Assembly: GCA_002633005.1 (NCBI GenBank)
Contig: NMRA01000201.1
Span: forward strand, 1-64,000
Reading direction: 5' to 3'
Source of the DNA: Phoronis australis
Lineage: Eukaryota; Animalia; Phoronida
DNA: 64,000 nt
The position numbers and the translations under genes were made by a program. Below the pieces are notes generated by a model. The model saw only the letters and a list, made by a program, of their open reading frames with translations. It had not been told where the DNA came from and did not search any database. Positions 1 to 64,000 of the stretch are shown here, piece by piece; the first letter of the stretch is position 1; each line of letters opens with the position of its first letter.

Positions 1-844
1 CAATAAATTGAACGTTTTCAACCATCAATGACTGCGGCCATCCTCAGAAAGATGGGTTATGCGGACTTGATGTATTCCTGTCTAGGGTCACAAAATACGA
101 TGTCATAAATGTCAGAAAGAGGATACAGACCTATGTCATGATTCATGTCCCCATCACCTGCTTTCCAAATAAATAGGCTTTACTGTATCCAGCGTCAATT
201 TCTGAGGACAACTGCACTGACTCTCTGACAGTTGAAAATGTTCAATTTATAGTGAGTACTCGACTGTGTCCCGCCTAATATTTGACACACCAATCGTATG
301 AAATTACTTACTGAATGTTACCTGCTAAAATTCTTCAAATATTTAAAGTAGAATGCGGCCAGAACATGTAATTTTATTTTGTTCACTTTCTTTAAGATGA
401 ATATTTTAGAAAATTCATCTTCACTATTACAGTCTCTACAAACATTGTTCTGGAGTCAAAAACGACTATCTTTACAGACGTTGAGAAAATGGACAGATAC
501 AGAGGAAAACATACAAAACTTAAATTGCCACTAGGGGGCACTGCATTAGCCAGATCCTTCCGTCATAAAAACACATTTGCCAATTTTCAAGAAGATCCTC
601 CAAGGGGTTAAGCAGATACAGCAGTAGAAGGCAGACACTCAGAGATGACAGCAATATGCACCAACCCACACACTTATAAGCGTTCTTATGTTGGGTAAAC
701 TCTAAATGGTTCACTTCAGTGGCGAGCAGCCACAGATTCAGTGTTACTGAGAATGTCTGGTTGTGAGCTCTAGCCACACCTTGAATGATGGCTACAATAA
801 TTAACACTGAAAAAAGTTCCAACAGCACCACAACAATATCGTAC

Positions 845-960
845 CTTCATTTTCTGCATTGCCGCCATTATTGCTGGTGGAGGGTTCTTCCTCTGGTTTG
901 GCATGCAACTGTGACATGTCCCCGATTATTTCAAACTCCTCGTCATCTTCTAGTTTATCT
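845..960 (-). CDS. UBA2: UBA2 exon 15 ([38 protein letters not shown])
   Basis: cattag acceptor, GTACGA donor, 116 nt; EFEIIGD matches the UBA2 EFEVVGD motif. Confidence 0.88.
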
Positions 961-3900
961 CTAATGAACAGAAAAAAGGCCAAGTATATATTTTGAAACA
1001 ATAAATTTGCCCTTCGCCCGCTGCACCCTTTTGCACGATCATATTAGTCATCTTCAGACAAGAGAACATGGTAAACTGTATAAAGCCCAAAATAATCCAT
1101 AAAAACATACTTCCTGTTCATTAGTTGATAATTTCCTCAAGTTTTGGTGGAAAGTTATCCACTATGAAGTCGTTTTTGGTCAATGTCGCATATTTTACTA
1201 AATGTATTTAGAATCTTTCTAAGTGATTTGCATGAAATGACATAAATAATTCCACACTGGCAGTTTGATGATGCCAATAATGCAAACAATGTGTGCCTGA
1301 TAGGTTGAATTGTTTAGTTTTATTAACTGTTTCTGGCATCATTGCTCAAGTCAAAATAAAATTGTAGTGTAATTTGGCTGGAACTGAAAAATGTGCGGGT
1401 GTCCCGCAACTGGGTACAGTTATCAGAATAAACAAAGGAAGGGATGTGGCTTACTTGGACTGATAGATATTTTTGGAAATTGCTTACTGTGTCAACACCT
1501 TTCGTTTCAGGAAATGATATTCATATTAGCTTCAATTTTGTAGAAATTGGCTGAAACAGTTCGAAATACCTGTTAAAAAGTAAAGTATGCCAAATTGACT
1601 AAAACGGCATTCATAAACGTGTTCTCCATTAGCACTAAATTGTTCTTCATCGCAACCATGTTTAACGCTCAAACCACAAAATATGTCACAAATATTCTGT
1701 CAAACTGGTGACATTGGTAACCTAGTAGACAGCTGGCAGACGGCTCTGGGCACCTTGCCAACCTTCCACCATCCTGGCACGTCTGATTGGCACCTACTCA
1801 ACAAAATATTCATGACTGACAGTGTATCCAAGCATATGTTGGAACAGGACCTTCAGAACTTAATACCTGGCTTTCATAAATGTTAAACAATTAACTGTAG
1901 TTATACAAATCAACCAATGTCCAAAGCCATACACATGAATTATGTTAACGACTAGGTTGTAGCACTGTAGGAAATCATCGCAAACAAGTCGCGACCCATT
2001 TCTGATGCCAAAGTTGGAGAGGAACTTGTCAGAATTCTGTTCCGTTTCCCCTTCCTCGCTGGATATGAGTATGGAACCTGAAATGTCAAAAATTAAAAAA
2101 AAACTATTATACTTAAAGTAAACAGTCTGCCTCCCATCATAAAAACAACTTTTGATTTCAACCAATTACTGTTATGAAATGGGTTTCAAATTGACCCTTT
2201 CATAACATCGGAGATTTCCATGTTGCAAAAGAACTAAAAATTGACCAAGCATGGTCTCAACAAATAAAGAATTGTCAGTTCTTCGCCATAACCAGAAATC
2301 ACTTGCCATGTAAGGGACAAGTTGAGATCAATTTTATAGAGCTAAATAATATAAGTTCATTTCTTGGATGGAATGCGGGATTCAAATTGACCTGCAGTGA
2401 AATTCACTTTAAGTTAATGTCATTTTCAGAGAACAGTGATTGTTGTTGTATAACACAGCGCTTGGAATGATCAATGAGAAAAAAGAGGAAACTGGAAATC
2501 AAATAAGAGATGGAAACCAAAAAAGAGGAAATCCTCTTAAAAGAGGAAAATTCCAAGCCTTGATAACAATCCTGTCTGTAATTCTAGGACTAAGACAAGG
2601 TTGAACAGCAAAACATGTTATCACTTCTAGTTTGTGGCTGTTTGAATGTCACGCCACCAGTTTCCAAAAAGTTGCCATTTTCAGAGAAAATCAACTCAAA
2701 AAAGGCAGACAAAAGTATCATTAAAATGGTTGTTAGTAAGTAACACATCACCTTTATCGTCATCAATTTCTACGTCCGGTGCGGCCATACCCAGCTTACT
2801 TTTGAGAATCTGAAAACAGTATGAACACGCGACTGAAAAAGACACACTAAAACGTACCAATTGCAGACTTGACATCTGATAATAACAAACACCAGTTAGT
2901 GTTTAAGTACCACTTATCAAGCTTATGCACCACACAGTCCGTATGCATAAACATGCACATGTGAAATGAAACACACTCACAGTTTAAAACTGTTGGTCAG
3001 ATATAAGTTCGGGCAGCTTTTTAATTTTTATTCTTCAAGCAACCGGAGCAATCCCAACGAAAGAGGGAAGCTTTCATAGGGAACTAAGAACTTCCACTGA
3101 AAATCAAAGGAACGACTCATCAAGAAAGAGAATGAAGGTCCTCTCTTGGTTGTGTCTTCAGAGCACACCACACTCACCTAACTGTATCAAGCCAAAGTGC
3201 CAAACTTCAAACTCGAATAAACTCGAAATAACCAATTGAAAGTCCATTCAGTACATAGTGTAAAACAATGGTTTTCAAAGATGGCGGTGCACAGGGCTTT
3301 AACCACTACACCCTCACTGGTTCTTTACCAGCTACACTTGTGGCCCAAGAAACCATACACCAGCACCACTCCTGGTCCACAGGCATATCCACTGTACCTT
3401 GTCTTCGAGTGTCTTGACTGTGGTGGTGGCTGTGTTGAGTTTGACAGCCACTTCGGGCTTCTCGCAGCAGGCCAGACACTTGGGGTTGGGCTTCATAAGC
3501 GTACACGGCACCAAGATGCGCTTACGAGGGTTTGGTTTCTTGGTGAGGTACACCTGCAAGTAAATTATACCATGGTAAAAAAAAAAAATTCTACTATTAC
3601 ATGGCAGAAAAGTGGAAATTAGGTTATTTAATTTCGTAAAGAAAATTATAACAACTGATAACTTTCTGCTTTGTTGTGACCTTGCTTAGTACTTAACACT
3701 TGCTACTAAATGGCAGCTGGTACACTTTCAAGCGTTTTCAACAATATAGTATGCCTTTAATTATGCTAACCTGTTCTTACTGGTCATCAACACCAGATTT
3801 GAGAGCCTGTGAAGATGTTCAGTTTGCGGTCAGATTTCTCACTTTGCGTTTAAAATCCTTGGATAATTTACGACCGATTTCTCTCTATATTATTCTCATC

Positions 3901-6900
3901 AAAATTTGCAAACAACTTTCAACTGGTAAACAGTCAACAACTTAATGGTTTGAGAAAGACACAAGAGTGCTTAGTATAAACAATGACCCTGGGACACAAA
4001 GTCTTGAAAAGAAAACAGTACATATACTATCTTGATCAAAACATTAGAAATCATTACAATGGAGTGCTTACAGTTTTACAGTCAGCCAGTCTACCCTGCA
4101 GGATTTTGAGTGATTCCATCACGATCAATGCTGCTACAACTGCGTTCGTAGTGGCAATGGCTGGAATGATGTTGCCTGCCATGGCTGTAAAGTAGAATGG
4201 AACAATAACTGAGGGAATGGAGTCTCATTTTTTATTTTCCTTCAAACAAAGTAAATATGGGCCAGGAAAAATGAAGACTTGGGAAGTTGTCTTAAAAAGG
4301 GACTTGCATGGGTGATATGACAGTATTTTGAGACTGTACAGCTATAGTTGCTTTTTTAACTATTAGCCGTCTGCTTTATTGTTGCACTATGAACAACTGT
4401 CAAAAATACAGAGAGCTCGAGAGAATATCATAATTGAAAATTATTATTAATCATGAACATTTGTATCGAGTTCAACAATTTTGTCTACAGGAGGGGCTGC
4501 AGTCAAATTATTCTGACGAAAAGAAATGAATAGATCATACAAGACACTTCGATGATTTTGTGCAGATTACGTCAAAAATAATGAAAGAAAATGACCGGAA
4601 TTCCTCATCACGATGACCAAGTGCAAGAGGTATTTACTGTCATAGTAACCGGAATGACAGCTCACATTATCTGCCATAACGGAGAAACTGGGTTTTATCC
4701 AATACTTTTTTACATATATTGTACAATAAAAAATCCAACTTTAGAATTCCGACATCTCATCAGAAAACAACAACACAACTGCATTGCCCAAATCATCCAA
4801 AATTCTGCAAGCTGCCAGCATAACTAAAGTAAGCTTTCCCCAAGGCTGGGTCACGTACATTTGATATCAAACCGTGACTTGAGAGGTATTCCGAAGATGT
4901 GAGCTCGGATGTTGGCAGCCGCTGTCACAAAATCCATAGCAGGGTCATCGTCCTGAAAAATACCATTAATCGGACTGCATGATACTGAAGCCATACATTT
5001 GTTCACCACTTTCTTACACAATTAATAGAAAACACAAGTTGGAAAACCATTTTAAGCACCGGACATGCACTTCAATGAACATGTTCCTTACGTTTAGTGG
5101 AAGAGTGTCCAAATCAACTGGTCAAATCACCGAAATAAACCCTCAGGCAATCATAAGTATTTTATTTCATGTAATTATTTTCCCACTGGGCCCACTTGAA
5201 AATCAGTGTATTCACTGAAGTGGTCACCCGGTCTTTTAAAAGAAGTTTAAATAAATAAATAAGTTAACCTTTAACTTACACATAGTTTCTAAAACCTATT
5301 AGTCTGTTACATTAACCTCTAGCCAACCCACATTGACACTACATGTCGGTCAGTCATTTCTCCAGCCATCTTGAGGGATTACAACATTCCAGGAACAAGC
5401 ACAGCTACATGGCATATCATGCCAATGTCAAAAGGCTAGATAGAGGTTGGTTGGTGTAAATAGACCCAACAGATTTTAGAAATGCAGTTACTATATCACC
5501 ACATCTAAGCGTTTTTCTCCTCCATGCCTGCCAGCCACTTTACAAAAAACCTCCTATTTTTCTATGTATCTGCACTGTGCAATATTCCCCTAAAGCCACA
5601 CAGCAACAAATGCACTAGCCTACCTTGTCCCAGACCAGGATGCCCTCTGACCCCTGTTTGGACAGCTCATCACGGAGGGTGGCCAAGCTGTCTTTGAACA
5701 TGTTGGCGTAGCTCTCCACGCTCTCCACCCGCTGGTCCTTCATCTCCGACTGGTTTGAAGAGTCACCTGAAACTGCAAGATGTTAAGAATGTGACAATGT
5801 AGGACATAAGCAGACAACACTGAGATAGCACAAATGATAACCAAAGCCATGGCACAAATCTGGTGCTATTACACCATAATTATCTATTCAGTGGCACAGG
5901 TTTGATTACAGGGCCAAGCTCTCAAGTCCGTCCTGCACCCTTTTGTCAAGAGTTCAAAATGATGTGAATATTTGAGGATGACCTTTGACAAGGGGTCACG
6001 TTGCCCTTGATGATTATTACAACCCATCGTTGCTGTTGAGGGCAGGTTTGCTCTACATAACCTCTATTGAGACTCCAGTAATGACATTCTCTGACTAATG
6101 TTCAACATTAGACCCAGACTGATGGTATGACAAGTATCCATACAGTGCTTTCCCACAACAATACCAAAAATAAAATTCATCATCAATCAAAGGCATTCTA
6201 CATTTATTTCCCCTGAAAGCATCTCCATTTAGCCACCACAACTGATCACAGGATCATTGAGGAAGAAAAATTTGATAAAGCAACCAGGTGCTTGATAAGT
6301 AGGTGTAACTAAGCTCTTATGCAAACAGTTTTAAAGCTCGTATGCACCCTGCCCCTGTCACGACGAGATTAAGACTAACAAAAGTGAAAACTGGCCTCCA
6401 TTTTCAGATAAAAAGAGACTAGAGAAAAACTGCCGGTACATTACAGTCTCAGAAGATGCGACTCGATGAGTTCATACAAGCACAAAAAGCCAGGAAATAG
6501 AGCAGTTCCATTACAGAACACTAGAGGAAGTAAAAGCAGCAGGTCCATTAACAATTCAATTTTATCCTTAACTAACCTTCAGTGGGTAGCTCATGCCAGT
6601 TGAGTGGGGTCGGAGGTCGCCGGCTCTTCCACAGTGTGTCCATCGACAGCAGGTACTTAATGTCGTTGCAAAACAGCTGCAAAGAAGAGGTAGAATATTT
6701 TGATTTAATGAAATAAAGCAACGTATAAACATCCATTATGGACTAAACAACTGAAAATCACATTTTCAGGAATATTGTTGGATGGCATAGCTTTTATCAT
6801 TTTACAACAAAATTGCCAAACCTCATCATTGTCTACCATATATTTGCTTTAAAAATCAAGACCCGTGACTTAACCATTTAATACCCGATTTATAGTGTGA

Positions 6901-9900
6901 GGTTTAGCTCCATCAACAGATCATTAGACTGTGACTGTAGATGTTGCATGTTTGATTTCGTGCTGAGGCCAATCTCAGAAAATCACTTTTCTTGCAATGA
7001 TATCTCTTTAAACACTTCTTGGTTTTCAGTGGTAAGACAGTGGCGGATCTAAGATATCATAAGGGGGGCCCCAACACTTTGTCTCAGGCAATCGCGTAAA
7101 GTCTGACTGCATGAATGAGGGCTTGGACTTCCGAGACTGTGGACCTCCTTGCTGAAATGCAACCGCGCGACTAAGAGAAAAAACGGGGAGAGGCTTCCTA
7201 CCTCTTGTTTCGGCCGCTTCGACATTACCAGGGTTAGTTGGTAAACTCAATATTTCCTCACGCTCTTGCTGTCTTCCTGTTTTATTTTTTGGCAGCAGTT
7301 AACAAGGGGGGACATTTTCAACTTGGCAAAGCCCGACCTGTTTACCTTCAAAACTGCATTTGTGTACTTTGGACACCAGATCTGCAGATTTTTCAGTAAA
7401 CTTGCAGATTTTAGTGTACAGACCAAACATTGAAAATTCGAACTTTTCAGCGTGTTCGCGTGTTGAAACTGTGTTCAGATTATACTTTTCCTAGTTACTT
7501 ACCTTTGAAACAGTTTTTAAAATACACGTAGTGATTTGACCACCAATTTTCAGAATTATCTATGGTGTTTAGTTGGTGGACTGCACTTGCTGTAGTGAAA
7601 AGATTCAGTTAATCAATAGAAAGGTTCCTTATTGACCATAGTTATATTAATACATGCGGCAATCATGGTAATATACACCGTGAATCATGGTAAGTTGGAT
7701 ACACACAAAAAGTTCCTTGCTTCAAAAGTTGTGCTCGTTTCTGAGCACAAAAACATATCCGCAAAAAAGTACTCATGGGTCTGCACTAGACAATGTTTTG
7801 CACCAGGCGACGTGTTCTTAATCATTCACAAAAGTTTGGAATTGTTATTCATTGCAAGCATCTGTGAACACGTACCACCATACTGCATGTGAAAAAACCT
7901 TGAGTGTTGCCGTCGGCTCAACATGCCGCAAAGTCAGTGCGCTCACCACGTGCATAAGAAAACAATGTGCTACACAACTTGCAGTATAAATTGGGCGGTC
8001 CCTTCCATAAGACACCGTCATTCTTTGGAATAACGTGACAAAAACAGATGTTCCCTTCTTTCAGGTGCTCCATTCTTCACAGCTCAGAATGTGCGGCCAC
8101 TCATGCTTTGCCAATTTGACAACAGTGCATATTTAGCTGGAGATAGCCGGAATTAAACAAAGTAAACAATCCACCAATCATAGAAGTCGTTGTTTGTAGT
8201 TTAGGCTGGTAATGATGGATATCGATAGAAGCCTTGCGGTTCGTCAATTATTTTGTAATACTTAGCATGAATTGGAGCAAGTTTACAACTTCAGAGCTCA
8301 TGATTTTAGTTAAAGTAATATGATTATATACTTTTAATTTCTAATTTATTTTTACTATTAGCTTATCACTGAGTAACAAGTCGGTAAATAATCTGCTTCG
8401 AATTTGTGTATTTTTGCCTGGTCTTGCATGCGTTCGTACTACACGCCAAATTTTCGTATTGTCAGGATATAGACTGACACTGTTTTTATTTGTATTGCTT
8501 TGTTTTGTTATTCTGTTTGATTGGCATGACCCCTGAGTTAAGTACAGTGATGATGTAATTTGTTTACTGCAGAATAGTATGGAACTTTCTAGAGGACTGA
8601 GTTCAGTACAATGATGATGTCATTTGTTTACTACAGTATAGTGAGGAACTTTCTAGAAGACTCTAGCATGACAGTGATTGATGTAGTCTGGAATATTCTA
8701 GAGACTAGTACATGTTTGTAGAATGGTTGGGTAGATTCAGGAAAGTTCTAGAATGTGCTTGAATAAATGAAAAGTTCCAGAACAATGCATTAACCTATAA
8801 ATACACAAGCTCGGGTTTATGTTAGTCAGATCAAGTCAGTTAATCGGTGAGTTCAAGAAAGTTAATCAGGAGATTACAGGTGAGTTGCACTGAAAAGAAT
8901 CAGCAGTTACAGCGATAGCCAATAGAGAGCCAGCTATAGAGACAGCAGGTTATTGAATCGACGAGTGTAACAGTTGCTGAACGTGTCTCAGAAGTTCATC
9001 ACAAGTCAAGGCTTCGCAGCACTGGCTGGAGCATAAACAGACATTACGTCGGACGTTTTGTTTGAGTAGGCCTGTGAACATACGGTCAGAATTAATTAAG
9101 AATTAAGTCGAACCAGTCTTCAGCCAATCGTCGCACCGAAAGCTATTAGCACCGGTCTGTAACAACCTGTGCCCACCCACACACGGGGAAAAACGTGACA
9201 CGTACGAATCTGCATTTTTTGCGCATGGTACACAGGTTTGCAAAGCCATGCTCAATACAACGTCGACTATCTACATGCACAATGGTGACATAATTCATTA
9301 TTTTATTCTGGCATTGAGATTTCATGGTGAGTTAAAACTACAAGTGTTGAGATGTTTTGGTGCACCGTAACTTGAAAATCTTAATTTTTACATGGTTTAC
9401 CATAACCTCCTAACATGGATAATTTGCTGTTTGTTATTGAAGGTATTTTTGTAATCATAAGTAAGTATATGGCAACAGAAAAGTGCGATTCACACTGGTT
9501 TTAATTATAGGAAAACAATAGCATACAGTGTCCACGTGACTCGAAAACAGATGGAAAACCCAATACTGCTCAACTAAGCCCAGTCGTAAGAGTTCATAGA
9601 AGCGAACAATACCTTGGTGAATATCTTCATCGCGTCGTAATTAACAGAGTGCGCCCAGTCTCGCGTGGATCTGCGAAGAATTCCGCCCACAGCATCGTCA
9701 TTGTTTACTGCCTCTTTTTCAAGTGCCGATTTTCCAGCATCCGCTACAAAATAACCAACACAATTTATCAGAGTACACCAACTAGGCAACAGCCAATCAG
9801 CTGCCAGTCCAGCAGAAACTGTAACAACATCGCTGCAGGCCAGTCTTAAAAAAAATGGTCGAACTGTATGTGCAAAAACTTTTAATTTTATTTAAACTAC

Positions 9901-12900
9901 TATTAAATTTGTCTAAAGTTGACTCCTATTAAGATTAAGAGTTTGCATTTGAGAAAAATCGATATTTCCCTTTTGCTCGTGGTCACTCAATGAACTGGCT
10001 TGACACAATGGCTTATGTTCAATATGGTACTCCATCTACTGCTTGGTCTCCAAGTTGGTCAATTTGGACAGTCATGTTGAGAGTGTGAATCAGAAGTCAG
10101 TTCTTTGACACAAGGTGTGTACTTAGCTGCTTAAAAGCAATTCAAATTGAAAGTCTTACAAATAGTTTCAATCTGGCAAAAAGCAGGTTACTCATTCAAT
10201 CGTGTTTTTAATCTGGGCAAACCACTGATTGGCAGACCATCTAGTAAATCAATTGAACAAATGCATTCGAAGTTCAAAAAAAAATGAAAAACGGAATACC
10301 AAAAATCAAAGTATATGAACCTTGCCAGGCATTTACCATGAGACAAAATTACACAGGAAGATCAACTAAGATATTGGGAGTCCTTCACAGATTGATTACA
10401 CCTGCTGCATGTGTGTTCCCTATCTAAAACTGTTTTCAATTTCCTTTTACCTGGCTGTCCAAAAAATAAGGCCAGGTACACCGACAAAATTGGTTTCCAA
10501 CATTTTCCTACCACGATAACGTTGAATAAAGAAACAGAAGTATTCCTGGCAAGGAAACTTTCAAGCCAACTGGCAGGAAAAGTAGACCAACTTTAAGTGT
10601 TTGCAAAGACACAAAACCTTCCAAGTTTAACTCTGCAAAGGAAATCTGTGTTTTGAACAATTTCACATTAATAATGTGTCCTAAAAGCCCCTACCATTGG
10701 TGCCACCTACCCATAAGTTCTGGATCCTCCCCATCGGGGGACACGTCCTGGTCTGGGTCATCCTCCCCATACAGCTGACTGAAACACAAACAAGTGAAAG
10801 AAAAACTAGTTCACTGGCTAAAAGAGCATGTTCACACTTAAAGCTAAATACTAGTTTACAGGGCAGAAGGAGAAGTTCACATGAAGTTAAAGACTATTTC
10901 ACAGGGTAAAAGACCAAGTTCACACTAATTTAAAGACTAGTTCACAGGGTACAAGGAAAAGTTCACATTAAGTTAAAAGGCTAGTTCACTCGGCAAGAGG
11001 GCAAGTTCACACTCAGCGAAATAAAAATCACTTTCCATGACCCAAAGATGGTTCAGTCAGTAAGCTCCTAATTATATGATTAATACTTCCCTTGAGAGAT
11101 AAAACCATTATTCAGCAATAGCACTTCCTAACAGAGTCACAAATATATCCTGTGCCATGTTGGACTTCTTCACATCTGTGAAAATAACTAATTAGAACCC
11201 CTGGGTATTCAATAGGCTAAAACAGGACTTTCAAATTTTTATTACTATACTGGACAGGTGACCCTAACATCACCTTTAGATTAACTATTTGAATTTCAAG
11301 CTAATAATTCTAAAACAGTAAAAAAATTTTGATGAGCACTTTTCACAGACCCCCAGAAATTGCTTTCCCATTAGATCTCTGTTCTCATTCACGACCCTTG
11401 CATACACTCACAACTAAGACCGATTACTGAGGAGTTAGTGTAATGCTCGTTCATTAGTCAGTATTTGAACCTGTGTCTCCGAAACAGGAGTCCAGAGCTC
11501 AAACAACAGACCCACACAGACTCCTCACTTACTTGAACAGATGTTTTGCCCAAACAATACAATGTATAGGCTCTGAAGGTGTGTTTCGGATTGTGCAACC
11601 TGGAAAACTCTTTTGTCTTGGCTTAGGTTGACATTCGTAGCACTCTGTCTCACCCTGTAAACAAAAGTCTACATTTAGCTGCTGTGACCCTGTTTAAATT
11701 CAACATGTCTACACGAGTAGTTGAACAAAGCATCTAAAGGTTTTGTTCATTTACAATTACACATTTGTACCAAAATCCTGGACACAAAAACTTGCTTATG
11801 ACTGACGGACCAGGATTGCACGAGAAACCCGACCACATCAATGGCTTTTTGAATTAAAGCGAGATTGCACATGAACATCCCACTCTCAAAACAAGTTAGA
11901 CTATTTTGGTGGTACACAAAAGAAGGAGATGGGATATTTTGTTACATCTTAATTTTGCACTTGCTTCAGAAATAAAGTAGATCAGACACTTCTAGTTTCC
12001 CTTACCACTTCTGCAAAGGAGCTCATAAGTGGTGTTTTGCTGGCCTTTACTACCCCAAATTTATTTTGGTTAGAAACAACCAATTTTTGGGCCTCTGAAA
12101 GCAGTTCGTGACACCTCAGAAAATTTACCTTTTAGCCTCAATATACTGCCTTTTGTGATGCTACGTCGCCTATGATACATTCTTTTACATTTACATAGTG
12201 TTCGATTAGAAAACCATTTCAATTATTTAGCAGGGTTCACAGGTTACGAACCTTCTTGATGACAGTCACCTGACCTAGGTAACCTGCCGTTCCGCTTTCA
12301 ATTAAAGGTACGTTGGCCGCCAGGCACATTTTGTTGACATGGTTACGGGCAGCGGTGTTGTCCAGTGCATTCATCACCATGTCAAACTGCTTATAGAAGT
12401 TGACATCGTAGTCTTGGCTACGGATGAAACAAAACTGTAATTAACTACGCTAATTGTGAACAACATTAAGGAGCGGAACTTCTACTACAATTAGTGTTTT
12501 GTTAAAAGTACATTGTGTGCTGTAAATAAGACTATTAGTTTGGAATTTCCTGACTCACAAAATGGCGAGTGCCGATCATATTAATTTATATATTTGGAAT
12601 AATTACAAAAAATCACATAACCCAAATAACTCTTCATGTTTTCTACTGTTATGCTGGAGTCAGAATGGATCTCAAAGCTTAAAGGCAAAGGCAACCTATT
12701 TGCATGTCATTTTCGTTGATTATCCCAGACATATTTTCCACTTAATTACAGCTTTTCGTAATTTGATTAATTATTCGTTTTCTACTCCGGAAGTGACGTT
12801 TTAGGAGGCAAGGATTTTGCGCCAATTTCTTTTCATATAGTCTGACTGTGAGAGCAGTCGAGTCAGTCATTGTTTTACCTCGGTTGTGATAAGTTCGGTC

Positions 12901-15900
12901 GTCGTTTACTTTTGCTTACGAGTCAGTCAACATGCCACACTGTTGCTGCCTACCGGGATGTACTCATTATGGCCCAAAGCCTGTAAGCAGCCCTGCTGCG
13001 ATATTGAATAGGAGTGAATACAGGCCCCGTTCGACACCCAGTGAAGAGGGCAGTTCATCGTTCAATGAACAGATCGGTGAGCCAAACTTTGATAAGTTTA
13101 TTGTGGACTTGTCTAAAGTATTGGAGCTATTTAGAAGGTGCCGGGTGTGTGGCGAGGGTGTCACACAGCAGGGTGTAAGCAGTTTGCGTGCTCAAATCAC
13201 TATCAGTGGGAGTGTGTCGCAGACACTCAGGCAAGTGGGACAGTTGTTCATCTGTCCGTGGGACGATAATGAGTACATCCCGGTACGCAGCAACAGCGTG
13301 GCATGTTGACTGACTCATAAACAAAAGCATACGATGACCGAACTTATCGAAACCACGAGATAGAAAAATGACTGACTGGGCAGCTCTCACAGTCAGACTA
13401 TACGAAAAGAAATAGGCGGTAAATTCTTGCCTTCCAAAACGTCACTTCCTGAGCAGTGAACAAATAGTTAATGAAATTACGAAAAGCTGTAATTAAGGGG
13501 AAAATATGTCTGGGATAACCAACGAACCTTATTTTTGCTAAAAAAGACATGGAAAAAGGTTGCCTTCGCCTTTAACAAATTACTTCCTTTTGTTATCTCA
13601 ATTTCAAGTTCAAAAATTTTGACCTGCCTATGCAGAGTGAAATACTTAAGTTGTATCTCTTCACAGATACTAAGGTTTTGAAAACTAGTTGTCAGCATTG
13701 AGACTTATAGAATGTGAAGCAACATTAGTTATAGTATGGCAGAGTATACACTTTAACAAATCTACAGGTTAAAGCAGCAATTAAACCTCTGATTTCCATC
13801 AACAAACAAGCTTTGATTCATGCCATTTGCCATTTTAAAGTGGTCTCAAATTTTTCCTTACTCAGATGAGGACAGAAGAGCTGACAACCTTATGACCTTC
13901 ATCTGAAGACATAGCAAAATATCAGTTCATCCCGGAGCACAGAGATCAGTTCTAAGCTTAGTAAGGAGATAGATAGGACCACTTCTGTAACGATTAGTGG
14001 CTTAAATGAAAACCTGCATTTTTAACTAAAAGCACGGGTTCAAAGCACATTCAAGTCCAATGCAAGGTGTGGACAATAAAGGTACTATCAACCTATCTTC
14101 AATCAAAAACTAATCTTATATGTAAGCCACTAGCTAGTTGTTAAAATGGTTTCAAATCTTAAAAATAACATTTAACCTAACCAAGGGACAAACTGAGACC
14201 AGTTTTATAACAATCAGTGACATAAATCAAAGGCTAGTTTATTTTCAGACGACGGTTTAAAGCTGCTGTAAAAATTCTCAAATGAACAATTAAAACAAAG
14301 AGAGAAAGACAAACAATAGGAATAGGATGGATAAACAAACAAACAAATGGGCTTAGGAACAGAGAGACAGAAGGAGGGTCAAATCATTGGACGGATTAAT
14401 AAATATAAATAGTCTAAGAGAGAGAAAGAGTCGAAGAGAGGGACAATGGAACAGAGACAAACAAACCTAATGATCGTGTCATGGTATGCTTTAATTTTAG
14501 CCTTGGGATTGAACTTGAGAGCACTTTCTTTAGCCACCTACAAGAGGAGGATGAACAATACGGAATGAAAGGTAATGAACTTCTGAATTAACACACTCAG
14601 ACAATACACTTTTGTATCGACTAACCTACAGTCACTATATGGACTATAAATGTCTTCATTATCATTATGCATCATTCTTGTTAACGAAAAACTGTCATTA
14701 TTTGCACTTCAAAATTTAACAAATACTAGTTAGGCTGAAGTTTATGTAGGACTCTAGAAAAATGGCCATGTATTTTCACCACCCTAAATTCTCTAGTTTT
14801 TGTAGATATTCCACACAGATCTGTCCACACAACCTTAAGAACTGAGCCAAGCAGCATCTAGCCCTATAAATTTTAAACAATACAAAACTTACCTGCGATT
14901 TAGACTTGCCTACATGTTCTCGCCTAAAGAGAAACTGTCTGTTTAGATTGCTGACGTCGATTGTATCCAAGTCAATCTGAAATATAATTTAGGATTATAC
15001 TAAAAGTAATTACTAGTACAGTAACAGGTAAATGAAAAATTACATCAAAGATGCCAGCGAAGACAAAATCAAGATCATATACATTAAATGACAATGGCGA
15101 CAAAATCCTGCATGTTTTGTTTTGGTTTAAAAGGTTTGACACATTGTCACAGTACCACATACAGATGGAGTGGGGTGTGATACAATATCAACAAATTCAA
15201 AGTCCCTCAAGAGATGAAAACTACATACTCTCATATGCTGAATCTATTTCTTAACAATGTCTTCAAATCCAAGGACATTCTGTTGACTAGACAATTATCC
15301 ACTTGACTTGCCACACTGTCTGTTTCATGAAAGCGACTTATGAGTTAAGACTGGAGACAGAAATTTGGTCTTGTGCTCCATCACAATTGCTAAAAAAGGT
15401 TCAGCCATGTTATTATAAGGGCTACACAGTCTAAAAATAATTTGTAAAACTTTTCTCAATCGTAAGCAATTATATATGTATATTGATTTCTAAGATACTT
15501 TTTGGTGGACCTTCAGCTCCGTTTGAGCTGTTGTATTAGCTTGGCTAGGCCAGCTGTAATCAGCTGGCTAGACGTATGAAAACTAACGTCAAAACACAGC
15601 TAGGAACATCACACAGACCTCGACATTTCACACAACCTAGCTAATTATACTCTTCGCCTCCTTGAGAAACTTACATCAACATGTAGAGCTAACGGTGATA
15701 GACTATCGCTCACACTGATAAACTATAGATAGACTATCGTCCCAGTCTGCCTTTATTTATATTGAATCAATGAAGACTTTGTTAACGATGGTGACGCCTT
15801 TTTTACAAACTGGTCGCTAGTTTTCTAAAGTGGTCACCGGACATTCAGATTGGGAAAGCTGCCAAACTGGTTACTGCGACATGTTTAAAGCGGTCATGGA

Positions 15901-18900
15901 AGAAGGAGGAATGAAGATTTTAAGGACATTAACTTTGAGCAAAATGTTACTTGGCCCGATTTTTACCCACGTCGGTGCAAAACCGTACTAGTACATTTCA
16001 ACAGATTTGCACCAAGCTTGGTCCAAGAACAAGGTTAGGACAGCTGTTTCCATAGGCAATTACATCGCCTCTTTAATTACTTCCAACTTGAACAAATACT
16101 CCCGTTATTAAACTTTCTATTCAAGCAGTCCTTCGTTAAATTCCCACCAGTGCAAACTGACCATTTTTACACAGTGCACGCCAGGGGATATGACATCATA
16201 CCACCTGCCGTGTTGTTCACTGTCTTTACTGCCCAGCTAGAGACGGTGGTCAAAGTCTACAATTTGGGTTACAATAGTTATCACGCATGGTGAAAAAGTT
16301 AACGGTGATCAAACAGTGGAGTTGGAATTCTTCATGATAGTCATATTAATACATGTACACATGCTTCATCGAGGATGTCTATAAGACCAGAAAGGAATGC
16401 TGAATCTTGAAAGTAAGCACTTTTTGGAGATAATTTTAAGAAAAAATGTATTTTTGATGAGCTCAAACAATTTACTCTCAAGTGACTGTATGGGATTAAT
16501 ACAGAAACTGATGGGAAGGAAAAAAGCATGAAAATTTTGAGACATCCAGTTGAGAAAACAGATCAAGTTTGAGTCAAATATTGGAATAAAAACTTACAAA
16601 AATTAGCGACGTTGTGTCACAACATCGTCGTCCTAGTTATGGGGACATTTATGATTCGGCTATTTTTAGCCACCTGTGGGCCACTGGACATGATTTCAAT
16701 ACTGATGATGACATGATTTCAATACTGATGATGCCACTATCCTAGACTTTGAGGAAGACTGGTTCAGAAGGGGTGTAAAGGAAGCTCTCCATGAGCGCAT
16801 TGAGTTCGTCTTTAAATAAAAGAGGCGGTTTAAGATTTGATTTGTCGCACGTATGGGATGGTGTTCTGACGTCAATGTCGCGCCGTCTGGTTAAAACGCC
16901 ACCAATTGGCCAGAATAACGATAACATCACAAGCCAAGCTGAAGTCCGTGACATGCGGACGCAACGTCGCTAATTTTTGTAAGTTTTTATTCCAGTATTA
17001 GACTCAAACTTGATCTGAAGGGAAGAAATGTAGCTCACGTTACCTACTGCTCTAGCCTTGGCGCAAAACAGTATACTAAGTATACAGCTTTGCGCTGGGT
17101 AAAAAAATACCAAATAAAATATGACACAAAATTAATGTCAGTAAAAACTACACCCTTCCTTGAGTAAACTTAATTAACTACCGATGTTGGAAAAATTGGC
17201 GTTCTAACGTCATTCTGCAGTTAAAATTGTGTTATGATCTGTTGCGTCAGCATTCGGCACCATGAAATATTACGTCACCTATAAGCCAATTTCTTTTTTC
17301 GCTGATTCTTCAATAAACTGTTGTTCTTTCACAAGGTTGCATACACGTCACAACAAATTATTGGAACTGACTTCATTGATTATCAGGTTTTAGAATATAC
17401 ACGAAAATCAAATCAGCTCGGAGCAGCACAGGTTGTCAGCTTCGTTAACAGAGGTCGCTGAAGCCACACTGAAAAATGTTCGTCATCAGCTATCACAAAC
17501 AAAATCTCGGTAAAACGAAGCATGGCAAAAAGCACTTATCCATGGTTCGGTTGATTTGCTCCAAGTTTTATCTACACAGAATTTACTCTTTCGGAATATC
17601 CCCCCNNNNNNNNNNNNNNNNNNNNNNNNNNNNNNNNNNNNNNNNNNNNNNNNNNNNNNNNNNNNNNNNNNNNNNNNNCCGCCAAGACTTAAACCATTGT
17701 TATTATTCTTAAATTCTTAACATTTGAAGGCATTAACGCTGAAGTAGTAACGAAGAGTCTCATTGGTTGATTTCTTAAAAGATTTGCAAATATTATATGA
17801 CTCCTCAAATGTTATTAGGTGAGCCATTAACCTTCAGTGGCAGGTAAGCTAGTCGAGTTAGATGGTTTTGTTCACAGGCACCTTTGATCAGCCCTCAACT
17901 ATACACTAAATAAAGAGAAAGGTACACAACTGACATTCAATATGGCCGTCTGCCGGGCACTTCCGGAATAGCCCAAACCTGTCAAATCTGAAAGTAATTT
18001 GACTCAAACATTTTATTTGCTACAGCAACACGTTCATTGCTTCCATTTGTTGTCATCGAAACCAATAAAAACAATACATAACTCAAGATTTTCCTACTTC
18101 AGTCGCCAACATTCACGGCAAAGCGAAGAGCACAAATAACTTCAAGTGCTTGGTCTTATGCGCATGCTCATAAGACCCCTCGCGACATCTTCAGAACGCT
18201 TACATCAACTAAAAACAGCAACATTACGAACACAGTAAGCCAAGAGGCTCTTGACGGTAATTTGCGAATATGTCGTCCTACCTCGCATGAGGATGTCAAA
18301 AAAACATGGTTGCCTCTGGCCCTGTAAGTCGACTCTTACAAGTTCTGACGAACGGAAGATAAATTGGAAGGCCCCTTGAACGTTTGACCTATTTTTGCTG
18401 AACCCAATCAGCATTCTCATAGAGGAACATATAAATTATGTTGCTGTTTTCACAATGATGTAAGCATTCTGAAGATGTCGTGAGGGGTCTTACGAGCATG
18501 CGCATTAGATAAAAATTTTGAAGTTATTTGCGCTCTTCGCTTTGCCATGAATGTTGGCGATTGAAGTAGGAAAATCTTGAGGTATGTATTGTTTTTATTG
18601 GTTTCGATGTCAACAAATGGAAGCAATGAACGTGTTGCTGTAGCAGATAAAATGTTTGAGTCAAATTGCTTTCAGATTTGACATGTTTGGGCTATTCCGG
18701 AAGTGCCCGGCAGACAGCCATATTGAATGTCAGTTGTGTACCTTTCTCTTTATTATAGTACATGGTCGAGGGCTACATAAAGGTGCCTGTGGTTTTGTCC
18801 GATTTACTCGAACTTCCCCTACCGCTTTACAAGAACACTACAGCGCCGCGGTGGTTAACAGCCGGGTAGATTTTTATCCAGACAATGTAGGACTAACAAG

Positions 18901-19045
18901 AAAAATATACCATTTCAATGTTGACAAAACCAGTCAGTACAAGGTTCTTTAGTAACTCGCATCCTATTCCACCAGCTCCAACCATCAATATTTTGGAACC
19001 AGCTACTTTGTCCTTCAACGCTTTGTCAACAAATGCTGCAGCCAT
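845..19045 (-). CDS. UBA2: SUMO-activating enzyme subunit 2 (UBA2/SAE2), multi-exon gene, 3' end not in window
   Basis: 15 GT-AG exons spliced by hand give about 569 in-frame codons. Motifs include [22 protein letters not shown], the catalytic Cys in [21 protein letters not shown], Zn CxxC pairs (CYEC, CLAC), [14 protein letters not shown] and the UFD segment [11 protein letters not shown]. The last exon ends at a donor, so the C-terminus lies further left. Confidence 0.97.
1933..2077 (-). CDS. UBA2: UBA2 exon 14 ([47 protein letters not shown])
   Basis: tttcag acceptor, GTATGG donor, 145 nt. Confidence 0.95.
2752..2809 (-). CDS. UBA2: UBA2 exon 13 ([19 protein letters not shown])
   Basis: tttcag acceptor, GTGATG donor, 58 nt. 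Confidence 0.93.
3398..3553 (-). CDS. UBA2: UBA2 exon 12 ([52 protein letters not shown])
   Basis: ttgcag acceptor, GTACAG donor, 156 nt. Confidence 0.96.
4072..4184 (-). CDS. UBA2: UBA2 exon 11 ([37 protein letters not shown])
   Basis: ttacag acceptor, GTAAGC donor, 113 nt. Confidence 0.97.
4859..4952 (-). CDS. UBA2: UBA2 exon 10 ([31 protein letters not shown])
   Basis: tttcag acceptor, GTACGT donor, 94 nt. Confidence 0.96.
5624..5772 (-). CDS. UBA2: UBA2 exon 9 ([49 protein letters not shown])
   Basis: ttgcag acceptor (an alternative in-frame tttcag would start the exon at 5766), GTAGGC donor. Confidence 0.9.
6577..6676 (-). CDS. UBA2: UBA2 exon 8 ([33 protein letters not shown])
   Basis: ttgcag acceptor, GTTAGT donor, 100 nt. 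Confidence 0.95.
8460..9200 (+). mobile_element. Solo LTR (Gypsy/BEL-type) in UBA2 intron 7
   Basis: Inverted termini TGTCA...TGACA, flanks CGTAT/CGTAC (4 of 5 match, probable TSD), internal ~64-bp tandem enhancer repeat, TATAAATA at 8796-8803. Confidence 0.75.
8551..8830 (+). promoter_or_regulatory. Clustered heat-shock elements, FOXO sites and TATA/Inr within the LTR
   Basis: nGAAn arrays at 8582-8594, 8646-8658, 8691-8703, 8736-8753 (TTCagGAAagTTCtaGAA) and 8775-8782. TTGTTTAC at 8560-8567 and 8624-8631. TATA at 8796, Inr-like TTAGTC near 8822. Confidence 0.65.
9613..9743 (-). CDS. UBA2: UBA2 exon 7 ([43 protein letters not shown])
   Basis: ttgtag acceptor, GTATTG donor, 131 nt, phase-compatible with neighbours. 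Confidence 0.92.
10711..10778 (-). CDS. UBA2: UBA2 exon 6 ([22 protein letters not shown])
   Basis: tttcag acceptor, GTAGGT donor, 68 nt. Confidence 0.93.
10803..11013. repeat. Degenerate minisatellite (~43-bp period, GTTCAC twice per unit, ~5 copies)
   Basis: Recurrent aaagactagttcacaggg...aagttcaca units. Confidence 0.7.
11455..11524 (-). mobile_element. tRNA-derived SINE head remnant
   Basis: Minus strand reads ...gagctctggactcctgtttcggagacacaGGTTCAAATActg, with a B-box-like motif. Confidence 0.35.
11533..11654 (-). CDS. UBA2: UBA2 exon 5, catalytic Cys ([40 protein letters not shown])
   Basis: ttacag acceptor, GTAAGT donor, 122 nt. Confidence 0.97.
12252..12417 (-). CDS. UBA2: UBA2 exon 4 ([55 protein letters not shown])
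   Basis: ccgtag acceptor, GTTCGT donor, 166 nt. Confidence 0.95.
12683..13571. mobile_element. Non-autonomous Kolobok-like DNA transposon with ~295-bp inverted arms
   Basis: TTAA at 12679-82 and 13572-75, AGG...CCT termini. Internal ORF 12932-13309 starts THAP-like ([11 protein letters not shown]) and contains [20 protein letters not shown], resembling Kolobok transposase segments. Confidence 0.75.
14467..14537 (-). CDS. UBA2: UBA2 exon 3 ([23 protein letters not shown])
   Basis: ttgtag acceptor, GTTTGT donor, 71 nt. Confidence 0.94.
14893..14976 (-). CDS. UBA2: UBA2 exon 2 ([28 protein letters not shown])
   Basis: tttcag acceptor, GTAAGT donor, 84 nt. Confidence 0.96.
16070..16250. repeat. 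Partial copy of the palindromic element at 20324-20800
   Basis: Shares aacaaatactcc...ttcaagcagtcctt...tatgac(a/g)tcataccacctg with 20440-20580. Confidence 0.7.
16559..17017 (+). mobile_element. Penelope-like retroelement 3' fragment (GIY-YIG C-terminus) with inverted 5' copy of its tail
   Basis: Reads [30 protein letters not shown] / [24 protein letters not shown] / [20 protein letters not shown], broken by a 23-nt duplication and a frameshift. 16559-16614 is the inverse of 16962-17017 (2 mismatches). Confidence 0.85.
17606..17678. other. Assembly gap (73 N)
   Basis: Run of n. Confidence 1.
17873..18791. mobile_element. Foldback/MITE DNA element with ~350-bp inverted arms (P- or hAT-like ends)
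   Basis: CACAGGCACC...GGTGCCTGTG termini, 8-bp flanks GTTTTGTT/GTTTTGTC, arms about 17873-18225 and 18437-18791, highly similar. Confidence 0.85.
18911..19045 (-). CDS. UBA2: UBA2 coding exon 1 ([45 protein letters not shown])
   Basis: ATG at 19045-19043, donor GTATAT, 135 nt. Confidence 0.95.
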
Positions 19046-21912
19046 GCTCAAAATTAAACCGGAAACACTCAGGTAACAGGGCAGAGAATCTCTTAGGGAA
19101 GGGTTTGTTTCTATTTCCATTTTCAACAAGCTCAGTTGTTGGCAAATAAGCGATATAATCAGCCTAACAGCACTAAGATTTTTTAATGCAGCAAATTATT
19201 CAAAATATGAATATTTTTGGCACAATCATTAGTTTATCTTTTGACCATAAGATGTCACATGTAGTTGCTTCAGTAGATTGTTCCATTTCGAAAGGGAGGT
19301 CAATCCATTGAAATCAGATTTCCTTAATTGAAAAGTTGTTGAAAATTGTTGCACATCATAAATATTCGGATTATTTAACTTCAAAAAATTGTAACAAATA
19401 TTTAATACGGAAATTTATTTTACTCTCTGGTCCATTAATCCGTGAATGACTTATTTGACAATTTAACTACTACCCCTATAAAGTTGAGCATGTCGTGATT
19501 TCAACATGGAGGTCACACTCACATGAAGAATGTCATTCAAGAATCTTAAAAGCAGGAAGTATGCGATTTTGCAACTTTTGAATATTATAGTGCAATAATA
19601 TGTGATCAGGAGACGTGAAGCGTTAGAAATACGTGCTATATTTAGTTGATAATTTTATTTTTTGTACTAAATTAAGAATAGGAAGAACAACATCGCTCAG
19701 GCGTTTCAGGCCAGGGTCAGTTAAACTTTTTTGTTTTTTTTCCTTTGCCTTTTTGTTTGGCAGTTGGCTGGATTTTGCATTCCCGCACTGTTCTCAATGT
19801 TTTACCATAGTTTTTTTTTTCAGCTTCCAGTATGAGTGAACACTGCTTAATATTACCTACTTGTGTGGCATGTCATAGGTGGACTTGTTATGTTGGTTAA
19901 TTTCGGATCAAAGACAATGCTTTGGCTTTACTAATTTTAATAGTTATTGGAATTTTGCCTTTTGGTAGTCATCTTTTTCGGGATAGGATGTAGGTGGGTG
20001 TCCAAATATGGGGCAATATTCATTCTGGGCCCAAGGGAAATCCTGGACCCATCAGCATCAAAACAAGGCTTGACATGCCAAAGATTACATATCAATAACA
20101 CTTTCCTCAAAATTCAAGTGCTACCTGCTGATTTGGTAATTGTCCCAGTTATGCTGCACACCAGGCAGAATTAACGAGGAATATCTTGCAACACTAAACA
20201 AAGGTTTTATATTATAAAAGTCACATTTCTTGTCTGATTTTCAAAATTCAAAAATCTAATCACATGTACTTTTCATTAAAATATGCTATATACTAGACAG
20301 TGATGCTCCTATAGGCACTTCATACGCCGGAAGCTTTTCGGTGAATTATGCCTCACGCTGATTAAAGTGCCAAAGTCACGTTATTAGAAGTACCTTTTTC
20401 GCATAGAGGGACACCTTAGGAGGCTGTCGATGTATTTAATTCCTTGCAACTCGAACAAATACTCCTGTAATCAAACTTTTTCTTCAAGCAGTCCTTTGTT
20501 CAGTTCCCCAAATCGGTAACTGGTCATTTTTAACACTGCGCACACCTGGTGACCTGGAGCTATGACGTCATACCACCTGGAGCACGCAGTGTTAAAAATG
20601 GCCAGTTGCCGATTTGAACAACTGAAAAAAGGACTGCTCGAAGAAAAAGTTCAATTACAGGAGTATTTGTTCGAGTTGGAAGGCATTAAAGTCATTGACG
20701 GCCTGCTAAGTTGTCCCTCTATGCACAAAAGTTACTTATAACAATGTGACTTTGATTTTTAATCATTGTGAGGCATAATTTGCCGAAGGAGATCCACCGT
20801 CTCTAGTCAGGCTAGAAAGGGTGGTCACTGTCTAGCCATAAACAAACTTTCAAAATAAAAATCGAAAATACTATTGTTGCCCCCAGTGTGTTTTATGATG
20901 GGTTTAATTATTTAGAGAACATAACAGCAGCAGCCTGAGGTGATATACTTAACTGTAGCAGCATTGTGGCTTTGATCAATGCCAGCAGATTCCGAGGTAT
21001 GGAAACCTTTTCAGTTGCCCAATCTCGACCGGTGAGCGTGTCAATGTAGGAGTCTTTTCTTGTATGGTGATTCTAATCGCTAGCTATCTAATTAGCTGGT
21101 CACATTTTTCCAATGTATTATGGAAGTTTTATTATGCTGTAGTTGAAATACCGTGCAATTAAACCACAGTTACAATTATATCACCTTCTCGTAATAACAA
21201 AATTTGTTAAGTCATGCCGCAAATTATCTTCTCCATATGGACACGTAGTGTAGCAGGCAATACAACTATAATTTAAGCTGAAGTTGATCTCAACTTTTCA
21301 GTACTTAAATTAGAAGTTAGTTTTGCACTTTAAAGAACTGACAGTTAGTTATTGCCTGTGGCCATGTTCAGCAAGTTTGCTTGTCACGAGATGTCATTTT
21401 ATGCGTCACATATGCAGAGATACCGAAGAATGATATATATCCAGAAATCAATCAAAAATGGTCTCATGAATTTCACCATGGTGATATTTTGCAAAACATG
21501 TTTAAGAGTCACAGGTTGGTTTACGTGAACTATAGTACAGGCTTAGTGAAGTGATGTCTAATTTATTCAAGTCGAAGAAATTATCTGAGTGTACAGTAAT
21601 CAGGTCTTCGGTCATGTATTGTTGATAAATATTTGGCAGTGGTGAAGATTAAAAAAATTTTAGTCTACTTCTAGCGTGTGCAGATGTCATAAAATATCAA
21701 AATTTGCAAGTACTATTAGTAAAGTAAGCGGTTTTTGAAAAAATTGAAAATGACAATTGTGGTAATTATTTTTGTGAAATAAGTGGTTAAATTTATCATA
21801 ATCAACGAGAGTGTTCAGTGTCTTGATATGGTTAGACAAGTTCAATTATTCATTTTCAATTTCAGCAGTTTGAACTTTAAAAACGAAGTAATCGAATCCT
21901 GCTAGCCTGAAT
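19046..21912. promoter_or_regulatory. Divergent (head-to-head) promoter/5'UTR region of UBA2 and PLCG
   Basis: Start codons are 2.87 kb apart on opposite strands. ETS-like CCGGAA near 19059 and CAGGAAGT near 19553. Transcription starts are not determinable from sequence. Confidence 0.55.
20324..20800. mobile_element. Palindromic MITE-like element (~230-bp arms) with TATGACGTCATA at its centre
   Basis: For example aattatgcctcac/gtgaggcataatt, ctcgaacaaatactcctgtaat/attacaggagtatttgttcgag and tttttaacactgcg/cgcagtgttaaaaa; ends uncertain. Confidence 0.8.
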
Positions 21913-22114
21913 ATGGCTTCTAGCAGCTGCCTGGTCAACGGCGTGGGTGGCGATGACGTGGGCATGAACATCCTGCGTGTGTTGGAGCGCGGTCTACTCA
22001 TGACTCGATTCTACCCTAAAAAGAAGCCAGAGAAGCGGACGTTTCAGGTGAAGCTGGAGACCAGGCAATTAGTCTGGCTTCGAAACTATGGACAACTGAA
22101 GCCGGAGGGTACAG
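21913..22114 (+). CDS. PLCG1: PLCG coding exon 1 ([10 protein letters not shown]...[37 protein letters not shown])
   Basis: ATG 21913, donor GTGAGT. An upstream acceptor ttcagcag near 21861-21868 implies a 5' UTR intron. Confidence 0.93.
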
Positions 22115-25100
22115 GTGAGTAGTCACATGACTTTCTCACCTTTTGTTAAAGAACCCCATTGCCCTAGTTAGATCAAGTGGAATTCGCAAATGTCAAACTT
22201 CAACAGATCAAGTTAGGGCTGCTAAATCTTCCCGTTGAAGGAGTGGTTAGTTTATTGTTTGTTATAAGAAGAGCTAACCAGCGAAATAAACAAAACAAAG
22301 GGTTCCAGCCCAAAACATGAACCAAACCAATGGATTTCAGTGGTGGTGGTACTTGAGTCTTTAAGTGTTTGTCATTTTGTGGTTGTCTACACTCACTCAA
22401 AAATTGACAAGTTAAGTGAAAAAACACTGGTATTGATAACGTCAGTATTCAGAAATGGCTCGTCTTTTCTGATCTTTTATTGTAAAAGTCTGTTTAATAA
22501 ATGAATCATTACGATTTGAGTGCGTTAACAAGATATTTCTACCACTCCAATGTTTTTAACTGCTACAGTCAAAAATAACATTAATTTTGTATTTCGCTTT
22601 CAGTGAAAGGCAACTAAGCCAGTTTACTAAAAAGGTTTTCATTAAAGGTTGACATGCTCACTATGTATACCCTACAGTGGCGGATCTAGGATATCACAAG
22701 GGGGGCCCAACATTTTGTCTGTAAACATTTGCTCAAAGCAAGATTGTAGATGCGCATAGCACCGAATGGGGGAGGTTTGCCCCCCTCCCGTCCAGGAAAT
22801 TTTTCTGTTTTTTCCTCTAAAAATCAAGCATTTTCTTTGATTCCCGAAGTATTATCCTAGAAAAAAAGGCAAAAAAACACAAAAAAACGATGGTCAACCA
22901 GGAAAAACTGCAAGTACCACAGACTCGAACTCACGACCTGGCGGATATAGCACGCGGGCTTTACCACTGCTCCACCACGATTTAACTCCTAATTTGATAC
23001 TAAGAGACCTACTTAATTATGGTCCACAGCATTTGTGCGCGAAACCTCCTTCTTTTTGTAATGCTTATTACATGTTTTATATTTTGTGCAATCAGTTCGT
23101 AACAAATTTGTTGTATTAAAAATATTCAAATGTTCAAAAGACCAAATCCGTTATTTGTGTTGGCAATAATGACGTGATTGCTTTGGAAATTGTCTTAAGT
23201 TAAGGTTTGACAATGAGAGAATTATGAGTTTCTGAGTGATTCACTAAGGCTTCGATTAAAATTGACATCTTACCAGCACCTTCTGTTTTTTCACCATCAC
23301 TCAGATTCCGTTTTCTTTAAAAAATGAAGTAATTTTCTTCATTGCACAGTGGAGCAGACGACGGAAACGGAGTTGTAGTGCCCAGCGCCGCTGCCGGTCG
23401 CCTGAGATATCGCGGGAGAGCCGTGTTCCGAATTTGACACTTGCAATTGGATCTGAGCCCACCCCCCCCCCCCAAACACTAAAACTGCACACATTTAAAT
23501 CTTGTTTCAGCCGTATAATTTTAATTACCGGGGTTAATTAATAAACTCAACATTTCCCTACGCTCTTGCTGTTTTATTTTGGGCCCACCCCCCTAAATCC
23601 GCCTATGCCCTAAATGCTGAAACTTAAGCCCTGTTACTTGCAAATTACAACATTAAAACAGGAAGGAGTTTTGCTGGTGCCATAATTCTAGCAACCGGTT
23701 GAGGGCACTCCAAGCCTCTTTTTAAGGCCAAATATCGGCCCCACTCCCCTATGGAAATATTTTAAAATTGCACGCAATTCCACTCCAGAGACCCATAAAA
23801 TCCCTGGCTCCAGTGCAGGGCTCGACATTAGCAATAGTCCGACTGCCCGGGACAACCAATTTTTTGGTCCGGACAAGCTCACGGCTGAGCAACATGTCCG
23901 ACGGGACAAGTTGATGAAATTTTGGAAGTTATAGTAAATCGGAATGATCAGAACTTCATCGTAGCAGTGGTAACTCACTTGTTTAGCGATCAATGGCGGT
24001 AAGATGTGGCACAAATCACTGAGGTGTCGTTTAGATAATGCAGGAGCTCATGATTGAACACGATCCGAGGCACTTGCATTCGAATAGTTCTAGGCAAAGT
24101 GATGTGTTCTCATTTAAATACACGGCAGTATCTCTCGTAATGTGGCAAAGTTTTGATTTTAGCTAGGTCCTAGCATTGTTCCGAGCGTTTTGACCGCACG
24201 CCAGGTTCTCGACGATTTGTCTCTTGTTTAATAATGCATGTTTTTAACGACTTTCACTTCTGACACCAAAATGGAAGCGCCCAACCAAAGGCAAGAGCGC
24301 AAAAAATCAGCTTGCAATTTGTGCAAGTCGAACATTTTGTCCACGTTCCACGACAACAAAAACTTAAGTTTTTTTAATTCGCCTAATGACTTTTTGCAAG
24401 ATGTGTTTTTGCTTCATTATTTTAGGGGACGAACAGTACCCCTATTGCCTAATATTAGTAACTTCCGATTGTTGAGCAGTGCTTTGAACAAAGTGGTGTT
24501 GACTTCGAACTCAAAAAGAAATATACAATGTATATAAAAATGTTACACTGTTGAAAGTATTCAATAAGAAGACCTGTCAATCATTAGCATGTGTTTGGTT
24601 GGATATCTAAGTTCAAAGTATTCAGTAAGACCTGTCAATCATTGGCCCATGCTTGGTTGCCTAAGTGTTCAGTGGGAAGCAAATCTTTACACAATGAGTG
24701 CTTCCCTTAAAAATACGCCACGAATTAGCGGAGTCTTGTTTAATCTGTCTTTATTCTCAAGAAACTTGCCCTTCTGAACGCACGACTACCTGTAGGAATA
24801 CCTTAGGTACGTAAACACCCAATCACAGTCAGGATCACGACGCCACTGTATCGTGTGCGCAGGCCGTCGAAGACCAGTATTTCAATCCCCTGACTGATAT
24901 CAGTGTAGCTTTGTCAGGGTAAAATCGGTCCTCTGTACAGTAAGCGACAACTCTTTGCAAAATTTTCGACTTAAACCGCCCATGCTAGGTGTACCGCACT
25001 CGCACTGTTTTTTAAATTCCCAATTAAAGCGCCGTGGGCAGTAACGTGGACAAGTACGGAAACTCAAATTTCAATCATTGGCTCGTCAACACATTTTGAC

Positions 25101-28100
25101 ACTTGATCGTTACAACTTTTGATTTACTGACTGTACTTCGGGAGCAAGTTTTCGGTTATACAGAATTTGTTAAATGCACGACGCTTTTCATTGTTCAGTC
25201 TTTATTCTGTTTCGTTCATACTTTCGGAACAAAACTCTTCTCTCAACTGGACATAGATACAGTAACTGACCTAGCGACATAATTAAAAGACACACGATAT
25301 TTCGAAACATACTTGCTTCATTCTCAAATGACAGGACAAGTTAACATAAAAGTTAATGTCGAGTCCTGCAGTGATGTAAAAAATTACCCTTAACGTTTTA
25401 ATGTACTCTGGAAAATGTTAATTTTGGCTACTTAAGGTTGTCTCAAACTTTATTCACAAAAATTGTCCATTTTTTCAATGTTTTACATGTCTAGCAAAAT
25501 TCTTCATCTTTATTCTCGGGGAACTTCAAATACAAAATATATACCATGTTATGAGAAAAAAGATTTAGCAGAATCACCTTGGAACCGCGAGGATATTTGT
25601 TTACTACTTATTTGAAGTCAGAGGTTACAGGGCTGCCACACAAATCGAATTTCCCGCCAGGTACAGAGCAGCTTCATATGTGCCCTCAGTTCTTTCATTC
25701 ACTGAGTCGCCATAATATTGAGTCAATGAGGTGTACATATGATCGTATATTGCCAGGGAAAACTAAGACAAAACATAGTTTTGGATCTTGAGCTGAGGGA
25801 ATAGCGCGTCTACATGCATACGTCCGTTGAGAACAAATGCTACGAGTCGCCTCATTCCTCTATGGTTACAAACACAGGAAGTTGTAAAAAGAGATAAATT
25901 CCTTGATTAATAAGTAATTTGACATTTTGCTGTTTCAATCTTATGTTAACAACGTGCTTTTATCACCGACTCAATTTGGTTTCATATCAGTCTCAACTTA
26001 GGAACACGAGTTCTCGAAAATGGCTCGGTGAATTTATTCATCAATCTCAGAAACGCTTTTAGGATTTTCGATATTGTAAAAGCCTGGTTTTTGTGTAATG
26101 TAACAAAGATGAATACGACTTCTATTTCTCACAAAAACACCTTACGTTTTCCGAGTTGATTTGTCATAGAAACCTAATGAAAAGGCTAATAAAAAATTCC
26201 TAACAGCTTTTTTGAGGTATGGTAACTGGCGAAGTTTTCATTTAAAAAATGTTTGAATTTCATTAAAATCGACCGAGGGGTTATTTTGCTATGAATGTAC
26301 CTTTCTTAAAAATTTTGACTTAAAAAGGTGTTAATATAATAATAATGATAATAATAATAATAATAATAATAATAATGGTACGTAAATACAAAACCCATTT
26401 TTATATTCCCTGTTCTTTTGTCTTTCAGAAAATGTATACTTTTAGTTGTTACAAAGCTTAGTTTTTTGATATACGAGTTAGAATGGAGGCCACTAAATAA
26501 GGTATGAGATAACCTTAAGGCTTTGCTGTTGGGGGCTGACGACTATGGGTAGAATGAATTGACGGTAGCCAAGGGAGGGAGAGGTAGAATTTTCCCTCAA
26601 CCAAAAACTTCACACAGGTACCTTTCTCTTCAGGTGAGCGAGAGCCCTGATTTTAATGAAAGTTTCTAAAAAGTTGTCACTCTTTATTTCTCAAATGGTT
26701 CAAGTTAACTGTATGGATCTTTTCTTCATATTACTGAGTTTTTATGTGTCTCACTCACCTGTAACATGTTGTTCTAGCATTAATGTTTTTGATTGTGAAA
26801 TAGTGGAGTCAGATTTTGTAATTGTTGTTCACTCCTTTCACAATTCAGCTGACAAAAAGTTTCACTTTGTGCTTTGTTGTAGTGATGTGAGGTTTGTTGG
26901 CAATGATTGATTACGCCTACAGTACACTGAGCAGTAGCACGTGTGAATTTTGTTGTTACAATGTTTTGAGCATCAGTTTGGGCACGCTCATGTCTATAAA
27001 TTTCCAAATGTAATGAGTTCGGCTTAGTGAAGTCTTAGTGACTTACTTTTGTCTATGTCACTACGAGAATCCTTGTGTGGTGTTCTAGTCAGACGCCTGT
27101 CAATGCAACAATTTTTAGCCTTTCCTCCTTTGTTCTGTCCTCTGTGTTCTGTGAAGATGTCATATGGTGCGAAAAGCTAGTTTAGTTGAGGAGCTTACAT
27201 TAGAGTGATTAAATCATGTTTTCTCTAATTTGTGGCTTATGTATTGCTACGACTTTCTAGATAGCCCAATACATCTAAAATAACAAAACATGAATATGTT
27301 CATTAAGAAGTGCTTTAAAGTTTCTCGGGGATCCCTAACTTATAAAAAGTTAGGGGATTCCAGTAATTTGAGTTGCTCCCAGGCGTCACAATCATCCCCT
27401 CAAGACCCCTTTTCGCCACACCTGTGTGTGGGACTACCAAAAATTAGCACTGCGGTGATGTGGAAGAGTGTTGTAAATTTGTATGGCGTGGTGATGTGGA
27501 TGGTGACAGGTTTGCCCCGCGATGCCTTTGGATCAGTTTAGAATTATTATTATCACTCGCAGCACTAGGAAGATGGTTGAAAAGTCTCTCCTAAAGTGGT
27601 CCGCAATAGTATCCCTTGAAATGCCTACTGTTTAACAACTAGAGTTACCAATATGGTAATGTGTTGTTAGGATGAATGGTTTCCTAGAACACTGTCATGT
27701 TCTATTATTGGAATGTTTATTTCATTTGTCAAAATTGGTTTGCTTTCTGAATTGACTGCATCAAGCAAAAGACCTTGGTTAACTCTCACCAATTGATATT
27801 TTAAAATTTTGAAAGGGCTCCTAGATTGCTGTGAATGTCCACAATTCTTCATCATCTGATGGTAGTCACGGTATACAGTTGGGCAATTCCGTGAAAAGGT
27901 CAACCTCGAGACAAAAAATTAAAATTGTGGCTACACTAACATTTCCGGTCTCATCTGAAAGCCCATTCTCTGTAGTTGCAGGACCCATATTTGACTGTCC
28001 TATAACTTTCAATTTTTTTGTTTAAATGGACCCATTTTTGGGGCCACTAGACCCTAAAAAATTAGCTCGATTTTCATATGTGTTGTCATAAACACTATTG

Positions 28101-31100
28101 TCCAAAATTTTGGATCTCGGGGGGATTATTCATTTAGTCAGAAATTGTGTGACAGACGTACAGCAAATTTGTACGTCCGTCACGTACATCCGTCACACCC
28201 ATGAAATTGCAATTTTTCAGCCAATAGTATATGCAAATAACAAGAGACCTAAAAGAATACGTGTCAAGTTGCTATTGCACTGAAATCAACATGTTATTTC
28301 TGGTCTGACCTGCTATGCTGTGTTTTGTGTTGAAAAAGCCAATACCGGGAATTTTCAAGCGGTAGGAATCTGCCACCTACTTTACTGAGCATTTTTGCCA
28401 CACCCTCACTGGCTGTAGGCACTCTTTTTTGTTTTCAGTGTATTGGGTCATTGGGTGGCTTGTATGAAATTATTTCATAGCAAATGATTACATTGTATCG
28501 TCTTACATAGTTTTGATCCTTCAACCTTTTTAAGAATTTAAGTCGACTAATTTTTTTCTGCTGAGCTTAAGCGAGATTAAACCACATTTAGAAAGGATAG
28601 AGGAACTTGTTGGAGACCACGAGAAGAACAGTAGCAACCAGGAGAAGTATAAATATCTGCTGGAATATTCTCTGAAACTAAAAAACAATGCCATTGTGGA
28701 TCAAGAAATTCATAATTGTACTTGCTCGTACTGTGATGTGGCATTATTTAAAGCCTCTCCTTAAATTTGAAAAGAAGACACAAGTTAAAGAGTTGGATGA
28801 AAACCTAATCATTATAATCACTAAATAGAAAGCAGCATCTGATAAGTTAGCTCTACATATTCCTAAATCATAATCCTAAATGCAATTAATTTAAAATGTC
28901 TTGTTTTTCACACTGGAAGACAGCACGTGTGATTTGAATCAAAATATGAATGCCAAAAGTCGAAGATGTTCACTAAACCACATGCCTCGCACTTGGTTTT
29001 AAGAAGATACTGAAGTTCTGTTACTAATACTTTAAAAGCATCACAGTTATTACTTACATGGGCATGTATCGGAACCATTGACAGCATGGACCAGAGAATA
29101 ATTTTGTACAAACTCACAGGACATGTTATAATTTAAAAACAATTAATAAAAATAATTTTCATGAGTAATTAGTAATGTTTCGAAATTTATTTCACATTTT
29201 ATATTTTGACTGTCATATTTACTTTACAGTTTTGAATTAGTGCTCTATTTAACGCTTAAAAACAGATTTTCCTGATAGCTAACAGCTGTCAAATACAAAA
29301 TGATTATCACTCTCATTCCCATCGATAATGCTTTCCCTCTTCAAAAGGAAGTGAAGATTGTAGTAGATTGTTTTATATATTTAATCAAATTTATTAAAAA
29401 GTTAAAATCCTAGAGTATATTCCTAGTATATCCCTACCTGTGATGATTTTGTGCAGAAGGTCAATCGGTACATTTTAATTAAAAACATTGAATGAGTAGC
29501 AAAAGACCAATATAGCTTAAATACTGCAAAAGTTTGAATCATTCTGAACTGATATCTTAGTCACAACAAACAATTTAATACTAGAAATTCAGAGCATAGG
29601 TCCATCACGTACGTCCGTTACAGTAACTTAACATATATGAAGCTGTTTGACAAAAATTTCTTAGCAGATATCATCAAAAAATTAGTGTAATGTACTTTGC
29701 AAACATTCCACTAAATCATCATATAAAACATAAAATTGTAACTTAGTGCAACTCACAAAAAATTAACGTTAAATTTTTTTTTAAATTCAAATTCTCTGCG
29801 TACATCCGTCACACCCCTTTAAAGACAATTTTCTCAGTCGGATTAAAAGATAGGGGAAAAGTTGATACATGCTTTGAAAGCTATCAGTGACACCTATCAA
29901 TCGATGTATTATTTTCCTGGGGTGAACATTTTTTTCACAGTTGATCAAAATGTTCTCTGATTGTACGTCCGTCACAAATGGAATTGCCCAATTAAATTAA
30001 TAAACATTTATTTGGTGCTACTTATCTTATGAAACCAGTAAAAAACTACTGCTTACTTTTACTCTGTTCAAAGCGATTATAACTTATAAGACTTATTTAT
30101 AGCCTGTCTTGAGCGGTAACACTTGTAAAATTGGTTCTTACAGTATATTAAGAGCATCCCTCTGAGCCCACTTGTGCCATAAATTGCCAAATGTAATGAA
30201 TTGTTAGGTGTATTGGCTTGGTTTAATGTCTACGTCACCACCAGAATCACCTTTTAATTGAAACAGCTGCGAATAACACCCGGCACATAATGGTGGTCTA
30301 ATCAGACCCCTGTTCAGTGAACTGTTTTGTGTTGTTTTTGTGTGCTGGGATCTCGCAGTGATGTAATGTCAGTAGAAAAAAAACAACTTCGCCTATCATT
30401 TGACGGGCCTACCTTTGCGTGATTAAACTCGCATGTTCTTATTTTGCTAAGGTTTTGCCAGGACTACCTTGTTAGCCCAATACATCTAAAGTAACAAAAT
30501 TTCATTGAAGTTATGCTTTAAAGGTTATAACTCTTGGTCTGCCCACTTTTAAACAGATTTTGAAAGTTGTAACTGTAGCATGGTTGTAATCCTTTGTGAG
30601 GTTGGTTTAGGAAGAGGTTTTAACTGTTGTGACTGACCGTGAACGTTGCAGTTGAAAAAGTTATAACTCAGTAGGTAGTGCTGCTGTGCAATCTTATTGG
30701 CATCAAAGGCACACCAAGGCACTAACTGGGGGTGAAGTGAACAGCGATAGAACTGACATCTTTTGACTGAAGCTAGGAACTAGGGTTACAACAGTTGTAA
30801 CTTTCTATGTGAACAGTAACTATTTCATAACAATTAAAACTGTGGAAAGTTACAATTGGGTTTAGTCGGTCTGAATGCAGCTTGTGTAAGCTATGGTATC
30901 TTAAATTAGTGAGATGTTATGGGTATGATGGACTTGTAGGAATAATTAAGTGTTCATGTTTCCGTTAGGCAGTGCAGACCGAAAGTAAAAGTTTCATGTA
31001 ACATAACATTTATTGCCATGCTTCTACTTCACAGTTTGTTTTGAAAATGTTTTTAGTTTTTTATTGAAATTTGGAGGAAATTTTGTGGAGTCGAATTGAA

Positions 31101-34100
31101 GAATTTGGATGATGGAATGGATTTATCTGGAGGAATTTGAGAAATTCAAAGAAAAACATGTTTTGCAAGGTTAGCAAGGATTTGTATTTTTTTGTTAAAA
31201 TATCAAATTTACGCAGCTGTAACTACACTTTTAAATTGCCCTTGCTACTTGTCAATGCAGAAATATTATCTGTTGCCAGGTATAAATTAACTAATTTAAT
31301 AATCATTCAATCATTCAGTCACTTGCATGTTGTTCTTCATGTAATAAGCAACCTTTGTTACCAAGGATTAAATTTTTTGAAAACAGCTTTGAAGTCTTTA
31401 TAATAGATGCTTCAATCTTTATATTTTTTAAGTGTTTGCTAATCGCAGCACTTTATCATGCACGAAAGCAATGCTCAGATTTTCATAATCACGTGATTGT
31501 TTTTTTTCAAAAATCACAAGTTTGTAGAAACTAAATGCCGTATTTACTATTAACACGAATTGGTTCACAGGAAACATGCAAATTTCGTTTTTTTATTCTA
31601 TTTACTATTAAACGTGTTTGGGATTGTCTTTTAATGCTGTTTAGCCTGAAAGCTCAGCTGTCAACAATCAAGTCTATTGACACAAATCAAAGGAAGTCGA
31701 CCTCTTCATTTTCAATTGAGGACTGAATGGCTGAAGATCCCAGACACAGTTTTGTTGAAAAAGTGCAGTCTCTTGATGACAAATATCTGGTCATTATTTT
31801 TGTGCACTGATAAAGATTCTGTGATCATCAAGGATTTTAAGAATATGTTATTTTTTGGTCTACTATTAATAGTTAGAAATTTGATCCTTGGTATCCAAGG
31901 TTTTTTTGCAGACTGCTCAAGGTCAACTTTCCTGAGGCTGAGCTGTCCAACTTGTCAGGCCTTAATCTCGACATATGATAAGGTGACAGTAATCAGAACC
32001 TCTTCCTTTGTACTGTTCCAGTAGTTATTGTTATTAATCATTTGTGGTTGGGAGCAATCTATTCCATGAGCTCTCCAAATCAAATCATCATTTAATTCAA
32101 GTATATTGGCCTCCAACCCCTGTCACAACATGTACACAAGAACAAACTGACTAATTCAAAATTCAGTGCAAACAACTACAAGGATTCACACATTGTACCA
32201 GGTTTCTTTCGAATCATTTAAAAGCTGTTAGCTGACCTCTTTCTTCTGGTTTTATAAAAAAAATAATATCCAAATTTTAAGATATCATATGTCTTGTCAA
32301 GCTCTAGTCATAACTGCAACAAGGGGATCTGTCTCGTGCCAAAGTAAAGCAATAAATGGAAGCGCCCGGATCAAGCTACACCTGGAGAAATGAAATGAAG
32401 TACTTACAATTGAGGTTGATGACAAAAACAAGAATACCATCATCTTGACCACAATCAAGGCGTCCATGATGATGCTGGCAATGATAGGCTTCCAGCTATT
32501 CACGACGCATATTGTAAATTCCACCCTGATTAGATAAGAAATGATACCTGTAATGTGCTAACAAAGACACAAACAAAAAAATAAACAAACACTATGACAA
32601 AGTAAAAGATTTGGAAAAATTTCATTTCACCTTAACGCTACGTAAATTTCCTGAAAAGTGTAATACTTAACATGAAGACTATAAGCCAACGAATTGCTCT
32701 ATAAGAACAGTCATCTGACCAGTAAATCTCAAATATCTTGAGAGCGGCAAGTTACAGCGAGAAATGGGTTTCAGGTTACTGATAGTGCTTGAAACGATTT
32801 ATTCACATACCAAATTTCGGACAGATCTATCCAGGGATGCCGATCGTACGCCACATAATCTCAATTAATTGTAGTCCTCTCCTCGGAAATTCTTAAATAA
32901 CTTGAGAACAGTAAGGCCTAGAAAAATAACAGACAAGTGAAAAATGGCTGTCACACTGCCACCTTGCTTCCAGTTTTAACCAAAATACCACGAAATGTGA
33001 CTTGTGGCATGCAACAAAGAAACAAACAAATTCTATGACAAAGTAACAGACTTGGAGAAATTTCATTTCACCAAATAAAAATTATTGAAGCTTGAGTTAT
33101 GTAAAAGAAACATGGCATGACCAATCGACCTCGAATAACTTGAAAAAGTAGGCCACAAAGAAAAATGGATGGCAGTGTGCAGACAGCACTTGCTGAGATC
33201 TTTCTACATGTAGGGACGCTTGAGATATGTCATGAAAACACAATTCAAGAGCAATCCGGGGATATTTTGGAACAACTTGAATGGTATGTCATAGATGAGA
33301 ACAGGTGGCACACGTCCAATAGTCCCTGAAATGGTCTTTTCACAGAAAAAATGCTTAAATACCGTCCAAAGACAAGGGAACTATGGCTCAGCAAACCAAA
33401 AAAATAGCAAATGGCCAGCACTGCCCCATCTTGTGTCAGATTTCCATCAAGAACCATGGGCTTGGAGCCATTTACAAGGCACATTTTTTTGGAAATTTCA
33501 TGATGATCGGATTAGAAAATTAATGTGACCTGGAGCTTGCGAACAAAAAAAGTTAACGGAAGAATAAAGTACTAGAGAAGTTGCAGTTTCCATACAGTTC
33601 AAATTACATTAGGGACAACATCTCACAAATCACGCTCGACACCTTCCCATCTACCTACCACAAACTTCAAATGAAATTGCGTATATCTAAATTGAGCCAT
33701 AATTTGAATATTTCTGAAGGATTCTAAACCTGTTATATACACTACAATTCTCAATAGGCAAATTAGTTTTATATAACTTATAACATAACTGGCTTATATG
33801 ACTAGAAATATCAGCAATCTGTTTTTATATTTCAATATTCAATATCTAAGCAACGCTGTATAAATGCCTCAATAATTCTATATTATTGATTCCATCCTAG
33901 TCAAATCACATAATACCAAAACCTGTACGTAGAAAACATTTTGTTTCTAGCATTCCTTTTCTCTTTCAGCCATTTCTAACTGGAATTCATTGAACACGCT
34001 GATGTATCTGTAGTAAGATTAATTTAATGATTTTAACCAGTATTTTATGATTCAAACTCAATTCTGGCTAATCTACTTACTATCCCAGTCAGTCTGCCCA

Positions 34101-37100
34101 GTTCACCTCGCTTTGGTACCAAGACTCAACAAAAATTTACTAAATCTATTCTGAACCCGCTTACTAGCAACACCTCTGCGAAAGCCCCAAAGCTCGCTCC
34201 CTTACATAAGACTAGGCAAAGTTTTTGTGTCAAATATTTTCAACTAAAATAGTGAACACGTGAGAATGTCAGCAGTATAAATTTCTTCATAACACAAATA
34301 CCCTTTGTATCGATACGCGATTTCCTCGTACAATGTACGTAGAGTTGGTTAATCTGTTTTTGTAAGGAAATTGCAGTTTGTGCAAAATATTAGCAAATTG
34401 TCCACAAACAGTAAAATAATAACTTTAACAGTCTTACGATTACTGGTAACTCAGTTGTTTTATTGAGTTTATTCAAGGTCATTCTGGTATAAGAAGCATA
34501 AGAAATGTGACATTTGACATTCTTGTCTCACCTCCAAATGATAGGCAAAGTAACCTGTCACCAGTCCGTCATTGTCCAATCGCACATAAATTTTCTCAAG
34601 AATTACGAAAGATCCCTCCAATATTATTCCTAATAATCTTATGTTTTATTCCGTCCATTCCTCCAGACCCAGTCGAAGTCTTTATGAAAATACACAGGCA
34701 ATAAAGTCTTCCTATCTGCTTAGAAATATATTTCGAAGTGAGTGTACTTGAAACAAACATGTTGTCTACAGTGCAGCAACCTTTACAGAAACCCTCCTGA
34801 GTCTCATTTATGATCTCATTATCAGACGACTCTTTATGTAATCTGTTGCGAATTGCTTCCGAAAATATTTTACCTGTGAACTGTAGCAAGGCAATTCCTC
34901 TATAATGTCCAGGATCGTTTCTGTTCCCATTTTTATGTGCATGCATTTACAGCTATTTCTCCTTGTGGCAATTTTAATCTTTTTAAATTAGCTAGGGGTG
35001 GATCCAGAATTTTGAGTTAGGTTGGCCAGGGCAGAGAATTAGCCAGGATTTTGCCCATCAAACATTCGCATCCCCGAACTGCCAAATGGAGCCTGGGAGA
35101 ATTTTAGGGGTGGCCATGGCCCTCTTGGCCCCCCTTCCCCTTGAATCTGCCACTGTTCGACTCCGTATGTTTTAGAGTTCCTTGACAGATTTTCATGAAA
35201 TTTCAACTGCCAAACAGGTTTCTTTTCAGGGCACTTTCTAAGATGTGTTTAAAGAGAAGTTATCTTAAATATGCATTCTTAAATCTATAGAACACCCTCA
35301 CATACAGGCGGTTGTGCTTAAAACGTTTGAATCGTTTCACTCTCTAGTTGTAGCATACATTGGCCAAGTCATTCTAAAGGACCTTTTCTCACCAATAACA
35401 TTTTAAACCGGGTTTAAACCAGTCTGCTGTCCTCAAACAGCATTTGATTTATACATCTCACTGCTTTGAAAATTAGTGTCAACTTGATACTTACTCAGAT
35501 GAGGAACAATTTACGATATTACGATATTACTAGCAAAGAAGTGGTAGTTTGTTAGTGCTTGAGGCTATGATTGGCTCATAATATGACCTGCCAAAGCAAG
35601 CTGAGTGGTTGAGCCTGATCTCAACCAATAGCCACATTCTCACCAAGCCCATTAAGTATCTTTAATCAGAGTAAGGAGTAAGTTAAGACCAAGTTAGGTT
35701 AATTCCCAAAACAAAGGTAGTTAGATGTTTGATAGATGGTATGTTATCAGCTGCTTTAAGCTTTTCGAGGCCCAACGTCTTTCCTAATTGTAAAAAGTGT
35801 GTGCTGCCTTTGACAGACTTGGAAATTTTTTTATGCGCCAACCTATTTATATGTGGACGCATTATAGTACTTTCCATTATTTCGAAATATTGTTATGTTC
35901 AGCTCGCTGACCTCCCTGTTCTGTGTTTGAGGTACTACTCTTCGGCCATTTGATTTCAGAGTTGATTAAGATTTTGTAGGATCTTAGAAAAATGAAAATG
36001 TCCATGTTTGGGTAATTTTGGAACATCATATTTCAGAAATGTCTAAGAGGATTCTTAAGAAACCTTCCGATACTGTGCTTTGTGCACTATTCTCTAGGAT
36101 GCTTTTAGAAATTGGACAGTCTTTAAAATGTTCCATTTTTGCACGTGAGGCTATCATAAACTGGGACTTGCGAAACAATCAAAAGTTTTATAAAAACAAA
36201 TATAAAACAATTATTTAGAAAACTGTAATAATGTTTTTGAGATTTCATCTTGAACATTTATTCTAATGAAATTTTGTTATGTTATTGGCATGGTTGTTGT
36301 CCCATCAATATACGTTACCGCTTTTTCAATAAACCACTAAGTAAAAAAACATGGTCACATGACCCAATCAGTGGTAGGGTGTTAAAATGCCAAACATCAA
36401 ATTCTGCAGGCTTTCTGCTTTCAAAAAATACAAACTTTTGCCGAGTTAAATTCTGAAGTTTTGTAGATGCTTGGCTAAGTATACAGACTTGTCGATAAGG
36501 GTTCAAGTTGTCAGGCAAGTAATAAAAGTTTATGTTCAAAGTTCAACAGATTAGTGAGTGCCTTGCTGTGCACTTCTGCTGAATGAGTACATTTCCTTTA
36601 CAGGAAGTCGGTTTCACTTTCAATTCCTTTGGTCAGCTACTCCTTGAAATTGATCACCACTGTTAATAGAAATTACACAGCACAATTTTAGGAAAGCTCA
36701 TTTCTGGTGCTGCGTCGTGTTTGACACAAACAATAGAAATGCGGTATATTGAGCGATGTTTGGCCTGGTAAAAAATTACCGCTTCTAAGGTACCGGTAAA
36801 ATAAGAATGAAATGATTTATTACGATAGAATCTCATCAATTCAGGACGCAACATGGCCGACAAGTAAAATTCTATTTATCATTGTTTTTATGAAGCAAGT
36901 TTTGTTGTACAGCTGCAATCAAACAAAGTTTTGAAAATTTTTGGACATTCACAACAATATTAGAAGGCCCTAAAATTTAAAAAAAATTCATAAATATTTT
37001 GTGCAAAAAGGCGAAATATGTGAGATTTTATCATAAGCCAAAAATAATCTGCATGAGCTTCATTCTCACCATAATTTAACCATACAAAACAAAAGTGATA

Positions 37101-40100
37101 CTGTCTTGTCTTATCGCATGATTCAGTTTTTTGACTTCACAAAATTTAATCAAAGCAGTCAACACTGTCTTACTGTTGTTTGAAACGGTGTGCCAATGTA
37201 ATAGTCATATTACCGAAGCAGCTCTCAGTAGGGCGTCAAGTATGGGACAGCATTGTGTGACATTCCAACAAAAGGGCATCACCACCTGATGCATTTTAGT
37301 AATCTGCGGATTGCGAAAACATTCTACATTGTCATTTAGTAGTCTGACCTGAAGTATGCACCCCTGCTACAAAGTTCCTATGCTTTCTTCCTATCAGTTA
37401 CTTTAAAGACCTTATCTTAAGATTAATCTGGTTCTGTTACCAAAAAATCTTGCCAAATATAACTTTTTTGGTTCACTTCTCTAAAATTGTTAGAAGCATC
37501 AGAGAATATATTCGCCAACTATAGATTTTGTGTTAGTTATGATGTCTATATCAATTGCTTCCATATAACTTCTTTTAGTAAAGGTTAAAAATGTGTGCCA
37601 CTAGAACATTCCTCCATCAAGATTTTCAAAATGCATTCCAGGTTGAGAGGGTGCAAACTGTCTGGAAATTGTGTGCAAGGATGGAAAAGTTGACATTTTC
37701 AGAAGTCCTCTACATAGTCGGGATAGTGATCTGACATAATGTGTATGTTTTTGTAGAACTTTAAACTTGCTGATGATTACTGAAAATTTCTGCAAACACA
37801 ACAGAATATCAGTTCAAATTTTCATTGAGCTTTTCCCAGATTTGTCAGAATGCCTAGGCCAACTTCGCTTATTCAGTTGTAGGAACTGCAGATTATTTCC
37901 TTAGAAATAACTGTTGAACCTCCACTTGAAATGGTGAACGAAGTGTCAGTTGCTACACTTCACTGGCCTGCCAGTAATGTTATCATTAATGAGAAACATC
38001 AGTGTTAATGAGTTCAAGGTGATTTGGGATAATTTAATGAAATGGCTGTGTGGAAACAGTGCTTTATTGAACAATAGTTGTTTTGGTGCTCAATTGTCTG
38101 CAATTTACTAAGTGTATATCATTTAGTTCAATTTGTAGTGTTCCACTTGAATGTTCAAGTTAAGGGTGTCAACCAACATACAATAAAGATAATGACACCC
38201 CTGGAGATCTCCTTATGAATGAGACAAGTAGTGTTTTACACTATCTTTGTGCCAAAGTACGTCATAACACAAGCGTTGTAATGATAGCCATGGGCATTCA
38301 GCTTGCAAACAATTTCCTGACGAGGTTGTTCCTCAAATAGGCACATTTCTATTTTGATCTATAATAATATAACTCAGTCTTTTGTTCTTGTTAACATTGG
38401 GTATTAGTTGCAAGGCTGCTACTGCTGTTTATAAATAACTTAATGTGGAAGGGAAGTGCTAAAGTCATAGGTCGCCTCGATCATCATGGTTTCAAACGAA
38501 TAGCTAGATAAAAAATGACTTTGGCAGTGTTGATTTTGGGGTTTATTGAGAAGGTGTAGTGATGTTGTTTTCTTATTGGCATTGAGGTAGAAATTTGAAG
38601 TTGATTGTAATCTTCACCTATGTGCAAGATTGAAGCAGATTTATCGATGAATTTCAAGGAACGCCACAAATTAAGGACAAGACATGAATAGAGCAATACG
38701 AGAAACACGCTTAATCTTGCGTAAACTGACTACCGTAACTCTGTGTGATGCAGTCTATGTTTTTAACCAAGGTGATTGGACTCATTGTTATGTGTGACGT
38801 GATAATTTTTTACCCCACTGCATAAAGGAGCATTACTTAAGAGCACATCGGATTCAGGTGGTTGCCTGATTGTAGCTTCTAATAGATTTCCAACAGAAAC
38901 CAGTCCTCAATAGAAAAGAAATGATATAAAGTGCTCGTCAACTCTTTGTGTCAGCATTGAAACCTAGGACTATGTTCATAATACTCCCAGATTGAAACTC
39001 ACTGCTGCGACAAGCTTTTTATGGTGCAGAACTAACCAATTTTGACTATGATGTGCTGTGGTAATAGTCTGATAAGTGCCCTATGGATGCTTACTTTTGT
39101 GAGTGAATATACCAGAATCAGAATGGCTTTGTGATATATTGGGATGTGTATATTGATGTGATATCTTCCACCTTGTCACCAGTTTTAGATAAGTGCCGTC
39201 CACACACACTTACGCTAGAACAAGTTACTCCAGGAACAAGATGTTGCTAGGTTTGAGTGCTGTGTGGACGATATATAAAAAAGTGCAACCTTCCCCACTA
39301 GTGACAACTTATTCCACATTAACAAGGTGGTGTACCTTGTTCTAGGGTATCTTGCACCACTTGTAATCAATCTGTGGCTGCAAAAGTGGGGTACTACCAA
39401 GACGGAAATAATTATTAGCCGCGGTTACATTCAGACGGGTTTTTTTTGCGCTCCGTACTCGTCTTAGATGTCCATTGCCATGCACAGAATGACAACTTCT
39501 GCTTTACCCTAGTTATTGGATATGTTTGTGTGTGTGTGTGGACGCTCCACTCAAAAGTGGGGTAAGTTGCACTAGTACAAGTTAGTCTAGGGTAGACAGT
39601 GTGTGGACAGGACTACAGAGATACATAGCTTTTTCCATCTCAAATAATTAGTGACCGTGTCTGAGTGGTGTTGAAAGACACCACCTAGACCGGATGGGGC
39701 TTTTACAGGGGTTGGAAACAATTTGGTGGCAATGTCTACTAAGTTTTAGCTAAAATCCTCTTGGCCGCAGTATCAATGCAGAAGACACCAAACTCTTGGT
39801 ATGATCACCAGGCAGGCTTTCCTCAGTCAGTGGTATGCACGGTGAAAATACTCCGTATACAAGGTGACCAAACTCTAGTCCCATGGACTTGATGGCCGCT
39901 GGTTTAGGGATTTGTCTTTAGAGGGTTTGGTGACTGCTGGTCCAGAACATGGGTTTGGTTAGAGGATTGGGACTGGAATTTAGAGGCGATGGAATTGTTT
40001 CTACCTTTACATGGATCCAATCTCCCGCAGTCCGTGTTGTTCACCTCGACCCCGTCATTTTGCACCATGTAAGTCTCTGTTTAAGATTTTGCTTTGCCTG

Positions 40101-43100
40101 TCAGTTTGCTCTGTGTCAACAGTGAAGTGCAATATTGTCATGATAGGTGAGGAATTATGGCTAGACAACCTTGTTTTATGTCACTGTTTGTCTTGAAGAC
40201 CCCAAATAACGGTCAAATGACTTTTGAACATGTTAAATAATAATATGTATCATTGATCGACACAAACATATCATCCCTTCCTTTACTCCTGGCATTAGCT
40301 AATTACGCCAAACTTCAATTGTAACACATGTGAATGTGGTTGTTGGAGTATGTTTTGACCATCATTCTGATCACACAAGTAACATAAATTGCCAAAATGC
40401 GATGAATGGTTAGTTTTATTATTAACTTACAGTTGTCTACATGATGGCAAGAATCTGGTCTTCTATTCAGACGCCTATTTAATACAACTAGTTTTGGCCT
40501 TTCATTCTTTTTTCTGTCTTCTCACAGTGAAGCAGAGGCATGAAAAGGCCACTTCAGTTATCATTTGACAACCGTAGGTTTCAGTCATTAAATCGTGTTG
40601 TCTTGATGTTGTTAAAGTTTTGGTAAAAATTCTCCATTTTGGGACAGTCTCCAACCTTGAGCAAAACAATAAAATTTAATTTTCTGTGTCCCAAATTGGA
40701 AATTTCTTACCACACAGGGAATATCTAGGTAGCCAAAACACCTTAAACAAAAAGTCCGTTTAAGGAAGGCTTTAATTTGTCAGTTATTGTTCTGAAGTTG
40801 TCTTAGCTTTTCTTCTTCAACCCAAATGTTCTCACCAGTTCTTTGTTTACAGTTGACTTGAGGTTAGTCAAGGAGATACGAGCGGGGAAGAACTCGAAGG
40901 AATTTGAAAAATGGTCGGATGAAGCGCGCAAGATAGATTCGTCAGTTTGCTTCGTCATACTCTATGGGAGTGACTTCAGGTTGAAAACTCTGTCACTAGT
41001 AGGTCAGTGCTCCGTTATCTAATTATCTCTTTAAGTCCTTTATTGATAAAAAAGTTGAAATTAATGACAATTTGATGTTTTGCTCATATTTTCCTGCGGG
41101 CATTGTTAGGACTTACTACATTTCCACTTAGTCAACATATTAAATGGTTTGTGGGTAGTGACCTATAAAACACTGACTCCGCAGGTGAAACAACTTTAGG
41201 CAATAATTGTTGTAATTACTATTGAGACTACATGGAAAAAATCAATTCAATTTGTAAACTTCAGAGCGCGTAGGTTTAAGTAGAGAATAAACTTTTGAAT
41301 ATCTTAGCATCATTGACTAATTGTTGGAAATGTTATCCCTATCCATATTTGTGGCTAATATGTTTTACCCTAAGGTGCAAAAACCCCCAAGTGCAAAATG
41401 GTAAATTTACTAACACAAGGCGACCTCTTCCTGTAGGATGTCTACAAATATTTTGAAAATGTGATGCGACAAAAGTTTGGTTTAAAATAATGAAGGTGTG
41501 ATTTTCAATGCAAAATGTATTCGTGGCGAATTTTCCACTTGCACGAGCGTACACACCTGCGAAATTTCATATTCCCACCAATTGGTTTCACCAAATTTGC
41601 AGGTATGTCCCCACTTAAGCCTAGACGTAAATTTTAGAAGTGGTCCACAATGGACCGTTTTCGCGCAGCACCCTTCCGCTGGCTAAATGAAAGTTTCAAA
41701 TAGTTTCATTGATAGCCAAGTATAAGCATTAGCGTATGATCAATGCATGAAAGTGGTCCTTTAATCTTGGTCCCAAAGATAGTTTGCCCACTATGGTTCG
41801 TTTTGTTCACTAATAGCAGAATGCACTCTTGTCGTTAGTCTGTACAGAAACTGACCATATTTGTCAAAATTTATTTGTTGCACACAGCCTCCACGCGGCA
41901 AGAATATGGCTACATGATCTCAGGGCTGCAACACCTCGTTAAAGAGACGCAGTGTTCCTCCTACATGCTGCACGTGGAAAGGTGAGTGCCATTTCTCTCC
42001 TGATTAAGGTAAAAATTCTTCAATTTCAGACGAAAATGATTGCTGAGGTTTCCATTTTTCTATTCTTCAGACGTTTACTATATCATTGTAAACACTCACA
42101 AGTTACCAAATGTTGTTTGCTGTACCTTACAAAACATGTTAAAAGCAATGTAAAAAAAGTTGCTTTCTTTGAGAAATTTAATAACTTTACATGTCCGCCG
42201 TGTCATGTCTGAAGAATTTTTACCGTTAGTACAACAGTTGACGGTATTGAAATACTCTCCCATATGGTAACCTTGACAATGCATAATTACTTTGTATAAC
42301 TGGCTGTTACAATATAGTCAGAGACTAAACAGCTAAACAAATATCAATTAAGCAAATAAACACTTCTCGTTAGTTGCTTATCGGCTTGTTACAATCATAT
42401 AACGAATGGCATTGAATGCCCGTGACATTCTCTGCGCAGTTCCTTGCCGGATTTATTAATTTTGTCAAATAGGTTTTTACTAAGCAGACAAAGACACTTT
42501 CTTGTTTTCAGATGAATTTGACATAGTGACTCCTAGTAGCCATTTTTATTATTTGCAAGTCTGTTTTTTGGTGTCCATCTGTTTATTGGCCAAACCATTC
42601 TAGGAGTCGGTATGACCATGGCTGACGGTTTTCAAAAGTTTTGACTACTGTGGCGTTAACTAATGGCAGTTTTGCTTTTTCGCAGCTGTTTCACCTAAGC
42701 CCCTGCAAGGTCTTTCTGACATTACGCAAGTCTATTTCTATGAAACTGACATTGTATGATGACAACTTTTGGATGTGTCTGACTATCACTGTACCCCCCT
42801 AGTGGCTTTTTTGTGTCTACTAATGAAAGAGTGATTCAGTCAGCTCTGGGGCTTTATTATTGCTGTGACAATTACTCTGATGAGTGTTATTTCTGTCACT
42901 CTAATTGCCATTTGGTATTGCAAAAGTATTAAGAGAATGTTGAATAATGCCATGTCTATGTTTTTTATTTTTGATTTTCGACATGGGAATAACCTTTCGT
43001 AGATCAACTGTCAGCCTAGTGAAAACCAATTTGAATTGTTGTGTTACTTTTAGATTATTGGGTTTCACTGAGTTTTGCATAATTCAGTGATTTACAGAGG

Positions 43101-46100
43101 CCCCACGTGTATCTCTTCAGGCACGTTACACTCTGTTTATCAGAAAGTAATTGCGGTCATAAAAGACCATTTCATACTGACTTAACTCCGGTCTCCACGT
43201 AACTTGCGAAGTTAATTAAATCGTTCATACCATCTTCGATAGTGAACGGACATCAAAGTTAACAGTAGGTGACGCTGATGTCATTCAAGAAATCGCAAGG
43301 TGGCGTTGATGCGTCACGTCCGTGCTAACATTTTTTAATGTGACAATTTGAGAACATTTCCACGTGCTAATTGACATAAAATGTATTTCTAATTTCATTC
43401 ATTATTATTCAAGTAAAATATTAGCAACTGTTAGCGACAACACTGCCCTTTAGTTGTTGACGATAATAGTTGCGCCTGGTGATAACTTTAATGGGACTGA
43501 AGTTGACCGTTCATACCGCACTGCAGCATCAACATTCCGCCGTTAGATCCAACTGTTTACTGCGAAGTTAACTGGCATTGTAAACACATCAATCCAGAAC
43601 CAAAGTTAACCGTTCATACTGACCACAGCTCCTCATATCATTGCCACGTCGACGTTAGTATGAAAGGGCCTAAAGTATCTCACACTCTCTAGTAATTGGC
43701 TTACTGAGAATTACCATCTATAAACAATTGTTGGTCCTCAGCAATTTTCAGTATTTTCAGCATGAGAAGTTAAGTTCATGTACGACCCTAGAAAATGTAC
43801 AAATTTGGTTAACTTTGGAATATCATATCTGAGAAATGTCTGATCGAATTCCTATGAAGGTTTTTATATATTTGACTTAATACACAGACTAGTCACTGAA
43901 GTCCTACATAACCTTGAAGGCATTAGAGTGCACCATCTACCTGGAATTTGAGGAGGGTTAATGCTGTAGTACTGTTTACTCAGCTTGTGAACATGTTGTT
44001 AAAGAAAAAATGTTAGGCCTGGAACATAAGCCGTGGTTTGTTTCACTAGGAACTCTGTTGCAACCTGTCAAGAGTGTTTGGGGTGGCTACCTTTGTGTCG
44101 GTTTCTGCAATTTTTTGGTATGATACGGGTATTTTATTTTAAAAATTGGATATTGGTATAGGTTGCTTTAAACTGATGTGAACTTTCTCTCGACTTTGGG
44201 GCATCTTTGTCCAACGCAGGTTCACGAGTAGGACAAAAATGCCTTGCCAAGACTCAATGCCAGTGTTTTGTGGAATATAGTTGAAAATGCACACAAATGC
44301 TGTTGGTTCTCATATCACTTGAGAGTTTGAATAGTATTGAGAACTAGCGAGGAAATGGAAAAAATTAAGCTTGTGTAAACTCACTGAGAATTTGACAAGA
44401 CAAATGAAACCACTTGATACCATAATAAATTGCAATGTAAATACTTGACTTAATTACCACACAATATGGCCGACAGGAGAAATTCTGTTTTGTCGATTTT
44501 TTTCACAAATAAACAAAGATCAAGAAAATTTCAGATGTCATAACATGACATTTGGTGAAGGTTCCATCATAATTTGTAGAAAAGTAATCATCTTTTGAAG
44601 AATGAAAATTTTAGGAATTTAATTGTTTTTGTGCAAAATAAGTGGAAAATTACAGTAGCTTTCATACATTTTTGAAAGTACATGATATAAGACCAGCTTT
44701 CACTGATAAAGTTATCTTAATCCTTTCAATTTAACTTGTTCTCAGAAGTAAAATGGGTCGAGTGGATGTGAAAGTTATTGATCGGCTGCATGAAGAAATA
44801 CTGGATGTGATCTCGCATGGGAAACATATTTTTGTGCCACTATCTTAATTTCATTCGTGTTCTGTAGTAACCATTAGTTACCTGTTTGTTTTGCTACATT
44901 TACGTTTCAACATTTCTTCTCAAACTACATCATTATCTGTGTTTTCAGTTTTGATTTTCTTGTGAACAATCATTTAATTTTACTATCATGTCTAAAACCA
45001 AGGTTTAGCATCAAAAGCTACCCCACCATTGAATCAACTGTGAGCTCATAACAATTGAAAGCAGTCCGATGATATGTTGAATGGCTGTTGTAGAGGATTT
45101 ATTACGTTATGTAGTACAGAGTACAGCCAATCAGAGCATATAGTAGCAATTCTCCAGTTACTGAAATTTGGGACACTTAAATTTAAGATGAAATTGATGT
45201 TATTTGATTCTGAAGATTGGGTGATTTTGGTGTCCATCATGTTTCTCAAATATCTGACTCTGATTTGTATGAAGAGTGTGAAATTGTTTCTGACTGGTGA
45301 TGTGTTTCAAAGCGTAACCGCAAACCTTTAATTGCGCAGGCAGTATCCTACTACACTAACATTTAATTTAAAAATTTTAGACATCGGTTATTTTACCGTC
45401 TTTCTTGTTATTCTTGAATGTGAAATGGCCAGTATTGCCCATGACTAAAATAAGTCAAAAGCTCAAACTTTGAGCAAAATAATTCATTTTTCACTGTCCC
45501 AAACTGTAGAGTTTTTACCGTAATAATCTTCCATTGTTTTGACCATGAGAAGACGTTCTCGGTGTCCCATTGTTTTAGTTGGACTAAAAATGAGTTGCGA
45601 TGAAAGTTTTCAGTCATCCAGTTGAGTCATAGTACAAGAATCAATAAATCTATTACTGGACTTACGGTACGTGGAAATGGCTACGTTGCGTCCTCCTCAG
45701 GACTTCATCAGGCCACTGAGTTGTCACGTGAATTGTCATGTCATCTGTCGTACAGTTTCCGCGGGATTCTCTTCCACGTACCGTAAGTCCAGTAATAGAT
45801 TTATTGATTCTTATAAAAATGAGTTGCGTTTGTGAGGGCTGCAATAGCACACCGGTGCCATTTTCCTGAATTTTGTCAAACGTGCTGATATGACGTGATT
45901 GAGTTCATGAAATTCGTGTGCAATTTGCTGACATGAACTTATTGAGGGCCTAGTTTTGGTGGCGAACACACAAAAAGTTCATTTGACAAGGTCAGGACTG
46001 CTGTTCATGTGAAATGAAATTGAAAATGGGTATTCTCCAATTTTCTCAGGTTGGGAAAATGCATTTCACGTCATGAAATGCAGCATTTATAAAGGAATGT

Positions 46101-49100
46101 TTAAAGATGCTGGCAACATGTCTACTGTAACTCTTCACCATTCAGTCGTCAATATTTCGTATAAGTGAAATTTCACGTTGTCAAGTTCTCAGCAAAAATA
46201 GATTTTAAGACAGGTTAACTCTCAGGTTATCTTGTGATACAACAGGTTGAGTTTGTGAGTTTGATTCTGTGTTGGGGCTAATCTCAGAAAACCACTTTTG
46301 TCACCCATGCTGTCACATTAATTAGTATATTTCACATTTACGTTTTGAAGCAGCATTACTGCAGACAAGTGAAATTTTATGTTGTCAAATTCCTCATCGA
46401 AAATAAACATCAAGAAAGCTTAAGTCATATTATCGGTGGTGACGGAAGGCTACTCTGTTTAGCCGACTTGACGGCAAATTACGAGTCATTTTGTTTGAAT
46501 ACTTTTGGTTCGTACTGTAACGCTGTGTTGTTCTTCTTTTAGATGGCTGAGGAAGGAGTTCTACAGCATGGAGAATCCAAAGACAAACACGTACGTACTA
46601 TCATGTCGATGTCTTAACATTTATTGTGATATTAGGGGAGGCTTTTAGTCTAATCACGTCTGTGTATTCAGGGGAACAGTTCGTCTAAGAAAATGCAAAT
46701 GTTACTGAATTGCATAATTATCCTGTTTCTAGTGTTTGCTTACTTCTTCTGGATAAGAAATTATATTTATTTAGTAATCTCATGTACAGTTCCTGGAAAC
46801 GTATCTGAACATATGCATATTGGTTGGGGGGAGGCAATGGCCACCCAGATTTAGGGAAAATTTGCACAAAATAAGAAGAAAATCAGGCAGTGGGACATAC
46901 CAATAGTGGGCATTTACGACGACAGGAGGATGAACTCGACAGTGACAGAGGAGAAGCAGTTGACGAGTTTGCAACCAAGGGTGGAATTAGTATGATGGTA
47001 TGATGACTAGAGATGAAACTGGTGCCGACGGGAGGTCAATTAGCCACACATACTTTGTTCACTAGCGAGTCAGACCTTGTGTTTGCTCAGTGGAAGTGAA
47101 TGCAAAACCAAGCCCTTTGCTGGTCTGTCCATGGATGGTGGATCTGTACCAGGAGAACAACAATAAGCAAGAAAAAATGCATCACCAAGATGACTAGAAA
47201 TTTAATCGTACTAAGCGACGTAACATCAAAAAAGGTATCTCCCTCTGACAATACCTTGGTGGATATACAAATATTGATTCGCTCATTGTAGGGTTTCATT
47301 AAGGGACCTCAAGTCATGGTTGCCAAGGGTCAACTACAAAATACCCACCAGCAAACTGAGAGAAAGTTACCAGGTAAGGGCAGTGTAATAACACAGTTCA
47401 CCAAAAGAGGGAGCAATAAAGGCCAAACTGTCAATCTCATGGTGTGTTTTCATTTGCAGAGGCTTGTTTGCAGCTTGATGTTCATTGGTAGCCATTTAGT
47501 TAAGATTAAGGTAAAAAAATCAAATTTAGGACAGTCTCTAAAAATTAGGACTCAAGCAGCAATTGAATTTTCTTGATTCTGAACTCCCATTTTGTTTGTC
47601 CACTCAGTCAATGATTGCATTGTCCTCCTCTGACCTTTTTCACTGTGTTTAACTCTAACCTTTGCCATGGTCTTTCAACTCTGTTTTATAACAAAATGTA
47701 CTAGTCTGACCTAAAAATGTAATTCAACTTTAATAATGATAACTTAATCCTGACCTTACTTAGACATGGGGTTCAACTTCGACCTATATCATGTTGTTCA
47801 TGAGAAGCTATTACACATTAACAGATATCTGTCCCATTAGGCCCTGTATGCTAGAAGCTTTGCAGCAAATTTTGCTTTGTTCTGGCTAGCACACCATAGT
47901 CATGTAAGTATAAGTGGAGAGAGACAAATTCTGGAGGCCGTTGTTGTCAAACAAGTAGTCCAGCAATTGCTATTTCTTTCCAAAAGGTTTCTTAATTCCT
48001 AACAAAATCGATGGGCTTATGTGCTAAAAATGACGATCAATCTATATTTTCCGGACGTAATTCATACTCTTCGATTTAAGAGTGTTCAAGCTCACCTCAG
48101 GCGTCAGCTTGTACAATTACTGTTCCTAAATTGATGACTGTAAGAAAAATAAGCAAAGTCAATAAGGCTGGGCTCAAAGCTCATTTGCCATACGCAACAT
48201 GATAGTCTTGTACTTCATCTCACTCAAGGGAGATCAGGACAAAAGAGGTTGATAATGAACTGCTATTGCGTTGAAATGGAAACATACAGAGGTTTATGGG
48301 AAGGTCAACTATTGACCAGGCCCGCCAGATGGAGGCAGCACAGGTCTTGCTGTTCGCAGTTCACATCGTTCATTTCAAAATAGGAACTGAAATTTTGAGG
48401 TGTTTTTTAAATTTGTTGTCAGTCTGTACACTGTGCAAAGCTTTTTGTCCGTTGTGTTTCACTGATGATTTTCTTTAATTGGACGATTTTCCCATTTTCA
48501 GGTGGTTGAGCCCCAGACCAGAGAGATAGGCTTTGAATCATTTTCTATGTTATACAACAATCTAGTTTACGTACCCCAGGTAATTAGCCATTTTCCATTG
48601 ATTGCCGTAAGCTCCCATTTTCAAACAAAGCATCTTGCAGGTAATTTTTACTTTAAGTGTTTTATTAAAGTGGCCTTTTCAGTGATAATTCCACATCAAG
48701 TTTTCAAGAGGGCCCTCACAAATACGACAGGAAATACAATAAGTATTATAAAACAAGACTAACACAAAATTTACATTTAGCTGTAGAAACGTATGTATAG
48801 TACAAACCAAAAGTATTCAGAAAAAATGACCTTGAATTCCCGGTCTTGACAGCTGGGCGGAGGAGTAGTCTTCCATCTTTACCAAGAATGACAGGAAAGA
48901 TAGTAAGGTAGCTTGATCATTCAGTAATTAGAATTTTGCTGGCCTAATAGTTATTACCAGTCCTGTTTGCTGTTAATAGAACTAACCATCATGACAGGGA
49001 AATGGTATTTTGTCTGATTACTTTGGCCTGGTACTGTATGAAGTGCACTGAGCTGCGTATTTGCACTTACAGATAATTGGAATATTCGAGTAACTAGTGT

Positions 49101-52100
49101 TTTTGTTAGCCTGGTCTGTTCGACGTAGTTCTGCAGTGCCCATCTGCAAATCAATGGTCACATACCGTAAGTTTGGTGGTTGAAGCGTACCTTGGCTCAG
49201 TAAGTGAATGGACCGCTGCACCTTTTCATTTCCAGGTGTATAGCGAACACTTTGCGCCATGTTTCGAGGCCAGTGAGACGATCACAGCACTTCATTTCCA
49301 GCAGTTCTTAGCCAAAGAGCAAAATGACCCCATAGCCAATGATCTTCAAGCAGTCAAGGACGTTATGAATAAGTTCCTCGATGACCCCTTTCGAAAGGCT
49401 GCTGGCTCTCACTTTACCCACCAAGAGGTAATAACTGATACATGTCATCCAACGTAATTTTATGTTGAAGCAATTAGTAAAGATAAGTAAAGACTCGGCA
49501 AAGACTAAGGTAATTGGCAACTTTCATCAAGTTCTTTGACATTTCATAAAATAACTTTTCAACTTTTCACTTTTAACCAATAAAAGTAAAGAATTCCTCA
49601 ATACTTGAAAATTGTATTTCAGACCTTGAAAAGTTGCACAATCGGTTATATTCACGCGACCACCATTTTTTTAATTGTTTTTTGTTTTAACATGGATTGC
49701 TAAAAATCTCAACTGCATGCGACGTTTTGTATGAACTATATTTATAATTATGCTAGGTATTGTTGCTCAGATTTTTTTATTTACCCTCAAACAACAAGAT
49801 ATCAGCCATCAAAGTCACTATCTAAAAACCTGTTCATCAGAACAGAAATACAGTGCTTGAGAAAAGAAATATAGCGGGAATGCAAAGATTTGTGAGTTAT
49901 CACTGAGAAAAATAACAAAAGTTTCTGGCAATGCCCACATGGTCCATGAGGGAGTAGATTGCCTGCCATCATTAAATGGTGGTGAAAACTGACACTGCTT
50001 TTTGTGAAGTACTTGGTGTACACATGACTCTGAAAAATGACTGGGCTTGCACAGTTTAGCTGTTTTACCATATTTTGGCTCCTAGTAATACATTTACCTC
50101 GTTTTAGCTCATGTATGCTGTTTTCCTTTATGTCGATAACCACAACCGTTAATTATGTACTATGTTATAAATTTCAGTTTATGTCGTTTATGTTTTCACC
50201 CCAAAACTCTGTGTGGGATCCTCAGTTCGATCAGGTGACTCAAGACATGAATCGACCTTTGACCCACTACTGGATTGCCTCATCACACAACACGTATGTG
50301 TTAGATTTATCTATGTGCGTATGTGGTGTCTGTAAGACAGTCTGTAAGACAGTCTGTAAGACAGTCTGTAAGACAGTCTGTAAGACAGTCTGTAAGACAG
50401 TCTGTAAGACAGTCTGTAAGACAGTCTGTAAGACAGTCCCTACTGAAGATTTTTACACGTCCACTGTCTGATACTTCTCTTGTCTGATTGGCAGAAACGT
50501 AGTGTAATAAGTTCCCATATAGTGTTATGTTGACCAACTGGCTCTAACACCAGATGTCGCTATTCACGAGCTGGCTAATCAATTCCTGTAGAACCCCTAA
50601 ACTGTACCCACAAAGAGAGAAGACGATGTCGGTGTATCAAAGTGCGTGAGACCAAGCTAAACTAATATTAGATGGAAAAATCGGGGAGTCAGTGAGCATT
50701 TTGTACAATACAGACCCATCCTGTGGGAAAATCTGATCATGTCCACCGCGAGAGAGCAATTAAGTGATTTACAGCACTTCATAAATCTGTCCTTTACTAT
50801 TAGTATTGTTTTTTGATTTTATTTGGGCCCAAAAAGTCAAAATGATATCTTACTAAACATGGCTTCTCTTGTAACAGTACTTGGTGTATTGTTTGTCCCT
50901 CTATTGCCTCCTTCCTTGATATCTCGACACTATACAAATGAAAATGGACCTATCCTGAAGGTGACATTAACATTTGTTTTCCTGTAGGTGTCAAAATAAG
51001 CCAAGCTCACTATTCGGTGTGTAATAGACACAGTTGTGACTAATTCTACAACTTTGAGTGTGTACTTTGTTCCGTAGGTATCTGATGGGTGACCAGTTTC
51101 AGAGCGAGTCATCTGCCGAGGCCTATGTCAGGGCACTACGAATGGGCTGTCGGTGTATCGAGCGTGAGTATTGGTCCATCTCTACGAGCCATGAATATGT
51201 GGGTGGCAAAGCTGAAGCGAGTTATTCGCAGCCATTAGATCAATACAAGTTATGGGACCCCAGAAAAATGCCCAAATTCATCTAACTTCGGAACATCTTA
51301 TCTCAGAAATGGCTGATCACATTCATATGAAACTTTCAGATACTGTCTCTCAAAATGTTGTTGAGATTTTTTTTAATATGCCACTTATGCATGAGGAGCT
51401 AACAAATAATTAAATACAAAGTTGCATAAAAAGGAAAATGAAATGATAAGTGTAGAAAACTGTAACAGTGTTTTTGAAATCTCATCTTGTCATTCAAAAT
51501 AGATGTTATTGGTATCATAGTTTTGCTATGAATGTACTTTGTTTTTTGCTTAATTTCTAAAAAGACATGCTCACGTGACATGATTAATGTCAAAAATCAT
51601 TTTCTACAAGCTTACTGTTTTCAGATAATGTATAATTTTGCGGAGTTAGCATCTATAGTTTTGTTGATATTTGGTAAATGCATACACTAGTCAATAATGT
51701 CCATTCGTAAATCCACTTTGACTAAGCTGATGGGCAGTAGTTGTGGGGTGTGTTCTGTAAAGCAAGTTGTGAGATGAGCGGTATCGCGTAAGCTCACACC
51801 AAATAAAAGTTGCCATGTGTTTCACTTGTAAGCTTAAGATTTTTTTAATGTAACCAAAACGGCTGCCACTTGATCTAACCGTTTACTCATATCTATGATA
51901 CACTGAATGACAGTCTGCTTGACATATTACTACAGATTGTATGACATTTTGTGTACGTCTGCTGGCGGTCCTGCTAAGTATAATATCCCACAATCCTCTG
52001 TGTATATGACGTCTCTCGCTATCCATAAAAAGGTCAATGTTCCTTATAACCAAACCTAATTTTTATTTGGAGCAAGCCTGTTGCACACAGCTCTGTTACA

Positions 52101-55100
52101 TTAAGTCTTCCTCACGCCACAATTACCTACGGTTGTAACGAAAAAGAAAGACGTTTTGCTGCATTTTTTGGTATTTCAGCAACCCTTGTGGCATTTTAAT
52201 TTGTATTGCATTTTTTGATAGTGGATTGCTGGAATGGGCCAGATGGTATGCCGGTCATCTGGCATGGCTACACACTGACCACTAAGATCAAGTTTGAGCA
52301 AGTACTTAAGGCCATCAGGGACAACGCGTTTCTCACCTCCGAGTAAGTTAGTGCTTAAACGATATACTACAGACCATGTGATTTCTCGTAAAATTGAAAC
52401 TGGACAAGGTTTTATTTTGAGTTTCAGCTATGCTATTTTCTTGTTAAGTATGGCCTTATTTTGACATTGTGGACCTAGTCGAATAAAATTAAAATGCGAA
52501 TATTGATTAAAAAAATGATGTTAAGGAGGCCAGCTCTTACATAAAAATAACTTATTTTTAATTGCTTTGAAAATTATTACCAGGATATGGATCTGATCAA
52601 TCTTAATTGTTCTCAACTCCACATGACATCACTCTGGTCAGTGAGTAAGGAAGGAGTTAAAGGCATCAGTTTTTTACCACCTTGCACATTAGTTTTGAGA
52701 AATGTGTGTAGTTAAAGCTATAATAGCTTCGTTTTAATGTCAACATGGTTGCGAATACTTCCATTATGTTCCAACCATCTGTCAAGAAGAAACTTTTTGA
52801 TTTAGACTAATATGTTAATAAAGCTGGCCTCTAATTGTCCCTTGCTTAGAAATAATTTCTGGCCCTGGGAAGGTCTGGCAATTTGTTACCACTCGAGACC
52901 AGGCTGGGTAAGCTGGTGTGATTACACAGGTCATTGTATTTCCCGAGCATGGTCTCGAGCAATAACAAACTCTCAGTACTTCCCAATTCCAGAAATCCCT
53001 TCTAACTAAAGAACAACTTGATGTCAGTTTTGTAAGAGTAAGTGATCTATCTCTTTTTCTGACACAAGACTGCTCCTCAATACAACAATGATCCTTTCCA
53101 GGTGTTTCTACATTTTTGTTGGTTTTTATCAGGTATCCTGTCATCTTGTCTATAGAGAATCACTGCCTGTTACCACAGCAAAGAAACATGGCCAAGGCGT
53201 TTAAAGAAATATTTGGAGGTTTGCATTAAGTTAACAACCAGTTTTTATTTGACGTTCCGGTCCTATTTGTTATCATCATCATGGAAATGTTGTCCGTAAA
53301 CTAGTCAAAATGCTACCGCCTAATATTGTTGTTCTTTATTTTTTCATTGATAGTGAGGTTTAATTTAGGTGTCATTGCTTACGGTATAATGCAGTTTTCC
53401 AAGTCATTACTACTGGTAACTCTTAAGGCACTACGTTTGTTAAAACCTTGAATGTTTTACTATGGACTCCTTTGTTTTGGTTTGTTACTTCGTCAAGTTT
53501 ACGCTTTTTATTACACCCGATAAAGGAATGAACCAATTGAAGTTAGTGATTGTTTTAAAAGGAGGATTTGCTGCTGCTTACTTGGTCATTCCAGTTTAAG
53601 TTTGTAATCTTGACCAAGGATCTCAACTTAATCTAATTTAGCGCTCTTGGGTGATTCATGACTGGATTCTCATGTGGAATATGTGAATGTAATTAGTTTT
53701 AACGCGTGACTTTTCAATAATTTGTGCATAATCACTCAGTGTTCACAATAAAACTAACGCACTTTTTTAGATTGGGTCTTTACTTAGTTAAGGCTGCTAT
53801 AATCCTGCCTTCCGTTCAATAAACTAACTTTTGATGTGGTTTCTGGACTGATACTTCCTTATTGCTTGAGATCATGCTTGGCACATGACAAATTAACTTG
53901 CCGAGCCTGGTCTGAAGCAACAACGAAAAATCATCTCTAATTTGGGACCAATTTCGGAACGCTAAATGCTGTAAATTAAAAGTTAGTTTTTACCACGGAA
54001 GTCTAGTTTATAGCTATAATTATATCTGTACACTGCTCGCTGTTTTCGTGTTTGAGTAGTTCTCCATGACCATCATCATTTCGGTCGTTGCAGACATGCT
54101 ACTTACCAAAGTTTTGGACGAAGATGCCACACACATGCCCTCACCTAACCAACTGAAGGGAAAAATCATTCTCAAGGTAGGCACTGATTTTATTACAATA
54201 TTACCAACATCATCATCATTTTCATCGGCATTTATCTAATGGGAGTAGGATTGGCATTGATTTACATTTAGTGGTAGTTTTTAAAATTTCTATTTCATAC
54301 AAGATGTGGCACTGACTGCTATAGTTATGTCATAGCTTATTTTTTAGTTTTTATTTGTACTCGATATTTATATGTACAACACAAAATAATTCTTGATTTT
54401 TTTTACATGATATTGTATGCTAATTATATGTATGTTTATATTTTGGTAATCTTGTATATATCACTAAGATTCTTGGTACTTTTGTTTAATTACTAGTGTA
54501 AGTCTTGTTAGGTGGCCTCTTTTTATTCTGAGGATGATGTTGGCACATCAAAACATGTCAACACTGCTAAATACATCTCGTTATTTTTCGTAACATGTAT
54601 TTATGTCCTTATTTTTAATGCCTGGGCCTAAAAGTCACTTGTCTTACATTATATCTTCTGCGTTTAACATTTAAAAAAGTAAGCATAGGTCATGAAGACA
54701 CATCATCTTGAAACTATATTGACACTGCTGTGAGACTTTAGCTCTGCGATGCTCTTTTTGTCGAATGTTTAGAAGCCAAATGACATGTTTTTCTGCCTAA
54801 TTATGTCAAATGGTGTAATTTTTTTCATAATGGGATATGAAGCTATTTTCTTGTTAACAGCTGTGCTGGGTCATGCAACACTTTGGAAGATAAGTTTGAT
54901 TGTTGCATGATATCAAAAACCTTGTTCAGTAAGTTCTATATAACTTACATGTTGCTAGGATCCTGATTTTTAAACTCTGTTTGTCACTCTAACAGCACAG
55001 GAAATTACAAGAGGGAGAGGGCACAGAATGGCGGGAACAGTTGCCAGCAGACGACAGTGCGTGTAAGTCTAGACAAAACCTCTTAATTGTTCGCTAACAT

Positions 55101-58100
55101 CGACTGTACATAGGCTTTGAACTTGGTTACATTCAAAATGATGTTCATTTCTGCATTTCTGGTTACCTAGTGTATTCATTCTCCCAAATAAGACAGGACT
55201 GTATTCCATAATGCAAAACACTTCCAACACACTTGTACCAGGTAATCTGCATTTATGGCATAGACCTTGTGAATTTTCTACCGTACTTCATCATTCAAGC
55301 CTCGACATCATATGAGTTCAGTGACGGGCAAAATGCTCGCCTTTCTCTAGCATTATTTTACGTAGTCTTTCGTGATCTCTCTTTTCTCACAAGAAACTTG
55401 CTCTACCGAACGCATTCTAGGTCATAAGCGGATCCAGGGGGCGTCAAGAGGTCTGTACCTCCTTTTTTCCTTGATTTTAGTGATATCAAATCTAAAATTT
55501 TCAAATAGTTGACTTGGATCCTCCATTTTTAAAAAAAATCCTTGATCCAACCCCCCTTTTAAAAATCCTGGATACACCCCTGTAGGTATAGCTCAGCAGC
55601 CATGGCTTTTCATTTTGGCTACTCTCAGCAAGAACGTTTTGTATTGTATTTTCCGATTGAAAATGGTGAAATTTTCCTGTAGAAATTCAAGTGATCTGCT
55701 AGACATCTTGTTTGCGTATCCGAGAACGATTGAGTTTACGATGCTCAAATAGTATTCTACCATCTTTCTCTTCTGCTTGTTAGTGATTTGCTGGATGTCA
55801 CCAATTCATTTTTTTCTTCAGCTATTATGTTGGACTCTGATCTGCTTTCATCTGTCAGAAATGGTATCCTGTACTTAGAGGACCCTATTGACCATGTGAG
55901 TAGGACTTGTATTATGACAGCTCATCCTTAACATAGTGTGTTTCTGTTAGACAAGCAATGTGATTTTTTGTTATTTTTGTTTTGTTTTTGGAGTACTTTG
56001 TTGCACTGTGCCATCAACATGCAACGTCCAAATGGCTCACCCAAATGTGCAACATGAAAAAAAGCTTTTTTCGATGAAAGGAATCGCGTTCCGTCTTTGA
56101 CCTATCTTATCGAGTTTGCAGCCACAATCTTCAAGTGTTATGCATTGATTGCTGCTACTAGTGTATCATCGGTCACTGATGTTTGCTTTTGACCTTTGAG
56201 TTGGAGAGACCAATCAAGTTGAGACTGTTTATGGATTTGCTAGCTGTGCGAGGCTCTGCTCGTTCGCACCAGTATTGCATACCCTAACAAATCAATTAAA
56301 CAATAGCCATCATGCTCTCTGTGATTCGTCTTCACCAGGAATGGTTCCCGCATTACTTTGTGCTGACTGCAAGCCGTCTGCATTACTCTGAAGAGACGAC
56401 GTCCAGTCACCAGGCTGACGAGGACGAGGCTGATGCAGCAGATACACCGCCCTCTTCTGAAGAGGTAGACATGTTTTGTAATACTCCTAGTTGTTGAGAG
56501 TCAGTGTGACTACTTACCTATCTAGGAGAACAGTGAAAATGAGAATAATTACAGTTGTTGTACTATCCATTCACGAACAACTCTTAGAAAGTAGAAAATG
56601 ATGAAACTTCTTAAAATTTTTTAATTGATATTGATCACTGTTTATGCAATTTGAATGTTACTTTGGCACATCAATTTTGTGGTCCTGGCAAAAAACAAAT
56701 CTTGAAATAAGGCATGTTAATGCTTTGTTGGCTACAGTTATACTGTGGTCAAAGTTCATAGATGCTAGTTGCCACTTATAAACCCTTCTTATGTTATCTT
56801 ACGTTATACTAAGGTTGTGTTGGATTTTATAAAAATGGCCAAATTTGGCCAACTTCAGAACATCATATCTCACAAATGGCTGATCGGATTCAAGTGAAAC
56901 TTTCATATACCATGCTTTATGCACTGTTCTCAAAAATATTATTAGGAACTGTGTTTCAAATGTTCCACTTTTTGCGTGAAGGGCTATCCGAAAATATAAC
57001 CTGTATGATTTTCATGAAAAATTTTTTGAGATCTCACTTTATAAAATTTGATCATGTTATTGATGCTGTTGTTTTGCTATCAATGTACCGTTTTTTGCTA
57101 AATTTTACTAAAAAGGCATGGTCACATTACCCAATTAATAAGAGATTAATAAAAAACCAACAAGCAAATTCTACAAACTTATTGCTTTCAGAAAAATATA
57201 TTTTTACTGAGTTAATATCTGTAGTTTTCCAGATATTCTGCTGAGTGTGCAGAGTTGTCAATAAGTTACTACATAATCTAAATGAGTGTTTTTATCTCTT
57301 TGTGGCCCTCAAATTCAACCAAGACATTTTAACTAGTGAGATTGTTGACGATTGGGTCCAAAGAAATGGTTTTGCAAAGTGAAACTTGAGCGTTTTGTTG
57401 ACTGACTTTAAGTCATCCTCTTATGTGCTGTCCAGGACATGCCAAATGATGAGCTGCACTTCAGTGAGAGGTGGTTTCATGGCAAACTGGAGGGGGGACG
57501 AAAGTGTGCCGAGCAGCTGTTGAAAGATTACGCCCCTCTCGGTGATGGCACCTTTTTGGTGCGCGAGAGTGAGACGTTCGTCGGAGACTTCACCCTGTCC
57601 TTCATGTGAGTCAACACTTAGGCATCCTAGTCAGTATAGGCTACTTGTTATGGTTGAGTCGTAATGAATTTAGAAAATGGCAGTTCGAAAAGAAGGCATA
57701 GTTGGAACACAGTCAATACATTTTCAAAGTCTTCATGAATCTTAGCTCAACAGACCTTACAGATGATTAGTTGACCAAAGAGCTGGTTTGGTGGTCCTCA
57801 TGGTCAACTTGCCTACCGATTGTTATCGCCAAGAGCTGACTGAAAATATACTGAAAACCAGAGAGCCCAACAAGTTCAGACCCACCAACAAACGTTGTCC
57901 TTTTTGATGTTCTTTGATCGTTTTATGCAATTTAGTTTAATTCAATCTTGTTACCAGTGCAATTTACTTGGCCACATATTCAATATCGTCTGTTGACAAC
58001 CGTGTTTTCTTATGGCCAAGAAGCAGACAATCAATTTATTATTGACAGGTAACTGGTTCCGTACATATTGCTTTGTATTTATCAATCAAAAAGTAAATTG

Positions 58101-61100
58101 GTTGAACAGGGTTATCACCTGCATGCCTACAGCATCTACAGGTGATGTATTGACTAACAGAGGATGTACTCTTTTGTCAACTTTTAAGAGGCATCTTTTG
58201 CACAAATCAACAAAATTCAATGAAGTTGGCAGATTGAATTTCACATCTGAAAAAGGTAATTGGCATACGTGACAATATGGTTGGGTTAAGAGTCACTATA
58301 TGCTCATTTTACCTCTGAATTGCTTCTTTCACTAGTGACAATATGGTTTGGTTAAGAGTCGCTATATGCTCATTTTACCTCTGAATTGCTTCTTTCACTA
58401 GTGACAATATGGTTTGGTTAAGAGTCACTATATGCTCATTTTACCTCTGAATTGCTTCTTTCACTAGTGACAATATGGTTTGGTTGAGAGTCACTATATG
58501 CTCATTTTACCTCTGAATTGCTTCTTTCACTAGTGACAATATGGTTGGGTTAAGAGTCACTATATGCTCATTTTACCTCTCAATTGCTTCTTTCACTAGT
58601 GACAATATGGTTGGGTTAAGAGTCACTATATGCTCATTTTACCTCTCAATTGCTTCTTTCACTAGGTGCCAGTGGCTGGTCTTGTGCTACTCGGTCTCAT
58701 GTAAACAAACAGGAAATTTGACTTAGATATTGTTGATATCCTCATATTGTAGGAACTCAAATGAACGACATTAAATAATAAGTGTCTCCTGGATTTAACT
58801 TAGACTTTCTGAAATTAGAGAATTATTGGTTTCTTTTTTACAATTTGAACTGTGTTGGAGAAATGTCTCATTTTGCATAATTTGTCTAATGATTCAGCAG
58901 CTCCTTGTCTGTCGCAAATGGTTCCTCTATGATGTTCTCATATATGCATATGCTAGAGAGAAGCTGCGAAAGCTGTGAAAACATACTCTCTGTGAGGGAT
59001 GGTACCAGAAGTACCTGAATTTTACCAAAGGATGCGGAAGAGCTCTCCTTTAGCTTCAAACTCTGAAACAAAGGGCAAATTTATTTAGATAGTATTGAAC
59101 AATAACTCTTCTCTCCATACATCTAATGGTAGGAACCGTTTTGTTTATCTAATTGTGGTGCATGGCCATATGTTTAATTAAACAGTTGACTACTATATTT
59201 ACTGAGAAGTTGCTTAAAGTGGAACACTTTTCCGAAACATAGCTTCATTCCCCATCCAAATACACACGATTTTGGGGGTGGCCCAGCTAAACTTAGAAGC
59301 TTTGACATGGTTCCACCCACTTATGCAGATTTTATCAAAAATCTTCTTAGTGTGTGATCTCACAATGTCAGGTCCACTGGAACTAACAAATAGTGTGGTG
59401 TGTTTATCAAATGTCTTTTTTGATGATAACAATCAAAAACCAGAAACATTGAAACTATGACTGTGTGGGATCCATAGGCTTATCAAATCCAGAAACTACA
59501 AACCATTATACCCAGGTTAGAAAGAAAGCATTCTTAAATATGTGTAAATTATGGGATGCAAACAAGTAATGTTTACCCATAATCCTGACCTTAACTAATA
59601 GATTTCTGTGAAAAATGTCTTGATTTAATGTATACTTCTCAGGTTTCATAAAAGGTACCTGGTTACAACTGAGGCAAAAATGATTACAAAATGCTCATTT
59701 TTTTCAGTTGTCAGGAGTTTCTAAGAATGGTGCGAATGTCTGTTGTAACTTTTCAAGATATTGCATTACATTAGCTTTAGTACTAACAGAACTTGAAAAT
59801 TGTGAAGCTTTTTTGTGGCATTAATAACACTTCGTAATAAAATGAGAAATTGAAATTTCTCTTGGTCTTCCACATTATGTCCTAAACGAATGCATATTTC
59901 TGTCCCACTAAGAGGTAAACAGACATACATTTAGTTCAGTCAGGTGACCATAGGGGTCGCCATTTCTTTGTGGGAGTTCTATGAGTGATAGTAGTTCTTA
60001 TGTTTTGAAGGTGGCAGGGCAAAAACAACAATCACTGTCGTATCAAGTCGAAGCAGGACCGTGGTCAGATCAAGTACTACCTGATCAGCGACATGCCCTT
60101 CGACAGCCTCTACTCGCTTATCACGCACTACCGCCAGTATCCCCTGCGGAGTCGTGACATGGAGGTTATCCTCAAGGAACCTGTGCCGCAGCCAGAGAGC
60201 CACCTTGGCAAACCGTGAGTATAGCTAGATCTGGTCGGATTTTTGTTTTTTGTGGTCTGAGGTTCTTTGATGAGGGCTCTTGGAAAAGTTCAGACCTTTC
60301 TTGCCGAAAACAATCACTTTCTCACCCAGATGTCATGCACACGTGTATTTATTCATTGTACGAGGCTACTTTTTTGAAGCTATTAATGTGAGGTAATGCT
60401 GGTATCTTTCCTATTAAATAGACATTGCGTAATTATTCAAAAATAATCACTTCATAAAAATAAATTCCAAAATTTTTGTTAACAACGTTGTTGAAAAACT
60501 TTCAACACTTTGCATTGTAGCTCATCCTTGCCAAACAAAATTTTCTGAACAATATTCATGACTAAGATTTTTTTGAAATCCTTTCACTTTCAGAAATGTG
60601 TTTGTGTCTGTTAATGTTTCAGCAAGTTATAAGACTTTGGTGATAAGCATTTGCCAAAATCTTGTACTTGCTTATATCAGAATTTGTGTCTTTGTGTATT
60701 TCTTAGCAAATCAGTCTGCTTTTCAGCAAGTGATGAGCCTTTGGTACCAAACGTTTACCAAAACCTTGGTTGACCAAATTTTTTTTGTTTCCGTCCTGAT
60801 TTCAAAATACGTATTTTTTTCAGCTAGTTATAAGCCATTATTAAGCAAAGATTTGGTAAATCGTGTACATGTCAGTTGAAATTGTTCTTTGTCTCTCAAC
60901 ATGTCAAGATACGTCTGCATTTTAGCTGGTACAATGATGAGGTTGACCGAACAACGGCTGAAGACATGCTGAAGCGAATCCCATGTGACGGAGCATTCTT
61001 GCTCCGTCATACGGAGAGTGACCGCCTCTCTTATGCAATATCGTTCAGGTGATGACGCATGTCACCGCCCTGAGTTTTTATCTCTACAAATTCTTTTGTA

Positions 61101-61996
61101 TCTCTGCTTTGCATTTCCCTGTAGGGACCACAGACAAAACTCCACCACCTTTGCCCATTTATAGTCAAATGCATCAAGCCACAGACTGGTTATTTACCTT
61201 TCTATGTATGGAATGTAGGCAGAGCTTTGTCTGTCGATCCCTTCGTCAGTATAAACTTTCTTCTCTGAACTTTGCTTGAGATGACTTTAGTTGCACTTGT
61301 CTGTGACTGACTGTCAGAGAACAAAGATTTATACTGTTAAATCTATACACTCGTCAGCCATTGTGCAAACCATGGTTCTTATGTTTTTGTTTTAGGTTAT
61401 TTCCTGTTATGTCCGCGTTCTTGTGAAAGCATTTGATGACTGTGTATTTGGCTACAATTGGCAGAAGCCAGTGTTTTGTTCAACAATTTTTGCGAAAAAT
61501 ATAGTCACCCACTTTTCAGAAATTTGGCTTTTGTCTTTAGAAATGAGCCACTTAAAAGTATTTTCAAATAAATTTGAACAATTGAATTGATGAATCACTT
61601 ACTGCTATTGTCAAAAACAAAATGTCAAACCTTTGTTTTGTGTTGTACTTCTGTTCCATGCAGTTGAGAATTTTTTTTAACGATGCACTAAAAATCCTGA
61701 GTTACTTTCTTTTTCTCAATCCTAAACTATCAATGAAGTATTATCAATAATCGTGGTGTGCACGGTGACCTCTGCTTGACCTCTGCTCTTGTCCTACTAA
61801 CATATTGCGGACTTGCCTCCCCTGTGTGTTTAAATTAACAGCATGGTGTTTTGCATGGCAGATGGTATCACGAGAATCTGAGTCGGGAAGATGGAGAAGA
61901 CATGCTCAGTAGGATACCGCGTAACGGTGCTTTTCTGATTCGTCGCCGGGTGGATGAGAGATATTCAAATGCCAAAGAGTATGCCATCTCGTTCAG
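21913..61996 (+). CDS. PLCG1: Phosphoinositide phospholipase C gamma (PLCG1-like), multi-exon gene, 3' end beyond window
   Basis: GT-AG exons spliced in frame give about 700 codons. Domains are nPH, EF-hand region (WLRKEF), X-box with both catalytic His ([13 protein letters not shown]; [20 protein letters not shown]), split-PH (KNGILYL-like), nSH2 (WFHGKL...[17 protein letters not shown]) and the start of cSH2. The symbol is assigned by homology; an invertebrate PLCg would be co-orthologous to PLCG1 and PLCG2. Confidence 0.96.
22675..23607. mobile_element. hAT-type MITE family (CAGTGGCGGATCTAGG...AATCCGCCTATG) with an internal tRNA-like segment
   Basis: Imperfect TIRs. Related sequence at 7038-7295, 34993-35155 and 55424-55582. 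Minus-strand A-box TGGAGCAGTGG and B-box GTTCGAGTC at 22921-22976. Confidence 0.6.
23816..25368. mobile_element. Non-autonomous hAT-like element
   Basis: TIR CAGGGCTCGACATTA / TAATGTCGAGTCCTG, subterminal GGACAA repeats, flanked by direct CAGTG. Confidence 0.7.
26335..26376. repeat. (AAT)n microsatellite
   Basis: About 14 AAT units, one interrupted. Confidence 0.9.
27000..27290. repeat. Old dispersed repeat (other copies ~30180-30500 and ~40385-40560)
   Basis: Shared ccaaatgtaatga...gtcta(t/c)...cagac(g/c)cct and tagcccaatacatctaaa blocks. Confidence 0.55.
27881..29989. mobile_element. 2.1-kb DNA transposon relic, possibly Sola-like
   Basis: TIR GGGCAATTCC/GGAATTGCCC, flanks AGTT/AATT, repeated internal motif GTAC(G/A)TCCGTCAC near 28148 (inverted), 28171, 28184, 29609, 29800 and 29963. 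Confidence 0.55.
33560..34946 (-). mobile_element. Degenerate non-LTR retrotransposon (RTE-X-like) reverse transcriptase fragment
   Basis: ORF 34596-34946 [33 protein letters not shown]...[17 protein letters not shown] matches LINE RT N-terminal motifs (NYRGITLL...QAGFR...DHIF). Decayed sequence continues leftwards and the left boundary is uncertain. Confidence 0.8.
36000..36480 (+). repeat. Dispersed repeat family (gaacatcatat(c/t)tcagaaatg...; copies ~43790-43870, 51255-51680, 56820-57245, inverted ~63150-63300)
   Basis: Shared blocks aacatcatatctcacaaatggctgatcggattc...gaaactttca and aaaacatggtcacat. Confidence 0.7.
40853..41002 (+). CDS. PLCG1: PLCG exon 2 ([49 protein letters not shown])
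   Basis: ttacag acceptor, GTCAGT donor, 150 nt; follows an 18.7-kb intron. Confidence 0.95.
41888..41981 (+). CDS. PLCG1: PLCG exon 3 ([31 protein letters not shown])
   Basis: acacag acceptor, GTGAGT donor, 94 nt. Confidence 0.9.
43164..43671. mobile_element. PIF/Harbinger-like MITE
   Basis: Imperfect TIR AGACCATTTCATACTGAC / GTTAGTATGAAAGGGCCT, A/T-rich 3-bp flanks, repeated internal CGTTCATAC. Confidence 0.55.
45636..45812. mobile_element. 177-bp MITE with perfect 41-bp TIRs
   Basis: aagaatcaataaatctattactggacttacggtacgtggaa at 45636-45676 and its exact reverse complement at 45772-45812. Confidence 0.85.
46543..46590 (+). CDS. PLCG1: PLCG exon 4 ([16 protein letters not shown])
   Basis: ttttag acceptor, GTACGT donor, 48 nt. 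Confidence 0.93.
47292..47373 (+). CDS. PLCG1: PLCG exon 5 ([27 protein letters not shown])
   Basis: ttgtag acceptor, GTAAGG donor, 82 nt. Confidence 0.93.
48502..48579 (+). CDS. PLCG1: PLCG exon 6 ([26 protein letters not shown])
   Basis: tttcag acceptor, GTAATT donor, 78 nt. Confidence 0.88.
49236..49427 (+). CDS. PLCG1: PLCG exon 7 ([10 protein letters not shown]...[12 protein letters not shown]...[18 protein letters not shown])
   Basis: ttccag acceptor, GTAATA donor, 192 nt. Confidence 0.92.
50178..50293 (+). CDS. PLCG1: PLCG exon 8 ([39 protein letters not shown])
   Basis: tttcag acceptor, GTATGT donor, 116 nt. Confidence 0.96.
50328..50438. repeat. 12-bp tandem repeat (GTCTGTAAGACA) x9
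   Basis: Perfect copies, starting 34 nt after the exon 8 donor. Confidence 0.97.
51078..51163 (+). CDS. PLCG1: PLCG exon 9 ([28 protein letters not shown])
   Basis: ccgtag acceptor, GTGAGT donor, 86 nt. Confidence 0.97.
52222..52342 (+). CDS. PLCG1: PLCG exon 10 ([39 protein letters not shown])
   Basis: tgatag acceptor, GTAAGT donor, 121 nt. Confidence 0.96.
53133..53218 (+). CDS. PLCG1: PLCG exon 11 ([28 protein letters not shown])
   Basis: tatcag acceptor, GTTTGC donor, 86 nt. Confidence 0.95.
54094..54176 (+). CDS. PLCG1: PLCG exon 12 ([27 protein letters not shown])
   Basis: ttgcag acceptor, GTAGGC donor, 83 nt. Confidence 0.95.
54996..55062 (+). CDS. PLCG1: PLCG exon 13 ([22 protein letters not shown])
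   Basis: taacag acceptor, GTAAGT donor (alternative GTGCGT after 55056), 67 nt. Confidence 0.88.
55822..55895 (+). CDS. PLCG1: PLCG exon 14 ([24 protein letters not shown])
   Basis: cttcag acceptor, GTGAGT donor, 74 nt. Confidence 0.94.
56339..56464 (+). CDS. PLCG1: PLCG exon 15 ([42 protein letters not shown])
   Basis: caccag acceptor, GTAGAC donor, 126 nt. Confidence 0.94.
57436..57605 (+). CDS. PLCG1: PLCG exon 16, nSH2 first half ([56 protein letters not shown])
   Basis: gtccag acceptor, GTGAGT donor, 170 nt. Confidence 0.97.
58269..58664. repeat. 66-bp tandem repeat x6
   Basis: Units start at 58269, 58335, 58401, 58467, 58533 and 58599, nearly identical. Confidence 0.97.
60011..60214 (+). 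CDS. PLCG1: PLCG exon 17, nSH2 second half ([67 protein letters not shown])
   Basis: ttgaag acceptor, GTGAGT donor, 204 nt. Confidence 0.96.
60926..61048 (+). CDS. PLCG1: PLCG exon 18a, cSH2 N-half variant a ([40 protein letters not shown])
   Basis: ttttag acceptor, GTGATG donor, 123 nt, phase 2-2, no stops. Confidence 0.92.
61862..61996 (+). CDS. PLCG1: PLCG exon 18b, cSH2 N-half variant b ([44 protein letters not shown])
   Basis: tggcag acceptor, GTAACA donor, 135 nt, phase 2-2, no stops; paralogous to 18a. Confidence 0.92.
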
Positions 61997-62223
61997 GTAA
62001 CAAAGAATACTTTTTTAAAGTTCTGCTAGAGTAATGGGACTTCATCGCAAAATGTCTTGTTTTTAAAAACTTATTGTCCATCAAATAGTGTGTCGCTTAC
62101 AAAGTCTGGCATTTTGGCAGCAAAATGTGTCTTGACTATTTTATAAACTTCAGAGAACATCGTAGTAAAGCTTGTTCCAAAATCCCATGATGTGTCTGTA
62201 GAACATTCATAAAAACTGGTAAA

Positions 62224-62414
62224 AAATTTTGTTTAATACTAAACCATTCCAGAGTCATCTAATGATGTAAAATTTTGTTTAATACTAAACCATTCCAGAG
62301 TCATCTAATGATGTAAAATTTTGTTTAATACTAAACCATTCCAGAGTCATCTAATGATGTAAAATTTTATTTAATACTAAACCATTCCAGAGTCATCTAA
62401 TGATGTAAAATTTT
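62224..62414. repeat. 46-bp tandem repeat x4
   Basis: aaattttgtttaatactaaaccattccagagtcatctaatgatgta units at 62224, 62270, 62316 and 62362. Confidence 0.95.
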
Positions 62415-64000
62415 AACTGTGTAATATCTAGTAAATGCTGGCCTTAACAGTATTCATAGCACCCTGGCTTCTTTTTAAGAAATTGAACATTTTTGTGGCA
62501 TGTTTTTTTAGCTTTTAAGCATTATTTTTCTTTGAACATTTTTTGTGTTTGTTTTTTCCATGCTGTTGTGAATTATTTATTTCAATAATATTGCTATGGC
62601 AATTGAAATTTTACTCTATGCTACTTTCTTTTTTGCCATTCTTTTATGGAACTTCATCAGTTAAATGTCCAAAAAACACGTTCTTGGAATTATTTTTGGA
62701 TGGGCTAGACTTCTTGAAGTTATTAGCACTGACCACAACTATAAAACAACAAAATCCATTGTTTAATACAAATTATGTGATTTATTGAAATGGCCATGGC
62801 CCAAAGTATAACATGTACAAGACAGAACATTGTCAGGTGTGTTACAAGCTGGATAATAAATTGTGACTCTTGAGAGCATGATGGACAAATTTTAGAAGTA
62901 GGATATCCGGAGTTCTCATGAGAGATTGAAATTTAGATGAAGTGGGAGAATGACAAAAACGATCACTTCAGTACTTAACCTGAAGGTCTTGGTACGCACT
63001 ACAAACTAACACAAGGTGGTATTCATCCTCTACAAATACTAGAACTTGTGTCAAATGAGCATGCCTTTTTAGCAAAATTTAGCATAAAAAGAATTTGAGG
63101 GTATATTGATAGCAAAGTGACAGCATCAACGGCATGATCAGATTTTATTGGAAATGTTCAAGATGAGATCTCAAAAACACTGTTACAGTTCTCTAAAATA
63201 TTACTTTGTTTTTGTTTTATACAACTTTAAATTTTGGTGAACCATTCCTGAGATATGGTGTTCCAAAGTTAGCTAAGTTTGGAAATTTGTCTCTAAGGTC
63301 TTACATGAACTGAAGGGACTGGATGTTTAAAAACTAGATTCTGTGAGATGCTGTAGTTAGGCTTTGGGTGTAGCTATGACTGGCTGTGTTGTTTATTACA
63401 ACTTTTTTTCAGCATGCTCTCCTTGCCAAAAGGCACCACAACTCTCATTTATCATCTTCAACTGATGTTCATGTTTCCAAAAATGCTTGAAATTACTATT
63501 AAGTCTTTGGAATGCACTAGTACACTTTTGAAAGATGTTTTATCACTCAATTTTGCCATTCGTCAAGTTCCAGGATTATGAGATTTTGTGAACATGGAAA
63601 ACTGCGATTAATATATTCTTTCCTTCATTTTCACCAGCTTGGAAGGTGGTGAATAGAAACTTTAACGTTTTATAAATTACTACAGCCTTGTATATTGATT
63701 GTTGTATTATCACATCATAGAAAGTGAACTTCAATATTATTCACTTGTCTGGCGTCCATTGTGTTACTGCACCACCATCTTCATTAAATTCTGTGTATTT
63801 GAAAATATTATGTTTCATGAGATCACCGAAAAAATTTGATCTGGGTGTGATGCTGTGTTGAAATAGCAAAATTTGGAATGAGTTTCAACAAAATTATGTT
63901 TAAATAAAGTTTTTAACCTGAGACACAGAGTATGTTAAATGTATGTTTTTATATGTTATTGAAGTAGTAAGAGTCTCTTGGGTGATAAAATATTGTGTCC

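Follow-up and report, generated by a model that had tools for sequence, protein, structure and literature searches.

PLC-gamma is triggered through the pocket of its cSH2 domain, and the human exon that matches the phosphotyrosine-binding half of this domain is a disease hot spot (PLAID deletion; R665/R687, R707). A PLC-gamma gene of Phoronis australis contains two diverged versions of this exon in tandem, which raises the question of whether a single gene produces two enzymes with different pockets, and also how old such an arrangement would be and which step of the activation it would affect. We have addressed this question in a 64-kb stretch of DNA, referred to here as the window. In our judgment, the probable answer is that this one PLC-gamma gene carries two tandem cSH2-pocket exons, of which 18b is placed between exons 17 and 19 and 18a is a minority alternative never joined to 18b, that the pair comes from the lophotrochozoan ancestor, and that the two resulting enzymes would differ in their release.

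Anatomy of the PLC-gamma Gene

The PLC-gamma gene lies on the + strand and extends from about 21.9 kb to past the end of the window, exon 19 being located beyond position 64000. Four full-length PLC-gamma proteins were used as tblastn queries, and the upstream span was started at the earliest ATG in the translations. A total of 16 coding segments precede exons 18a and 18b in the tblastn alignments; the exon numbers used here are those of the preliminary description of this DNA. The relevant features are as follows:

21912..56464, + strand, upstream PLC-gamma exons (nPH, EF hands, X box, split PH), from tblastn and translations
57436..57605, + strand, exon 16, constant, N-terminal half of nSH2, from read joints and Pfam SH2
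60011..60214, + strand, exon 17, constant, C-terminal half of nSH2 and nSH2-cSH2 linker, with a phase-2 donor
60926..61048, + strand, exon 18a, 123 nt (41 aa), short a-type N-terminal half of cSH2
61862..61996, + strand, exon 18b, 135 nt (45 aa), long b-type N-terminal half of cSH2

The domain termed cSH2 here is the second SH2 of a gene that also encodes nPH, EF hands, X box, split PH and nSH2. Both 18a and 18b are preceded by AG and followed by GT, have phase 2-2, and terminate in TCGTTCAG immediately before the GT. They match positions 1-40/41 of the 77 positions of Pfam SH2 with 33.5 bits (18a) and 32.4 bits (18b), against a gathering cut-off of 21, and both align with residues 668-707 of human PLCG1 and 646-685 of PLCG2. 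The two intact exons that had been proposed in the preliminary description, with these coordinates, phases, splice ends and peptides, are therefore borne out in full.

Outside the loop, 18a and 18b can be compared over 34 codons, 20 of which specify the same residue. Identity over these codons is 38% at third positions versus 79% at second positions. Judged from this codon pattern, the pair is an old duplication that has been constrained at the protein level, as had been anticipated for both copies, and the frames of both are open. An assembly or haplotype artefact, which the preliminary description had named among the cases against the pair, was ruled out by the divergence between the exons together with a single 2917-bp DNA contig of run X1 that covers both of them; this contig shows 2 differences, both located in 18a and both synonymous. 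Run X1 is possibly the source of the window itself, its assembly being independent and its sample not.

An HMM scan detected no third copy of the exon within the 64-kb window, no telling repeats were found, and the 3 weak matches to Rfam all lie far under the gathering scores. Third codon positions between 18a and 18b look near saturation.

Splicing of Exons 18a and 18b

The use of both exons was followed in three stranded raw-read RNA-seq runs (X5, X6 and X7) from one study, with about 18-19% of each run covered, and a junction was listed only when it had at least 3 reads per run. The constant part of the gene is spliced as expected from the exon list, with 8, 12 and 3 reads in the three runs for the joint 57605>60011 (exon 16 to exon 17), and with the joint 56462>57434 (cut +2) present in all three. 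The joint 60214>61862, which connects exon 17 to 18b, is represented by 5, 6 and 2 reads (13 in total). Beyond 18b, loose ends past 61997 are present in 7, 8 and 3 reads (18 in total); their first base is G, and from there they read on, without a change of frame, into the conserved beginning of exon 19. The two junctions that the preliminary description had singled out for 18b are thus found in all three runs.

For 18a the same comparison holds in part, as the joint from exon 17 to 18a falls under the listing threshold and sharp read edges are observed at both exon boundaries. A total of 8 partly aligned reads are confined to 18a, with edges at 60926 or 61048/9, and they occur in all three runs: 2 reads leaving the exon in X5, 2 entering and 2 leaving in X6, and 2 entering in X7. 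The totals of partly aligned reads (17, 18 and 11) equal exactly the repeat-derived, 18b and 18a reads taken together, the last accounting for 2, 4 and 2. In 41-nt bins aligned to 18a, depth is 0 before the exon in X6 and X7 and reaches 2/2/3 and 2/1.5/0.4, respectively, on the exon, and in the bin after it depth goes down to 0.05 in X5 and X6, which amounts to 2 bases, one shared G per read. A single G per read beyond the 18a donor fits the first base of exon 19 (G) and does not fit the first base of 18b (A). From these read edges we infer that the partners of 18a are exons 17 and 19.

It is likely that 18b is the major form and 18a a minority alternative, with 18a contributing 8 of the 39 junction-type reads, or 21% (95% interval 9-36%), the 8 reads being perhaps 4 molecules. 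Regarding the joint 18a>18b, it is seen in none of the 13 reads that enter 18b, which at this low power places an upper bound of 21% on it, and in none of the 4 reads that leave 18a, all four of which continue into sequence outside the window. These counts, along with predicted isoforms of a chiton described below (none of 8 with both types or neither), agree with the proposal that the two exons are probably mutually exclusive.

Up to about 5 of 17 reads at the exon-17 donor have no assigned partner, a number compatible with short overhangs. Run X8 (contigs, possibly RNA) contains no piece covering 18a or 18b. Unspliced reads are also present upstream of 18a in X5.

Two Exon Types among Relatives

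Related exons were collected through three homology searches, the third of them taken as the best 120 of 1302 matches, and through a metagenome scan that yielded 21 loci. In total, 18 protein clusters were compared, of which three large ones (81, 85 and 16 members) were represented by 15 members each; the clusters of Ptychodera, Dreissena, Diadema and Amphiura were left out of the comparison. Two types of exon emerge from this material in lophotrochozoans. Exons of type a are 41 aa long; at the R696 position, 11 of 12 have Ser/Thr and none has Arg. Type b has 45-50 aa, Arg at 696 in 11 of 12, Ser/Cys at 683 and a longer loop. Among the matches listed, type a is present in Lingula, Chaetopterus, gastropods, cephalopods, Mercenaria and Solemya, and type b in Owenia, Paralvinella, Lineus, Tubulanus and the metagenome loci L007, L008, L013, L014 and L016; the b-type metagenome loci group among protostomes. 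The conservation in relatives that the preliminary description had proposed to check is found for both types. Oysters and mussels fit neither type cleanly, and the 41-aa form with Ser is also usual in arthropods, hemichordates and amphioxus, Arg at 696 being found in anemones and vertebrates. The exon of Dreissena has 45 aa and is left unclassed.

The two Phoronis exons distribute between these types. Exon 18a is 71% identical to the sole annotated form of Lingula and its scores are 140-151 with the exons of Lingula, Chaetopterus, Pomacea, Mercenaria and chiton a, versus 112 with its own neighbor 18b; those of 18b are 149-151 with Owenia and L007.

Both types occur together in 1 of the 18 clusters, that of the chiton Liolophura, where RefSeq isoforms X1-X5 of one gene have b and isoforms X6-X8 have a, swapped at exactly the cSH2 exon-18 segment. 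These isoforms (XP_064611127-35) resemble the window gene in that two exon types are exchanged at the matching segment, and differ from it in being automatic predictions, their exon structure deduced from the proteins, and in having a b form with Ser at 696 and Met at 706. No description of this isoform swap was found in the literature searched. Among the 21 metagenome loci, none has two exon copies at one locus, and neither tblastn nor HMM revealed a hidden a exon beside the b-only loci, of which L007, L008 and L013 include both flanking exons.

Age and Origin of the Pair

A gene tree built on the constant exons (577 columns) places the window gene as sister to Lingula (SH-aLRT 94), within lophotrochozoans (98), a position that makes a lophophorate the likely source of the DNA. 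In trees of the exon itself, type b forms one side of a branch both over 41 columns (support 96/98) and over 35 loop-free columns (93/82), and in the loop-free tree 18a pairs with Lingula (97/76). The 18a branch is fairly long in these exon trees (0.37-0.45). Most arthropods, corals, near-duplicate isoforms and the 45-aa exon of Dreissena were omitted from the exon trees, and the loop-free tree further omitted four rows and one inserted residue of Owenia. The groups a and b were defined after the sequences had been seen, and only 35-41 columns enter these comparisons. Forcing 18a and 18b of the window into one clade costs 25.3 log-likelihood units with the loops included (AU p=0.085) and 21.9 units without them (AU p=0.024). 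For the chiton a and b forms as a clade the AU test gives p=0.22, and for the window and chiton constraints jointly p=0.073.

Since 18a and 18b each cluster with exons of their own type from other phyla, and since lineages with a only and lineages with b only form a patchwork, these sequences point to one ancient duplication followed by differential loss, with the pair likely present in the lophotrochozoan ancestor and the AU tests borderline. Under this scheme, type a would have been lost in nemerteans, Owenia, Paralvinella and the loci L007, L008 and L013, and type b in the annotated gastropods, cephalopods, some bivalves, Lingula and Chaetopterus. The existence of two lophotrochozoan PLC-gamma types that cross phylum lines would thus likely reflect differential loss of an ancestral exon pair, and such loss, if true, would mislead trees based on the cSH2 domain.

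Pocket Chemistry and Proposed Effect on Activation

In PLCG1, three arginines (R675, R694 and R696) hold the phosphate of pY783, and the +1/+3 pockets are lined by F706 (PMC3532599, partial text). The equivalents of R675, R694 and R696 are all present in 18b, whose BC loop is 4 residues longer than that of 18a. Exon 18a keeps the equivalents of R675 and R694 and has Thr at the R696 position, so that its pocket contains two of the three arginines. In having two arginines and Thr, 18a resembles the usual SH2 pocket. Because Ser/Thr occupies this position in 11 of 12 exons of type a as well as in arthropods, hemichordates and amphioxus, the two-arginine pocket of 18a is likely functional and not dead. 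The Cys at the R687 position of 18a was considered as an activating change like R665W and discarded, that position varying freely in both types.

The swapped exon carries the phosphotyrosine arginines, the BC loop, position 687 and F706/R707. Concerning the basal, clamped state of the enzyme, it has been reported that R748, R753, N728 and S729 of PLCG1 affect core binding (PMC3532599), and that the BG and EF loops of cSH2 clasp the C2 domain, pY783 being proposed to compete for these loops (PMC7004563, partial text). All these mapped clamp residues and loops lie C-terminal to the swapped exon, in the constant part. Because the clamp residues belong to the next, constant exon, the exchange likely tunes the release driven by phosphotyrosine rather than the clamp, and basal clamping would be affected indirectly at most; R665W and R707Q, two changes within the human exon, have been described to shift activation indirectly (PMC7000336, partial text). 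The preliminary description had deduced two interchangeable cSH2 pockets from one gene, which is supported by the exon pair, the reads and the chiton isoforms, and it had interpreted them as a splicing switch on autoinhibition. Of this second idea, the part that stands is the interchange of phosphotyrosine pockets; the clamp residues themselves sit in the constant downstream exon and are not exchanged.

The model that we favor is that inclusion of 18b would give a three-arginine pocket like that of vertebrate PLC-gamma, and inclusion of 18a a pocket of two arginines plus Ser/Thr in which the BC loop is shorter. The two pockets would differ in affinity or kinetics for the peptide equivalent to pY783, leading to a different activation threshold, with the clamp surface common to both enzymes. 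Two versions on one scaffold would represent a natural experiment on the role of the third arginine and of the BC loop in pY783-driven release.

Possible Control of Exon Choice

Three of the devices that can make two exons exclusive were considered and ruled out at this locus. Enforcement by NMD is discarded by the lengths of 18a and 18b, both multiples of 3, and by the open reading frame of the two exons joined. A steric block, which would call for a branch point within about 50 nt of the 18a donor, is discarded by the 813-nt intron that separates them, with a TACTAAC at 61795 and with an AG located 20 nt ahead of the 18b acceptor. U12 incompatibility is discarded by the GT-AG donors, which lack the U12 consensus. 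Regarding docking/selector pairing within the sequence of the window, which ends before the intron reaches exon 19, the best joint energies (-19.7 and -19.5 kcal/mol) fall within those of shuffled sequences (-16.7 to -20.8 in 12 shuffles; -18.1 to -22.3 in 6). The introns contain the following candidate elements:

61057..61061, + strand, GCATG, putative RBFOX enhancer, 9 nt past the 18a donor
61795..61801, + strand, TACTAAC, putative branch point or QKI site, some 60 nt ahead of the 18b acceptor
61841..61857, + strand, GCATG and TGCATG (at 61841 and 61852) in the pyrimidine-poor 18b acceptor, candidate RBFOX silencer

The motif TACTAAC, known from branch points and QKI sites, has 3 copies in the 42-kb gene span. 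Between 60200 and 62400 there are three GCATG sites only (61057, 61841 and 61852), and around the 15 other exon segments the motif is absent from the 60 nt on each side. Windows of 30 nt with two GCATG make up 0.04% of the gene span, a pattern spotted after the fact. Among five distinct b-only loci, 2 have TGCATG near the 18b-type acceptor (L016/L021, at about the same acceptor place, and L014, about 30 nt upstream), and the other 3 have none within 60 nt.

In mutually exclusive pairs of C. elegans, RBFOX has been described to repress through the upstream intron and to activate through the downstream intron (PMC4165533, partial text). The position of the candidate motifs, noticed after the fact, suggests a similar RBFOX control of the choice between 18a and 18b. 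Exon choice would then be regulated and not physically forced, with 18b as the default through its strong branch-point motif. Where RBFOX is abundant, a setting found in muscle or nerve in other animals, the 18b acceptor would be masked and 18a would be promoted from the GCATG that follows its donor. The C. elegans pairs egl-15 5B/5A and unc-32 7a/7b are similar to the window pair in showing an either/or choice with UGCAUG-type elements; in egl-15, however, a 14-nt intervening intron forbids double inclusion, whereas the window pair is separated by 813 nt and its regulation is deduced from motifs alone (PMC4165533).

Alternative Explanations

The pair could be real and mutually exclusive and nonetheless have arisen separately in Phoronis and in chitons, the likeness between species being due to convergence or to ancestral residues. 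We consider this unlikely. It would agree with the weak rejection of own-species pairing by the AU test (p 0.024-0.22; joint 0.073), with the fact that two species only are known with both types, and with the 41-aa Ser form that is usual in arthropods, hemichordates and amphioxus, by which a may simply be the ancestral state. Nevertheless, a b form with common residues (Ser/Cys at 683, Arg at 696, longer loop) is the sole form seen in annelids, nemerteans and protostome loci, with the annelid Chaetopterus having a, and in the absence of an ancestral pair this patchwork would need several parallel changes; the support of the b-type branch (96/98 and 93/82) argues in the same direction. A different possibility, to which we attach a small probability, is that 18a is a decaying, leakily spliced relic devoid of its own function and that 18b alone matters. 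The minor share of 18a (8/39 reads), its fairly long branch (0.37-0.45) and the apparent loss of a in several lineages are what such a relic would show, but its frame is open and its splice sites are intact despite the 38% identity to 18b at third positions. Moreover, 18a remains 71% identical to the sole annotated form of Lingula, 2 of 2 allelic differences are synonymous, and its use is about 20% (95% interval 9-36%) in all three runs. Splicing noise is normally far below this level.

It is very improbable, in our estimation, that the two exons are tandem cassettes, with forms containing both or neither also made and with the "neither" form de-repressed like human PLCG2 delta-19. In favor of cassettes, NMD could not eliminate transcripts with both exons or neither, since each exon is a multiple of 3 in length and the two joined have an open frame; nothing was found that would block double inclusion through steric hindrance, U12 sites or docking sites, and 8 of 41 comparable C. 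elegans clusters turned out to be tandem cassettes (PMC4165533). Against these points, none of the 13 reads that enter 18b comes from 18a (upper bound 21%), the 4 reads that leave 18a run into sequence outside the window, and 0 of 8 isoforms of the chiton Liolophura have both or neither.

Relation to Known Systems

The segment exchanged in Phoronis corresponds end to end to human PLCG2 exon 19, which encodes amino acids 646-685 (PMC6188132, partial text) and is equivalent to PLCG1 668-707. As far as the consulted portions of the literature go, the human segment holds R675, R694, R696 and F706 of the pY783 site together with the disease positions R687/R665 and R707, and it is treated as a single exon whose deletion (PLAID) de-represses the enzyme, whereas the Phoronis exon is exchanged. 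The main text of a human tandem-exon catalogue gives 0 matches for PLCG, and PLCG1 was not found in the available text of PMC10802621.

Tandem exon substitution is already known, the closest case being FYN, a kinase of the Src family. FynB and FynT, like the window pair, arise from homologous either/or exons in a signalling enzyme that contains an SH2 domain (PMC9741552, PMC2119231, partial texts), and duplicates of FYN have kept one exon only, as the lineages compared here appear to have kept a or b (PMC9741552). The difference is that the FYN exons run from the SH2-kinase linker into the first part of the kinase domain, and the window pair encodes the N-terminal half of an SH2 with its phosphotyrosine pocket, in a phospholipase. 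No description of a PLC-gamma exon swap was found in the literature, which was searched mainly as open texts and whose supplementary genome-wide exon catalogues could list the case; apart from the automatic RefSeq isoforms of the chiton, the PLC-gamma case appears undescribed.

A Duplicated Activating-Tyrosine Segment in Molluscs

The segment that supplies the activating tyrosine is duplicated as well in molluscs, where annotated isoforms show the linker with tyrosines aligned by eye to Y775/Y783 in 2-3 tandem versions. This suggests that splicing has been used repeatedly to tune the PLC-gamma switch. A bolder view, which we find rather doubtful as a whole, is a lock-and-key arrangement in which both the cSH2 pocket and the activating-tyrosine linker of lophotrochozoans would be duplicated and chosen by splicing, giving matched or mismatched pairs, with RBFOX setting for each cell type which kinases turn the enzyme on and with what ease. 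On this view the pocket pair is more than 500 million years old and would persist complete only in a few lineages, among them chitons and this organism. In the gene studied here, the linker exon with the activating tyrosine lies beyond the 64-kb window. The mollusc linker versions are used singly, together or not at all, and their duplication is seen in chiton, clams, oysters, scallops, mussels, abalone, pulmonates, Aplysia and octopus. The linker is single-copy in the extracted rows of annelids, brachiopod, nemertean, deuterostomes, arthropods and cnidarians.

Acceptor surroundings of 18b and of other b-type exons

The hexamer TGCATG is found near the acceptor of the b-type exon, the long, arginine-rich form, at metagenome loci (the locus L016/L021, at L016:1204-1209 and L021:1995-2000; L014, about 1538-1543), and no a exon, the short form, was found in these loci. 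The motif there may represent a vestige, or may accompany a regulated skip that would lead to an enzyme similar to delta-19, the human PLCG2 without exon 19 (PLAID). In Phoronis, an additional AG at window positions 61840-61841, 20 nt 5′ of the 18b acceptor, would shift the frame if used, and is used by none of the 13 RNA-seq reads that enter 18b from exon 17.

The window introns also carry repeats:
50330-50440, tandem repeat with a 12-nt unit, producing a spurious repetitive ORF, in the intron that follows the exon beginning the X box
56800-57140 and 61451-61485, dispersed intronic repeats drawing many other-locus reads, on both strands
62223-62406, 46-nt tandem repeat of four near-identical copies in the intron 3′ of 18b

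Variation of the cSH2 exon and linker in other animals

Predicted PLC-gamma proteins of a moth (P0157) and a sturgeon (P0132) repeat the 18a/18b-equivalent region in identical or near-identical form, these being likely assembly or annotation duplicates. Two neogastropods (P0140/P0145; P0007/P0148) have two PLC-gamma proteins each, on separate contigs, all with a-type exons. Some Pacific oyster isoforms (P0063, P0066, P0068, P0070) bear a 4-residue insertion directly after the equivalent exon, attributable to either an alternative acceptor or a micro-exon within cSH2. PLC-gamma of the stony-coral type (P0210, P0213, P0219, L011, L015, L017) has its BC loop greatly extended and acidic within the corresponding exon, which encodes 55-59 aa.

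In molluscs, the cSH2-SH3 linker segment bearing the activating tyrosine is present in two to three tandem copies that are used alternatively (chiton P0238/P0240 versus P0235; P0246-P0256, P0011/P0012/P0114, P0259/P0261, P0268-P0280 and P0281-P0290), and isoforms of Haliotis (P0261) and Octopus (P0273/P0279) dispense with this segment entirely.
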